Shown: in pieces, positions 1-24,000 of the stretch | Layout: every line of letters starts with the position of its first letter | How positions within the stretch are numbered: the first letter of the stretch is position 1 | Source of the DNA: Candidatus Thorarchaeota archaeon | GTDB lineage: Archaea > Asgardarchaeota > Heimdallarchaeia > Hodarchaeales > Hodarchaeaceae | Length of the DNA stretch: 24,000 nucleotides | NCBI GenBank assembly: GCA_048882505.1 | Contig: JBHLRO010000018.1 | Location: 1-24,000 of the forward strand | Direction: 5' to 3' | The notes under the pieces: model-generated | What the model was told of the DNA's origin: nothing | The model's input: only the letters and a program-made list of their open reading frames with translations | The model's database searches: none | Program-made: the position numbers and the translations under genes

Positions 1-345
1 ACGTATCCCTCAAGTCTCTGGGAACCTTTTGTTTCCAAGGCATCGGGCGTTGTTTTTGTATTTGACTCCGCAGATCAATCAAAGATCGAGGACGCAGGTA
101 GATGGTTACAGAAGGTTATAAAATGGTCTCCCGAAGATTCAGCGTTCCTTTTTTTAGCGAATAAGCAAGATCTCGCCGAAGCTATGTCGTTGCGACGGAT
201 TGTTGACCTACTAGGGCTTGAGCATGAAATGTCAGCACGGCCGCGCACATTTGCAGTTTATCCCTGTTCCGCTCTGACGGGTGAAGGCGTGGACGAACCC
301 TGGCAATGGATGAGCGAACGATTCAGTACCCGTAGTGCACGATAA
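1..345 (+). CDS. Arf/Arl/Sar-family small GTPase, C-terminal part (5' end lies outside the window)
   Basis: Frame 1 is open from nt 1 to TAA at 343-345. It is absent from the ORF track because no start codon lies in the window. The translation ...WEPFVSKASGVVFVFDSADQSKIEDAGRWL...FLFLANKQDLAEAMS...YPCSALTGEGVDEPWQWM carries G4 (NKQD) and G5 (SAL/TG) motifs with Arf-like spacing. Confidence 0.8.
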   Translation, partial: TYPSSLWEPFVSKASGVVFVFDSADQSKIEDAGRWLQKVIKWSPEDSAFLFLANKQDLAEAMSLRRIVDLLGLEHEMSARPRTFAVYPCSALTGEGVDEPWQWMSERFSTRSAR

Positions 346-366
346 AACGATCAGGTGGTCAAGCGT

Positions 367-930
367 ATGAGCTTCATTGCGAAACTGAGAGCAAAACTCG
401 CCAAAGAAAAACTCAGCGTCAAGATCGCCTGGCTGGGGTTGGATCATGCGGGAAAGACCACTATTGTTAAACGTATTACCTCTGGAATTTTTGATAACTC
501 AACATTCAGGACTCTCGGTATGAATGTCGATGAATTCACATCTGGTAATGTTAGATTCATATCATGGGATATAGGTGGGCAGGAAGCCTTTAGAGAGAGT
601 TTATGGGAGAGTTACATGGCGGGATCCATGGGGATAGTGTATGTAATTGATAGTGCGGACAGACATCGCTTTTTCGAAGCAAAAGAAGAGCTTTGGAAGT
701 ACGTTTTGGATAACGATAAGGTAGAGAACATTCCTATCTTGGTATTGGCGAACAAACAAGACTTAGAACATGCAGCATCGGCGGGAGAGGTTGCAAGAGC
801 CTTAAATCTACACAGAGTGACCACACATTCGTATGCAATTGTACCGACATCAGCAAAAACAGGCTTCAATGTTGAGGAAGGCCTAGAGTGGCTGCGACAG
901 CGAGTTACCGAGAAGTTGGATACGCTTTAA
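367..930 (+). CDS. Arf/Arl/Sar-family small GTPase (Asgard-type Arf-related)
   Basis: Motifs seen: GLDHAGKTT (Arf-type P-loop), WDIGGQEAFR (G3), LANKQDL (G4) and TSAKTG (G5), after a short amphipathic N-terminus (MSFIAKLRAKLAKEKL). It is alignable along its length with eukaryotic Arf1 as I remember it. The ORF track starts at GTG 355. I prefer ATG 367, which has AGGTGG 8 nt upstream. Confidence 0.9.
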   Translation: MSFIAKLRAKLAKEKLSVKIAWLGLDHAGKTTIVKRITSGIFDNSTFRTLGMNVDEFTSGNVRFISWDIGGQEAFRESLWESYMAGSMGIVYVIDSADRHRFFEAKEELWKYVLDNDKVENIPILVLANKQDLEHAASAGEVARALNLHRVTTHSYAIVPTSAKTGFNVEEGLEWLRQRVTEKLDTL

Positions 931-960
931 CCCAACGATGCACTGATCGAGCGCAAAGGA

Positions 961-1752
961 TTAACGGCTTTTCCGAGTTGCTATCCTTTCTGAAACGAAG
1001 TTGACTCGGCTGCAGAGTGCTATAAAGAGGTCATACATCCGCCTAAGATCCAAGGACTCATTAATGAGCGAATAGATTCTAATCGTTGGGTCGTCGGCAG
1101 AATCAATAGAAATCCGCACCAGTCCTTCTCGATTGTTGTAAATAGACTTAAGCAGATCTTTGTCACCAAGGAGAAAGAGACCGCTCTTCTGAGAAGTAGC
1201 TTTAATCAAAAAATACTCATCTAGGCTGGGAACGTTGAGAGTGATTGTATCAAGAGTGAATAACAGATCCTGATGCTTTCGGATTTGCCCTTCCTCCTTT
1301 TTTGGGATGATTTGAAGTTTTGTTTGGATTTTTCCTTTCTTGGCATTAGCTTCCAAAGCGATATAGTCCTTGGCTCCTGAAAACCATGAAATGATGACAG
1401 ACAACATCAGATGGCGTTCTTCCAGCGCAAAAACTACCCGAAAGTCTTTAAAAGGAGGTGAATAAGATCCTTTATAACGGGGAATTAGGAGGCCTCCATT
1501 GGAGGAGAGTTGGTCTACAATTAAGTCATCAAACTCCTGAGAGAACACATCAAGTAATAATTCACGATTTTTCTCAACGATTTTGTGGTTTTTTCTTCTG
1601 CCAGCCCAGAGCAAGTAGAAAGTATAGAATAGAATTAATGCAGGACCGATTAATGGGAGGACGAGATCCAACCAAGAGTAAGAGCCCGTCTGAAGGAAAA
1701 ATTGGCTCAGATTTTGAAAGAATTCCATCACTAGGTAAAAGAACGCCATCAT
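961..1752 (-). CDS. Hypothetical membrane-anchored protein (one N-terminal TM helix, ~200-aa soluble region of unknown fold)
   Basis: A 263-aa ORF with an ATG-ATG start. It has a hydrophobic helix LDLVLPLIGPALILFYTFYLLWAG followed by RRK. I recognise no motif in the remainder. It is co-directional with the JAMM gene and starts 45 nt downstream of it. Confidence 0.55.
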   Translation of the reverse strand: MMAFFYLVMEFFQNLSQFFLQTGSYSWLDLVLPLIGPALILFYTFYLLWAGRRKNHKIVEKNRELLLDVFSQEFDDLIVDQLSSNGGLLIPRYKGSYSPPFKDFRVVFALEERHLMLSVIISWFSGAKDYIALEANAKKGKIQTKLQIIPKKEEGQIRKHQDLLFTLDTITLNVPSLDEYFLIKATSQKSGLFLLGDKDLLKSIYNNREGLVRISIDSADDPTIRIYSLINESLDLRRMYDLFIALCSRVNFVSERIATRKSR

Positions 1753-1797
1753 TGAACCCAGCTGTAGGGAAGATTGCCGTCGTTAATAACTGTTGTT

Positions 1798-2340
1798 TCA
1801 CGGGGCGCTTTCTCTAATGTAGCTAGCAACCTCTTGCGCACGGAAGGGTCTTTTCTCTTGTTGCCCCACAACTTGGTAACATTGAAACACGGCCCGTCCG
1901 TTGCTTTCAATCTGGGTGGGATCAATAACCAAAGCAACAGATAACGCTTGGTGCAGCTGGAAGGAGTAGATATGGGTGGAAATATCAGTCTGGGACAGGA
2001 ATAGGCCGTACCCGGGATGTGAATGCCACCAACCCACACAATGGAGATCTTCCTCGAGAAGCTGTTCAAAGGAAGAAAAATCATCTTCGGAAAATTCAAC
2101 TGAGGTCTCATCACCTTCAGTGACAAACAGAAGTCTAGTGATGAGGAGTTCGTTGGTACGGAACTCTTTACCACCAAGGAGTCCAATGGCTTCACGAGGG
2201 ATTGCCTGCTGGGCGTGTTGAGTCATTTTATCTAAAAGGGAACCCAGAAGGGTAATTGATGAAACTTGGGTTTCTAATTGGATCGGCAGTTCTCTCGGAT
2301 CTTCCGATTCTGAACGGTTCGTTAAGTTCCTTTTTGGCAT
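1798..2340 (-). CDS. JAMM/MPN+ metalloprotease (Rpn11/CSN5-like deubiquitinase candidate)
   Basis: The complete JAMM signature is present: an upstream Glu (PREAIGLLGG) and HSHPGYGLFLSQTD, which equals H-x-H-x7-S-x2-D. ATG start. It begins 27 nt downstream of the E2 gene on the same strand. Confidence 0.9.
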   Translation of the reverse strand: MPKRNLTNRSESEDPRELPIQLETQVSSITLLGSLLDKMTQHAQQAIPREAIGLLGGKEFRTNELLITRLLFVTEGDETSVEFSEDDFSSFEQLLEEDLHCVGWWHSHPGYGLFLSQTDISTHIYSFQLHQALSVALVIDPTQIESNGRAVFQCYQVVGQQEKRPFRAQEVASYIRESAP

Positions 2341-2367
2341 GAAATGTCCCCCGTTGCAATGTAAAAG

Positions 2368-2913
2368 CTAGGAGGAAGCAAATTTTTTGGTCCAAGTGAC
2401 CGCCTTGTTCCAAAAGGTGCTGAAATCCTCTTTCATTTCTTTACCAGCATCAGGATTAAAGGGATCATTTGGATCAACTAGGTATTCTGGAAAATCGTTC
2501 GTTCCAGCTGTTTGATAGACTTCTAACATCATTTCTAGATGTTCAAACACGCTCGGGAGGGTGATGGTTTCTTTCCAGCCTCCAGTCTGTCCGAGGTTAT
2601 TCCAATTCACTAGACTTAAACAGACATTAGATCCCCATTTCCATCGTGTTTCCCCTACCGCAATGTTCGGATGATAAATCTGAGTAACGAAATTACAAAT
2701 AGGAGGTTTAAAAGGATAGCTGGGAGGCAATTCTACAGCGATTTCCCAGGTTCCACCTTCATAAGGAGTTCCTTCTCGGCCCTTGACCCAGGCTCTATAC
2801 TGATGCAGATCATTGTTTACGATTTTCCATTGTATTGGGCTCGATTTAGGAGGATAGACTTTGAGCATCCTCTTGAACTCTTCTCTTAGGCGTCTTGAGT
2901 GTAAATCCTGCAA
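2368..2913 (-). CDS. Ubiquitin-conjugating enzyme E2 (UBC fold, HPN triad and catalytic Cys present)
   Basis: Motifs seen: YPFKPPICNFVTQIYHPNI...GSNVCLSLV...GW..TITL...DPNDPFNPDAGKE...W. This is the canonical UBC order: YPxxPP flap, HPN, active-site Cys, then the C-terminal DPNxxxP helix region. The start is TTG at 2913, and there is no in-frame ATG that would retain the N-terminal helix (RRLREEFKRM). Confidence 0.9.
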   Translation of the reverse strand: MQDLHSRRLREEFKRMLKVYPPKSSPIQWKIVNNDLHQYRAWVKGREGTPYEGGTWEIAVELPPSYPFKPPICNFVTQIYHPNIAVGETRWKWGSNVCLSLVNWNNLGQTGGWKETITLPSVFEHLEMMLEVYQTAGTNDFPEYLVDPNDPFNPDAGKEMKEDFSTFWNKAVTWTKKFASS

Positions 2914-3379
2914 TGCGATGCCACCTTACTGATTGAGTGCGACCTAGGGGTCTACTATATATATTGAATTTTAAATCTATTACCCTAGTATAGGCGGCCT
3001 CAAAGGTTTTACTTATTTTCCTAGTCTTCTCCTCCACCAGAAGGCGAGTTGGATCTAGGCACCGTTGAACACTTTTAAAATAGTGCTTCAAATAGTGAAA
3101 TTCCTTCCAAGTGATCCCCTAATTCTTTCAAATACTATAATACTCTAGATAGCTGAATAAAAGCTTAAAAGATTTTTGAAATCATGGATAAAATCCCACT
3201 CGAGACATGATAATACTATGAATAGATCTGAGGTTTTCTCATCCAAAATTGAAATGAGAAAGAGCAGAAAGTTATTATAAAAAGAAGGACCGCAGAGAAC
3301 AGGATCTTCATCATGAAACTTTAAAAACCTGCAATCATGATTATGGGTAGATATTGCTATTGATTAAGAGGATCTCCCT
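2914..3379. promoter_or_regulatory. AT-rich divergent intergenic region between the E2 operon and the ZnR-Ubl-E1 operon (presumed bidirectional promoter region)
   Basis: A 466-nt spacer with several TATA-like tracts: tatatatattgaattttaaat near 2955-2975, tataatact/aataaaagcttaaaag near 3135-3170, ttattataaaaag near 3272-3284 and ctttaaaaacc near 3319-3329. It has no convincing ORF. The exact promoter elements were not determined. Confidence 0.3.
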
Positions 3380-4171
3380 ATGGCAGCGCTAACTGAAGTA
3401 AGTACCTGTAACGGCTGTGGGGCTCCTCTTCCTTTCAGACCAACAGCTGGGCAGGCGGTTAAATGTGAGTACTGTGATTTGACTAACTATTTGAAGAGAT
3501 CCGTAGCCCCTGCTGAAGTCGAACAAGGTTTGGATGAAGCGATCGAATCTGAAGTATATTACCAGATATACCAAACTGCTCAAGAGATTCTGGAAAATTT
3601 CCCAGGAGAGTATGTTGGTGATGAGATCGGCAAGCTCAGGATTAAAATGCAGGTCGGACAGTACGCTTTTACCCTTCTTCTTGTATTGGATGACCTACCA
3701 GATCGCCCCTATATTGACGGTCCAGCCAAATTACGTGAGATTTTAGATTGTGAGATGACAGAGCTAGAATCCATGAAAGAATGGCGACCTGGGGTAAGTT
3801 CCGTTTTGGAGGTGTTAGAGGAGATCCATCGCCGTGCCTCGGTCGCACTTCCGGAAGCAATGGGTGAGAGTCTAGCTTCAACTACTGGAGTGGTTCCAAC
3901 TGATAGAAAAGAACGGGATCCTCTGATTCAGAAGATTCTAAGTAATTATGATGCATCTGTTTCTAAAAAGGAGATATTAATTAGATTTTACGCGGAAACG
4001 GGCGATGTTATTAACTTTACCATTAAAAGGAAGAAGAATTTCCCTATTGGTCTTGAGAGCGAAATCCTTGCAAAATATCCGCTCATCCGTGGTCCCTTGG
4101 AGGATTATGCTAAAGGTCGAATTGATCTCCTGCAAACATTATCAGAAATTGAACGTTTATTATACGTTTAG
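3380..4171 (+). CDS. Zn-ribbon protein with a possible divergent UBC/UEV/RWD-like core (function unknown)
   Basis: ATG start. The N-terminus has CNGC-x15-CEYC (a four-Cys ribbon). Further on, YAFTLLLVLDDLPDRPYIDGPAKLREILDCEMTELESMKEWRPGVSSVLEVLEEI resembles the E2 pattern of YPxxPP flap ... C ... W-x-P-x-h-x-x-VL, but it lacks the HPN triad. It is the first gene of the plus-strand Ubl-E1 run. Confidence 0.55.
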   Translation: MAALTEVSTCNGCGAPLPFRPTAGQAVKCEYCDLTNYLKRSVAPAEVEQGLDEAIESEVYYQIYQTAQEILENFPGEYVGDEIGKLRIKMQVGQYAFTLLLVLDDLPDRPYIDGPAKLREILDCEMTELESMKEWRPGVSSVLEVLEEIHRRASVALPEAMGESLASTTGVVPTDRKERDPLIQKILSNYDASVSKKEILIRFYAETGDVINFTIKRKKNFPIGLESEILAKYPLIRGPLEDYAKGRIDLLQTLSEIERLLYV

Positions 4172-4266
4172 AAAAGGTACAAAGGTGAGTTTCGATTAGC
4201 AAGAAAAAAGATGTGGTCTGGGATTCAGGCTCAAAACGCGCGCCCTCCTCTGAGGGTATTGAAAAA

Positions 4267-4518
4267 ATGATCAAAGTTCGATTCAAGGATCCTCAATTGC
4301 CGCCTGATCAAAATGTCAAGGAGAAATATGTAAATCTGCAAGGAAATGTGTTTCAAGCAATTTCAGCGGCGCGCGATGCATTTAATATTCCTGAGGTAGT
4401 GCCCATCGCCCTATTGTATAAGGGACGTCGGTTAAATCCCTCGAACACCTTGAGTTCATATGGAATCGAGCAAAACTCGATGTTGATGATCGTCCCCGAC
4501 CAGATTAAAGGTGGGTAA
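4267..4518 (+). CDS. Ubiquitin-like beta-grasp modifier ending in Gly-Gly-stop
   Basis: MIKVRFKD...LLYKGRRLNPSNTLSSYGIEQNSMLMIVPDQIKGG*. The C-terminal half parallels ubiquitin ([34 protein letters not shown]). The codons are ggt ggg taa at 4510-4518. The ORF track starts at GTG 4213. I prefer ATG 4267, which gives 83 aa and matches the beta-1 strand start. Confidence 0.85.
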   Translation: MIKVRFKDPQLPPDQNVKEKYVNLQGNVFQAISAARDAFNIPEVVPIALLYKGRRLNPSNTLSSYGIEQNSMLMIVPDQIKGG

Positions 4519-4602
4519 CTCTTCTATTCTGAAGTCATAGAATCTGGTCATAGCTGGCAGGTCAACCTTACAAAAAAGGGAACGTCCGCCTGATTCAGTG
4601 TC

Positions 4603-5844
4603 GTGGAATACCAAATGATGACGGACTCTAGGGCTTCAAGGTATGATCGCCAAGAACGTCTTGTATTATGGGATCAACGGCTTATATCAAACTCTTGTGT
4701 CCTCATAGCAGGTGTTGGGGGAACCGGCAGCGAAGTAGCGAAAAACCTGGCACTTCTTGGAATTGGGAGGCTCATCCTAGTGGATCAAGATACAGTGGAA
4801 TACTCCAATCTCAATCGACAAATGTTGTTTAGCGAGAAGGATGTTGAGAAACGAAAGGTTGTTGCAGCGAAGCAGAACATAGCGGAGAACTTGAATCCTA
4901 ATCTTGAAATTGATATTCATAGCCAAACCCTCCAATCGATACCACAAAGGGTGTTTGAGGAAGTTGACATTATTGCAGGTTGTATAGACAATTTTCTGGG
5001 TAGACAATTTCTGAATGCACAAGCCATTGAACTGTACAAACCCTATATCGATTCTGCTACTGACGGTTTTTTTGGACAGGTTCAGTATGTAAAACATGAA
5101 ACCTCAGCATGCCTAGCATGTGATAATCCACTGCCGCCCGAAGAATTCCAGATTCTTACTGAACCGTGTACTTTAGTTGGGGTACCACGCATCAGAGAAC
5201 ATTGTGGCTGGAAGGCCTTATACGATTTTAATACAGCCTATCAACGGATGCCAGATGAGAATTCAACGGAGGAGCTAGCTTGGCTAATTGAGCGGGCCAA
5301 TCGCTATGCTGTCGAGTATAATTTCGGGCAATTTGAGAAGATGGAGCTTCTCCAGATGATACTCTTCCATGTTCCAAGTCTTGTGACCGTCAATGCTGTT
5401 ATTAGTGGCATTCAAAGCCAGGAAATCGTTAAGGCCCTTTTTCTCGAAAAGAAGTCTCAACTGAATAAGGATGAAAGAGCTACACTTGAGAGATTGCAGA
5501 AGGGTAATCGATACCGGATTCCCCATCTTACAATTTACTCTGCGTTGACTGGAACCGTTAATTCCTTCGATCTTGTCCCTGATCAAGAATGTTTAGTTTG
5601 TGGGTCATTATCTACTTCACGAAAAAAGCTAGCTGAGATCCGTGTAAGCAGGAACTCATTATTTCAATCCGTATTGGAAAAAATGGGTTATAGAAATCAT
5701 ACTGAGTACATCGGATTTCGAGGAAATTATCACATTCCAGAAGATGTAACCCTAGGGGAGGTTCTTTCTGATGGTGATCGGATCACGTTGAGTTCAATAA
5801 ACAATGACAATGAACTACGGTTGAAAGTTCGGTTTATTGACTAA
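4603..5844 (+). CDS. E1-like ubiquitin-activating (ThiF/MoeB/UBA-family adenylating) enzyme with a C-terminal beta-grasp-like extension
   Basis: RYDRQERLVLWDQRLISNSCVLIAGVGGTGSEVAKNLALLGIGRLILVDQDTVEYSNLNRQMLF is the classic Rossmann/nucleotide motif of the family. Two CxxC pairs are present (CLACD and CLVCG, a structural Zn site). The C-terminal ~70 aa (…LGEVLSDGDRITLSS…LRLKVRFID) looks beta-grasp/UFD-like. The start may be GTG 4603 or ATG 4615/4618. Confidence 0.9.
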   Translation: MEYQMMTDSRASRYDRQERLVLWDQRLISNSCVLIAGVGGTGSEVAKNLALLGIGRLILVDQDTVEYSNLNRQMLFSEKDVEKRKVVAAKQNIAENLNPNLEIDIHSQTLQSIPQRVFEEVDIIAGCIDNFLGRQFLNAQAIELYKPYIDSATDGFFGQVQYVKHETSACLACDNPLPPEEFQILTEPCTLVGVPRIREHCGWKALYDFNTAYQRMPDENSTEELAWLIERANRYAVEYNFGQFEKMELLQMILFHVPSLVTVNAVISGIQSQEIVKALFLEKKSQLNKDERATLERLQKGNRYRIPHLTIYSALTGTVNSFDLVPDQECLVCGSLSTSRKKLAEIRVSRNSLFQSVLEKMGYRNHTEYIGFRGNYHIPEDVTLGEVLSDGDRITLSSINNDNELRLKVRFID

Positions 5845-5882
5845 AAAGACTTCTTTATCTCATAGATAGAAAAACCAAGCTA

Positions 5883-6233
5883 TTAATCGTCTGTTTTCGA
5901 GGGAATAAAAACTTTGATCTTCTTCCGTTCCTTAGGTTGAATTACGGGTATAGGGGGGTTAATATATGGTTTTTTATATCCTAACTCGGGTTCTACTGTA
6001 TCTTGCTTACCGAGCGAGGCAAGTTTATCGTAAAGCTGACTATAGATCTTATCCTTGGAGGGCTGTTGTTGATTGGATTTTTGAATAGGCTTGGAACGTT
6101 GATATCTCCTAGGTTGGGAAACGACATTGGCCTTCCCACAGCGAGGGCAAAACCAACGACCAGAAATCGGTTTATCTCTGGGAACATGACCACAATGTCG
6201 ACATTGTAAAGATTCTTCATTCTCTGGATTCAC
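5883..6233 (-). CDS. Small Zn-ribbon protein with a Lys/Pro/Gln-rich low-complexity tail (unknown function)
   Basis: CRHCGHVPRDKPISGRWFCPRCG (CxxC-x15-CxxC) at the N-terminus, followed by ~85 aa of polar low-complexity sequence. GTG start. It is a stand-alone gene, convergent with E1 and divergent from the 588-aa gene. Confidence 0.45.
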   Translation of the reverse strand: MNPENEESLQCRHCGHVPRDKPISGRWFCPRCGKANVVSQPRRYQRSKPIQKSNQQQPSKDKIYSQLYDKLASLGKQDTVEPELGYKKPYINPPIPVIQPKERKKIKVFIPSKTDD

Positions 6234-6425
6234 TTGGAGTCAATCCGTAACAAAATTTGGTTCACTGTTTTACTAGACACACCGTCAACGCCTTTAAAAT
6301 ATTACTGTGGGAAGCATGCTATTATATATGATTTCAGAATTGGAACTGATTCAACGGCAGGGATAAATTCTGTGAGAAAGGCTTTTTGACAATCTGATTT
6401 TGTTTTTATTAAAAGAGGAACTGGT

Positions 6426-8192
6426 ATGATTTTCACAAACAGAGCCAAACGGTGGCTCTCTAAAGCACAGGCAACTGAAATTCCTCTTTTATTACCACAA
6501 GAAGACCGTACCGGGATTGCCGAGTTCCTGAGAGAAAAAATCGAAGCCAATGAGGTCTTTGGTATTGTTACTCCAGATGATACTACTTTCTTCCCTGATA
6601 AGTATATTGAACAAAACCTACGGCTCCAACTCCAAAAGCAGGGCTTCATTGACATCTGTGCTTTGATTGACCTGACCCAAGGTAAACTACCTGGGCGGAT
6701 ATTGGAATTGAAAATTCTGGCGCATGTCCAGGAAATAGATGGGTTTTTGGACATTATTTTTCGACGTTTTTTCACACCGCAGGGGGCAGAAAATTTCTTG
6801 AAACAATATTTAGCGAATAAGACCGTTGTGCCCTTAAAAACGATTTTGAATGACCTGTATTGGGGAGAAGACTACGTAGAAGCCATTTTAGACCTTCTAT
6901 CCGAGAAAAACCTTTTCCGTGGATACCTTGATCCAATTAAACAGCGATTATATAATTTTACAAACCTGAATTTCACTTCAGAAGTTGATCGGGAGAAGGC
7001 GAATAAGCAGCTAATTCGCTATATCAAGAGAAGCTTTCAACTGGGCGCCGAAGTAGCTATCAGTGATATTTGTGGGTTGACGGGATTTTCCCAAGAAGAG
7101 AGTATTCGTTTCCTGCAGAAAAATCGTGGATCCCTTAGTTTTGTGATTTCAACTAAGCGAAATTATGTATATCCCACTTTAGAGATCGTAATCAATATTT
7201 TGAGAGATCTTATTGTCTATCGAAAAGTTCCAATTGCATTCTGGGAACAGCGGCTTGATGTGGCAAAAATCGAGCTTTTAGGGCTATTACGAATCTTGAA
7301 TGGCAGCTTGAATGGCCAAATTTCGCCAACTACCTATTCAGGCCCTCTCCTACGCGAATGGTTTCGGAACGGTATTGATATCGAGGGATTGGCTGCAGAT
7401 CTAAATCTTGATCCCCTTCTTCTCCTCGGGCGCATCCGAACACTGGGAGAAAAATACGGATTAAGATTCATTGCGGGCGATACGGCCAATCCCTTTCTCC
7501 TCAAGGGCGTCCTAAGTTTCGAGATTTTTTGTCAGGTGGATACTTCTTCTTATCAAGATCCACATCTGTATTTTGAGTGCCAAAACTGTAAGCGAATATT
7601 GTGTAGCAATTGCAGGTCGGCGGGAAGCAAGCATAGCTGTCCTTTTTGTGAGAACATAGCGGCGTTCATTATTGATCTTCCACGGCACTGCCCTGATTGT
7701 AAGATTACCTACACGCATTCTTACAACCTAATAAGTACGGAAGAATGCTATTTCTGTAAAAAAGGCCCTTTGGCGAGCGGGTGGTTACCACCAAAGCCAA
7801 TATCCGATAAGCTCCTGGATCCCCATCTTTCAGAATTATTAGCTCATTCAGATTCAGAAATCCCATTGCAGGCGATAATTTCGACTTTGGGATGGTCTGA
7901 TGCAGAAGTAGTTGCCCATCTTGAAGAAATGATTATTTCTAACCAAATCAATGGCAATATCGACATATGGAATACTTCCCTCCGTCTTGAGCGAGCGCCC
8001 ACCTTGTTTCGTTGCAGTGTTTGTGAAAAACTTAAGACAGATAAAACTCGGTATAAATGTGTATCATGTAGCAATAACGTTTGTCTAACATGCCATGGTG
8101 ATATGCATACAGTAGGAATGGTTATCTGTCCCCAATGCAGTGGAGAGTTAAAACCAGAGGACTCTGGTACGTCATCTTCGAGTCAGGATTAG
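6426..8192 (+). CDS. Multi-winged-helix repeat protein with two Cys-rich Zn clusters (second ZZ-finger-like); function unknown, E3/adaptor candidate
   Basis: A 588-aa ORF with an ATG start and GAGGA upstream. Segments of the PCI/WH type recur at least six times, for example VVPLKTILNDLYWGEDYVEAILDLLSEKNLFRGYLD, VAISDICGLTGFSQEESIRFLQK...LSFVISTKRNYVYP and IPLQAIISTLGWSDAEVVAHLEEMIISNQINGNID. Cys cluster 1 spans aa 385-444 (nt 7578-7757) and has five CxxC pairs. Cys cluster 2 spans aa 530-571 (nt 8013-8138): CSVC-x11-(RYK)CVSC-x4-CLTCHGDMH-x8-CPQC. Confidence 0.7.
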   Translation: MIFTNRAKRWLSKAQATEIPLLLPQEDRTGIAEFLREKIEANEVFGIVTPDDTTFFPDKYIEQNLRLQLQKQGFIDICALIDLTQGKLPGRILELKILAHVQEIDGFLDIIFRRFFTPQGAENFLKQYLANKTVVPLKTILNDLYWGEDYVEAILDLLSEKNLFRGYLDPIKQRLYNFTNLNFTSEVDREKANKQLIRYIKRSFQLGAEVAISDICGLTGFSQEESIRFLQKNRGSLSFVISTKRNYVYPTLEIVINILRDLIVYRKVPIAFWEQRLDVAKIELLGLLRILNGSLNGQISPTTYSGPLLREWFRNGIDIEGLAADLNLDPLLLLGRIRTLGEKYGLRFIAGDTANPFLLKGVLSFEIFCQVDTSSYQDPHLYFECQNCKRILCSNCRSAGSKHSCPFCENIAAFIIDLPRHCPDCKITYTHSYNLISTEECYFCKKGPLASGWLPPKPISDKLLDPHLSELLAHSDSEIPLQAIISTLGWSDAEVVAHLEEMIISNQINGNIDIWNTSLRLERAPTLFRCSVCEKLKTDKTRYKCVSCSNNVCLTCHGDMHTVGMVICPQCSGELKPEDSGTSSSSQD

Positions 8193-9079
8193 CTGAGTTG
8201 GCTCTTATATTGCGCTAACTTCTTGGAGTACTTATCAGATAGTTCCTTGTATTTATCTTCTGAAATCTTCCCATTAAGGAACATTTCATCTGCTTGTTCC
8301 ACCATGAGTTCATATTTCTTGATTTTCTCTGCAATGTCATCAAACTGTTCTCGCTCTTCTGCCAAAGATCGCTGCTGTTCTAGAACCTGTTTTTCTACTT
8401 CATATGCCAGCAGAGATTGATACTCATCGGGAACCTTAAATCCCCCTATATCCAGTCCAACAAGTTCCAAGCCCCAGCGAGAAGTCTCAGGACCCAATTC
8501 CGCACGGGTCTGGATTTCAAGGCTGCGTCGTTCTCTCAATAATTCCGGAACTGTGTAACGGGACATCACATGCTTGACGGCCCCAATTATGGTTTGTTTC
8601 ACCCAGTTCTTTAGTTCCTCGCTTGAATAATACTGCCTGTGAGAGACTACATTTGAAATGAAATTTCGGGGATTAACTATCCTCATTCGGGAAATTCCGT
8701 AACAACCTATCATGACATTGTCTGCGGATAAAATCCCAGGCGTTCCCCATCTGATAACGAATTCTCGTTTACTTACCCAGATTATTTCGCTACCCGGGCG
8801 TTTTGCTAGCTTATCCAGTTCATATATTCCACTTCCTGCAACACCTACCAGTGTACCCGACTGTAGAAGTACAGCATTTTCAGGATCTTTGACAATAAAG
8901 CCATCATCTTTACGGAAACCATCTCGATCGTCAGAACGAACTCGTGAAACTAGCGAACCTCCATTCTCTTCACTAAAATCAGAGCTTAAGATGGTTTTTC
9001 CACGAAATCTTTTGGAACCAAGGTGTACTGCGTCGCCAATCCTGCGGAACAATCCCCCGAATTTCTCGACTTCTGTCAT
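8189..9079 (-). CDS. SPFH/Band-7 superfamily protein of the YdjI-like (Band_7_1) type with a C-terminal coiled coil
   Basis: The pattern ...AVLLQSGTLVGVAGSGIYEL...IIWVSKREFVIRWGTPGIL...GCYGISRMRIVNPRNF...WGLELVGLDIGGFKVPDEY matches the soluble YdjI/COG4260-type SPFH domain as I remember it. A heptad-rich tail follows (EQQRSLAEEREQ...KYKELSDKYSKKLAQYK). The ORF track starts at TTG 9091, overlapping the EAP30 stop. ATG 9079 lies 5 nt after that stop. Confidence 0.65.
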   Translation of the reverse strand: MTEVEKFGGLFRRIGDAVHLGSKRFRGKTILSSDFSEENGGSLVSRVRSDDRDGFRKDDGFIVKDPENAVLLQSGTLVGVAGSGIYELDKLAKRPGSEIIWVSKREFVIRWGTPGILSADNVMIGCYGISRMRIVNPRNFISNVVSHRQYYSSEELKNWVKQTIIGAVKHVMSRYTVPELLRERRSLEIQTRAELGPETSRWGLELVGLDIGGFKVPDEYQSLLAYEVEKQVLEQQRSLAEEREQFDDIAEKIKKYELMVEQADEMFLNGKISEDKYKELSDKYSKKLAQYKSQLS

Positions 9080-9084
9080 CTTTT

Positions 9085-10053
9085 TCACCAATCATCGCCA
9101 TAAAGGCCAGGAAAGTAGTACTGGTATCCCGAATCAAGAGAGGAAACTTTTCTTGCAATCTTTTGCTTAACTAGACCTTCCAAGACTCGTATCACACGTT
9201 GCTGTTCCCATTTTGTGTTTAAAACAACATCTTCAAGTGTAACAAAACCTTTGTCAACTGCAAGACTAAAAACGCGTTCAGCATCTTTACCCAATGAAAC
9301 GGGTACAAATTCAACGATTTTGACCCCTGAACGTTCTGAAATGCCCTCGATCAGTGATTGTTTCTGCAGATTTTTACACGCGTTTTCGATGTCCTTGACA
9401 GAGAACTTCACATCAGGAACCTGATCTTTTAGTGCGGTATAAAGGTTTGCAAGAGAAATATAGCCTCCGGAACTTGCGCGCAGATTTTTTCCATATTGGA
9501 GAACTAAATCTGAGATTTGGTCTCTAAATTTGCCCCTACCAAACAAACGGGGTCTTTCAGTTGCATCTAGCGCTGTGATTGTTAAAGCCCTACCTTCCTT
9601 ACGTAAAAGTTCTCTTTCAAGTTGCTGGATCCGCGTATCATAACGCTTTTGAAGATCCCTGATCTGTTCAGTCGAAACGCTGGCGCCATCGGCCAATTTT
9701 TGCTGAATATGGATTACTTCCCCCAAGCGAGCGATATGTTCACCAATTTCCTTTATGGTATTGCGGACCTCAATTCCTTCTTCACCAAAATCAAGATCTT
9801 CTGCTAGCTTTTGTGACTGTTCTGCAATTCTTTCACAGAGCACCGAGGCCAATAATTGGGCTACTCGAATTTCGCCACTTGTCTGGAGATCGGACTTGGT
9901 CTGGTCAGGATGAAGAATAAAATCAGGTATTGTTTCCGAACTGTAACGGATTTCTTCAAATTTCGTAAATAGATTCATAGAAATATCCGCAGCACTTCGG
10001 GCTTTTGTTGAAATACTATTGTTTAAGGCAATTAACGCCTTATTTGCCTTCAT
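9085..10053 (-). CDS. ESCRT-II-type EAP30 domain protein (Vps22/Vps36-like) with a long N-terminal coiled-coil region
   Basis: The C-terminal ~165 aa reads GGYISLANLYTALKDQ...SVKDIENACKNLQKQSLIEGISERSGVKIVEF...GFVTLEDVVLNTKWEQQRVIRVLEGLVKQKIARKVSSLDSGYQYYFPGLY. This is the tandem winged-helix EAP30 pattern, including the terminal Y-x-FP. The ORF track starts at TTG 10092. ATG 10053 (MKANKALIAL...) is preferred. Confidence 0.85.
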   Translation of the reverse strand: MKANKALIALNNSISTKARSAADISMNLFTKFEEIRYSSETIPDFILHPDQTKSDLQTSGEIRVAQLLASVLCERIAEQSQKLAEDLDFGEEGIEVRNTIKEIGEHIARLGEVIHIQQKLADGASVSTEQIRDLQKRYDTRIQQLERELLRKEGRALTITALDATERPRLFGRGKFRDQISDLVLQYGKNLRASSGGYISLANLYTALKDQVPDVKFSVKDIENACKNLQKQSLIEGISERSGVKIVEFVPVSLGKDAERVFSLAVDKGFVTLEDVVLNTKWEQQRVIRVLEGLVKQKIARKVSSLDSGYQYYFPGLYGDDW

Positions 10054-10255
10054 AAAATACTCTTGCAACGCTCTGAATCTCCAGAGGATCAAGTCTTTTT
10101 ATTCGATCAAAGCGAGTCCCTGCTTTCATCCTTAAAAACCTTGGCTTCTAGTATTGAAAAGCTGCTTTTCGAGGGAATTCCCAAACAAATATTAGCCCCC
10201 TCAAGAGATTGACCACGTTCTATCGTGGGAAAGAGAAATATTCCGAGTTTTACTA

Positions 10256-10753
10256 TTATTGGGGAGTTTTAGAAACCTTCAATGCCATAAGGTATGCCGC
10301 CTCATAATCACGGTAGTAATGTCGTATTTCTTTTACGATCTGAAATCCTACCTTTTGATATAAATTGATAGCAGGTTGATTGGATATCCTCACTTCCAAG
10401 AATAGTTCATTGGCGCCTGCTGCAATCATTGCTGCCATGGACTCTTTAATTAGTTTGGTCCCCATACCTTGACGTCTGTAAGGCGGGAGGACAGCCAGAC
10501 TAACGGTATGACCCTTTTTTGCTCTATGAAAAAGCGAAAAATGACTCATTCCTGACTCCAAACGGGCCATTGTATATCCTACTACTTGAGAATCGACTTC
10601 GCAAATAATGAACCCCGAAGGTAGCTCAGAATAGACGGTCCGAAAAAAATGTTCAGGATAATTTTCGGGCAAACAGATGCGATTAATTTCCTTTACTTGA
10701 TCAAGGAATTTCAATTCAAACGGGCGAATAATAATACCAGACTGTTCGGTCAT
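10256..10753 (-). CDS. GNAT N-acetyltransferase (RimI / archaeal Ard1-Naa10-like N-alpha-acetyltransferase)
   Basis: An acetyl-CoA motif LAVLPPYRRQGMGTKLI (R/Q-x-x-G-x-G/A) is present, along with ...LEVRISNQPAINLYQKVGF... and a typical ~165-aa size. Its start overlaps the Nop10 stop by 4 nt (ATGA). Confidence 0.85.
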   Translation of the reverse strand: MTEQSGIIIRPFELKFLDQVKEINRICLPENYPEHFFRTVYSELPSGFIICEVDSQVVGYTMARLESGMSHFSLFHRAKKGHTVSLAVLPPYRRQGMGTKLIKESMAAMIAAGANELFLEVRISNQPAINLYQKVGFQIVKEIRHYYRDYEAAYLMALKVSKTPQ

Positions 10754-10929
10754 AGGTGTCCCCTTTGTCTAGCAATCTCTTTCATCTGGCGCCTTAATTC
10801 CCAAAAACGATCGTGGAGAGAAAATTTAGGGGGATATGCCGAGTGGAATTCCAATCCACAATTTTCACATATAGCTTTGTCTTGTATGATGGTATAATGA
10901 CCATTTGGGCATTTCCTCAAAAGACGCAT
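10750..10929 (-). CDS. nop10: H/ACA RNP subunit Nop10
   Basis: MRLLRKCPNGHYTIIQDKAICENCGLEFHSAYPPKFSLHDRFWELRRQMK parallels archaeal Nop10 (…KKCPKCGLYTLKEICPKCGEKT…PPKFSLEDRWGKYRR…). It sits in the conserved S27e-aIF2alpha-Nop10 gene order. The track starts at GTG 10935; ATG 10929 is preferred. Confidence 0.85.
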   Translation of the reverse strand: MRLLRKCPNGHYTIIQDKAICENCGLEFHSAYPPKFSLHDRFWELRRQMKEIARQRGHL

Positions 10930-10955
10930 TGTCACACCTTAGGGTTCAAGGATGA

Positions 10956-11741
10956 TTACTTACGTTCAAAGGATATCTCTGTGTCGTATGTAGCAAAGAA
11001 TTGCGAGACTTCTCCTTGAACATCCTTCCAAATCTTTTCTGCTTCTCTCCAATCGATACTTTCGATGACACATCTGTATGTTGGAGGAGAAATTATTTGA
11101 AGGTTGAATTTACTCCCTTTATGCTTATTTCTAAAGTTTTTATCATAAGAAGTAAAAAAATCAGCAAGTAAATCCGCACCATTCGCCTCATAACAGGTGA
11201 TATTAACGTGACCAGTCAATTGAACCGTAGGAGGCTCCAGCTCCTTCACAGCCAATTGATAGATTTCTTTTGCCGCTTCCTTCGGGATATCTAATTTTAC
11301 TAAGTGATTAGCATTTTTATCCCGGACTGACATTAATCCTTCGTAGATGGAACCGAATTTACGAAATAGAACTTTTTCAACATCCTCAACAGGAATGCCC
11401 GCTTTTTCACATGCTACTGCCACAATTCCCCTTGCACGATTCTCTTGTTTGAACTCATTCAGTTTTTGTCTACGCTGAGGCTCAGAAACCTGTTTGATGG
11501 ACATGTCGATCTCCCCACGGTCAATATCCACCCTTAATATTTTCGCTACTGTTCGTTGGCCCTCTCGAATGTAGCTACGGATATGGCGTACCCAAGTGCG
11601 ACTTAATTCTGAAATGTGAACGAACCCTACCTCTGCTCCAAGGGTTTCGTAATCGAAAATCTCAAAATAGGCGCCATGGTTAGTTACTTTGGAACAGGTT
11701 CCGATAACCAATTCCCCGACTGCTGGATATCCATCTTCCAA
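10956..11741 (-). CDS. eif2a: Translation initiation factor aIF2 alpha subunit
   Basis: The N-terminal S1 domain reads GELVIGTCSKVTNHGAYFEIFDY...GFVHISELSRTWVRHIRSYIREGQRTVAKILRVDIDRGEIDMSIKQV, followed by helical and alpha-beta domains of the expected length. TTG start, with GGTAGGTG 8 nt upstream. Confidence 0.9.
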   Translation of the reverse strand: MEDGYPAVGELVIGTCSKVTNHGAYFEIFDYETLGAEVGFVHISELSRTWVRHIRSYIREGQRTVAKILRVDIDRGEIDMSIKQVSEPQRRQKLNEFKQENRARGIVAVACEKAGIPVEDVEKVLFRKFGSIYEGLMSVRDKNANHLVKLDIPKEAAKEIYQLAVKELEPPTVQLTGHVNITCYEANGADLLADFFTSYDKNFRNKHKGSKFNLQIISPPTYRCVIESIDWREAEKIWKDVQGEVSQFFATYDTEISFERK

Positions 11742-11751
11742 TTATTCACAC

Positions 11752-11946
11752 CTACCTTGGATCTAACACTTCGAGGACTTCCCCTATAATATACGCCATC
11801 CCAGCTCTCGGTTTTGCAAGAATGTTTCCACAAACACGACATTCCACCTGGCTAGTTGCATGGGAAAAGATTTCTTGCACATTACCACACTCACACGAGA
11901 CCTTGAGGAAATTACTTCGAGTAGTAGGAATACGTTTTTCTTTCAC
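11752..11946 (-). CDS. rps27e: Ribosomal protein S27e
   Basis: SNFLKVSCECGNVQEIFSHATSQVECRVCGNILAKPRAGMAYI is the C4 zinc-ribbon signature of eS27. It is 64 aa long with a GTG start. Confidence 0.9.
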   Translation of the reverse strand: MKEKRIPTTRSNFLKVSCECGNVQEIFSHATSQVECRVCGNILAKPRAGMAYIIGEVLEVLDPR

Positions 11947-12150
11947 ATACGGCCACCATTTTATTTTGCATAGAAATTGAACAATCAGTGGTACTCGCTA
12001 TTCAGAGCACTCTGCCAACTTTAATCACCAGTCTATTGTCAAAAAAGACAAAAACGGGGTTTCTTTTAAAGCTCAACTGGGCTTCATTCTTACTTTACGG
12101 ATCACTCTACAACAAGTAGAATATACTCAGAACTTATTAAGACAGGGAAA

Positions 12151-12777
12151 TTACTCCGTTTCTCTTACACTATTTATATATGTCTTAATAAGTCTAGCTA
12201 CCCCCTTAGAAATCAGAGCGTTAGCATTATCTTGTGGCAAACTTACAACGTCGTTTTCTGAAAAAGGACCATATTCCCTGTTGTCTATTCCAACTATCTT
12301 TTCTACATCTGTGAGGATTCTGACCATACTTCGGGGATGTGTCTCTAAAGGATGAGTTTCAATAGAAAGATCGTTTAGGTAATCTTCTGGACCATTAGAA
12401 TATTCTGTTGAAACGGTTAAATCCTGATTAACAAATCCCACTGTTTTAATGGATTTTGTTAAATCACGAAGCAGTTTTAACTCTCCCCAAGTGAGGAATT
12501 CCTCCTCCAAGGTAATGTTATGGGTTACGGCATAGAGTATCTTGGATAGCCGTAGCTGAGAAATATCCTTACGAAGAAATTCCATCCTTTTAAGGACCAC
12601 TTGGTGTAGGGATCCCCAATCAGCAGATTTCATTTGAGTTTTTTGGTTTAAAATTGCCAATTGCCCATCTATTACGATATAAAAGTCTGCGGGTATCCTC
12701 TGAAGTGCCATTAAAGTGCGTTCATTCATCCACAGTTCATATAACTCTTGATAATCCAAATCATCACCCTGGTACAC
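12151..12777 (-). CDS. GINS complex subunit (Gins51/Gins15-type, A+B domains)
   Basis: The N-terminus YQELYELWMNERTLMALQRIPADFY...LRLSKILYAV...TWGELKLLRDLTKSI is the A-domain helical pattern. The C-terminus VRILTDVEKIVGIDNREYGPFSENDVVSLPQDNANALISKGVARLI is B-domain-like. GTG start. The assignment rests on remembered archaeal Gins51 patterns. Confidence 0.6.
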   Translation of the reverse strand: MYQGDDLDYQELYELWMNERTLMALQRIPADFYIVIDGQLAILNQKTQMKSADWGSLHQVVLKRMEFLRKDISQLRLSKILYAVTHNITLEEEFLTWGELKLLRDLTKSIKTVGFVNQDLTVSTEYSNGPEDYLNDLSIETHPLETHPRSMVRILTDVEKIVGIDNREYGPFSENDVVSLPQDNANALISKGVARLIKTYINSVRETE

Positions 12778-12841
12778 CCATTACTTGGTGATTTTCCTAA
12801 TTTGGACCAACACTCTTTTGAAAATGGAGCCACTGGTGGGA

Positions 12842-12871
12842 ATTTCATGAAGATCCCGCAAGACCTACCAT
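12842..12871 (-). other. tRNA-Thr intron 2 (T-loop, around position 59/60; boundary ambiguous because of an AAAT repeat)
   Basis: The minus-strand sequence ATGGTAGGTCTTGCGGGATCTTCATGAAAT lies between GTGGGTTCAAA and TCCCAC. It contains an internal hairpin, AGGTC-TTGCGG-GATCT. Confidence 0.6.
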
Positions 12872-12917
12872 TTTGAACCCACGACATCCTCCTTACCAAG
12901 GAGGCGCTATAACCGGG

Positions 12918-12945
12918 CTACTCTTCTGGGCAAATGCCACAAAAA
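12918..12945 (-). other. tRNA-Thr intron 1 (D-loop, after about position 15; boundary ambiguous by up to 3 nt because of a TAG repeat)
   Basis: The minus-strand sequence TTTTTGTGGCATTTGCCCAGAAGAGTAG lies between ...GCTTAG and CCCGGTTATAGC.... It contains an internal hairpin, GGC-ATTT-GCC. I could not confirm a strict bulge-helix-bulge geometry by eye. Confidence 0.6.
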
Positions 12946-13125
12946 CTAAGCCACAGTGGCTAAACAACATTCATTGACATTTGTTTCGATGACTAGCCTC
13001 GAAATCTAGTCTCAATACCTTGTCACTACTGAAGAGCATGATGATGTCGAATTTATCATCTTTTCCCGCAACCTAAAAAGCGCAAGGAGGCTTTATTATG
13101 ATCCTTTTTCGGGGTCTTGCTCGCC

Positions 13126-13953
13126 ATGGTAAGTTCAGAATTAAACTTGCTGCTCTTATCTACCGTGATTCTCCTGCTGTCGATAGCTTCTTGGCAGGAC
13201 ATACAATCAAGGGAGGTAACGGATTGGATATGGTTTGGAATTGCGGGAACGGGTATAATACTACATGGTCTCAGTATCATAGAACTTGTGTTGGCTAGCC
13301 TGTCTCCGATACCTTACTCTCTAACCATAATTATCAATATTATTACTGGAACTCTAATCGCTCTATTCTTAAGTATTTTAGGTCTCGGAGGAGAGGCAGA
13401 CCGAATTTCTTTCATTGCAATTTCTACTATTTCCCCCGTTACCGATCCACTTTTTGGTAACATTGATGCAAGGTATGAAATCCTTATTGATATTCTTCCA
13501 AGGATCTTAGGTACCTTTTGCAATTCATATTTGGCAGCCATAACAGTTCCTGTAGTGATATTTGGATATAATCTTGTAAAAAATCGTTCTAATCCACATC
13601 TTTATTCACTTCCCGATGAATCTCAGAAGACCCGTTTAATTATCCGCTTTATTGGATATCCACGCAACACGAGCGGCCTCAAAAATGATCTAATGACAAA
13701 ACCGTGGCATTACGACTTGCTAGAAGAATATTCAGAAACACGGAAATGGCACGTTAATTTTCGATTTCAGCTGGATTCTCCTGAGGACGATCTGGCTCGA
13801 AAAAGGAAGATTATTGAAATAATAGAATCAACGGGGAAACAAGTGGTCTGGATTCAGCCCTCTCTTCCGTTCATCCTGTTTATAACCCTGGGTTTCTTAT
13901 TAGATCTGGTTTTTGGAAATGTTATTTTTCTAGGGATCAGTGTGTTGATATGA
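13126..13953 (+). CDS. A24-family GxGD aspartyl membrane protease (FlaK/PibD-like prepilin/prearchaellin peptidase)
   Basis: Three segments parallel Methanococcus FlaK as I remember it. ASWQDIQSREVTDWIWF matches ASVQDFRSREIEDYIW, the first catalytic Asp. LGLGGEADRISF matches GIGGGDGKML, the GxGD region. VVWIQPSLPFILFITLGFL matches EIWVTPQIPLIIPITL. The protein has multiple TM helices and a soluble insert. The track start is TTG 13117; ATG 13126 is preferred. Confidence 0.65.
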   Translation: MVSSELNLLLLSTVILLLSIASWQDIQSREVTDWIWFGIAGTGIILHGLSIIELVLASLSPIPYSLTIIINIITGTLIALFLSILGLGGEADRISFIAISTISPVTDPLFGNIDARYEILIDILPRILGTFCNSYLAAITVPVVIFGYNLVKNRSNPHLYSLPDESQKTRLIIRFIGYPRNTSGLKNDLMTKPWHYDLLEEYSETRKWHVNFRFQLDSPEDDLARKRKIIEIIESTGKQVVWIQPSLPFILFITLGFLLDLVFGNVIFLGISVLI

Positions 13954-14089
13954 TTGTGGTGGATACTTGCTTTTGAATTGGCTTAAGTTTTTAAGACTTT
14001 ACCTAATATTCGAATTAAGGCAAACTACTCACTGATTACAGTAGGTAAAATCTTCTAAATAAAAGAAACACATAGGAGACGCCTCCAAT

Positions 14090-14584
14090 TTGATCGACCC
14101 GAGACGATTTGATACGGTCTTAAGCAAAATCATTAAGAGTGAGCCTGGTATTAAAAAGGTCATACTTGTAGATCGGACAGGGCTAACAATTGCTCATGCC
14201 AGCAAGTATGATTATGCCTCAATAGATGTGGATGGGATCGGGGCCATTGCCTCAGCTGTGTTCATGGCCTCCGCAGAACAAGGCTCAAATTTAACCATCG
14301 GAGGATTAGGAATTGTAACCTCTGAATTTGATACAGGAAAAATCTTTGCGTCTTCATGTGGGAAAGGCATACTAACCCTGATTTCGGATGCGGAAGTCAA
14401 TATCGGGATGATTCGTCTTTTGATGCGGCAGGCCAATGATGAGCTTGCTAGTACCTTAGATGAGTTTTTAGCAGGAAAACCCACGAGAGTACCCTCTAGT
14501 GGGATGACAGCGGCCCCTGAGGTTCGTACTAGCTTGGAAAAGGATGAACTCGAAGCAGCTTTGAGAGAACTGGAGAAATTTTAG
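14090..14584 (+). CDS. mglB: Roadblock/LC7 domain protein (MglB-like)
   Basis: ...GIKKVILVDRTGLTIAHASK...IGAIASAVFMASAEQGSNLTIGGLGIVTSEFDTGKIFASSCGKGILTLISDAEVNIGMIRLLMRQA is the typical Roadblock alpha-beta-alpha pattern, followed by an acidic C-terminal tail. TTG start with GGAG upstream. It lies immediately upstream of the MglA-like GTPase. Confidence 0.8.
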   Translation: MIDPRRFDTVLSKIIKSEPGIKKVILVDRTGLTIAHASKYDYASIDVDGIGAIASAVFMASAEQGSNLTIGGLGIVTSEFDTGKIFASSCGKGILTLISDAEVNIGMIRLLMRQANDELASTLDEFLAGKPTRVPSSGMTAAPEVRTSLEKDELEAALRELEKF

Positions 14585-14612
14585 ATCATTCTGTGTAGTG
14601 GTCAGATGCCAC

Positions 14613-15197
14613 ATGGTTAGAAAGGATGCGGAAGGACGTCAGCGTTATAAAATAGTATTTTACGGCCCCTCGCTAGGTGGAAAAACTACCACCCTAAGAT
14701 GGTTGTACGATCAGGTAGATGGGCTCGATAAAGGAAAATTTACTCAATTAGCTGATCCTACGGGGAGAACCCTCTTCTTTGATTTTGCACCCATGCAGGC
14801 TACAACGGGCGTGGTTTTTGATGTATATACGACTGCCGGGCAGGATCGGCACAAAAGCCAGCGAAAAATAGTAATTCAAGGTGTAGATGGATTAATCTTT
14901 GTGGTCGATTCCTCCAAATCACAGCTCGAAGAAAATCTCGCCTCTATCAGTGAACTGCGTGCACATGTTGGAGATAAGCTCGGAAAAAGCATTCCAATGG
15001 TCATTACACTGAATAAAAGGGATGTGCCGGATGCATTACCTCGTTCTGAGTTGGTCGATATTCTTAAGCTTACGCAATTTCCGATATATGAAACAGTTGC
15101 CACGACAGGCATTGGAGTCAAGCGAGCTTTTCAATCATTGGCACGGGAAATTATAATGATCCAGCTCTACGGAACGAAAGATTCCCAGGTTACTTAA
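14613..15197 (+). CDS. mglA: MglA-family small GTPase
   Basis: Motifs seen: KIVFYGPSLGGKTTTLRWLY (G1), GRTLFFDFAP, VYTTAGQDR (G3), GVDGLIFVVDSS, TLNKRDVPDA (G4) and TVATTGIGV (G5). They are collinear with M. xanthus MglA (KIVYYGPGLCGKTTNL / DRTLFFDFLP / LYTVPGQ / GVDGVVFVADSQ / YNKRDLPNA / AVAPTGVGV). The track start is GTG 14598; ATG 14613 is preferred. Confidence 0.88.
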   Translation: MVRKDAEGRQRYKIVFYGPSLGGKTTTLRWLYDQVDGLDKGKFTQLADPTGRTLFFDFAPMQATTGVVFDVYTTAGQDRHKSQRKIVIQGVDGLIFVVDSSKSQLEENLASISELRAHVGDKLGKSIPMVITLNKRDVPDALPRSELVDILKLTQFPIYETVATTGIGVKRAFQSLAREIIMIQLYGTKDSQVT

Positions 15198-15203
15198 GGT
15201 AGA

Positions 15204-15467
15204 TTAGAGAATTCTTTCCAAAATTACTGTCCATCCCCTGGCCTCAACGATCCGAATATGCTGAGGTAAAGAATCTCGAAGTGCAGTCAGGGCTTCCTCC
15301 TTCGATGAAAAGGGAGCGGATTTACCTACTCGAATTTTCACCACCTTGTGCCGCTTAAGTTGCATTTCCAATTCTGTAAATACATCAATAGAAAATCCGT
15401 TCTTACCTATTTGTAGGATGGCGGGATCCTTTCGTACTTGAACCAGATCATCTTTCTTGCTGGGCAT
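15204..15467 (-). CDS. CRS1/YhbY (CRM) domain RNA-binding protein
   Basis: PAILQIGKNGFSIDVFTELEMQLKRHKVVKIRV...EALTAL...VEARGWTVILER matches the YhbY pattern (IGK-G ... L..HELVKVK). It is 87 aa long. Confidence 0.7.
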   Translation of the reverse strand: MPSKKDDLVQVRKDPAILQIGKNGFSIDVFTELEMQLKRHKVVKIRVGKSAPFSSKEEALTALRDSLPQHIRIVEARGWTVILERIL

Positions 15468-15870
15468 TCTTAACGGACTCCAATCAAGGATGATTTGAAT
15501 TTAGCTTTACGTATGAGAAAATACCATCTAAAGTAAGAGTTTTTCCCTAGAATAGATCACATAATGGTTCCGAGACGATTTCAGATGAATAAACCCATTG
15601 TCAGGACTATGATCTAAGAGTAATCTGATGTTATTCAAATGATAGGATGCTATTTAATTTTCTGTTCCATTATTGAACTGGAATCAAGGCACTTCTTAAT
15701 TTCAAGAATTAGTTGAGAAATATATTTATATATCAGAGACATCGATACGACATGGTTATGCCACCAAATTCCGTTCAACTTTGCTCATTCTGAAAAGAAA
15801 GCAGAATTTCAGGTGATTATAAACATAAAGCTTTTGTAAAGAGAATAAAAATCAATAGGGGCAACAAATT

Positions 15871-16275
15871 GTGTACATACCCGATGCCGAGGCCGATCAA
15901 GCGGTTCATAAGGAAATCAATGAAGTTCTAGAGGCTTTTGTGAGTAAACTCCCGGCAATAGACTTTGCCAGTGTTGTGTCCCTAGAGGGGTTGCCCATTT
16001 CGTCATTCCCACCCACATTACCCAATAATCTAGATGATGTCCGAGTAGCAGCAATGACAGCAGCAATCCTTAGCTTAGGAGAACGCGCAGTCATGGAAAC
16101 AAATAAGGGGGAAATGTCAAAAATTTATGTCGAGGGGGAGAACGGGTACTTGATTTCGGTTCAAAGCGGTAGTAAAGCAGTATTAACCGCATCTGCGAAT
16201 AAATCTGTTAAATTGGGTCTAATCTTTTTAGATATGAAACAAGCCGCGAAAAAGATCGGGGAGATTTTGGGTTAG
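15871..16275 (+). CDS. Roadblock/LC7 domain protein (second copy)
   Basis: INEVLEAFVSKLPAIDFASVVSLEGLPISS...VRVAAMTAAILSLGERAVMETNKGEMSKIYVEGENGYLISVQSGSKAVLTASANKSVKLGLIFLDMKQAAKKI is a canonical Roadblock pattern. GTG start, preceded by a ~400-nt spacer. Confidence 0.8.
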   Translation: MYIPDAEADQAVHKEINEVLEAFVSKLPAIDFASVVSLEGLPISSFPPTLPNNLDDVRVAAMTAAILSLGERAVMETNKGEMSKIYVEGENGYLISVQSGSKAVLTASANKSVKLGLIFLDMKQAAKKIGEILG

Positions 16276-16366
16276 CGTAATAAGACTAAAATTAGGTCGA
16301 CACGAGGAATTGGGAGGATTTAATCCCTCTAATGCGATACCCCGAGTAAAAGAACGAATATCAAGC

Positions 16367-17623
16367 CTAAATGAGACGATCCTTCATGGCTCGGGCTCGA
16401 TGAAGGTAATATTCTTTTAGATGGTAGTTCCGTGCCTTTTCTGCAGCCTTTTCATAATAAAGGAAACTTGCCTCAAAATTCTGGAGATTGGCTTCAAGCT
16501 GGGCATATATTCCATAAATCTCCATTATTCCGCTTTCACTTGCCAGTTGCTCGAACAAATGCAAGCCTTCATCTAGGTAAAAGCGAGCTTGGGTCTCGCT
16601 AGAGGAATTTTGAACGACTTGCTGCGTAAGAACTTTTCCAAGGTTAGCTTGGGAAATAGCGAGGAATTTCTTATCGTTACGTTCTTCAGCGAGACGACGA
16701 GCTTTATCAAAGTTTTCGCTGGCCTCATTAAACCGATCAACTCGAAAGTAACACTCTCCAATGTTACAATATGCGTTTACAACGGCAGAATGGATGTTTG
16801 CTCGTTTTGCACGTTCTAGTGCTTGCTCGAATTTTGCTATCGATTGCTCATAGAGCTTGTCTTCATATAGAAGGATTCCTTCGACTGTAAGGATGTTTTC
16901 CTCCAGCATTGGATCCCCTAATTGATTTGCTAATGCCCAAAGAGTTTCAAGCCGTCCACGAGCGTAATCTGTATTTTGAGTGTCAAGGGCAAGCTCTGTC
17001 AGCGCATATAACGCGTGAAATTGTCCGTTAGTATCGTTCAGAACATTAAATACTTGGTATGCTGTTTCAAAGTTCTCCATTGCTTTTTTTGGATTGGAAT
17101 AGACGATATTGCGTCCCTGTTCAATCAATGCCCACGGCTGGGCACCCACAATTTCGCTCAATTGCTTCCATTCAGCTTTGGATTTCGCCGAAATAACAAT
17201 TTTGGTCTTCCAGAGATCGGGTTTTTCAAATAATTCATCTACGAGTTGAAGAAGTAGATTACTATCTCCGCCAGCTTTTTCTGTTAAACTGGGAGGTCCT
17301 ACGCCACGTAATTTCAGATCTCCTTCTGTGAATTCAAACAAAATTCCTAGAGGTACCCCCCCCTTCCATTTTCGGGACACACACATGAAAAAATTTTTTA
17401 TGGGAATATTTAGGCTTTTTTCTCCATCAAATCTCTCAATCGCAGCCAAACCTTTCGTCCATGAATAATCGGTTCCAAAAAATTTAGCCATATATTCTCC
17501 TTTGAATTCGGGCTGCCAGTCAACCAATGTAGCTACATCGGTCAATTCAATTTTCTCTTGTCCATTTAAGGCGAAAATGACGATCCATCTTTCAACCATT
17601 CGACAATTCAACCCGTTATTCAT
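16367..17623 (-). CDS. TPR-repeat protein with a ~170-aa non-TPR N-terminal domain
   Basis: The C-terminal ~240 aa shows repeated 34-aa A/Y/L patterns, for example AMENFETAYQVFNVLND, YEQSIAKFEQALERAKR, NAYCNIGECYFRVDRFNEASENFDKARRLAE and LEANLQNFEASFLYYEKAAEKAR. I recognise no motif in the N-terminal domain. The start is ATG 17623 or ATG 17599. Confidence 0.75.
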   Translation of the reverse strand: MNNGLNCRMVERWIVIFALNGQEKIELTDVATLVDWQPEFKGEYMAKFFGTDYSWTKGLAAIERFDGEKSLNIPIKNFFMCVSRKWKGGVPLGILFEFTEGDLKLRGVGPPSLTEKAGGDSNLLLQLVDELFEKPDLWKTKIVISAKSKAEWKQLSEIVGAQPWALIEQGRNIVYSNPKKAMENFETAYQVFNVLNDTNGQFHALYALTELALDTQNTDYARGRLETLWALANQLGDPMLEENILTVEGILLYEDKLYEQSIAKFEQALERAKRANIHSAVVNAYCNIGECYFRVDRFNEASENFDKARRLAEERNDKKFLAISQANLGKVLTQQVVQNSSSETQARFYLDEGLHLFEQLASESGIMEIYGIYAQLEANLQNFEASFLYYEKAAEKARNYHLKEYYLHRARAMKDRLI

Positions 17624-17692
17624 TTTAGTGAGACACTAATGGCGAATACCTACAATTTTTGGAGTAACTATCAAGTGCATAAGGTTCAACTG

Positions 17693-19309
17693 CTAGGTTA
17701 TTTGAAAAGTTTTCTGAAAGGCCCTTATCTGATTGACAAGTTCAGATCTAGTAATGCGAGTCTGTTCCATTGAATCCCTCATTCGCACCGTAGTACTAGT
17801 ATCTTCTAAAGTTTCATAGTCTACGGTGACACAGAAAGGGGTACCAATCTCATCATGCCGACGATATCGCTTACCGATGGATCCACTGTCGTCATAGCTT
17901 ACAACAAAGCCATGGGAACGCAGGTACCGAAAAATTTCCGTGGCCTCTTCTTCGATGCCGTCTTTTTTCATTAAGGGAAACACAGCTACGTCATAAGGAG
18001 CTACCCGAGGATGAATTTTTAGTACCACCCGTTTTCTACCCTTTACTATCTCCTCGGTATAACTATCTGCAAGAATAGTAAGAAGGATCCGTCCTAATCC
18101 CACAGAGGGTTCAGCTACTACATAAGGAACGTAACGTTTTACGCCCTTCTCTGTTGTTTCCGTAAAGTGCAATTTTGCATTTGAATGAGTTTGATGTTGT
18201 TCAAGATCGTATTGTGTTCGATTTGCACACCCCATCAGCTCTTTCCAGCCAAATGGGTACTTATACTCAATATCCCAGGTGTCCAACGCGTAGTGACTCA
18301 ATTCCGTTTTCAAATGCTGTCGAAATCGGAGATTTTCCTTTCGGATTCCAAGGTTCTGTGAAAACCAAATAAAGAATATGGTCATCCAATAGGCTTGCCA
18401 CTTGTTAAGGAAGATCTCTTTTTCCCATGCTTCTCCTACTGTCATTATACGGTAATGGTTCTCAAAATTTTGACTCTGTTCAGATCGAGAATAAATATGG
18501 ACCGGAGTTTCTGCGATCGAATCGAACTTGGGACAATCATTGATTTTATCGGGATCAGTAAAGTACTCAAATTCCATTAATTCAAATTCACGAACTCGGA
18601 ACAAGAAATTTCGTGGGGATATTTCATTTCTAAAGGCCGGTCCAGACTGAGCGATTCCAAAGGGCATTTTAACGCGCGTGGAGTCAATAACATTCCGAAA
18701 ACCAGAGAAAATAAGTTGGGCATTTTCAGGTCGTAGATACGCGACCGAAGATGAATCTTGGACTGGGCCGATCTGTGTTTTAAACATCAAATTAAATTTA
18801 ATCGGGTCTCCTAGGTCCCCTCCGCAATCCGGGCATTTTAAAGCATTTTCTGTGACAAGATTACCCATTTCTTCCAAGGTTAGATTCTCTGTTCGTATTT
18901 CTAATTGATCCTCTAGCAGATGGTCGAGACGGTGTCTTTTTTTACAGTTACCAGTGCAAAATATTAACGGGTCGTTGAAACTAGAGACGTGTCCAGAGGC
19001 TTCCCAAATCTTGGGGTGTGTTATAATTGCCCCCTCATACCCTACTACGTCATCACGATTACGAACAAAATCCATCCACCAAGCTTCTTTGATGCGGTTC
19101 TTTATTTCGATTCCAATTGGTCCATAATCCCAAAATCCGGCTAAACCCCCATAAATGCTTCCAGTCATAAAGGCGATGCCTGTTTTATTAGCAAACGCCA
19201 TGATTTTCACAAGGAACTTTCTTAACTCGTCTTTGTCGACACTCACGTTCATCGCCCAAGTCTCATAATCCATTTCACATCTATAAGGTGAAAGGATAGG
19301 TTGTGGCAC
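17693..19309 (-). CDS. glyS: Glycyl-tRNA synthetase (class II, archaeal/eukaryal alpha2 type)
   Basis: Motifs seen: SIYGGLAGFWDYGPIGIEIKNRIKEAWW, the class II motif-2 region FRNEISPRNFLFRVREFELMEFEYF, GRILLTILADSY, and the C-terminal anticodon-binding domain (VAPYDVAVFPL...YDDSGSIGKRYRRHDEIGTPFCVTVD). The track start is GTG 19309. In-frame ATGs at 19273 and 19255 are alternatives. Confidence 0.95.
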   Translation of the reverse strand: MPQPILSPYRCEMDYETWAMNVSVDKDELRKFLVKIMAFANKTGIAFMTGSIYGGLAGFWDYGPIGIEIKNRIKEAWWMDFVRNRDDVVGYEGAIITHPKIWEASGHVSSFNDPLIFCTGNCKKRHRLDHLLEDQLEIRTENLTLEEMGNLVTENALKCPDCGGDLGDPIKFNLMFKTQIGPVQDSSSVAYLRPENAQLIFSGFRNVIDSTRVKMPFGIAQSGPAFRNEISPRNFLFRVREFELMEFEYFTDPDKINDCPKFDSIAETPVHIYSRSEQSQNFENHYRIMTVGEAWEKEIFLNKWQAYWMTIFFIWFSQNLGIRKENLRFRQHLKTELSHYALDTWDIEYKYPFGWKELMGCANRTQYDLEQHQTHSNAKLHFTETTEKGVKRYVPYVVAEPSVGLGRILLTILADSYTEEIVKGRKRVVLKIHPRVAPYDVAVFPLMKKDGIEEEATEIFRYLRSHGFVVSYDDSGSIGKRYRRHDEIGTPFCVTVDYETLEDTSTTVRMRDSMEQTRITRSELVNQIRAFQKTFQIT

Positions 19310-19374
19310 TTTGGTTAGTCAATAGGGAGGAAATTTCTCTCTTCCGACATCGACTTGCCTTTTTTCAAGAATTA

Positions 19375-20181
19375 TTAAAAGCTACTCCGTGGATTAGCAG
19401 GTTCCCAGTAAGGAAATACTCCAGAGGTGAACTCTCTCATGAGGACTTTTGCTGCTTCTGATAAATTGAGATGTCCACCTTTCAGGAATAGTCCGCGGTT
19501 ATGGGCAATTTGAGAGAGAATAGTCTCATTATCAACATCTAAAGAGGTCAATTCGTATCTAGCCTTTAAGCCTTTAGCGTTGTACCGTTTTATCCTATCT
19601 AGAAAAAATTCTACTGTTGAAATGGGATCAGTCAGTTTTTCTATTGGCAAAGCGCCGAGAAAAGCTTGGATGCTTTCATTCTGATGATCCAAAGGGACCA
19701 CTCCAGGGGAATCAAAGGCCAATGCACGTTTAGAGATTCGAACCAGTTGCTCACTTCTGGTAATTCCTGGCTTTTGGCCAGTTGGGGACACATGTTTCCC
19801 ACGTAGGACATTTAACAGACTACTTTTTCCCGTATTCGGTATCCCTACAATGCTAATAGTTATTTCCTTCTGCGGAGATATCCTTGCGATTTGGGATCGT
19901 AATTTTTTTGTTCCTTGTCTTGCTTGGGCAGAAATATACACTGTTGGATAGCTACGACTTAGAATATGCTTGTTATGTTCACAAACTCGCTGAGGAACCA
20001 AATCACATTTGTTCAACACAATAATTAATGGGATTTGGGACTTGCGCGCAAAGTTTTCTATTGCAGATACCCGAGTGAGGGCTGGAAGACGCCCATCTAT
20101 CACTTCAAGGCACAGATCTGATCTGGAGATGAGATCGAATACCATTCTATGTTCCCGCCGACGCCGCAAGGTAAAACTCAA
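19375..20181 (-). CDS. Circularly permuted GTPase of the YlqF/YawG (RbgA/Nug1/Lsg1-like) ribosome-biogenesis family
   Basis: The G motifs appear in permuted order. VLNKCDLV (G4) precedes IVGIPNTGKSSLLNVL (G1) and FDSPGV (G3), and an upstream DLCLEVIDGRLP is present. The start is TTG 20181 or ATG 20145. Confidence 0.85.
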   Translation of the reverse strand: MSFTLRRRREHRMVFDLISRSDLCLEVIDGRLPALTRVSAIENFARKSQIPLIIVLNKCDLVPQRVCEHNKHILSRSYPTVYISAQARQGTKKLRSQIARISPQKEITISIVGIPNTGKSSLLNVLRGKHVSPTGQKPGITRSEQLVRISKRALAFDSPGVVPLDHQNESIQAFLGALPIEKLTDPISTVEFFLDRIKRYNAKGLKARYELTSLDVDNETILSQIAHNRGLFLKGGHLNLSEAAKVLMREFTSGVFPYWEPANPRSSF

Positions 20182-20426
20182 AATCAGACCTCAGGCTGCA
20201 TTTTAAGCCAAGAGTTTTAACTTGATTCGCAATTATCTCAAAGTCATTCCTTCAAAGTTAAAAAAATTCCTACTGCTCTCCAAAAAGGGGGATCTTATCA
20301 TCAATAGCATTAAAAACTTAGGCGATGGGGCCATTACATGAATGTATTGTTTCAATAGCTACTGAATTGGTCCGTTGGGGTCAATTTTTCAATCGTTTAA
20401 CCGGATTTTTAGGATTGAACAAAATA

Positions 20427-20843
20427 ATGGCATCTGAGGAAGCATATCTAAAGGCACTCAAACGCGCTCGAGACAATTTGCCAGCACATGTCTTTGAAAG
20501 AACTCGGTTTCAAATCCCTGAAGCGGATGTTTTCCGAGAGGGCAATAAAACCTGGATCACAGATTGGCGTAATGTGCTTAAAATAATAAATCGAGAGGAA
20601 ACAGCGGATCATTTGGCAAAACATCTAGCCCGCGAATTCGCAACCAGTACAACCGAAGAACGGGGACGGCTAGCATTGCAGGGAAAGTTCTCTCGAAAAA
20701 TGATCAACAAAGAACTGGCTACCTATGTCAAAGAATATGTAATTTGTCCTGAATGTGGGAAACCTGATACCAGGCTAATTCGAGAAGGGAGAATCCTGCA
20801 AAAACAGTGCGAGGCGTGTGGTGCCCGCAGTGCAGTCAAATGA
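20427..20843 (+). CDS. eif2b: Translation initiation factor aIF2 beta subunit
   Basis: YLKALKRARDNLP...RFQIPEADVFREGNKT...LAKHLAREFATSTTEE..RLALQGKFSRKMINKELATYVKEYVICPECGKPDTRLIREGRILQKQCEACGA is the eIF2beta/eIF5 core with a C4 zinc ribbon. ATG 20427 gives the usual ~138 aa. The track's ATG 20325 would add 34 aa with no homology pattern. Confidence 0.9.
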   Translation: MASEEAYLKALKRARDNLPAHVFERTRFQIPEADVFREGNKTWITDWRNVLKIINREETADHLAKHLAREFATSTTEERGRLALQGKFSRKMINKELATYVKEYVICPECGKPDTRLIREGRILQKQCEACGARSAVK

Positions 20844-21198
20844 AGAATCCCTAGAGGGTTCTAACGAGGATTCTGGCCCAACACGTATCGTGTTCAAGAT
20901 CCATAGACGAAATCGATCAGAAATCCTCGCTGTTTGTGATTTTTCCCTGTTAGGACAGACCATTTCAAATGACAGGGCGCGCGTAAAGATTTCGGAACAG
21001 TTCTATCTTGGTCAGGAGATTTCAGCGGATGATGCACTAGCCTTGTTTCGAAATTACGGCAATATTAATGCTTTTGGTTCAGTTTTAGAGCTTGCCATTC
21101 AGAAGCAGCTGATTAGAGAGGAGGCTTGTGTTTGGTTCAAAACATCGGATGGTAAAAGGATTCCTCACCTTTTAATCTTCTCTATTCCTCCAATTTGA
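20818..21198 (+). CDS. DUF424-like small protein (commonly adjacent to aIF2 beta in archaea)
   Basis: RIVFKIHRRNRSEILAVCDFSLLGQTI...VKISEQFYLGQEIS..DALALF...NINAFGSVLELAIQKQLI......IPHLLIF follows the DUF424 pattern (vKvh...vlAvCD.eLlGk...FY.G). The start is uncertain: GTG at 20818, 20821, 20830 or 20890. The first of these overlaps the aIF2beta 3' end. Confidence 0.55.
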   Translation: MVPAVQSNEESLEGSNEDSGPTRIVFKIHRRNRSEILAVCDFSLLGQTISNDRARVKISEQFYLGQEISADDALALFRNYGNINAFGSVLELAIQKQLIREEACVWFKTSDGKRIPHLLIFSIPPI

Positions 21199-21240
21199 AA
21201 GTTTAACGTTAGGCAATTGCTAGATTGAAGGGGTTCACTC

Positions 21241-22341
21241 ATGTCTCCCTGCATTGTATGTGGATTAAGGACGGTGTTTTTTCAAAGAATGTGCAGACAA
21301 TGCTATTTAGAAAGCCATCCCATTATTTTGGATGCAAAACCCCTTTCAGTGGTGGTTTGTGATCAATGCGGTCTCCTTTTCGCAGGAAAACAATGGTCAA
21401 CGTTTTTCCTAGATGAAATCGAAAGTCCAGAAGTCAAACAATGGTTTTCGTCATTGATTTCGAAACTCTGGCGTTTTCAGTATAAACCAACTTCTTTAGT
21501 GGTCAAAGAAGTAGAAATAGTTATCGATGAAGAGAGTCGTGGTCCTATTGCTGCTAATGGATATGTGGAGATTCAAGCCAGTCCAGATGCTTTTGTACCT
21601 CTTTTAAAAGTATCTGAAGAGCTGAATATTAAATTAGAAGGGGGAGAATGTACTGAATGTCGAGAACGGGCTTCAGGTCAATACGCAGCAAAGATTCAAG
21701 TTCGTACACATCAGAGCCTTAGCCCAGAAGAAATATCTAAGTGGGATGAAGAAATAACTATGTTAAGTCAGAATTACCCGCTAACAGACGGGAAGAATCC
21801 TTTGTTTCGTATTGATGTACTTAAAACTGGAATCGATGCCTTGTTTCAAACCCGATCACCCGCAATGGCAGTTGCCCGAGAATTTGCAAGAAATCGAGGC
21901 GGCATTTTGAGTACTACCACAGAATTTGCAGGTTTTGATAAATCGAGATCTCGGGAATATCCTCGGAAGCATGTTGTGTTGGTGGATTTACCTCCCTACA
22001 AACCTAATGATATCATCATCTATGCCGGGACTCCCGTCCAAATCCTTGGATTTCGAGATTTCAAGGTGGATTACTGGGATTTCAAGCAAAATAGGCGTCA
22101 TAGCAGTCCATTGAAACAGTTTCGAGAAGCAAGAATTCAAATAATTAACCAGGAGTTCACCCGTTTTCAATTGGTGAACTTTGAACATGATCACGAAATA
22201 GCCCAGATTATGAATACTTCCACTTTCGAGATACGTTTTGTTGAAACACGTTTTCTTCCCCACCTTAGCGAGGGGGAAACATTCCTAGGGAAATGGTTTT
22301 CTGATATTCTAGTAGTCAAACGACAAGAGAAAGATAATTAA
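21241..22341 (+). CDS. NMD3-family protein (archaeal homologue of the 60S subunit export adaptor)
   Basis: N-terminal Cys clusters are present: CIVCG...CRQC, CDQCG and CTECRERASGQYAAKIQVR, the NMD3 signature C-x2-C ... y-eA-lQvR. The size of 366 aa fits the family. Confidence 0.85.
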   Translation: MSPCIVCGLRTVFFQRMCRQCYLESHPIILDAKPLSVVVCDQCGLLFAGKQWSTFFLDEIESPEVKQWFSSLISKLWRFQYKPTSLVVKEVEIVIDEESRGPIAANGYVEIQASPDAFVPLLKVSEELNIKLEGGECTECRERASGQYAAKIQVRTHQSLSPEEISKWDEEITMLSQNYPLTDGKNPLFRIDVLKTGIDALFQTRSPAMAVAREFARNRGGILSTTTEFAGFDKSRSREYPRKHVVLVDLPPYKPNDIIIYAGTPVQILGFRDFKVDYWDFKQNRRHSSPLKQFREARIQIINQEFTRFQLVNFEHDHEIAQIMNTSTFEIRFVETRFLPHLSEGETFLGKWFSDILVVKRQEKDN

Positions 22342-22366
22342 GGCAGGTAACCTGGAGGAGCTAATT

Positions 22367-23752
22367 TTGGCTGTACCAAAGGATCCCCCGAGTACAGAAA
22401 CTATTATTCGCATGGCTGCCGCAATTTTAACCCATCTTGATAATAATCAAGTGTCTCTTAGGAATGCCATGAAGATTTTTCCGACCCTAACTTCTCACAA
22501 CAATCCCTCTTTATATGCCCAGGTGAATGCTCTTACATTTGAAACTATACGTTATAGAAATACTCTCAATCGTCTTATCTATAACCATATACAACGTTTT
22601 CTGAGTGAGGCGCTCCCTGATTCTGTGTTAAATTTATTGCGTGTCGTGGTTTATCTGCTTGCGCTTGCTCCAGAGTCCCAAAGTACAGAACAATGGCGGC
22701 TAGGATGTCACGCGGTTTTAAAGACTATCACCTCACACAATCTTCCCGAAATACTGATGGATCTTGATTCGATTTTCACAGATTGGCATCTCTCTGAACT
22801 TCTTTTGACAATCAATGATCCTGAGGAGAGATTAGCCGTTCAATTCGCTCATCCGACTTGGCTGGTTCGTGATTTCACGCAGTACTATGGTCGAGAAACC
22901 ACCGTTCAGATTTTAACCACGAATAACAAGATTCTTCCGACCTATCTAAGATTGAATCTTATGAAGTATACGAAAGATGAGATCATTCAAACATTAAGAG
23001 CTGAAAAAGTCACCTTGGAAGAAGACCCTGATTTTAATGATATTATTCGTGCCGTGAATTGGGAATTACCCCTTCCCCGGCTACCCTCATTTAATAAAGG
23101 GCTATACTACATCCAAAACAAAGGATCTGCTCTTGTTTCCCATATCTTGAATCCTCGACCTGGAGAAACAGTTTTAGACGCATGTGCTGCTCCTGGAGGC
23201 AAGACGACCCACATTGCTGCTTTGCAGCAAGAACAAGGAAAAATAATTGCTTTAGACAATCATGAGAGAAGAATTGCAGAGCTGATACGTAAAATTAAAC
23301 TGTACAAATTGCGTACCATTTATCCCCTCCTCACTGACGTGAGGAAGCTACCCGTTAACGACCTTTTTCATATCCGTTTCGATAAGATTCTCGTTGACGC
23401 CCCGTGTTCTGGAACTGGAACTTTTTCATCCAGACCAGACGCTAAATGGAGGATAAATCGCCATCAAGTGAAATGGTTGAGTAAACTCCAGCTTGGGTTG
23501 TTATCCCAGGCATCCCAACTGCTCAAACCGAATCCAACTTCACGGTTGGTCTATGCCACCTGTAGCCTTCTACCCATGGAAAATGAGGACGTAATCGCGA
23601 AATTTTTGGATGAAAATCCAAATTTTACTCTAAAACCGCAATACCCCTATATTGGAACACCGATATCAGATTTCCCATTAGCACAACGTTTGTTTCCTCA
23701 CAAAACTCAAACTGAAGGCTTTTCAATATTCAAGCTTGGACTTCACAATTGA
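22367..23752 (+). CDS. NOL1/NOP2/Sun-family RNA (cytosine-C5) methyltransferase (RsmB/Nop2-like, with N-terminal NusB-like domain)
   Basis: VLDACAAPGGKTTHIA (SAM motif I), DKILVDAPCSGTGT (motif IV, Cys) and LVYATCSLLPMENE (motif VI, Cys) are present. The start is TTG 22367, with GGAGGAG 7 nt upstream. Confidence 0.9.
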   Translation: MAVPKDPPSTETIIRMAAAILTHLDNNQVSLRNAMKIFPTLTSHNNPSLYAQVNALTFETIRYRNTLNRLIYNHIQRFLSEALPDSVLNLLRVVVYLLALAPESQSTEQWRLGCHAVLKTITSHNLPEILMDLDSIFTDWHLSELLLTINDPEERLAVQFAHPTWLVRDFTQYYGRETTVQILTTNNKILPTYLRLNLMKYTKDEIIQTLRAEKVTLEEDPDFNDIIRAVNWELPLPRLPSFNKGLYYIQNKGSALVSHILNPRPGETVLDACAAPGGKTTHIAALQQEQGKIIALDNHERRIAELIRKIKLYKLRTIYPLLTDVRKLPVNDLFHIRFDKILVDAPCSGTGTFSSRPDAKWRINRHQVKWLSKLQLGLLSQASQLLKPNPTSRLVYATCSLLPMENEDVIAKFLDENPNFTLKPQYPYIGTPISDFPLAQRLFPHKTQTEGFSIFKLGLHN

Positions 23753-23913
23753 GTCAATCTTCTATGCCTTGAAATCCTCCCCGTGAGAAATTTTCACATG
23801 AAAATGCTTCTGCAACGCAATCCTCGATAAAGCTTATGACTTGAAATTAATTTGACAGAAAGGCGAGATAAGTATAAACCTCAAGTTCAACAGGTAGAGA
23901 TTAAAGGATAAAA

Positions 23914-24000
23914 ATGTCTAATCAGTTACTTGCGAATCGGGACTATTTCCTTATGTCCACAGTTTATGACGCAAACTCTAACGGGGCGGGCATTAAACTA
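23914..24000 (+). CDS. 5' end of an unidentified ORF running off the window
   Basis: ATG at 23914, open to the window end (MSNQLLANRDYFLMSTVYDANSNGAGIKL). A TATAAA-like tract lies ~40 nt upstream. The fragment is too short to assign. Confidence 0.25.
   Translation, partial: MSNQLLANRDYFLMSTVYDANSNGAGIKL

Follow-up and report, generated by a model that had tools for sequence, protein, structure and literature searches.

A probable cellular ubiquitin-like conjugation system in a Hodarchaeales-type Asgard archaeon, with candidate ligase and adaptor genes

Gene layout and conservation

The window analysed here is a stretch of 24,000 nucleotides from a Hodarchaeales-type Asgard genome. It carries genes for a ubiquitin-like modifier (Ubl), an E1, an E2 and a JAMM protease, arranged with their neighbours as follows (basis of each call in brackets):

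961–1752, minus strand: membrane protein of 263 aa, here TM263 (ORF)
1798–2340, minus strand: JAMM/MPN metalloprotease, 180 aa (ORF, Pfam)
2368–2913, minus strand: UBC-type E2, 181 aa (ORF, Pfam)
2914–3379, no strand: divergent intergenic spacer, 466 nt (length, GC, sequence reading)
3380–4171, plus strand: protein with predicted Zn ribbon and two RWD domains, 263 aa (ORF, AF2 model, Foldseek)
4213–4518, plus strand: Ubl, 101 aa (ORF, Pfam)
4603–5844, plus strand: E1, 413 aa (ORF, Pfam)
5883–6233, minus strand: Zn-ribbon protein, 116 aa (ORF, weak Pfam matches)
6426–8192, plus strand: UFL1-like winged-helix protein with predicted RING-type finger, 588 aa (Pfam, PDB profile, AF2, Foldseek)
8189–9091, minus strand: SPFH/Band-7 protein, 300 aa (Pfam)
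9085–10092, minus strand: EAP30/Vps22-like ESCRT-II protein, 335 aa (Pfam)

The first six genes had been proposed in a first-pass annotation, and their ORFs, motifs and positions were all confirmed, as were the gaps in the minus-strand run (45 nt between TM263 and JAMM, 27 nt between JAMM and E2) and the 466-nt spacer. Pfam profiles back the E2, JAMM, Ubl, E1 and EAP30 families, and the neighbouring genes had also been named correctly (Arf, 2e-47; EAP30, 1.3e-8). The spacer had been called AT-rich; its length stands, and with a GC content of 35.6% against 41.8% window-wide it is only modestly so. Sequence reading places TATA-like A/T boxes near 2954–2975 and 3317–3330, and both divergent promoters presumably lie within the spacer, in which neither an Rfam family nor a tRNA was detected. 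Across species its length ranges between roughly 200 and 650 nt.

In 15 full-length loci from other species, the genes of the block running from Arf to aIF2-alpha follow one another as they do in the window, and five further loci from other species, truncated by contig ends, keep that order. This arrangement is far beyond chance. The setting is one of housekeeping genes (aIF2-alpha, GINS, aaRS, NMD3), and no defence genes were found near the block in about 20 species. Conservation of the block in order among housekeeping genes favours a cellular system over a defence island.

The E1, E2, modifier and protease

The E1 matches Pfam ThiF (1e-50) and carries GVGGTGSE and NLNRQ. Its profile lies nearest to UBA1, UBA6, UBA7, SAE2 and UBA3, and ranks UBA1 (1.5e-56) ahead of SAE2 (1.6e-48) and UBA3 (4e-47), and well above ThiF (1e-36), MoeB and UBA5 (4e-28). 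Alignment of the E1 segment TEPCTLVGVPRIREHC to PICTLKNFPNAIEHT of UBA1 reveals a UBA1-like catalytic-Cys motif. GxGGxG, NLNRQ and the two CxxC pairs are kept in 21/21 sequences, and the PCT motif in 20/21. The protein is predicted to be a single-chain enzyme whose adenylation domain is of the UBA1/UBA3 type and carries a catalytic-Cys motif and a zinc site (CxxC...CxxC). Its C-terminal region of about 130 residues is a putative ubiquitin-fold domain, for which sequence/profile comparison gave no confirmation.

The E2 matches Pfam UQ_con (5e-23) and contains IYHPNIAVGETRWKWGSNVCLSLV. In the PDB search every top match was a eukaryotic E2 (E 4e-17 to 1e-14), and only eukaryotic UBCs were matched. 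The 21 sequences compared all keep H81, P82, N83 and C98, and a WKWGSN insertion ahead of the Cys is specific to the family. By these motifs it is assigned to the canonical UBC type, with HPN and a predicted catalytic Cys98.

The Ubl, whose first 17 or so residues form a conserved extension, matches Pfam Rad60-SLD (4e-7) and ubiquitin (4e-6). Its likeness to ubiquitin in sequence comparison is remote; hhalign ranked ubiquitin first (5.4e-6), followed by NEDD8 (3e-5) and UFM1 (1.1e-4), and found no match to URM1. The protein ends in IKGG-stop, and GG-stop is found in the window and 19/21 loci, so that the window Ubl appears to be produced in mature form. Relatives end in GGN, GGC, GGFI or GGFLSISN. 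The protease (Pfam Prok-JAB 5e-13, JAB 1e-11) contains HSHPGYGLFLSQTD; the JAMM Glu and the motif HSHPGxGLFLSxTD are kept in the window, in the 17 syntenic loci long enough to include the gene and in the distant operons L025 and L026. It is predicted to be a Ubl isopeptidase, and also to process the precursor where this is needed.

We consider it probable that these genes encode a core cellular conjugation and deconjugation system of eukaryote type. The same four-component logic is used by bacterial antiphage systems, and a search with PADLOC gave generic matches for the JAB protein and E1, as expected if a Bil-like or CBASS Cap2/Cap3-like system had been acquired. However, PADLOC returned no match for E2 or Ubl, E1 and E2 are encoded by separate genes, and the closest relatives of both are eukaryotic. 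The first-pass annotation had preferred a cellular system to one of Bil/CBASS type, and the UBA1-type E1 profile and the PADLOC result bear it out, together with the synteny: in about 20 species the cluster holds a fixed housekeeping position. An antiphage origin is close to refuted.

Activation of a β-grasp protein mainly for sulfur transfer, as in sulfur-carrier or SAMP/Urm1-type systems, would account for the good score of the ThiF/MoeB-type adenylation domain and for weak NCBIfam matches to desampylase and SAMP-E1. These scores nevertheless fall far below the family cut-offs, and the cluster has a dedicated Cys-bearing E2 and the UBA1-type catalytic Cys motif. Pfam found neither a rhodanese domain nor a MoaE or ThiG neighbour, and similarity of the Ubl to URM1 was nil. 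We therefore regard a sulfur-transfer role as very improbable.

Two accessory proteins

The first-pass annotation saw no RING ligase and looked to the unknown genes in and around the cluster for a ligase or adaptor. The first of these statements is not supported, and the second has yielded two good candidates. In the family of the 588-aa protein, 17/39 members match Pfam E3_UFM1_ligase and 27/39 match PCI. A PDB profile search matched UFL1 (2e-6), as did Foldseek (8ohd_A, 1.1e-9) using an AF2 model with pLDDT 80 overall but low confidence (35–60) in a central Zn module. Eight C-terminal Cys are invariant, and hhalign aligned this finger to the MAT1 RING with 8/8 ligands in register (Prob 85.6, E 5.6e-6) and to CNOT4 (0.0029). 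The modelled architecture is a UFL1-like winged-helix array, a central Cys-rich module, a PCI/DDRGK-like winged helix and a C4C4 RING-type finger. The union of such an array with such a finger makes the protein a candidate E3 ligase; its best RING-type matches include MAT1 and p44, and such RINGs are not all ligases.

An alternative reading takes the cluster as an archaeal precursor of the UFM1 system, not of ubiquitin proper, in which a UFL1/DDRGK1-like scaffold, tethered to the membrane through TM263, would attach a UFM1-like modifier, with membrane-bound ribosomes or translocons as possible targets. Besides the UFL1-like fold and Pfam matches and the DDRGK-like winged-helix matches, an end-to-end alignment of the Ubl with human UFM1 spans 73 columns at 32% identity, a broader alignment of its family matches UFM1 over 75 columns at the E value given above, and Pfam CCDC47 matches TM263 below threshold in 11/18 members (best 4e-4). 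Ufm1 homologues are moreover reported from nine Asgard clades (PMC12962969). Against this, UBA5 ranks under ThiF and MoeB and far under UBA1 in the E1 profiles, the protease is a JAMM and not a UFSP cysteine protease, and the Ubl ends in GG, leaves Pfam Ufm1 unmatched and scores better with ubiquitin and NEDD8. The E2 also bears HPN, a motif that UFC1 is not known to carry. The CCDC47 link was not reproduced by PDB profile search or by hhalign, the latter with an approximate human CCDC47 query. We find a UFM1-type pathway improbable, and prefer the ubiquitin-like reading.

The second accessory protein is encoded by the first gene of the Ubl–E1 operon. It had been described as a Zn-ribbon protein, which is right as far as it goes: an N-terminal CxxC...CxxC is present, with C10, C13, C29 and C32 invariant. 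Pfam gave no match for the window protein, though its AF2 model (pLDDT 79.5) has two further α-β4-α-α domains, for which Foldseek returned FANCL first (7kzp_L/M, 2.6e-4 and 5.7e-4; the FANCL DRWD, 3zqs), then E2s and then the KNL1 RWD. Pfam RWD scores above its cut-off in distant relatives, some of which have 3–4 RWD domains and a C-terminal RING-like finger. Cys124 is not kept in relatives. The protein is accordingly modelled as a Zn ribbon plus two RWD domains of non-catalytic E2 fold. Five distinct operon layouts have the gene or a relative immediately 5' of a Ubl gene, and across lineages the family recurs beside Ubl/E1/E2/JAB genes (L021, L024, L025 and L026) and beside UFL1-like homologues (L022 and L026). 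We propose it as a candidate Ubl/E2-binding cofactor or substrate adaptor.

It might instead lie outside the ligase, as a UEV-like reader or the main substrate of the Ubl; it could, for example, be an ESCRT-I-like receptor from which the adjacent Vps22-like protein takes over tagged cargo. Its non-catalytic E2-like fold resembles that of UEV domains, the Ubl gene is its most tightly conserved neighbour, and Asgard Vps23 homologues bind ubiquitin through their UEV domains (PMC9192718). However, the AF2 model contains neither a steadiness box nor a Vps28-like region, and a UEV-Vps23 already occurs elsewhere in Hodarchaeia, where it reportedly adjoins another ubiquitin gene (preprint 10.1101/2023.07.25.550441). 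The window Ubl may therefore not be the ESCRT-I ubiquitin. Furthermore, the RING-like fusions recall the architecture of FANCL, and other relatives adjoin a UFL1-like protein, and the genes called within about 8 kb of them include neither a Ubl nor an ESCRT gene. A reader or substrate role is unlikely in our judgement, and the cofactor or adaptor role is preferred.

Related systems, proposed pathway and neighbouring genes

Spang (2015) and Zaremba-Niedzwiedzka (2017) reportedly found the Asgard ubiquitin system co-located with ESCRT genes. UFL1 itself is not known to have a RING finger. It works with UFC1, UBA5, UFM1 and UFSP, whereas the 588-aa protein, which resembles the PCI-like winged-helix array of UFL1/DDRGK1 (8ohd, 8qfc, 8b9x, 8c0d) more than any other structure or sequence, has a UBC/HPN E2, a UBA1-type E1, a GG-ended Ubl and a JAMM protease for partners. 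The Zn-ribbon/RWD protein likewise shares its tandem RWD/E2-like lobes with the ELF-DRWD-RING E3 FANCL and differs in its N-terminal Zn ribbon and in having no RING of its own; since identity is about 15%, shared ancestry is claimed only at the level of the RWD superfamily.

Clusters of this type, with a UFL1-like E3 beside ESCRT genes, are already published for Asgard archaea (Hatano et al., 2022, PMC9192718; Makarova et al., 2024, PMC10936438; Lu et al., 10.1101/2023.07.25.550441). IPR018611 (UFL1) serves as the marker of the E3 (PMC9192718), and a Helarchaeial E1/E2/RING-E3 cascade is active in vitro (10.1101/2023.07.25.550441). As in those loci, Ubl, E1, E2, MPN/JAMM and UFL1-type genes adjoin Vps22-like and SPFH genes here, and one syntenic locus, L015, is from Heimdallarchaeote B3_Heim, the Ub/ESCRT region of which is in Hatano Fig. 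1C (PMC9192718). In contrast, the window lacks ESCRT-I, Vps25, ESCRT-III and Vps4. What is new is the assignment of accessory parts, including two "hypothetical" neighbours as ligase and adaptor candidates; the Asgard papers searched contain no description of TM263, of the Zn-ribbon/double-RWD gene within the operon or of a RING-type finger on the UFL1-like protein. The operon of Caldiarchaeum subterraneum (PMC6043591; Hennell James, 2017, as relayed in PMC9192718) encodes Ub, E1, E2, a small RING finger protein and Rpn11. It is similarly compact and eukaryote-like, and JAMM-dependent precursor processing is plausible here for relatives with a tail past GG. The window differs in its mature Ubl, its extra RWD and membrane proteins, and a RING-type finger that ends a large scaffold instead of standing alone.

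In the pathway that we propose, E1 would adenylate the C-terminal Gly-Gly of the Ubl, form a thioester with it through the Cys in its own PCTLVG motif and hand it to Cys98 of the E2. Transfer to targets would most likely be guided by the two accessory proteins: the RING-type finger of the 588-aa scaffold may dock E2~Ubl, and the Zn-ribbon/RWD protein may bind Ubl, E2 or substrate. JAMM would remove Ubl from targets, and in relatives with a short tail past GG would also mature the precursor.

The membrane is suggested as the site of action by TM263, the SPFH protein and the Vps22-like neighbour. TM263, the last gene of the minus-strand operon, has a single N-terminal transmembrane helix, after which come RRKNHK and a conserved cytosolic domain; 18 aligned orthologues (59–65% identity) share the hydrophobic segment, the basic stretch and many invariant residues. 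The family was found in Hodarchaeales-type MAGs only (67 clusters), and PDB profile, family and hhalign searches confirmed no homologue of known function. It is a possible membrane anchor. The SPFH protein (Band_7 1.2e-17, C-terminal coiled coil) is syntenic in 16 loci, as is the Vps22-like protein (61–75% identity; 94% in L001). Their genes overlap by 7 nt, with EAP30 upstream, and are predicted to be co-transcribed. Of the Ub/ESCRT pathway suggested earlier, the eukaryote-like ubiquitin part is upheld, and the ESCRT part would consist in adjacency to this single Vps22-like gene.

The span originally annotated, 961–5844, omits two conserved members, at 5883–6233 (minus strand) and 6426–8192 (plus strand). 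The former encodes the 116-aa protein, which has an N-terminal CxxC...CxxC Zn ribbon with weak Pfam matches and a basic low-complexity tail, and the gene occupies the same position in 17 loci at 36–43% identity (86% in the near-identical L001).

Layout and conservation of the cluster

Open reading frame calling placed the six genes of the conjugation cluster at the coordinates that the first-pass annotation had assigned to them, in two divergent runs.

Genes of the conjugation cluster, with Pfam matches
961–1752, minus strand: transmembrane protein (TM263, 263 residues)
1798–2340, minus strand: JAMM protease (JAB 1e-11, Prok-JAB 5e-13)
2368–2913, minus strand: E2 (UQ_con 5e-23)
3380–4171, plus strand: CxxC...CxxC protein (ZnR-DRWD, 263 residues)
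4213–4518, plus strand: ubiquitin-like modifier (Ubl), 101 residues, C-terminal IKGG-stop (Rad60-SLD 4e-7, ubiquitin 4e-6)
4603–5844, plus strand: E1 (ThiF 1e-50)

The minus-strand genes are separated by 45 and 27 nt, and the two runs by a spacer of 466 nt with a GC content of 35.6%, compared with 41.8% window-wide. The expected families (UQ_con, JAB/Prok-JAB, ubiquitin, ThiF and EAP30) were all matched in Pfam, and the neighbours that had been claimed, an Arf GTPase (2e-47) and the Vps22-like ESCRT-II protein EAP30 (1.3e-8), were both confirmed.

With one genome scanned for each GTDB species, 21 loci were found, and in all 15 that are of sufficient length the same 14 genes occur in the same order. 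The first half of this order is Arf, Arf, TM263, JAMM and E2 (the last three on the minus strand), followed by the divergent plus run; the second half is ZnR-DRWD, Ubl and E1 (plus), Zn116 (a 116-residue Zn-ribbon protein; minus), a 588-residue protein (plus), the Band-7 protein SPFH, EAP30, GNAT and aIF2-alpha (minus). Five further loci match as far as the contig or a run of N permits.

Identity of orthologues to the window proteins (near-identical relative L001 left out)
Arf: 87–91%
SPFH: 73–81%
Ubl: 71–84%
E2: 72–76%
EAP30: 61–75%
TM263: 59–65%
ZnR-DRWD: 58–69%
E1: 51–62%
JAMM: 49–63%
588-residue protein: 42–51%
Zn116: 36–43%

The other genes of the window encode GINS, a prepilin peptidase, Roadblock/Arf-like pairs, a class II aaRS, aIF2-beta, NMD3 and an RsmB-type methyltransferase. 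Given the fixed order and these translation, replication and ribosome-biogenesis neighbours, we conclude that the cluster lies in a housekeeping neighbourhood rather than in a defence island.

The conjugation enzymes and the modifier

The best matches of the E1 profile were active adenylation domains from eukaryotes, namely those of UBA1 (1.5e-56), UBA6, UBA7, SAE2 (1.6e-48) and UBA3 (4e-47); the profile was much weaker against ThiF (1e-36), MoeB (9e-35) and UBA5 (4e-28). The segment TEPCTLVGVPRIREHC aligns with the catalytic-cysteine motif of UBA1, PICTLKNFPNAIEHT; the motif PCTLVG.PR..EHC, which is aligned with it, is kept in 20 of 21 sequences, while GxGGxG, NLNRQ and two CxxC pairs are present in all 21. 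The C-terminal 130 or so residues gave no alignment to any compared sequence, and a ubiquitin-fold domain at this end is therefore conjectural. In L001, from the closest relative (TM2S.58, 88% identity), the E1 gene (4367–5599) has an in-frame stop within the range defined by tblastn; this could reflect recoding, a pseudogene or an error of sequencing.

The PDB matches of the E2 are exclusively eukaryotic UBCs. Residues H81, P82, N83 and C98 do not vary across 21 sequences, among which two distant operons are represented, and a family-specific insertion, WKWGSN, precedes the active-site cysteine. The JAMM motif E...HxHx7Sx2D is found in the window and 19 related loci, with the glutamate and HSHPGxGLFLSxTD kept throughout the loci compared. 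By sequence, the cluster therefore has four components of a eukaryote-type ubiquitin cascade: a GG-ended modifier, an E1, an HPN-containing E2 and a JAMM protease. An ATP-dependent thioester relay would be followed by isopeptide formation; we infer each biochemical step of this mechanism from sequence, fold, conservation and co-occurrence.

Could the cluster instead be a defence system of the Bil or CBASS Cap2–Cap3 type? PADLOC returned matches to E1 and JAB, which are generic, and none for E2, Ubl, ZnR-DRWD, TM263 or the 588-residue protein. The cluster thus differs from these systems in having no defence-profile match apart from the two generic ones, and also in its fixed 14-gene order. A location in defence islands of related genomes was looked for and not seen in the 15 complete loci, where the context is not of the variable kind. 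Housekeeping synteny, PADLOC and the E1 and E2 profiles together support the eukaryote-like cellular function originally proposed, and essentially exclude a role in defence.

In the window and at 19 of 21 loci, GG-stop closes the Ubl sequence. The endings among relatives are GGN, GGC, GGFI or GGFLSISN, and these short tails make processing by JAMM a plausible role there. The family pattern is FKDPQLPP...LMIVPDxIxGG. Alignment of the family using hhalign gave ubiquitin at 5.4e-6 (51 columns), NEDD8 at 3e-5, UFM1 at 1.1e-4 (75 columns) and SUMO1 at 1e-3, and no match to URM1. Judged from these profiles, Ubl is a divergent modifier with a predicted β-grasp fold, only remotely similar to known ones.

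The β-grasp region is preceded by a conserved N-terminal extension of about 17 residues (encoded at 4213–4266), in which Trp3 is invariant; most species use GTG as the start codon, and a few use ATG. Translation from the upstream GTG at 4213 gives a sequence with no exact counterpart in a collection of 15 billion proteins, and public gene calls therefore apparently use another start. The same is true of E1, whose exact sequence is likewise absent from the collection.

Candidate ligase components

Several genes of no assigned function in or next to the cluster had been put forward as ligase or adaptor candidates. Sequence and structure prediction point to two such candidates, ZnR-DRWD and the 588-residue protein.

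ZnR-DRWD had no match in Pfam, NCBIfam or PDB sequence searches. Its AlphaFold2 model (38-sequence alignment, pLDDT 79.5) consists of an N-terminal ribbon, in which C10, C13, C29 and C32 are invariant, and two α-β4-α-α domains at 49–160 and 181–262. The top Foldseek match is FANCL (7kzp_L 2.6e-4, 7kzp_M 5.7e-4, and the DRWD fragment 3zqs), followed by many E2s and the tandem RWD of KNL1. We therefore describe the protein as a Zn ribbon joined to a double RWD. In its tandem RWD lobes it resembles FANCL-type E3s; it differs from them in ending after the second RWD, with no RING/PHD-type finger in its own polypeptide. Cys124 was considered as a catalytic cysteine and rejected: in Hodarchaeales it falls one residue short of full invariance, and distant relatives lack it, for which reason we treat the protein as non-catalytic. 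A weak match of the C-terminal half to SUMO2 was also discarded, because the model gives an RWD lobe rather than a β-grasp. A direct profile comparison between ZnR-DRWD and the cluster E2 was not significant.

When 1.84 billion representatives were searched exhaustively with the profile, only 26 relatives of ZnR-DRWD came up, and these fall into two groups. The first consists of Zn-ribbon proteins of 331–348 residues with three RWD domains (ZnR-3RWD), the third of which is above the Pfam RWD cut-off in one of them (P0198). The second contains proteins of about 280–634 residues that combine several RWD domains with a Cys/His-rich finger at the C-terminus, an architecture like that of FANCL. The two members of this group scanned against Pfam, P0207 and P0210, match UQ_con (1e-9 and 6e-8) and RWD (7e-8 and 6e-8), and P0207 also matches Prok-RING_1 (1e-3). 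P0207 and P0209–P0218 have three or four RWD/E2-like domains and a CxxCH...CPxC...CPHC...HxHCW...CGFC finger; they are unnamed, and the one that was looked up occurs on short contigs only.

Gene order at loci of distant ZnR-DRWD relatives
L021: ZnR-DRWD, Ubl, E1
L024: ZnR-3RWD, Ubl, E1, E2
L025: ZnR-3RWD, Ubl, E1, E2, JAB
L026: winged-helix-array protein, E1, E2, JAB, ZnR-3RWD, Ubl
L022/L023: UFL1-like protein and ZnR-3RWD in divergent orientation; no gene called within about 8 kb is an E1 or E2

Across these gene orders, the ZnR-RWD gene followed by Ubl is the most persistent adjacency of the system. A metagenome scan for distant ZnR-RWD loci found two only, a near-duplicate of L022 and a match to the first 40 residues. 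L021 (2978–4470) is the most distant locus to keep the ZnR-DRWD/Ubl/E1 trio; upstream of the trio, E2, JAMM and TM263 are replaced by a pair of paralogous coiled-coil proteins (about 238 residues), each with a C-terminal transmembrane helix of the tail-anchored type. In L022, a hot-spring-type metagenome contig, the UFL1-like/ZnR-3RWD pair is adjoined by a 797-residue protein (3236–5629) with faint Ig-like/CARDB and weak TRAP-beta Pfam matches.

The second candidate is encoded two genes past E1.

6426–8192, plus strand: 588-residue UFL1-like protein

It belongs to a Hodarchaeales family in which Pfam identifies E3_UFM1_ligase in 17 of 39 members and PCI in 27 of 39. The family profile matches human UFL1 structures in the PDB (2e-6 to 2e-5), and UFL1 is also the top Foldseek match (8ohd_A 1.1e-9, 8qfc_B 2.8e-9) of the AlphaFold2 model (pLDDT 80, pTM 0.69). 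There are 19 invariant cysteines, including the last eight, which are spaced C-x2-C-x11-C-x2-C-x4-C-x2-C-x11-C-x2-C. The C-terminus gives weak but consistent RING matches (p44 at 0.005; UHRF1, MAT1, BRE1, TRIM56, CNOT4). In the alignment of the finger to the MAT1 RING (Prob 85.6, E 5.6e-6) the eight ligands are all in register, and the finger could also be aligned to CNOT4, whose RING is of the C4C4 type (E 0.0029). Relatives are found in L022 (660 residues; E3_UFM1_ligase 28.3 bits, above cut-off; 1.8e-8 with the 588-residue profile) and L026 (579 residues; DDRGK 2.5e-5; 1.8e-12). The cysteine pattern, the RING alignments and these relatives lead us to conclude that the conserved set includes a UFL1-like scaffold bearing a RING-type finger. 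The first-pass statement that no canonical RING, HECT or U-box ligase is visible is corrected accordingly: the protein is a candidate E3, and its C4C4 RING-type finger, which has the cross-brace pattern, a candidate binder of E2~Ubl.

The UFL1-type winged-helix scaffold, seen by Foldseek, PDB profile and Pfam, is a likeness to the UFM1 pathway. The cluster differs from that pathway in its E1, which is not of the UBA5 type, UBA5 scoring worse than ThiF and MoeB and much worse than UBA1; in its E2, in which HPN is invariant, whereas UFC1-type E2s are not known to carry HPN; and in its sole protease, which is a JAMM metalloprotease and not a UFSP cysteine protease. Ubl itself has no Pfam Ufm1 match and ends in GG rather than VG. 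Its end-to-end alignment to UFM1 scores weakly, and none of the E1, the E2 and the protease is of the kind that serves UFM1; we therefore set aside its identification as bona fide UFM1.

Published systems, membrane protein and neighbouring genes

Asgard clusters of ubiquitin, E1, E2, UFL1-type E3 (IPR018611) and MPN beside ESCRT genes have been published (PMC9192718, PMC10936438), a Helarchaeial E1/E2/RING-E3 cascade is active in vitro (10.1101/2023.07.25.550441), and the Caldiarchaeum operon has been characterised (PMC6043591). The cluster is therefore of an already known type, and our locus L015 is from B3_Heim, a genome of which a region is drawn in Hatano's synteny figure (PMC9192718). In the literature searched, of which coverage was incomplete, we found no account of TM263, of the Zn-ribbon/tandem-RWD partner in the operon or of a RING-type finger on the UFL1-like protein; for Asgard archaea, the mention by Tromer et al. 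is limited to "an RWD-like domain" (PMC6601020). Hodarchaeia are reported to have another ubiquitin gene, beside UEV-Vps23 (Lu et al. preprint, 10.1101/2023.07.25.550441), and Ufm1 homologues are reported in nine Asgard clades (PMC12962969).

Asgard ubiquitin systems bear on the origin of eukaryotic protein tagging and ESCRT sorting, and substrate selection in these archaea is poorly defined. ZnR-DRWD, encoded beside Ubl, and the UFL1-like scaffold with its RING-type finger are both conserved candidates for specificity modules, and ZnR-RWD and UFL1-like proteins travel together in distant Asgard lineages. Having two named candidates reduces the ligase question to a small reconstitution problem, and suggests that ligase parts of the RWD/FANCL and UFL1 types may have a prokaryotic root.

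TM263 has a single N-terminal transmembrane helix, then RRKNHK, then a well-conserved soluble domain, and is confined to Hodarchaeales in a profile search of 5.8 billion sequences. Homology to CCDC47 was considered, on sub-threshold Pfam matches in 11 of 18 members, and not adopted: the matches take in the transmembrane helix, and nothing came from the PDB profile, the 5.8-billion-sequence profile or hhalign to an approximate human CCDC47 sequence. The link is a weak lead.

A bolder joint reading, which we think rather doubtful, is that Ubl is neither ubiquitin nor UFM1 but a third, Asgard-wide modifier family with dedicated machinery: a composite ligase, in which a Zn-ribbon/tandem-RWD cofactor would pair with a winged-helix scaffold that has a RING finger at its end, and in Hodarchaeales a membrane tether in the form of a lineage-specific single-pass protein. 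If true, one system would unite building blocks later split by eukaryotes into UFL1-type and FANCL/RWD-type ligases.

Zn116 (5883–6233, minus strand) combines a Zn ribbon with a basic tail; only its position is conserved. The EAP30-family tandem winged-helix protein adjoins the ubiquitin genes and is syntenic in 16 loci, an association solely of adjacency. The EAP30 and SPFH genes (8189–10092) overlap by 7 nt and look co-transcribed, and the SPFH stop overlaps that of the convergent 588-residue gene; SPFH–ESCRT associations have been noted previously (PMC10936438). An Arf-family GTPase pair adjoins TM263 in every syntenic locus reaching far enough upstream; no other gene of the block is as conserved as the proximal Arf (355–930), and the distal GTPase is cut by the window start, so that only its C-terminal end (about 184–345) is included. 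Scans of the window found no Rfam families or tRNAs.

At 14090–16275, a Roadblock/LC7 protein (164 residues), an Arf/Ras-like GTPase (199 residues) and a second Roadblock/LC7 protein (134 residues) form an MglA/MglB- or Rag/LAMTOR-like GTPase module, with a small YhbY/CRM-like reading frame (15204–15467) on the opposite strand between the GTPase and the second Roadblock/LC7.

The source genome carries the NCBI label "Candidatus Thorarchaeota archaeon" (proteins MFW9856022-29). Its close relatives and the syntenic loci are of Hodarchaeales/Heimdallarchaeia type, the relatives of the cluster-specific proteins all come from genomes labelled Hodarchaeales or Heimdallarchaeia, and labels in the same submission series vary among Promethearchaeota, Hermodarchaeota and Hodarchaeota. 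The "Thorarchaeota" label is probably wrong or provisional.

Follow-up and report, generated by a model that had tools for sequence, protein, structure and literature searches.

The RWD and UEV modules, which are non-catalytic members of the UBC superfamily, serve to bind proteins or ubiquitin. RSUME enhances SUMO conjugation by binding the E2 enzyme Ubc9, and the JAMM enzyme BRCC36 has BRCC45 as its tandem-UEV partner. The enhancement of SUMO conjugation by the RWD protein RSUME is documented (PMC9068994, PMC3585135), as is the binding of ubiquitin by the ELF domain of FANCL (PMC4543658), a protein whose central domain is of the UBC-RWD type (PMC3173227), and by the UEV domains of Asgard Vps23 (PMC9192718; 10.1101/2023.07.25.550441). 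Among archaea, the operon of Caldiarchaeum carries genes for ubiquitin, E1, E2, a small RING E3 and Rpn11 (PMC5654768, PMC3082918).

We report an analysis of the gene, here called X, that heads a Ubl-E1 gene string in the window, by which we mean the whole 24,000-nucleotide stretch of DNA that was analysed. Its product combines an N-terminal zinc ribbon with two domains that are predicted to be UBC/RWD-like (Table 1). Our best reading is that X would be an accessory factor of the Ubl cascade that is non-catalytic and, although FANCL-like, has no RING; it probably serves as a helper of the E3-like kind or as an adaptor for ubiquitin binding, and not as a second enzyme.

Table 1. Positions of X, of its parts and of the neighbouring genes in the window
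Feature	Position	Strand	Remarks
Arf-like GTPase	355-930	+	Pfam
Membrane protein	961-1752	-	
JAB/MPN deubiquitinase-like gene	1798..2340	-	Pfam Prok-JAB and JAB; syntenic
Canonical E2	2368..2913	-	HPN and catalytic Cys present; Pfam UQ_con 81.6 bits; syntenic in all loci
X ORF	3380..4171	+	263 aa; zinc ribbon, then two predicted UBC/RWD-like domains
X N-terminal C4 zinc ribbon, residues 8-37	3401..3490	+	Invariant C10, C13, C29, C32
X ribbon Cys codons	3407, 3416, 3464, 3473	+	C10-N-G-C13, 15 residues, C29-E-Y-C32
X acidic linker, residues 38-52	3491..3535	+	Poorly conserved (column conservation 0.39); pLDDT <50 at 40-51
X domain 1, residues 53-160	3536..3859	+	Predicted minimal UBC fold (AF2, Foldseek, hhalign to Loki repeats)
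X flap D-D-L-P-D-R-P, residues 104-110	3689..3709	+	Putative counterpart of the E2/RWD YPxxxP flap
X Cys124 codon	3749..3751	+	Lineage-specific, apparently non-catalytic residue
X W135-x-P...S-S-V-L-x-V-L-E-E-I	3782..3826	+	Start of predicted alpha2 crossover helix; homologous to E2 'W-S-P...VLLSI'
X inter-domain linker, residues 161-180	3860..3919	+	Variable (conservation ~0.4); pLDDT <50 at 164-175
X domain 2, residues 181-262	3920..4165	+	Predicted alpha/beta UBC/RWD-like domain (AF2 topology, two-domain FANCL match, weak profile similarity)
Ubl	4213..4518	+	Ends Gly-Gly-stop; start probably ATG 4267; Pfam Rad60-SLD and ubiquitin; directly downstream of X
E1 (ThiF family)	4603..5844	+	Pfam ThiF 172.5 bits; syntenic
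Small zinc-ribbon protein	5883-6233	-	
588-aa winged-helix / zinc-finger protein	6426-8192	+	
Band7/SPFH	8189-9091	-	Pfam
EAP30 (Vps22/36-like)	9085-10092	-	Pfam

The ORF is a real gene and is conserved in some 70 Hodarchaeales proteins. Among 5.8 billion proteins searched there were 66 homologues at 50-92% identity, all of them Hodarchaeales or Heimdall MAG proteins and every one named 'hypothetical' and without a Pfam domain. X is about as well conserved as E1 (58-69% against 53-60%), and at this locus the window is 92% identical to a Heimdallarchaeota/Hodarchaeales MAG. More distant relatives were collected when 1.8 billion cluster representatives were searched with a profile, and include proteins of approximately 340 amino acids that have three repeats in addition to this zinc ribbon (P0069, P0073, P0075, P0077), as well as a large family of more than 321 Lokiarchaeia proteins, which carry four repeats (R1 to R4) and a C-terminal RING-like finger. 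When X and each of its three parts were scanned against Pfam, only sub-threshold zinc-finger noise resulted, UQ_con being absent even at E <= 10. Searches of the PDB sequences with phmmer and with the X family profile likewise gave nothing meaningful, the matches to SUMO2 and to an epimerase being attributable to chance, and no similarity between X and FANCL was found by them at the level of sequence.

The N-terminal CNGC-x15-CEYC ribbon that had been read from the sequence was borne out by the homologues, since its four cysteines are kept in all 63 of those that cover the region and also in the orthologues at 25-27% identity. In the AF2 model this part of the protein consists of short beta-hairpins or paired strands, so that the two conserved CxxC knuckles lie on beta-hairpins as is characteristic of a C4 zinc ribbon, and the sub-threshold Pfam matches include weak ones to treble-clef and Zn-ribbon families. 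These four residues, all N-terminal, are the only Cys ligands in the protein. The module is of the single-metal kind and is not a cross-brace RING, and X consequently contains no known E2-activating element.

The case for a UBC fold in the region that follows begins with the stretch Q94-I149, in which the first-pass annotation had recognised the UBC-fold landmarks in their usual order and without the HPN triad. This stretch holds the flap (D104-P110), C124 and the helix start W135-R-P...V142-L...I149. As had been claimed, the distance from flap to Cys is short, at 14 residues against 27 in the local E2; it is 20 residues in UbcH5. In profile alignments the flap and the W-x-P helix of X do fall in the flap and alpha2 columns of the E2s, the former aligning with the FP..PP / YP..PP flap of R1, R3 and E2 and W135 with the E2 Trp, and HPN is indeed missing on direct reading of the sequence. 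These parts of the claim therefore stand, whereas the Cys cannot be counted as an equivalent landmark, as is discussed below. P107 is invariant across the broad X family and W135, S140, V145 and E148 are nearly so.

Structural modelling points in the same direction. The AF2 model of full-length X, for which the input was a 37-sequence alignment, has a mean pLDDT of 79.3 and comprises a small ribbon, domain 1 and domain 2; a disordered acidic linker follows the ribbon, and a second linker precedes domain 2. Domain 1 is modelled as alpha1, a four-strand meander, the flap, short helices and a long alpha2; when modelled alone it reaches a pLDDT of 91.5 and a pTM of 0.84, with the elements H2-22, E25-27, E34-41, E44-51, flap, E60-62 and H91-110 in the numbering of the domain. 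Alpha1, antiparallel meander, proline-rich flap and crossover alpha2 are the features by which the UBC superfamily fold is recognised, and the UBC-like alpha/beta core for which the first-pass annotation had called is thus present in the predicted structure. In a Foldseek comparison of full-length X with the PDB, FANCL ranks first (7kzp_L/M and 3zqs_A, the latter being the central DRWD domain of FANCL) over approximately 210 columns, followed lower down by the tandem-RWD protein Knl1, many E2s and the Vps23 UEV (1uzx). Domain 1 gives TMq values of 0.60-0.68 overall, with 0.62-0.63 and an rmsd of 3.2-3.4 Å for FANCL and 0.63-0.68 and 2.9-3.8 Å for Ubc13/UbcH5, the latter over about 114 columns and with a probability of ~1. 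The Foldseek E-values are modest (~1e-2), yet nearly all of the top 50 matches are UBC-fold proteins.

Domain 1 and domain 2 give no significant direct hhalign match to a small E2 alignment (1.7% and 0.9%, respectively), so the homology between domain 1 and the E2s has to be traced through intermediate repeats. Domain 1 matches the Loki-family repeats R1, R2 and R3 at 97-99% (hhalign, E 6e-11 to 1.5e-18). R1 in turn exceeds the gathering cut-off of Pfam UQ_con, and R4 matches RWD; R4 aligns with E2 at 92% and R1 with R4 at 91%, and the Loki-family profile retrieves Rad6 and Ubc13 from the PDB. The topology of X is compatible with RWD (PF05773) but X has no match to this model, while among its relatives P0069 and P0079-P0089 score at or above the cut-off by way of a different repeat. 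Taken with the AF2 model and the Foldseek matches, this chain of profiles to UQ_con and RWD upholds the first-pass annotation of a highly divergent UBC-fold module, and residues 53-160 are predicted to adopt such a fold without the catalytic apparatus.

The C-terminal half of X is modelled as a further alpha/beta domain of topology H-E-E-E-(E)-H-H-H with a pLDDT of about 88. Its profile similarity is weak, at E 2e-3 to domain 1 and 6e-4 to R2, although the register is correct in both alignments, and its 'KRKKN-[FY]P' flap and the PLIRGPLEDYAKGRIDLL segment are nearly invariant. We take domain 2 to be a second UBC/RWD-like domain, a prediction founded mainly on the AF2 topology and on the two-domain match to FANCL. 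A steadiness box or Vps28, which had been suggested for this half of the protein, is excluded by the AF2 topology together with the lack of any such Pfam match to X.

The genomic setting of X was examined by tblastn of the window proteins against 21 GTDB species-level loci. In the window, the E2 directly adjoins X and is divergently transcribed from it; it is therefore the immediate neighbour of X and does not lie two genes away, as had been thought. The same gene order is found in approximately 20 Hodarchaeales species-level genomes and, in every contig that is long enough, reads Arf, TM protein, JAB, E2 <> X, Ubl, E1, Znr, 588-aa, Band7, EAP30, GNAT. One locus (L009) is seemingly without E1, but there is an assembly gap of 100 N after its Ubl gene. 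The C-terminal finger of the 588-aa protein resembles the RING-like C4C4 finger of TFIIH p44/Ssl1.

Outside the Hodarchaeales, an unclassified archaeon (L028) keeps X-Ubl-E1, with an X at 37% identity and no JAB gene nearby, and four contigs that we call Ranarchaeia-type (Ranarchaeia being a separate Asgard class, with which only L006 of the four is labelled) carry a compact co-directional operon X-Ubl-E1-E2-JAB, of which one (L030) ends inside the gene after E1. The X of these operons is a protein of 348 amino acids, 25-27% identical to that of the window, and no RING gene is present in the operons on the four contigs. Since their E2 and Ubl are 56-57% and 52% identical to those of the window, the two systems are orthologous. 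At least three lineages thus have X next to the Ubl and E1 genes, and X adjoins Ubl in all Hodarchaeales loci of sufficient length as well as in L028 and the four Ranarchaeia-type contigs. The sole exception seen is a short metagenome contig of 2.4 kb (L029, from the scan with P0069), in which there is no Ubl ORF within ~680 nt downstream. The earlier description of X as heading a Ubl-E1 gene string is in this way extended to a synteny across Asgard lineages. The RING-bearing Loki relatives have no Ub-operon context, their neighbours being IleRS and polysaccharide genes.

Were X a second, non-canonical E2, as the first-pass annotation had allowed in describing a retained Cys, the thioester would form on Cys124. 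This residue does lie between beta4 and alpha2, topologically the active-site segment of an E2, and it is Cys in 66 of 70 close homologues; it is, however, F, R, N or S in four that are otherwise intact, and every distant orthologue examined, those with the operon included, has a Gly or a gap at this place (L028, P0067, P0069, P0070, P0073-75, P0212, P0213 and P0216, with the motif 'h-I-G-x'). When the domain 1-to-R1 alignment is chained to the R1-to-Rad6 alignment, in which the HPN segment is deleted, the column of the catalytic Cys maps to E128, with C124 about four columns to the N-terminal side, L129 corresponding to the Leu after the catalytic Cys and D123/C124 to the conserved Gly of 'N-G-x-I-C'; this register derives from low-identity alignments and is possibly 1-2 residues off, while the argument from Cys conservation is independent of it. 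No invariant Cys outside the RING was found in the Loki family. X accordingly has neither a Cys in the active-site column nor HPN nor a gathering-level score for UQ_con (PF00179). Although C124 sits in the right loop, it is replaced in close homologues, is Gly or a gap in distant orthologues and is offset from the catalytic column; it is therefore not homologous to the catalytic Cys and is not required, and conservation and register together rule it out for that role. With a canonical E2 encoded next door, we regard a second E2 as very improbable indeed.

A non-catalytic role could take several forms. X might be a UEV-type reader that stands in for ESCRT-I and passes Ubl-modified cargo to the ESCRT-II-like (EAP30) and SPFH proteins encoded nearby. 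This would accord with a UBC fold that lacks catalytic residues, with the presence of the Vps23 UEV among the Foldseek matches, with the EAP30/Vps22-like and Band7 genes and Arf GTPases that always accompany the Hodarchaeales cluster, and with the ubiquitin binding of Asgard UEVs (PMC9192718; 10.1101/2023.07.25.550441). The ESCRT-I-like reader that was offered at first pass is nonetheless weakened by the Ranarchaeia-type operon, where, as in L028, X is retained with Ubl-E1 and without any ESCRT gene, and by the separate UEV-Vps23 that is encoded in another Hodarchaeia cluster (10.1101/2023.07.25.550441). X also has neither a stalk nor a steadiness box, nor a Pfam UEV match, and we consider such a reader unlikely. 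A scaffold of the BRE/BRCC45 kind, with tandem UEVs, on which the cluster's JAB/MPN deubiquitinase would be assembled or by which it would be regulated, is to our minds more doubtful still. The tandem UBC-like domains of X, the JAB gene in every complete cluster and the weak Pfam BRE matches of some Loki relatives would favour it, but these matches are far under the cut-off and X itself has none. Moreover, the tightest linkage of X is to Ubl-E1 and not to JAB, the JAB gene lies on the opposite strand in Hodarchaeales and L028 has none nearby.

We therefore return to the reading in which X, by binding Ubl and/or E2~Ubl, would serve as an adaptor of the E3-like kind or as a cofactor of the E2. 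To this class of function we give an even chance, and a lower one to any specific partner. By comparison with the components of the Caldiarchaeum operon, X would be the fifth component of the Ranarchaeia-type operon, in the slot that the small RING E3 occupies in Caldiarchaeum, and it is this remaining slot, together with the capacity of pseudo-E2 modules to bind ubiquitin or E2, that makes the role of adaptor or cofactor the most likely one. The mechanism that we envisage is one in which the UBC-like surfaces of X would make non-covalent contact with Ubl and/or the cognate E2 (or E2~Ubl), so that X would stimulate or direct Ubl transfer as an E3-like adaptor or E2 cofactor, with the zinc ribbon supplying a further protein contact. 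Of the three functions proposed for X at the outset, an E3-like specificity factor is the one that best fits the context, though it is still from context that we infer it. The occurrence of the RING-bearing Loki relatives outside Ub operons counts against an E3-like reading, and in Hodarchaeales the 588-aa neighbour may be the true E3. A bolder proposal, that X is a RING-less FANCL-like E3 or obligatory E2 cofactor of an archaeal ubiquitin system, in which a scaffold of zinc ribbon and tandem pseudo-E2 domains positions E2~Ubl and substrate, and that the pseudo-E2 modules of eukaryotes (RWD, UEV and FANCL) have their prokaryotic root in its family together with the Loki relatives, is one that we put forward tentatively and consider somewhat improbable.

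The fusion of a Zn-ribbon with UBC-like domains, which the first-pass annotation could not place, is absent from Pfam, and in the literature that we searched for an Asgard FANCL, RWD or zinc-ribbon protein the X family is not described. In its supplementary files, PMC10936438 has neither NHJ00524 nor UCE13112 nor the term 'RWD'; an earlier study noted no more than one Asgard RWD-like sequence (PMC6601020), and surveys of Asgard ubiquitin and ESCRT genes were based on InterPro signatures that are absent from X (PMC9192718, in its methods). X is a conserved component that is invisible to Pfam and was found in none of the Asgard ubiquitin and ESCRT surveys that we read, and in these Asgard systems it is a concrete candidate for a factor that is E3-like or binds Ubl. 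The candidates for the closest archaeal relatives of eukaryotes include the Hodarchaeales, whose ubiquitin-like system is a model for the rise of the eukaryotic cascade. The X family further suggests that the diversification of non-catalytic UBC folds, such as RWD, UEV and the FANCL-like domains, had its start in Asgard archaea.

Comparison with the known systems places X closest to FANCL, which likewise has successive non-catalytic UBC/RWD-fold domains and is the top Foldseek match for domain 1 as well as for the full-length protein, the nearest structural counterpart being the ELF/URD part of FANCL. In its mode of action X would most resemble FANCL without its RING, or else an RWD/UEV module. 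X differs from FANCL in having two UBC-like domains where FANCL has three, in their relative orientation (rmsd 15-19 Å over both domains), in its N-terminal single-metal C4 zinc ribbon, in the lack of a RING and in being encoded in an archaeal Ubl-E1 operon; in the Loki relatives, the added C-terminal RING-like finger completes the full FANCL-type layout. With the catalytic E2s, domain 1 shares alpha1, the four-strand meander, the P-rich flap and the 'W-x-P...VL..I' alpha2, but in contrast to Ubc13, UbcH5 and the local E2 it has no alpha3/alpha4 after alpha2. Like the RWD and UEV pseudo-E2 modules (the RWDs of GCN2, RNF25 and RSUME; the UEVs of Vps23/Tsg101 and Mms2), X belongs by its predicted fold to the non-catalytic part of the UBC superfamily, and its tandem arrangement is similar to that of the tandem RWDs of Knl1, as the Foldseek matches to Knl1 suggest, and of CENP-O/P. 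It matches neither the RWD nor the UEV Pfam model, however, and a zinc-ribbon fusion and such an operon context are not described for these modules. From Vps23/Tsg101 in particular it is set apart by the absence of a coiled-coil stalk and steadiness-box hairpin and of any Vps23_core, UEV or Vps28 Pfam match. Finally, X resembles the small RING E3 (srfp) of the Caldiarchaeum and Asgard Ub operons in being a zinc-binding fifth gene of a compact Ubl-E1-E2-JAB operon (PMC5654768), and yet the two are unrelated in fold and size, X having a C4 ribbon and predicted pseudo-E2 domains in place of the cross-brace RING.

Compared with UbcH5 and Ubc13, the E2 enzymes that co-occur with X, the protein with a zinc ribbon and two non-catalytic UBC/RWD-like domains encoded beside Ubl and E1, share three insertions: one of about 7 residues on the N-terminal side of the catalytic Cys, one of about 7 on its C-terminal side and one of about 13 between alpha2 and alpha3. 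All three are kept in both Hodarchaeales and Ranarchaeia, and they could mark an X-specific surface on the E2.

In Hodarchaeales the Ubl terminates directly after Gly-Gly and therefore needs no processing; in the window its start is probably the ATG at 4267 rather than the GTG at 4213. The orthologue in the Ranarchaeia locus L006 ends in GGY, a sequence that implies C-terminal processing, presumably by the JAB of the same operon.

Features discussed in the text, with coordinates in the window or in the named locus
Feature	Position	Strand	Remark
Arf-like GTPase gene(s) and 253-284-aa protein gene	window 355-1752; L001 6758-8733		
E2 co-occurring with X	window 2368-2913; L006 6473-7045; L007 3008-3586	- (window)	
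Ubl gene	window 4213-4518	+	L006 orthologue at 4924-5211
116-aa zinc-ribbon protein gene	window 5883-6233	-	synteny conserved
588-aa protein gene	window 6426-8192	+	synteny conserved
Two Roadblock/LC7-like ORFs and small Ras-like GTPase ORF	window 14090-15197 and 15871-16275	+	by eye
P0081 and relatives (P0079-P0211)	L004 8001-9767; L005 8001-9650		large Lokiarchaeia family

A candidate E3 for the Hodarchaeales cluster is the 588-aa protein, which combines a winged helix of PCI type with several Cys clusters and carries at its C-terminus (residues about 526-584) a finger similar to the C4C4 RING-like finger of TFIIH p44/Ssl1 (E 0.005) and, weakly, to TRIM RINGs. Between its gene and E1 lies the syntenic slot of a 116-aa protein, an N-terminal C4 zinc ribbon followed by a long, basic, low-complexity tail, with 36-47% identity to its counterparts in most loci and 86% in the Hodarchaeales locus L008.

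Upstream of JAB-E2, every Hodarchaeales locus carries one or two Arf-like GTPase genes (two in L001, L002 and L003) and a gene for a protein of 253-284 aa with a hydrophobic N-terminus and no match in Pfam. Through these neighbours the Ubl cluster is linked to genes with a putative role in membrane trafficking.

Elsewhere in the window, a putative small Ras-like GTPase ORF is flanked by two putative Roadblock/LC7-like ORFs, an arrangement that, judged by eye, is of the MglB/MglA type.

The relatives of X in Lokiarchaeia, represented by P0081, form a family of more than 321 clusters of proteins of about 550-600 aa, whose existing labels disagree ('E2 variant', 'ubiquitin-protein ligase' or hypothetical). 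Their genes lie not in a Ub operon, their neighbours being IleRS and polysaccharide genes. Four pseudo-UBC/RWD repeats precede a C-terminal RING-like finger, which weakly matches Prok-RING_1 and RBX1, and this layout resembles that of FANCL, an E3 ligase.

Follow-up and report, generated by a model that had tools for sequence, protein, structure and literature searches.

Gene content of the locus

The window, by which we mean the whole stretch of DNA that was analysed, comprises 24,000 nt (positions 1-24,000 of contig JBHLRO010000018.1, assembly GCA_048882505.1) from a Candidatus Thorarchaeota archaeon of the Hodarchaeales, in the Heimdall group. It holds a gene for a 588-residue UFL1-like zinc-finger protein, set between genes for a ubiquitin-type conjugation cascade on one side and genes for an SPFH/Band 7 protein and an ESCRT-II protein on the other (Table 1). 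The SPFH and EAP30 genes are convergent to the UFL1-like gene, the ESCRT-II gene being the second downstream. Scans of the 24,000-nt window for tRNA genes and Rfam families gave none.

Table 1. Genes of the locus and domains of the 588-residue protein, in nucleotide positions of the window
Feature	Position	Strand	Basis
Conserved membrane protein, 263 aa	961-1752		
JAB/MPN deubiquitinase-like protein, 180 aa	1798..2340	-	Pfam Prok-JAB, JAB
UBC-type E2, 181 aa	2368..2913	-	Pfam UQ_con 5e-23
Conserved Zn-ribbon protein, 263 aa	3380-4171		
Ubl ending in GG, 101 aa	4213..4518	+	Pfam ubiquitin, Rad60-SLD
E1-like enzyme, ThiF fold, 413 aa	4603..5844	+	Pfam ThiF 1e-50
Zn-ribbon protein, 116 aa	5883..6233	-	ORF, weak Zn-ribbon Pfam matches
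UFL1-like zinc-finger protein gene, 588 aa	6426..8192	+	ORF call, ATG to TAG
N-terminal helix aa 2-16 and partial winged helix (pWH) aa 21-57	6429..6596	+	AlphaFold2 secondary structure
WH1 aa 58-116, WH2 118-177, WH3 186-250, WH4 251-305, WH5 309-362	6597..7511	+	AlphaFold2
Finger 1, aa 367-410, ligand pairs C369/D372, C385/C388, C393/C396, C405/C408	7524..7655	+	Invariant ligands, hhalign
Zn ribbon, aa 420-446, C422/C425 and C441/C444	7683..7763	+	Invariant Cys pairs
WH6, PCI-type, aa 466-521	7821..7988	+	AlphaFold2, Pfam PCI, Foldseek
Finger 2, aa 528-575, eight Cys	8007..8150	+	Invariant Cys, Foldseek
SPFH/Band 7 protein	8189-9091	-	Pfam Band_7
EAP30/Vps22-36-like ESCRT-II protein	9085-10092	-	Pfam EAP30

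The conjugation genes nearby are of the ubiquitin kind and not of the UFM1 kind. The best PDB matches of the E2 are canonical ubiquitin E2s (E2-K, UBC4, UbcH5), with no UFC1 chain among the best 60, and those of the E1 are UBA1, UBA7 and UBA3 (E about 1e-32 to 1e-28), UBA5 following at about 1e-18. Searched as a single sequence, the Ubl gave a weak full-length match to mouse UFM1 (1j0g, E = 0.019); searched as a nine-sequence family profile, it matched ubiquitin and its variants, and UFM1 is not among the best 60 matches; on this profile result a proto-UFMylation cluster with a UFM1-like modifier was dropped as a candidate. The two 263-residue proteins carry no UFBP1/DDRGK1 signal in PDB, Pfam and NCBIfam, which is a weak negative with profiles of four sequences each. 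Two conserved neighbours have no Pfam family match at all, and no Pfam RING model is found in the other genes of the cluster at E ≤ 0.01. The 116-residue Zn-ribbon protein, encoded divergently from the UFL1-like gene, is present at every locus and always immediately upstream; with 36-44% identity across loci (87% in the closest relative, at locus L008) it is fast-evolving.

A homologue search with the 588-residue protein found 50 relatives, their taxonomy being Heimdall/Hodarchaeales throughout, and 48 homologues, 42-90% identical to the window protein, make up the conservation alignment used below. In the databases, family members are labelled "hypothetical", "PCI domain-containing" or "DC1 domain-containing".

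Gene order and a second subfamily

The order JAB, E2, 263-residue protein, Ubl, E1, Zn-ribbon protein and UFL1-like gene is kept in all 22 Hodarchaeales genome loci as far as the contigs reach, and wherever the contig extends beyond it, the SPFH and EAP30 genes adjoin the UFL1-like gene in each of these main-family loci. The synteny within the Hodarchaeales also takes in unrelated housekeeping genes (GNAT, aIF2alpha, Gins51), so that adjacency inside this order is weak evidence when taken alone.

A second subfamily, 27% identical to the window protein, occupies a different locus, of which three examples were examined. There the Ubl gene again adjoins, joined by JAB and E2 on contigs that are long enough; a neighbouring JAB gene is seen at two of the three loci, the third contig ending before that point. 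The Ubl of this subfamily bears a C-terminal extension after the GG, which would need processing. No EAP30 or SPFH genes were found in the three loci as far as their contigs reach. Linkage to Ubl, JAB and E2 genes is kept in two gene arrangements. The original prediction had stressed a setting within a Ub/ESCRT locus; that setting is fixed in the 22 Hodarchaeales loci, but its ESCRT-II part was not found with the 27%-identical subfamily in the three loci examined.

The proximity of SPFH and EAP30 in the main family is what first speaks for a ubiquitin receptor or adaptor, which would pass ubiquitylated cargo to ESCRT-II and an SPFH membrane domain: the fingers would bind ubiquitin or protein termini like the Vps36 NZF or a ZZ domain, and the winged-helix (WH) array would dock onto the WH domains of ESCRT-II. 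We consider this function unlikely. Whole-region synteny makes the adjacency uninformative, and the second subfamily keeps its Ubl, JAB and E2 neighbours with neither ESCRT-II nor SPFH partner in the loci examined; the structural comparisons that bear on it are given below.

A winged-helix array homologous to UFL1

The AlphaFold2 model of the 588-residue protein (pLDDT 87, pTM 0.76) consists, in order, of a helix, a partial WH, five WH domains, a zinc module, a PCI-type WH and a zinc finger. Winged-helix signatures had been proposed at about residues 20, 72, 134, 208, 268, 316 and 479-522; all of them lie within units of the model, whose partial WH and six complete WH domains bear out the predicted repeats.

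In Foldseek searches of the PDB the top seven matches are human UFL1 or UFL1-DDRGK1 (8ohd_A, E = 1.7e-9 over 368 columns), with the next fold class at E = 0.02 and a sequence identity to UFL1 of about 11-13% in the alignments. The family profile, run with hmmsearch against PDB sequences, likewise has UFL1 chains as its best four matches (E 8e-7 to 9e-6), profile positions 21-103 pairing with UFL1 residues about 20-103. The first 60 or so residues presumably track human UFL1 nearly position for position, the offset being that of the human sequence as we take it to be. The UFL1 family model PF09743 is matched at E < 0.1 by 28 of the 48 members, at residues of about 67-205; the best score, 27.5 bits in relative P0037, exceeds the cut-off of 23.2, most relatives fall below it, and the window protein itself has no match even at E ≤ 10. 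Since most Hodarchaeales members score below this cut-off and carry the uninformative labels mentioned above, domain-based surveys could miss the family. A relative from the Ranarchaeia, P0077, combines a strong PF09743 match (4.6e-20) with a C-terminal WH, finger and ribbon that match residues 317-445 of the query, and it bridges the UFL1 family and the finger-bearing family.

UFL1 is composed of an N-helix, a partial WH and five PCI-like WH domains (PMC9627666). The 588-residue protein has the same architecture, with a helix at residues 2-16, the pWH at 21-57 and five WH domains at 58-362, and its WH array, a rigid scaffold as in UFL1, is thus homologous to eukaryotic UFL1, the E3 UFM1-protein ligase 1 (PF09743; PDB 8ohd, 8qfc, 8c0d, 8b9x), by sequence profile, fold and domain order. 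The idea of a scaffold like UFL1, put forward originally as a likeness, has therefore turned out to be more than an analogy. UFL1 itself is free of Zn fingers, its C-terminal region being helical, and the lack of RING, HECT and RBR domains is why it is termed a scaffold-type E3 (PMC9627666). The window protein departs from that description: two cross-brace fingers, a Zn ribbon and a sixth WH stand in place of the helical C-terminal region, and the fingers are RING-like. The locus differs as well, in that UFL1 acts with UFC1, UFM1 and UBA5, and UFBP1/DDRGK1 completes its pWH, whereas the E2 linked here is a canonical UBC, the Ubl resembles ubiquitin and the E1 is like UBA1/UBA3.

Tandem WH domains are also common to the ESCRT-II subunits (Vps22/EAP30, Vps25, Vps36), which the protein resembles in a weak and general way (E 0.02-0.09). 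The matches to Vps22 and Vps25 chains (3cuq_A, E = 0.02) would suit a receptor, but the UFL1 match is about seven orders of magnitude better. An ESCRT-II accessory subunit, as had been suggested, is not what these comparisons favour, for the Vps22 similarity is that of tandem WH domains in general (E 0.02 against 1.7e-9 for UFL1). Membership of ESCRT-II was ruled out, there being no EAP30 or Vps25 Pfam match in the window protein or the 48 members. Other secondary Foldseek matches (E 0.02-0.1) are to TFIIIC tauB, Pol III subunit chains and SelB, and the family profile weakly matches the archaeal transcription factor PF0095 (E 0.11). Archaeal transcription factors are commonly built as winged-helix arrays with Zn ribbons, and a DNA- or RNA-binding regulator, possibly controlling the Ub/ESCRT cluster, would account for such matches. 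They are, however, at least seven orders of magnitude weaker than that to UFL1, the WH domains are of the protein-binding PCI/UFL1 type, and the WH and finger module recurs on WD40 and NHL proteins (see below), which is not a transcription-factor layout; we regard a regulator as most improbable.

The sixth WH is of PCI type. Pfam PCI (PF01399) matches the window protein at residues 475-513 (E = 8.2e-5, 23.2 bits, cut-off 22) and is found in 41 of the 48 members; WH6 superposes on the PCI WH domains of CSN2 and the proteasome lid with an rmsd of 1.4-2.8 Å at no more than 28% identity, and more weakly resembles the UFBP1 WH (8oj0_C; Foldseek and profile search). These matches, the JAB gene linked in both arrangements and the second-arrangement Ubl extended past its GG would agree with a PCI-type scaffold that serves the adjacent JAB/MPN isopeptidase, in a primitive version of how PCI and MPN subunits pair in the COP9 signalosome and the proteasome lid, and that regulates deconjugation or Ubl precursor processing and not ligation. 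True PCI proteins, however, carry an N-terminal helical-repeat solenoid, and the AlphaFold2 model has none upstream of WH6; the PCI signal does not discriminate, because PCI-like is also the term used for the WH domains of both UFL1 and UFBP1. As the global best match is UFL1, and two conserved cross-brace fingers would be left unexplained, a role confined to scaffolding the isopeptidase is decidedly unlikely.

Two predicted cross-brace fingers and a Zn ribbon

Two cysteine clusters had been noted in the sequence, and both are borne out. The first (nt 7578-7757, residues 385-444) has five CxxC pairs, C385/388, C393/396, C405/408, C422/425 and C441/444, and the second (nt 8013-8138, residues 530-571) has four, C530/533, C545/548, C553/556 and C568/571. 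All 20 ligand positions, i.e., 19 cysteines including C369, and D372, are invariant across the 48 homologues, so that the clusters, with their 18 CxxC cysteines, C369 and D372, are not due to chance. Cluster 1 really begins at C369-x2-D372, upstream of the start noted earlier. This pair, replaced by C-x2-C in P0056 and P0077 and by C-x2-H in P0068, supplies the first two ligands of a predicted cross-brace finger, and cluster 1 thus resolves into a binuclear finger (finger 1) and a separate Zn ribbon. Finger 1 aligns to finger 2 in hhalign (P = 2.5e-5). Together with the ribbon it is the best-conserved stretch of the whole protein, 23 of 46 columns being invariant in the finger and 20 of 45 in the ribbon. 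Cluster 1 was rejected as an IBR/RBR or NZF finger because of its spacing, by inspection only.

Finger 2 has the pattern C-x2-C-x11-C-x2-C-x4-C-x2-C-x11-C-x2-C, with a central helix at residues 554-562. It is a predicted cross-brace binuclear finger, assigned to the RING/ZZ/PHD/C1 class as a whole and not to one subtype within it. For both fingers, the ligand pattern and the Foldseek matches to RING and ZZ structures point to a cross-brace arrangement, and, counting the ribbon, the protein would bind zinc at about five predicted sites. Among the Foldseek matches to the fingers, the RING 3lrq and the p62 ZZ 5ypf score alike (prob 1.0, E 0.02-0.15; TM 0.64-0.68 for chain 5ypf_A, normalised to the ZZ). 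The best Foldseek match of the C-terminal half (WH6 and finger 2) is Nse1, a protein of tandem WH domains and a variant RING. When this half is modelled alone, finger 2 keeps a pLDDT of 85-93 and finger 1 and the ribbon fall to 50-65, and the comparison there accordingly informs only on WH6 and finger 2. Against the PDB, the weak family-profile matches of finger 2 are mostly RINGs (UHRF1, BRE1, MAT1, TRIM32, NOT4). Among Pfam models, C1_2 matches 25 of the 48 members, ZZ three (best E = 6.8e-4) and RING models a few, with a weak Prok-RING_4 match in relative P0055; all the ZZ, C1_2 and RING bit scores listed lie below the curated cut-offs, and ZZ (PF00569) does not match the window protein at E ≤ 10.

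In RINGs, a hydrophobic residue before ligand 2 and a proline after ligand 7 dock the E2. Both positions are filled in both fingers: valine, isoleucine or leucine precedes ligand 2 in 48/48 members at position 371 and in 45/48 at position 532, and proline follows ligand 7 in 48/48 (P406) and 44/48 (P569). The eight-ligand pattern and the "CP-x-C" at ligands 7-8 are shared with RING E3s such as the C4C4 RING of CNOT4 and the prokaryotic RING families. The fingers differ from these in that all ligands are cysteine save the aspartate at position 2 of finger 1, and in the spacing of ligands 4 and 5, which is x4 as against x2-3 in classical RINGs.

With ZZ and C1_2 domains (PF00569, PF03107; p62/SQSTM1, dystrobrevin) the fingers share their cross-brace binuclear character and a similar size. 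The ZZ of p62, however, has x5 between ligands 4 and 5 and a final pair H-x3-H, whereas finger 2 has x4 and ends in C568-x2-C571. Of the "ZZ-like" cluster originally predicted, the cross-brace binuclear class stands, with the p62 ZZ among the Foldseek matches, but the subtype may be ZZ or another of that class, Pfam ZZ matching 3 of 48 members; the likeness of "TRYKC" to p62 is peculiar to the window protein, the family consensus being merely xxYxCxSC. For a ubiquitin receptor, the p62 ZZ finger among the structural matches is a point in favour; against it, the fingers are predicted binuclear cross-braces and not of the NZF type, and what we take to be the positions of the acidic N-degron pocket of p62 are not conserved in the 48-homologue alignment.

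The window protein contains two copies of a unit made of a PCI-type WH followed by a cross-brace binuclear finger, the first copy being followed in turn by the Zn ribbon. The finger-plus-ribbon module is also C-terminal in P0077, P0080 and P0087, and related archaeal proteins carry the WH and finger module on the C-terminal side of WD40 and NHL propellers. A WD40 or NHL propeller with a C-terminal finger is a classic E3 layout, as in eukaryotic RING E3s. A word-indexed homologue search with P0077 returned P0077 itself only.

A probable ubiquitin ligase and its relation to UFL1

A UFL1 relative with RING/ZZ-class fingers, encoded beside a ubiquitin-type E1, E2 and Ubl, is most likely the ubiquitin ligase of that cluster, and we therefore think it probable that the protein is a UFL1-type scaffold E3 of the adjacent cascade that recruits E2~Ub through its RING-like fingers. 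It would serve as E3 for the neighbouring E1, UBC-type E2, GG-ending Ubl and JAB protease; the fingers would dock and activate E2~Ubl, and the WH array would position substrates or partners. The E2 is contacted in UFL1 by the end made up of N-helix and pWH, which needs the partner UFBP1 for its completion; by analogy, the same end may here add a second contact to the E2 or to a partner. E2 binding, ligase activity and substrates of the 588-residue protein are putative in this scheme. As eukaryotic UFL1 functions without any finger, activity could reside in the WH array alone.

We take IPR018611 to be the UFL1 family. Hatano et al. (2022) treat this entry as diagnostic for the ubiquitin-ligase E3 and describe Ub and ESCRT genes as clustered together in Heimdallarchaeota (PMC9192718). 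The genome B3_Heim, which belongs to the set of that study, carries the same gene (locus L023). UFL1-like "E3" genes of Asgard Ub-ESCRT clusters are thus already published (PMC9192718; 10.1101/2020.10.19.343400; PMC10183829), with a locus type and an inferred role like those of the UFL1-like gene; Liu et al. (2020) describe a different fusion that joins Vps28/Vps23 and the C-terminal domains of adaptin/COPI to a UFL1 domain (10.1101/2020.10.19.343400). In the accessible parts of the same three sources (PMC9192718, 10.1101/2020.10.19.343400, PMC10183829), no description of Zn fingers or of a repeated WH-finger module in Asgard UFL1-like E3s was found.

More tentatively, we put forward a joint proposal that is possible though less likely than not: that UFL1 descends from an Asgard ubiquitin ligase of RING type, which bore fingers and worked with a canonical UBC E2 and a ubiquitin-like modifier, that the eukaryotic scaffold-type UFM1 ligase arose from it by loss of the fingers and re-targeting of the WH array to UFC1/UFM1, and that the PCI-type WH with its cross-brace finger is a previously unrecognised, portable E3 module of the Hodarchaeales, attached also to WD40 and NHL domains that bind substrates.

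A small, soluble-looking and confidently modelled protein with its partner genes adjacent makes reconstitution in vitro look feasible. Should the fingers prove irrelevant, the protein would still be a minimal UFL1-type scaffold, maybe one independent of a UFBP1 partner. UFL1 is the odd one out among E3s, and how its winged-helix array activates the E2 is still being worked out; an archaeal relative with RING-like fingers, in a ubiquitin cluster, offers a testable scenario for its origin. For the Hodarchaeales, the lineage currently placed nearest the eukaryotes, the protein is a candidate for the missing E3 of the ubiquitin system.

Domain organization and homology to UFL1

The ORF of the UFL1-like protein is intact, and the AlphaFold2 model of its product (input alignment of 48 homologues; mean pLDDT 87, pTM 0.76) consists of an N-terminal helix, a partial winged helix (pWH) and winged-helix domains WH1 to WH6, with one Cys-rich region after WH5 and another after WH6. 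Each of the seven winged-helix positions listed in the original prediction falls within a WH unit of this model, and the nucleotide positions given there for two Cys clusters are exact. Eighteen cysteines, making up nine CxxC pairs, are invariant together with C369 and D372 across the 48 sequences, which are 42–90% identical to the target; the observation of winged helices with Cys clusters is real and goes beyond chance. At the 3′ end, the target and the convergent SPFH gene share two bases of their stop codons (TAG, 8190–8192; minus-strand TAA, 8189–8191), leaving no intergenic room for a terminator.

Positions of domains, neighbouring genes and second-subfamily loci
Feature	Position	Strand	Remarks
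UFL1-like protein (target)	6426-8192	+	588 aa
N-terminal helix	aa 2-16		AlphaFold2 model
pWH	aa 21-57		AlphaFold2 model
WH1	aa 58-116		AlphaFold2 model
WH2	aa 118-177		AlphaFold2 model
WH3	aa 186-250		AlphaFold2 model
WH4	aa 251-305		AlphaFold2 model
WH5	aa 309-362		AlphaFold2 model
Cys-rich region 1	aa 367-460		AlphaFold2 model
WH6	aa 466-521		AlphaFold2 model
Cys-rich region 2	aa 528-580		AlphaFold2 model
Membrane protein	961-1752	-	263 aa; 59-64% identical across loci
E2	2368-2913	-
263-aa ribbon protein	3380-4171	+	between E2 and Ubl in all main-family loci with sufficient contig
Ubl	4213-4518	+
Zn-ribbon protein	5883-6233	-	116 aa; immediately upstream of target, divergent, in every main-family locus reached
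Second-subfamily locus L030	8278-13314		Heimdall/Hodarchaeota MAG
Second-subfamily locus L031	8268-13397		Heimdall/Hodarchaeota MAG
Second-subfamily locus L032	8198-12134		Heimdall/Hodarchaeota MAG

The WH array is, with high confidence, homologous to UFL1, the eukaryotic UFM1 E3 ligase, because four independent lines (Foldseek, profile, Pfam and domain order) lead there. When the full model is compared with the PDB by Foldseek, the top seven matches are all human UFL1 or UFL1–DDRGK1 chains (8ohd_A, UFL1: E = 1.7e-9, 368 columns aligned), and the next fold classes, TFIIIC, ESCRT-II Vps22, SelB and CSN2, follow from E = 0.02; that the protein is a nucleic-acid-binding regulator we regard as very improbable. 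The four best matches of the family profile among PDB sequences are also UFL1 chains (hmmsearch, E 8e-7 to 9e-6), and Pfam PF09743 (E3_UFM1_ligase) touches 28 of the 48 members, at best with 27.5 bits against a cut-off of 23.2, the window protein itself giving no PF09743 match. UFL1 is laid out as an N-terminal helix (1–25), a partial WH and five WH domains (PMC9627666), the same order as in the N-terminal part of the target. P0077, a homologue from Candidatus Ranarchaeia (Asgard), combines a strong PF09743 match (4.6e-20) with a C-terminal WH, finger and ribbon that match aa 317–445 of the query profile, and bridges UFL1 and the target family. Homology to UFL1 also backs the scaffold-E3 reading first proposed for this gene.

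Predicted zinc modules

The first Cys cluster does contain the five CxxC pairs originally described, but they are not one unit of equivalent pairs: with family sub-alignments, hhalign places aa 369–408 onto aa 530–571 (P = 2.5e-5), so that C369-x2-D372 occupies the place of the first CxxC of finger 2. In more distant relatives the equivalent is C-x2-C (P0056, P0077) or C-x2-H (P0068), and variation among C, D and H is as expected for a metal ligand. Because of the hhalign match, and with C369/D372 as the first ligand pair, the protein holds two copies of one finger type with four ligand pairs each. The pairs of finger 1 are spaced x12/x4/x8 and those of finger 2 x11/x4/x11, and both fingers sit directly C-terminal to a WH domain. 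A separate zinc ribbon follows finger 1 (C422/425 and C441/444), giving five predicted Zn sites, one of them with Asp372.

In the 48-sequence alignment, conservation is highest in finger 1 and the ribbon (majority fraction 0.88 and 0.82, respectively; 43 of 91 columns invariant across both), and finger 2 is little conserved outside its ligands. Both fingers have V/I/L just ahead of ligand 2, and a proline follows ligand 7 in 48/48 sequences for finger 1 and 44/48 for finger 2. In RING domains, the residue before ligand 2 and the proline after ligand 7 touch the E2.

By ligand pattern and structural matches, the fingers are predicted to be of the cross-brace binuclear type (RING/ZZ/PHD/C1), with no narrower subtype assigned. 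The class agrees with the ZZ-like fingers of the original prediction, the ZZ subtype is not fixed, and the “TRYKC” likeness to p62 is confined to the target sequence and is no family feature. Among the 48 members, Pfam matches go to C1_2 (25 members), ZZ (3) and RING-type models (a few), and all scores shown stay under the respective cut-off. The weak PDB matches of the family profile are mostly RINGs (UHRF1, 0.015; BRE1, 0.027; MAT1, TRIM32 and NOT4). For the C-terminal half of the model, the best Foldseek match is Nse1 (E = 4.3e-3, 160 columns), a protein of tandem WH domains and a variant RING; it is followed by the PCI-type WH of CSN2 and proteasome-lid PCI subunits (rmsd 1.4–2.8 Å) and, lower down, by the RING 3lrq, the p62 ZZ 5ypf and the UFBP1 WH 8oj0_C. 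A PCI-type scaffold for the neighbouring JAB protease, to which CSN2 and the lid subunits are relevant, is doubtful, and a shade less probable than the receptor or adaptor role discussed below.

The unit of PCI-type WH plus finger recurs in other proteins of the same archaeal group: a seven-bladed WD40 protein (P0116/P0138) carries it C-terminally, an NHL-propeller protein (P0112) after its NHL repeats, and a PF09743-positive protein of 915 aa (P0087) at its end, and a 376-aa protein (P0068) has two copies. P0138 and P0001, the closest homologue of the target (90% identical), share a locus-tag prefix and thus come from the same genome. Joining a propeller to a RING-like finger is classic for E3 ligases, and by this analogy the combinations support an effector role for the finger.

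Gene neighbourhood and probable function

The target family is a small one: in 1.84 billion representative proteins its profile matched 79 at E <= 1e-3, 14 of them at E <= 1e-30. The named members are Heimdallarchaeota or Hodarchaeota/Hodarchaeales, except for a few MAGs filed just as Promethearchaeota or under Hermod- or Thorarchaeota. Gene order is fixed in 22 species-representative genomes as far as contigs reach: Arf, membrane protein, JAB and E2; 263-aa ribbon protein, Ubl and E1; Zn-ribbon protein; target; SPFH, EAP30, GNAT and, further along, aIF2alpha. This synteny runs into housekeeping genes, so it carries little information by itself.

More informative is a second subfamily, the P0055 clade, which is 27% identical to the target, keeps the full architecture (592–618 aa) and lies at a different locus. 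Upstream and divergent is a 546–548-aa UFL1-like paralogue without finger 2; directly downstream is a Ubl 54–59% identical to that of the window (in L030 with five residues beyond GG, GGAFFQS), followed by JAB and then a UBC E2 in both loci with sufficient contig. Neither SPFH nor EAP30 occurs there as far as contigs extend. These neighbours indicate that the conserved functional linkage is to Ubl conjugation genes, not to ESCRT-II; of the Ub/ESCRT neighbourhood expected in related genomes, the Ubl genes hold in both arrangements and ESCRT-II is missing from the P0055-clade loci over the contig available. A ubiquitin receptor or ESCRT-II adaptor, in keeping with EAP30 at the main locus, is therefore unlikely; both this role and that of a JAB scaffold are compatible with E3 function.

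The enzymes linked to the target are, by sequence, ubiquitin-type. The window E2 finds its best PDB matches among canonical ubiquitin E2s (E2-K and UbcH5, for example), the E1 is nearer UBA1, UBA7 and UBA3 than UBA5, and the Ubl, with the conserved tail IVPDQIKGG, matches ubiquitin as a family profile. As a single sequence the Ubl gave a weak, full-length match to mouse UFM1 (1j0g, E = 0.019), which was absent with the profile. Compared by eye with UbcH5, the E2 presumably carries a ~7-residue insertion after the HPN motif and ahead of the catalytic Cys (HPNIAVGETRWKWGSNVC).

An N-terminal CxxC-x15-CxxC ribbon and many invariant residues mark the 263-aa ribbon protein (56–69% identical across main-family loci, 92% in the closest relative). 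It has no relatives in Pfam, NCBIfam or PDB and is possibly a core part of the cluster that is still uncharacterised. The membrane protein matched no known family; it has a hydrophobic N-terminal segment with an invariant “RRKN” right after, and such an anchor beside a UFL1-like gene recalls the UFL1 partner UFBP1/DDRGK1, to which no similarity was detected. No gene of the cluster evolves faster than that of the Zn-ribbon protein (36–44% identical across most loci), which has a long low-complexity tail.

Elsewhere in the window, Arf-family small GTPases and Roadblock/LC7 proteins lie at 355–930, 14090–15197 and 15871–16275, the last a candidate Roadblock by synteny with locus L002 only; the Roadblock gene 14090–14584 directly precedes an Arf-like GTPase gene (14598–15197), a pair that we take to resemble the Roadblock–GTPase operon described for Asgard archaea. 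Small minus-strand ORFs at 10750–10935 (61 aa) and 11752–11946 (64 aa) sit where syntenic loci carry Nop10 and ribosomal protein S27e genes, and a 461-aa ORF with a TTG start (22367–23752, plus strand) lies downstream of NMD3.

We consider it probable that the target is the E3 of the adjacent ubiquitin-type cascade, and infer for it zinc binding, E2 binding, activity and substrates. The fingers would bring in E2~Ubl and activate it, the UFL1-like WH array would act as a rigid scaffold and platform for substrate or partner, and the N-helix/pWH end might, as in UFL1, offer a second contact. A target of UFL1 itself is uL24, on the ribosome. Strict UFL1 has no catalytic-type finger and uses UFC1/UFM1, whereas the target carries RING-like fingers and its neighbours are ubiquitin-type enzymes; since these two defining features fail, we class it as a putative E3 that is homologous to UFL1 and bears RING-like fingers, and do not call it a UFL1 orthologue.

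Asgard archaea were known before to have UFL1-like genes, and the finding, of an architecture unfamiliar when first noticed, is less novel than was thought. IPR018611 is the UFL1 family. In Hatano et al. (2022, PMC9192718), IPR018611 serves as the E3 diagnostic of Asgard Ub–ESCRT clusters and “Asgard archaeal UFM1” sequences as outgroup for Vps22/36/25; B3_Heim, a genome of that study, carries the target gene (locus L023). Fusions with a UFL1 domain are reported by Liu et al. (2020, bioRxiv 10.1101/2020.10.19.343400). In the literature searched, as far as its text was available, nothing turned up on the finger modules or the repeated WH–finger unit, on the D372 ligand, on the second-subfamily locus or on the WD40/NHL combinations. 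An attractive and testable proposal is that the enigmatic UFM1 ligase may descend from a finger-bearing ubiquitin ligase.

What the first reader, a model, noticed from the sequence alone, without database searches (positions are those of the whole stretch)
8189..10092. ESCRT-II-type EAP30 gene translationally coupled to a YdjI-type SPFH gene
Seen: the stop of the EAP30 (Vps22/36-like) ORF (TGA, 9085-9087) lies 5 nt before ATG 9079 of the SPFH ORF, or overlaps its TTG 9091 start. The two are almost certainly co-transcribed. The position downstream of Vps22/36-like, which I would expect a Vps25-like gene to occupy, is taken by the SPFH protein.

Established, to my recollection: in Bacillus subtilis the YdjI SPFH/flotillin-like protein is encoded with, and needed for membrane recruitment of, the PspA homologue YdjF. 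PspA/Vipp1 belong to the ESCRT-III superfamily.

Inference: an SPFH membrane-microdomain scaffold paired with an ESCRT component in an archaeon would echo that bacterial pairing. It may represent an undescribed membrane-targeting partner for archaeal ESCRT-II.
Basis: partly seen in the sequence, partly recalled or inferred. Interest (0 to 1): 0.65.

Follow-up and report, generated by a model that had tools for sequence, protein, structure and literature searches.

The report
Conserved Vps22-like/SPFH gene pair in Asgards
An Asgard archaeon encodes a long relative of the ESCRT-II protein Vps22 in a tight operon with a membrane-scaffold (SPFH) protein. The same pair recurs in 11 of 12 distantly related lineages, usually beside ubiquitin-type enzymes and in some beside a UFL1-like protein, which points to a membrane module that I could not find described.

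Summary
On the minus strand an EAP30/Vps22-like gene (10068-9085) ends 5 nt before the ATG (9079) of an SPFH gene with no transmembrane segment (9079-8189), and its stop codon lies inside a Shine-Dalgarno-like GGTGA. This junction is conserved in all 20 related species genomes (Hodarchaeales-type Heimdallarchaeia) and 5 metagenome contigs.

The EAP30 protein belongs to a "long" class (306-378 aa, extra N-terminal helical domain). An SPFH gene lies immediately downstream in 11 of 12 independent long-EAP30 lineages. It lies near none of 24 canonical short EAP30 genes, of which at least 22 have Vps25 within 10 kb.

Neighbours are mostly ubiquitin-type genes (E1, E2 or UFC1-like E2, JAB, Ub-like). 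In this window the convergent 588-aa neighbour is a tandem winged-helix/zinc-finger protein whose closest sequence and structure matches are human UFL1. Vps25 is absent within 10 kb here, and a Vps25-like gene follows the pair in only one lineage.

The pair is real and ancient, but it looks like a ubiquitin-linked paralogous module rather than the canonical ESCRT-II/ESCRT-III route. Physical interaction is inferred, not shown.

The parts
9085..10068 (-). Long Vps22-like (EAP30) gene, 327 aa, TTG start. It has an N-terminal helical extension (about residues 1-157), a linker, and two winged-helix domains (178-318). The C-terminal tail is ...YYFPGLYGDDW.
   Evidence: Pfam EAP30. Profile against PDB: human SNF8/Vps22 at 6e-22, Vps36 at 3e-8. 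AF2 model pLDDT 81. Foldseek top hits are Vps22 chains 3cuq_A, 2zme_A and 1u5t_A. 84 homologues found, Hod-type ones 57-100% identical.
9077..9091 (-). Gene junction. The EAP30 stop TGA (9087-9085) lies inside the SD-like motif TGGTGA, followed by a 5-nt spacer and the SPFH ATG (9079-9077).
   Evidence: Sequence. The same architecture, with 5-12 nt gaps, occurs in all 20 orthologous loci. A similar stop-SD-ATG arrangement occurs in the distant locus L062.
8189..9079 (-). SPFH/Band 7 gene, 296 aa, no transmembrane segment. It has a conserved N-terminal FGGLFRRIGD amphipathic and basic peptide, an SPFH domain (about 62-237), and a C-terminal helical tail with a SHOCT-like motif that is not significant.
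   Evidence: Pfam Band_7 and Band_7_1. PDB hits are archaeal stomatin, flotillin-2 and stomatin. 80 homologues, all >=63% identical and all Hod-type. No TM window and a high hydrophobic moment at residues 4-18. Alignment of partner SPFH proteins. SHOCT_2 scores only E=0.37 here, while SHOCT scores 4.7e-5 in the L052 orthologue.
6426..8192 (+). UFL1-like tandem winged-helix/zinc-finger protein, 588 aa, convergent to the SPFH gene with stop codons overlapping at 8190-8191. It has six WH domains (1-362), an invariant Cys cluster (369-444), a PCI-type WH (466-521) and a RING-like finger (528-578).
   Evidence: Profile against PDB: human UFL1 chains at 1.6e-7 to 2.8e-6, RING fingers weakly. AF2 pLDDT 80, pTM 0.67. 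The top 7 Foldseek hits are all UFL1, with 8ohd_A at 6.5e-10. Pfam E3_UFM1_ligase is sub-threshold in 3 orthologues. The gene is syntenic in all 20 Hod loci and lies co-directionally just after SPFH in L046.
5883..6233 (-). Small zinc-ribbon protein (116 aa), conserved between the UFL1-like gene and E1.
   Evidence: Weak Pfam zinc-ribbon hits. Syntenic in 19 of 20 Hod loci.
4603..5844 (+). E1-type adenylyltransferase (ThiF/UBA family), 413 aa.
   Evidence: Pfam ThiF 1e-50. NCBIfam ThiF, MoeB and Ube1 sub-family hits. Syntenic.
4213..4518 (+). Ubiquitin-like protein, 101 aa, ending in ...IKGG.
   Evidence: Pfam Rad60-SLD 4e-7 and ubiquitin 4e-6. Sequence.
3380..4171 (+). Conserved 263-aa protein with an N-terminal CxxC...CxxC zinc knuckle. 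Function unknown.
   Evidence: No Pfam hit below 0.03. Syntenic.
2368..2913 (-). E2 ubiquitin-conjugating enzyme, 181 aa, with the HPN...C motif.
   Evidence: Pfam UQ_con 5e-23. Sequence.
1798..2340 (-). JAB/MPN metalloprotease, a putative deubiquitinase.
   Evidence: Pfam Prok-JAB 5e-13 and JAB 1.4e-11.
961..1752 (-). Conserved 263-aa single-pass membrane protein (TM at 27-50). It is a candidate membrane anchor of the cluster; this is speculative.
   Evidence: Hydropathy. Weak CCDC47 hit at E=0.016. Syntenic.

Best explanation
The two genes form an ancient, co-transcribed and probably translationally coupled operon. It encodes (a) a long paralogue of ESCRT-II Vps22, with two C-terminal winged-helix domains and an extra N-terminal helical domain, and (b) a YdjI-like SPFH protein with no transmembrane segment.

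I propose that the two proteins form a complex. The SPFH protein would oligomerise into a ring or basket that sits peripherally on the cytoplasmic face of the membrane, through its amphipathic and basic N-terminus and perhaps a membrane partner. The N-terminal extension that marks the long Vps22-like class would dock on it. The winged-helix domains would then recruit further winged-helix and zinc-finger partners: here the UFL1-like 588-aa protein, elsewhere PCI/zinc-ribbon proteins. They would also bring in the neighbouring ubiquitin-type E1/E2/JAB machinery or its modified substrates.

The module would therefore be a ubiquitin(-like)-linked membrane-microdomain platform. It would run parallel to the canonical ESCRT-II(Vps22-Vps25) to ESCRT-III gene cluster rather than being part of it.

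Shown: domain identities, operon geometry, wide conservation of the pair, its exclusivity to the long class, and the neighbourhood content.

Inferred: the physical complex, membrane binding, which domain contacts which, and the link to conjugation.
For: Geometry and conservation in the close clade:
- The stop-in-SD junction is conserved in 21 genomes.
- Full synteny GINS-S27e-eIF2a-Nop10-GNAT-EAP30L-SPFH / UFL1-like / Zn-ribbon / E1 / Ub / 263 aa / E2 / JAB holds in the 20 species genomes, as far as each contig reaches.
- SPFH is the most conserved member (71-97% identity, against 57-94% for EAP30L and 42-90% for the UFL1-like protein).

Conservation beyond the clade:
- An exhaustive profile search found many long EAP30 clusters.
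- In 11 of 12 independent lineages examined the next gene on the same strand is SPFH, with gaps from -17 to 136 nt: the Hod clade, L043, L046, L047, L049, L051, L052, L053, L054, L055 and L062. The exception is L050.
- Source labels include Jordarchaeaceae and 'Odinarchaeota' MAGs.

Exclusivity:
- 0 of 24 canonical 236-247-aa EAP30 loci hold an SPFH gene within about 10 kb.
- At least 22 of those 24 loci hold Vps25.

Neighbourhood:
- E1, JAB or E2 genes are adjacent in L043, L051, L054, L062 and the Hod clade.
- A UFL1-like or PCI/Zn-ribbon protein is adjacent in the Hod clade, L046, L052 and L049.

Protein features:
- None of the three proteins has a TM segment, and the SPFH N-terminus is amphipathic and basic. 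YdjI likewise lacks a TM segment and needs membrane partners (PMC8581546).

Precedents in the literature:
- SPFH-ESCRT contextual links in archaea (PMC10936438).
- Asgard origin of UFL1 and DDRGK1 (PMC10183829) and of Ufm1 (PMC12962969).
- SPFH-attributed baskets on the inner membrane face of a cultured Heimdallarchaeon (bioRxiv 10.1101/2025.11.06.686947).
Against: - No interaction was predicted or measured.
- The long EAP30 proteins do not form one clean clade in a crude NJ tree. The class may therefore be polyphyletic or poorly resolved.
- The UFL1-like N-terminal winged-helix array accompanies the pair only in the Hod clade and L046. Elsewhere only a PCI/Zn-ribbon protein is present, or nothing.
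- In L053 a Vps25-like gene directly follows the pair, which fits a role inside ESCRT-II.
- A motif scan found only one EAP30 gene in each of the 20 Hod genomes, including three chromosome-level assemblies. In this clade the long protein may be the only Vps22.
- Membrane association of a TM-less SPFH protein is an assumption.
Confidence: 0.5

Rival explanations
1. The long Vps22-like protein is the genuine ESCRT-II core subunit of these archaea. It pairs with a Vps25 encoded elsewhere, and the SPFH protein is its membrane-targeting or microdomain receptor upstream of ESCRT-III/Vps4, echoing YdjI-PspA.
For: - The closest sequence and structure matches are Vps22.
- Only one EAP30 gene was detected per Hod genome, including complete chromosomes CP070760, CP070695 and CP070665.
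- L053 has EAP30L -> SPFH -><- Vps25-like.
- YdjI is needed for PspA localisation (PMC8581546).
- Makarova et al. propose an early SPFH-ESCRT link (PMC10936438).
Against: - The pair is not next to Vps25, Vps4 or Snf7 in 11 of 12 lineages.
- It co-exists with a full canonical cluster in MAG CAZHRF01 (L038 and L043).
- LC_3, classed as Hodarchaeota in PMC10936438 supplementary file 9, has a canonical EAP30-Vps20-Vps24-Vps4-Vps25 cluster with a short EAP30.
- The scan behind 'one EAP30 per genome' was motif-based and not exhaustive.
Confidence: 0.25
2. A proto-UFMylation-type E3 platform. The UFL1-like protein, the long Vps22-like protein (in a DDRGK1-like adaptor role) and the SPFH anchor would form a membrane-bound scaffold E3. 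It would modify membrane-proximal targets such as ribosomes with a Ub/Ufm1-like modifier.
For: - Sequence and fold matches to UFL1.
- UFC1-like E2 genes beside the pair in L043, L051 and L054.
- The EAP30L model also hits the DDRGK1-UFL1 chimera 8b9x at E=2.9e-3.
- UFL1, DDRGK1 and Ufm1 homologues are reported in Asgards (PMC10183829, PMC12962969).
- The pair lies next to translation genes in two lineages.
Against: - The window's modifier and E2 match ubiquitin and UQ_con, not Ufm1 or UFC1.
- Pfam E3_UFM1_ligase stays below its cut-off.
- The UFL1-like array is present in only 2 of 12 lineages.
- The UFC1 hits are weak (22.8-27.9 bits, cut-off 25).
- The ribosomal neighbourhood may be coincidental.
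Confidence: 0.12
3. A soluble cage rather than a membrane scaffold. The TM-less SPFH protein would form a cytosolic, vault-like or encapsulating assembly that stores or regulates the Vps22-like protein, with no membrane role.
For: - No TM segment.
- Band-7-type shoulder domains build vault shells, and Asgard MVP homologues are reported (PMC12962969).
Against: - The conserved amphipathic and basic N-terminal peptide resembles peripheral membrane anchors.
- The TM-less YdjI still works at the membrane (PMC8581546).
- A single-pass membrane protein is conserved in the cluster.
Confidence: 0.06
4. Conserved co-transcription without direct interaction. The two products would act separately, for example as independently acting stress proteins.
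For: No interaction data exist. Housekeeping genes also lie nearby in the Hod clade.
Against: - The immediate adjacency survives extreme divergence (23-44% identity) and complete turnover of the surrounding genes in 11 lineages.
- The adjacency is restricted to the long class.
- The junction is built for coupled translation.
Confidence: 0.07

Closest known systems
Eukaryotic and Asgard ESCRT-II core subunit Vps22/SNF8 (Pfam EAP30; asCOG cog.002769 of Makarova et al. 2024)
   Same: Tandem winged-helix C-terminal half preceded by helices. The best sequence (6e-22) and fold (4.9e-8) matches are human Vps22. The conserved ...YYFPG motif is shared with canonical Asgard Vps22.
   Different: About 80-130 extra N-terminal residues. 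It is not clustered with Vps25, Vps4, Snf7, Vps23 or Vps28. It is always followed by SPFH. It co-exists with a canonical copy in one MAG.
Bacillus subtilis pspA-ydjGHI (samGHI): TM-less SPFH protein YdjI/SamI that localises the ESCRT-III-superfamily protein PspA
   Same: An SPFH protein without a membrane anchor and with a charged N-terminus, encoded in an operon with an ESCRT-related protein. A zinc-ribbon/membrane partner sits in the locus. The Pfam Band_7_1 type matches (PMC8581546). That YdjI itself belongs to Band_7_1 is my own knowledge and was not tested here.
   Different: The partner here is ESCRT-II-like (winged helix), not ESCRT-III-like. No YdjG/H homologues were identified. The context is ubiquitin enzymes, not an envelope-stress regulon.
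'Meth_adaptin' archaeal ESCRT loci with an SPFH component (Makarova et al. 2024, mBio, PMC10936438)
   Same: An SPFH protein with a coiled coil and a zinc ribbon, encoded within an archaeal ESCRT-related neighbourhood. The authors already drew the YdjI/PspA analogy.
   Different: Those loci are built around Vps4, ESCRT-III and adaptin-appendage/GOLD proteins in methanogens. Here there is no Vps4, ESCRT-III or adaptin gene; the partner is a Vps22 paralogue and the hosts are Asgards. The main text of that paper, and the stored part of its supplement, do not describe this pair.
Eukaryotic UFM1 E3 ligase complex (UFL1-DDRGK1/UFBP1-CDK5RAP3) at the ER membrane
   Same: The window's 588-aa neighbour has a UFL1-like tandem winged-helix array. 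The complex would be membrane-tethered through a partner. UFC1-like E2 genes lie beside the pair in three lineages.
   Different: The archaeal protein adds Cys-rich and RING-like fingers. Pfam's UFL1 model stays sub-threshold. The local modifier and E2 are ubiquitin-type. The proposed tether would be SPFH plus a Vps22-like protein, not a DDRGK1 transmembrane helix.
SPFH scaffolds coupled to quality-control enzymes (HflK/C-FtsH; ERLIN1/2-RNF170). These systems are cited from my own knowledge.
   Same: An oligomeric SPFH assembly concentrating a protein-modifying or degrading machine, here a putative RING/WH ligase, at a membrane patch. It works like this by analogy.
   Different: No protease or ERAD component is present here, and the analogy is untested.

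Membership tests
ESCRT-II Vps22/Vps36 (EAP30) family | EAP30 domain, that is two tandem winged-helix domains after an N-terminal helical segment | tested here: met
   Pfam EAP30 scores 35.3 bits against a cut-off of 26.8. Profile against PDB gives SNF8 at 6e-22. The AF2 model shows WH1 at 178-253 and WH2 at 261-318. Foldseek top hits are Vps22.
ESCRT-II Vps22/Vps36 (EAP30) family | Genomic association with Vps25, the usual state in Asgards (Hatano 2022) | tested here: not met
   There is no Vps25-like ORF in the window or in the 20 Hod loci, even at E<=10. Vps25 is present in at least 22 of 24 canonical loci. It follows the pair in only 1 of 12 long-class lineages (L053).
ESCRT-II Vps22/Vps36 (EAP30) family | Assembly into a Y-shaped complex with two Vps25 subunits and hand-over to ESCRT-III (Vps20) | not testable with these tools
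   This needs multimer modelling or biochemistry.
ESCRT-II Vps22/Vps36 (EAP30) family | Clustering with ESCRT-I (Vps23/Vps28), ESCRT-III or Vps4 genes | tested here: not met
   The window and the Hod loci hold none of these genes. The canonical layout is shown for L032.
SPFH / Band 7 superfamily | SPFH domain above curated thresholds | tested here: met
   Band_7 scores 65 bits (cut-off 23.6) and Band_7_1 scores 49.3 bits (cut-off 24). PDB hits are stomatin and flotillin.
YdjI-type (Band_7_1, TM-less) SPFH proteins | No transmembrane anchor, and a charged N-terminus | tested here: met
   No 19-residue window reaches mean hydropathy >=1.6. Residues 4-18 are amphipathic and are followed by KRFRGK. 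YdjI's properties are taken from PMC8581546.
YdjI-type (Band_7_1, TM-less) SPFH proteins | Operon with a PspA/ESCRT-III-superfamily gene and YdjG/H-type membrane proteins | tested here: not met
   No Snf7 or PspA gene is present in the window or the loci. The partner is winged-helix, ESCRT-II-like.
SPFH / Band 7 superfamily | Formation of large ring or cage oligomers on membranes | not testable with these tools
   Only monomer prediction was available, and no model of the SPFH protein was made.
UFL1 (E3 UFM1-protein ligase 1), for the 588-aa neighbour | N-terminal array of tandem winged-helix domains homologous to UFL1 | tested here: met
   Profile against PDB gives UFL1 chains at 1.6e-7 to 2.8e-6, with query 24-169 aligned to UFL1 37-249. 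The top 7 Foldseek hits are all UFL1, E down to 6.5e-10 and probability 1.0, but TM-scores are low (0.19-0.54).
UFL1 (E3 UFM1-protein ligase 1), for the 588-aa neighbour | Pfam E3_UFM1_ligase (PF09743) at gathering score | tested here: not met
   The window protein gives no hit. Orthologues L016, L019 and L046 score 18.1-20 bits against a cut-off of 23.2.
UFL1 (E3 UFM1-protein ligase 1), for the 588-aa neighbour | Works with UFC1 and UFM1, and is completed by the DDRGK1 winged helix | tested here: inconclusive
   UFC1-like E2 genes lie beside the pair in L043, L051 and L054 (22.8-27.9 bits, cut-off 25). The window's E2 and modifier are UQ_con and ubiquitin-like. DDRGK1 similarity is weak, at E=0.49.
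Meth_adaptin ESCRT system (Makarova 2024) | Vps4 and ESCRT-III plus adaptin-appendage/GOLD proteins together with SPFH | tested here: not met
   None of these components is present in the window or the related loci.

The most novel reading that the evidence does not exclude
Asgard archaea would carry an ancient, previously unrecognised membrane platform. In it an SPFH ring anchors a Vps22-like winged-helix adaptor and, in the lineage nearest this window, a UFL1-like scaffold ligase, so that ubiquitin-type conjugation is coupled to a membrane microdomain. This would tie together the ancestries of ESCRT-II and the UFM1 E3 ligase, both tandem winged-helix machines, and would give a prokaryotic precursor of SPFH-organised ubiquitin signalling such as ERLIN/RNF170 or flotillin/ESCRT-0.
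Probability: 0.25. Interest if true: 0.85.

Novelty: new variant of a known kind. Interest (0 to 1): 0.7.

Why it matters
ESCRT, ubiquitin and UFM1 machineries are central to models of how the eukaryotic endomembrane system arose from an Asgard host. How Asgard ESCRT-II-type proteins reach membranes is unknown, because they lack the eukaryotic GLUE and PH lipid-binding modules.

A gene pair conserved across several Asgard lineages at least, with a junction built for coupled translation, gives a concrete and testable candidate for that missing membrane link. It also shows that 'Vps22-like' genes in Asgard ESP catalogues fall into two context classes: short with Vps25, and long with SPFH. This affects presence/absence inferences about ESCRT-II.

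The neighbouring UFL1-like protein places an Asgard UFL1 homologue in a defined genomic module for what appears to be the first time in the literature I could search. That suggests what its 'UFM1-independent function' (PMC10183829) might be.

SPFH baskets have just been seen by cryo-ET on the membrane of a cultured Heimdallarchaeon, so the hypothesis can now be tested experimentally.

Tried and rejected
1. AlphaFold on a linker-fused EAP30L+SPFH paired alignment, to look for an interface.
2. Finding Vps25, Vps4 or a second Vps22 of this clade.
 - The Vps25 profile search returned no hit I could assign to the clade.
 - L044 (Vps4->Vps25, no EAP30) is of uncertain taxonomy. A ≥90%-identical cluster-mate of its Vps4 carries a 'Lokiarchaeota' label.
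 - Supplementary tables of PMC10936438 are truncated before the relevant genomes.
 - Hatano's supplements do not mention B3_Heim.
3. A metagenome scan with a broad SPFH alignment failed because no conserved stretch was available. The narrower alignment returned only six close relatives.
4. A SHOCT domain in the SPFH tail is not significant in the window protein (E=0.37).
5. NCBIfam gave nothing for the three core proteins.
6. TTG 9091 and TTG 10092 as start codons were rejected on orthologue alignments.
7. Vps25 hidden among the unannotated 263-aa ORFs was rejected. There is no hit at E<=10 with filters off.
8. The NJ tree of winged-helix regions is too weakly resolved to claim that the long class is monophyletic.
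9. Small ORFs beside distant pairs were checked for Ub/Ufm1 folds by Pfam, with no hits.

Full report
**1. What is in the sequence**

Two minus-strand ORFs fill 8189-10092.

- The upstream product matches Pfam EAP30/Vps36 at E=1.3e-8 and 35.3 bits, above the 26.8-bit cut-off, over residues 182-310.
- The downstream product matches Band_7 (1.2e-17) and Band_7_1 (6.2e-13), both above their cut-offs.
- Homologue alignments move the EAP30 start to TTG 10068, giving 327 aa.
- They also fix the SPFH start at ATG 9079. All orthologues begin M-[AT]-E there.

The window is from an Asgard archaeon of the Hodarchaeales-type Heimdallarchaeia.

- Most labelled homologues carry Hodarchaeota, Hodarchaeales or Heimdallarchaeota names.
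- The window is full of eukaryote-signature genes: Arf-like GTPases, Roadblock/LC7, and E1, E2, Ub-like and JAB genes.

**2. Is the adjacency more than chance?**

A motif-seeded scan of one genome per GTDB species returned 43 EAP30 loci.

All 20 loci with a 57-94% identical EAP30 protein share the window's synteny, as far as each contig reaches. The order is GINS, S27e, eIF2-alpha, Nop10, GNAT, EAP30, SPFH on one strand, then a convergent 588-aa gene, a small zinc-ribbon gene, E1, Ub-like, a 263-aa gene, E2, JAB, a 263-aa membrane protein and Arf.

In all 21 sequences the EAP30 stop lies 5-12 nt before the SPFH ATG. It is embedded in TGG-TAG-GTGA or TGG-TGA, a Shine-Dalgarno-like GGTGA. This is the classic layout for co-transcription and coupled translation. 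Coupling itself is inferred.

- SPFH is the most conserved protein of the block: 71-97% identity, against 57-94% for EAP30 and 42-90% for the 588-aa protein.
- A reciprocal metagenome scan seeded with the SPFH protein found six contigs. All five that extend upstream carry the EAP30 gene.

**3. Two classes of Asgard EAP30 genes**

The other 22 loci from the scan encode the known 236-247-aa Asgard Vps22.

- In L032 the layout is UEV-Vps23-Vps28 fusion, a 104-aa gene, EAP30, then convergent Vps25, Vps4 and Snf7.
- An Asgard Vps25 profile finds Vps25 within 10 kb in at least 22 of 24 canonical loci.
- It finds none in the window or the 20 Hod loci, even at E<=10 with filters off.
- A broad profile of partner SPFH proteins finds no SPFH gene in any canonical locus.

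The window protein is about 85 residues longer at the N-terminus than the canonical form.

An exhaustive HMMER search of 1.84 billion cluster representatives gave 617 EAP30 hits. Many are 'long' proteins of 300-380 aa, less than 50% identical to one another. I looked up the genomic context of ten of these.

| Locus | Arrangement |
|---|---|
| L046 | GINS-S27e-eIF2a-GNAT-EAP30L-SPFH-588 aa protein, all co-directional |
| L047 | Ras/Arf-EAP30L-SPFH, MAG labelled 'Odinarchaeota' |
| L049 | EAP30L-SPFH-zinc-ribbon protein |
| L051 | two tandem EAP30 genes-SPFH-UFC1-like E2, with JAB and ThiF opposite |
| L052 | EAP30L-SPFH-PCI/zinc-ribbon protein, Jordarchaeaceae MAG |
| L053 | FHA-EAP30L-SPFH, then a convergent Vps25-like gene |
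| L054 | UFC1-like E2-EAP30L-SPFH |
| L055 | EAP30L-SPFH with a 17-nt overlap |
| L062 | JAB-EAP30L-SPFH-E2 |
| L050 | downstream ORF cut by the contig end, not recognisably SPFH |

L043, from the first scan, reads E1-JAB-UFC1-like E2-EAP30L-SPFH. It comes from the same MAG as the canonical cluster L038.

Counting the Hod clade as one lineage, 11 of 12 independent long-EAP30 lineages have SPFH as the next gene on the same strand. The gaps run from -17 to 136 nt. None of the 24 canonical loci does.

The surrounding genes differ almost completely between lineages, so it is the pair itself that is conserved.

**4. The proteins**

*EAP30L*

- A profile search of PDB sequences gives human SNF8/Vps22 at 6e-22, yeast Vps22 at 1e-13 and Vps36 at 3e-8.
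- The AF2 model has mean pLDDT 81. It shows two confident N-terminal helical hairpins with a small beta-hairpin (2-126), further helices (134-157), a low-confidence linker (159-169) and two winged helices (178-318).
- Foldseek ranks Vps22 chains first (4.9e-8), then Vps36, then the DDRGK1-UFL1 chimera 8b9x (2.9e-3) and Vps25.
- A crude NJ tree groups the canonical proteins together and leaves the long ones in several deep branches. I do not claim monophyly.

*SPFH*

- The nearest solved sequences are archaeal stomatin, flotillin-2 and stomatin.
- It has no transmembrane segment.
- Residues 4-18 (VEKFGGLFRRIGDAVHLG) have the highest helical hydrophobic moment and are followed by KRFRGK. The FGGLF-x-[RK]IGD peptide recurs in distant partners.
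- A C-terminal [FL]L-x-G-x-[IL]S-x-E-x-Y motif recurs in most full-length partners. It scores as SHOCT in L052 at 4.7e-5, but not significantly in the window protein.
- In lacking a TM anchor it resembles B. subtilis YdjI/SamI, which needs the membrane proteins YdjG/H and localises PspA (PMC8581546; bioRxiv 10.64898/2026.02.06.704340).

**5. The third gene**

The convergent 588-aa gene (6426-8192) has a stop codon that overlaps the SPFH stop. All source annotations call it hypothetical.

- A nine-sequence profile hits human UFL1 chains first in PDB: 1.6e-7 to 2.8e-6, with query 24-169 aligned to UFL1 37-249. Its last Cys cluster weakly matches RING fingers.
- Pfam E3_UFM1_ligase is sub-threshold in three orthologues, at 18-20 bits against a cut-off of 23.2.
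- The AF2 model has pLDDT 80 and pTM 0.67. It shows six tandem winged helices, a poorly modelled invariant Cys-rich segment, a PCI-type winged helix and a RING-like finger.
- The top seven Foldseek hits are all UFL1, with E down to 6.5e-10. TM-scores are low, as expected for a flexible multi-domain array.
- In L046 the orthologue follows SPFH directly on the same strand.
- In L052 only the PCI/zinc-ribbon part is present.

Picchianti et al. [quoted passage not shown] Köstlbacher et al. (PMC12962969) reported Asgard Ufm1 homologues. Neither paper, nor any other I could search, links these to an SPFH/Vps22-like operon.

**6. Interpretation**

The strongest inference is that EAP30L and SPFH act together, most likely as a complex. 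The supporting observations are:

- immediate adjacency that persists at 23-44% identity while all neighbours change;
- restriction of the adjacency to the class with the N-terminal extension;
- a junction built for coupled translation.

The recurrent neighbours are ubiquitin-type enzymes (five lineages) and winged-helix/zinc-finger proteins (three or four lineages). ESCRT-III and Vps4 never appear. I therefore favour a ubiquitin(-like)-linked membrane platform.

In this model the SPFH protein provides an oligomeric, peripherally membrane-bound scaffold. The Vps22-like protein is the adaptor that brings in winged-helix partners such as the UFL1-like protein.

- the motif scan saw only one EAP30 gene per Hod genome, including three complete chromosomes;
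- L053 puts a Vps25-like gene right after the pair.

I could not establish whether this clade has a separate canonical Vps22 and Vps25. LC_3, which Makarova et al. class as Hodarchaeota, does have a canonical EAP30-Vps20-Vps24-Vps4-Vps25 cluster.

**7. What is already known, and novelty**

- Makarova et al. 2024 (PMC10936438) described an SPFH component in methanogen 'Meth_adaptin' ESCRT loci. [quoted passage not shown] SPFH'. The concept is therefore not new.
- Hatano et al. 2022 (PMC9192718) plotted the B3_Heim region, which corresponds to L016, but the text does not mention SPFH.
- I found no description of the Asgard long-Vps22/SPFH pair, its breadth, its exclusivity, or its association with a UFL1-like protein.

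I rate it a new variant of a known kind, with interest about 0.7.

**8. Limits**

- No interaction was predicted or measured.
- Taxon labels of MAGs are inconsistent.
- Context sampling covered 10 of several dozen long-EAP30 clusters.
- The genome scan was motif-based.
- Membrane binding of the SPFH protein is inferred from sequence alone.

Noticed in passing
window 8189-8192: The stop codons of the convergent SPFH gene (TAA, 8191-8189) and the UFL1-like gene (TAG, 8190-8192) overlap by 2 nt, which leaves no room for terminators. In the distant locus L046 the same two genes are co-directional and abutting. The Hod-clade arrangement therefore looks like an inversion of an ancestral three-gene operon.
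   Followed up: partly
window 961-5844 (and L001-L020): A complete ubiquitin-type set is conserved in order next to the pair. It comprises E1, a Ub-like protein ending in a free ...KGG, an E2 with HPN...C, a JAB protease, two unannotated 263-aa proteins (one with an N-terminal CxxC...CxxC knuckle, one single-pass membrane protein with a weak CCDC47 hit at E=0.016) and a 116-aa zinc-ribbon protein.
   Followed up: partly
L051:590-4359: Two tandem long EAP30 genes (348 and 346 aa) precede a 483-aa SPFH gene. This is reminiscent of the Vps22/Vps36 heterodimer, and a UFC1-like E2, JAB and ThiF lie adjacent.
   Followed up: no
L053:583-2793: This is the only case where a Vps25-like gene (163 aa; Asgard Vps25 profile 3e-26; Pfam ESCRT-II 22.5 bits, below cut-off) lies convergent immediately after the EAP30L-SPFH pair. 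An FHA-domain gene lies upstream. The contig is only 3.1 kb.
   Followed up: partly
window 9088-9120 (EAP30L C-terminus): The long Vps22-like proteins of the Hod clade end in an acidic run plus Trp (...FPGLYGD[DENS][DGNSE]W). P0210 ends ...EEDEEW and L043 ends ...TNDEE. Canonical forms end ...FPGLGG. This could be a docking motif.
   Followed up: no
window 14090-16275 and 355-930: Roadblock/LC7 - Arf-like GTPase - Roadblock/LC7 genes, plus a further Arf gene, flank the region and are syntenic in the clade. Small GTPase genes also sit beside the pair in L046 and L047.
   Followed up: no
window 10256-11946: The conserved archaeal S27e-eIF2alpha-Nop10 block is followed by a RimI-like GNAT acetyltransferase directly upstream of the EAP30L gene, with a 187-nt spacer. 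The same order occurs in the distant L046 lineage, so the pair has sat beside translation genes for a long time.
   Followed up: no
L043:4684-4908: A run of N (scaffold gap) follows the 215-aa SPFH ORF, so the true C-terminus of that SPFH protein is unknown.
   Followed up: yes
(source names): Near-identical proteins of this clade are labelled Heimdallarchaeota, Hodarchaeota, Hodarchaeales, Promethearchaeota, Hermodarchaeota or Thorarchaeota archaeon in public records. Some EAP30L proteins are misnamed 'translation initiation factor 2B subunit' by JGI. Taxon and product names here are unreliable.
   Followed up: no
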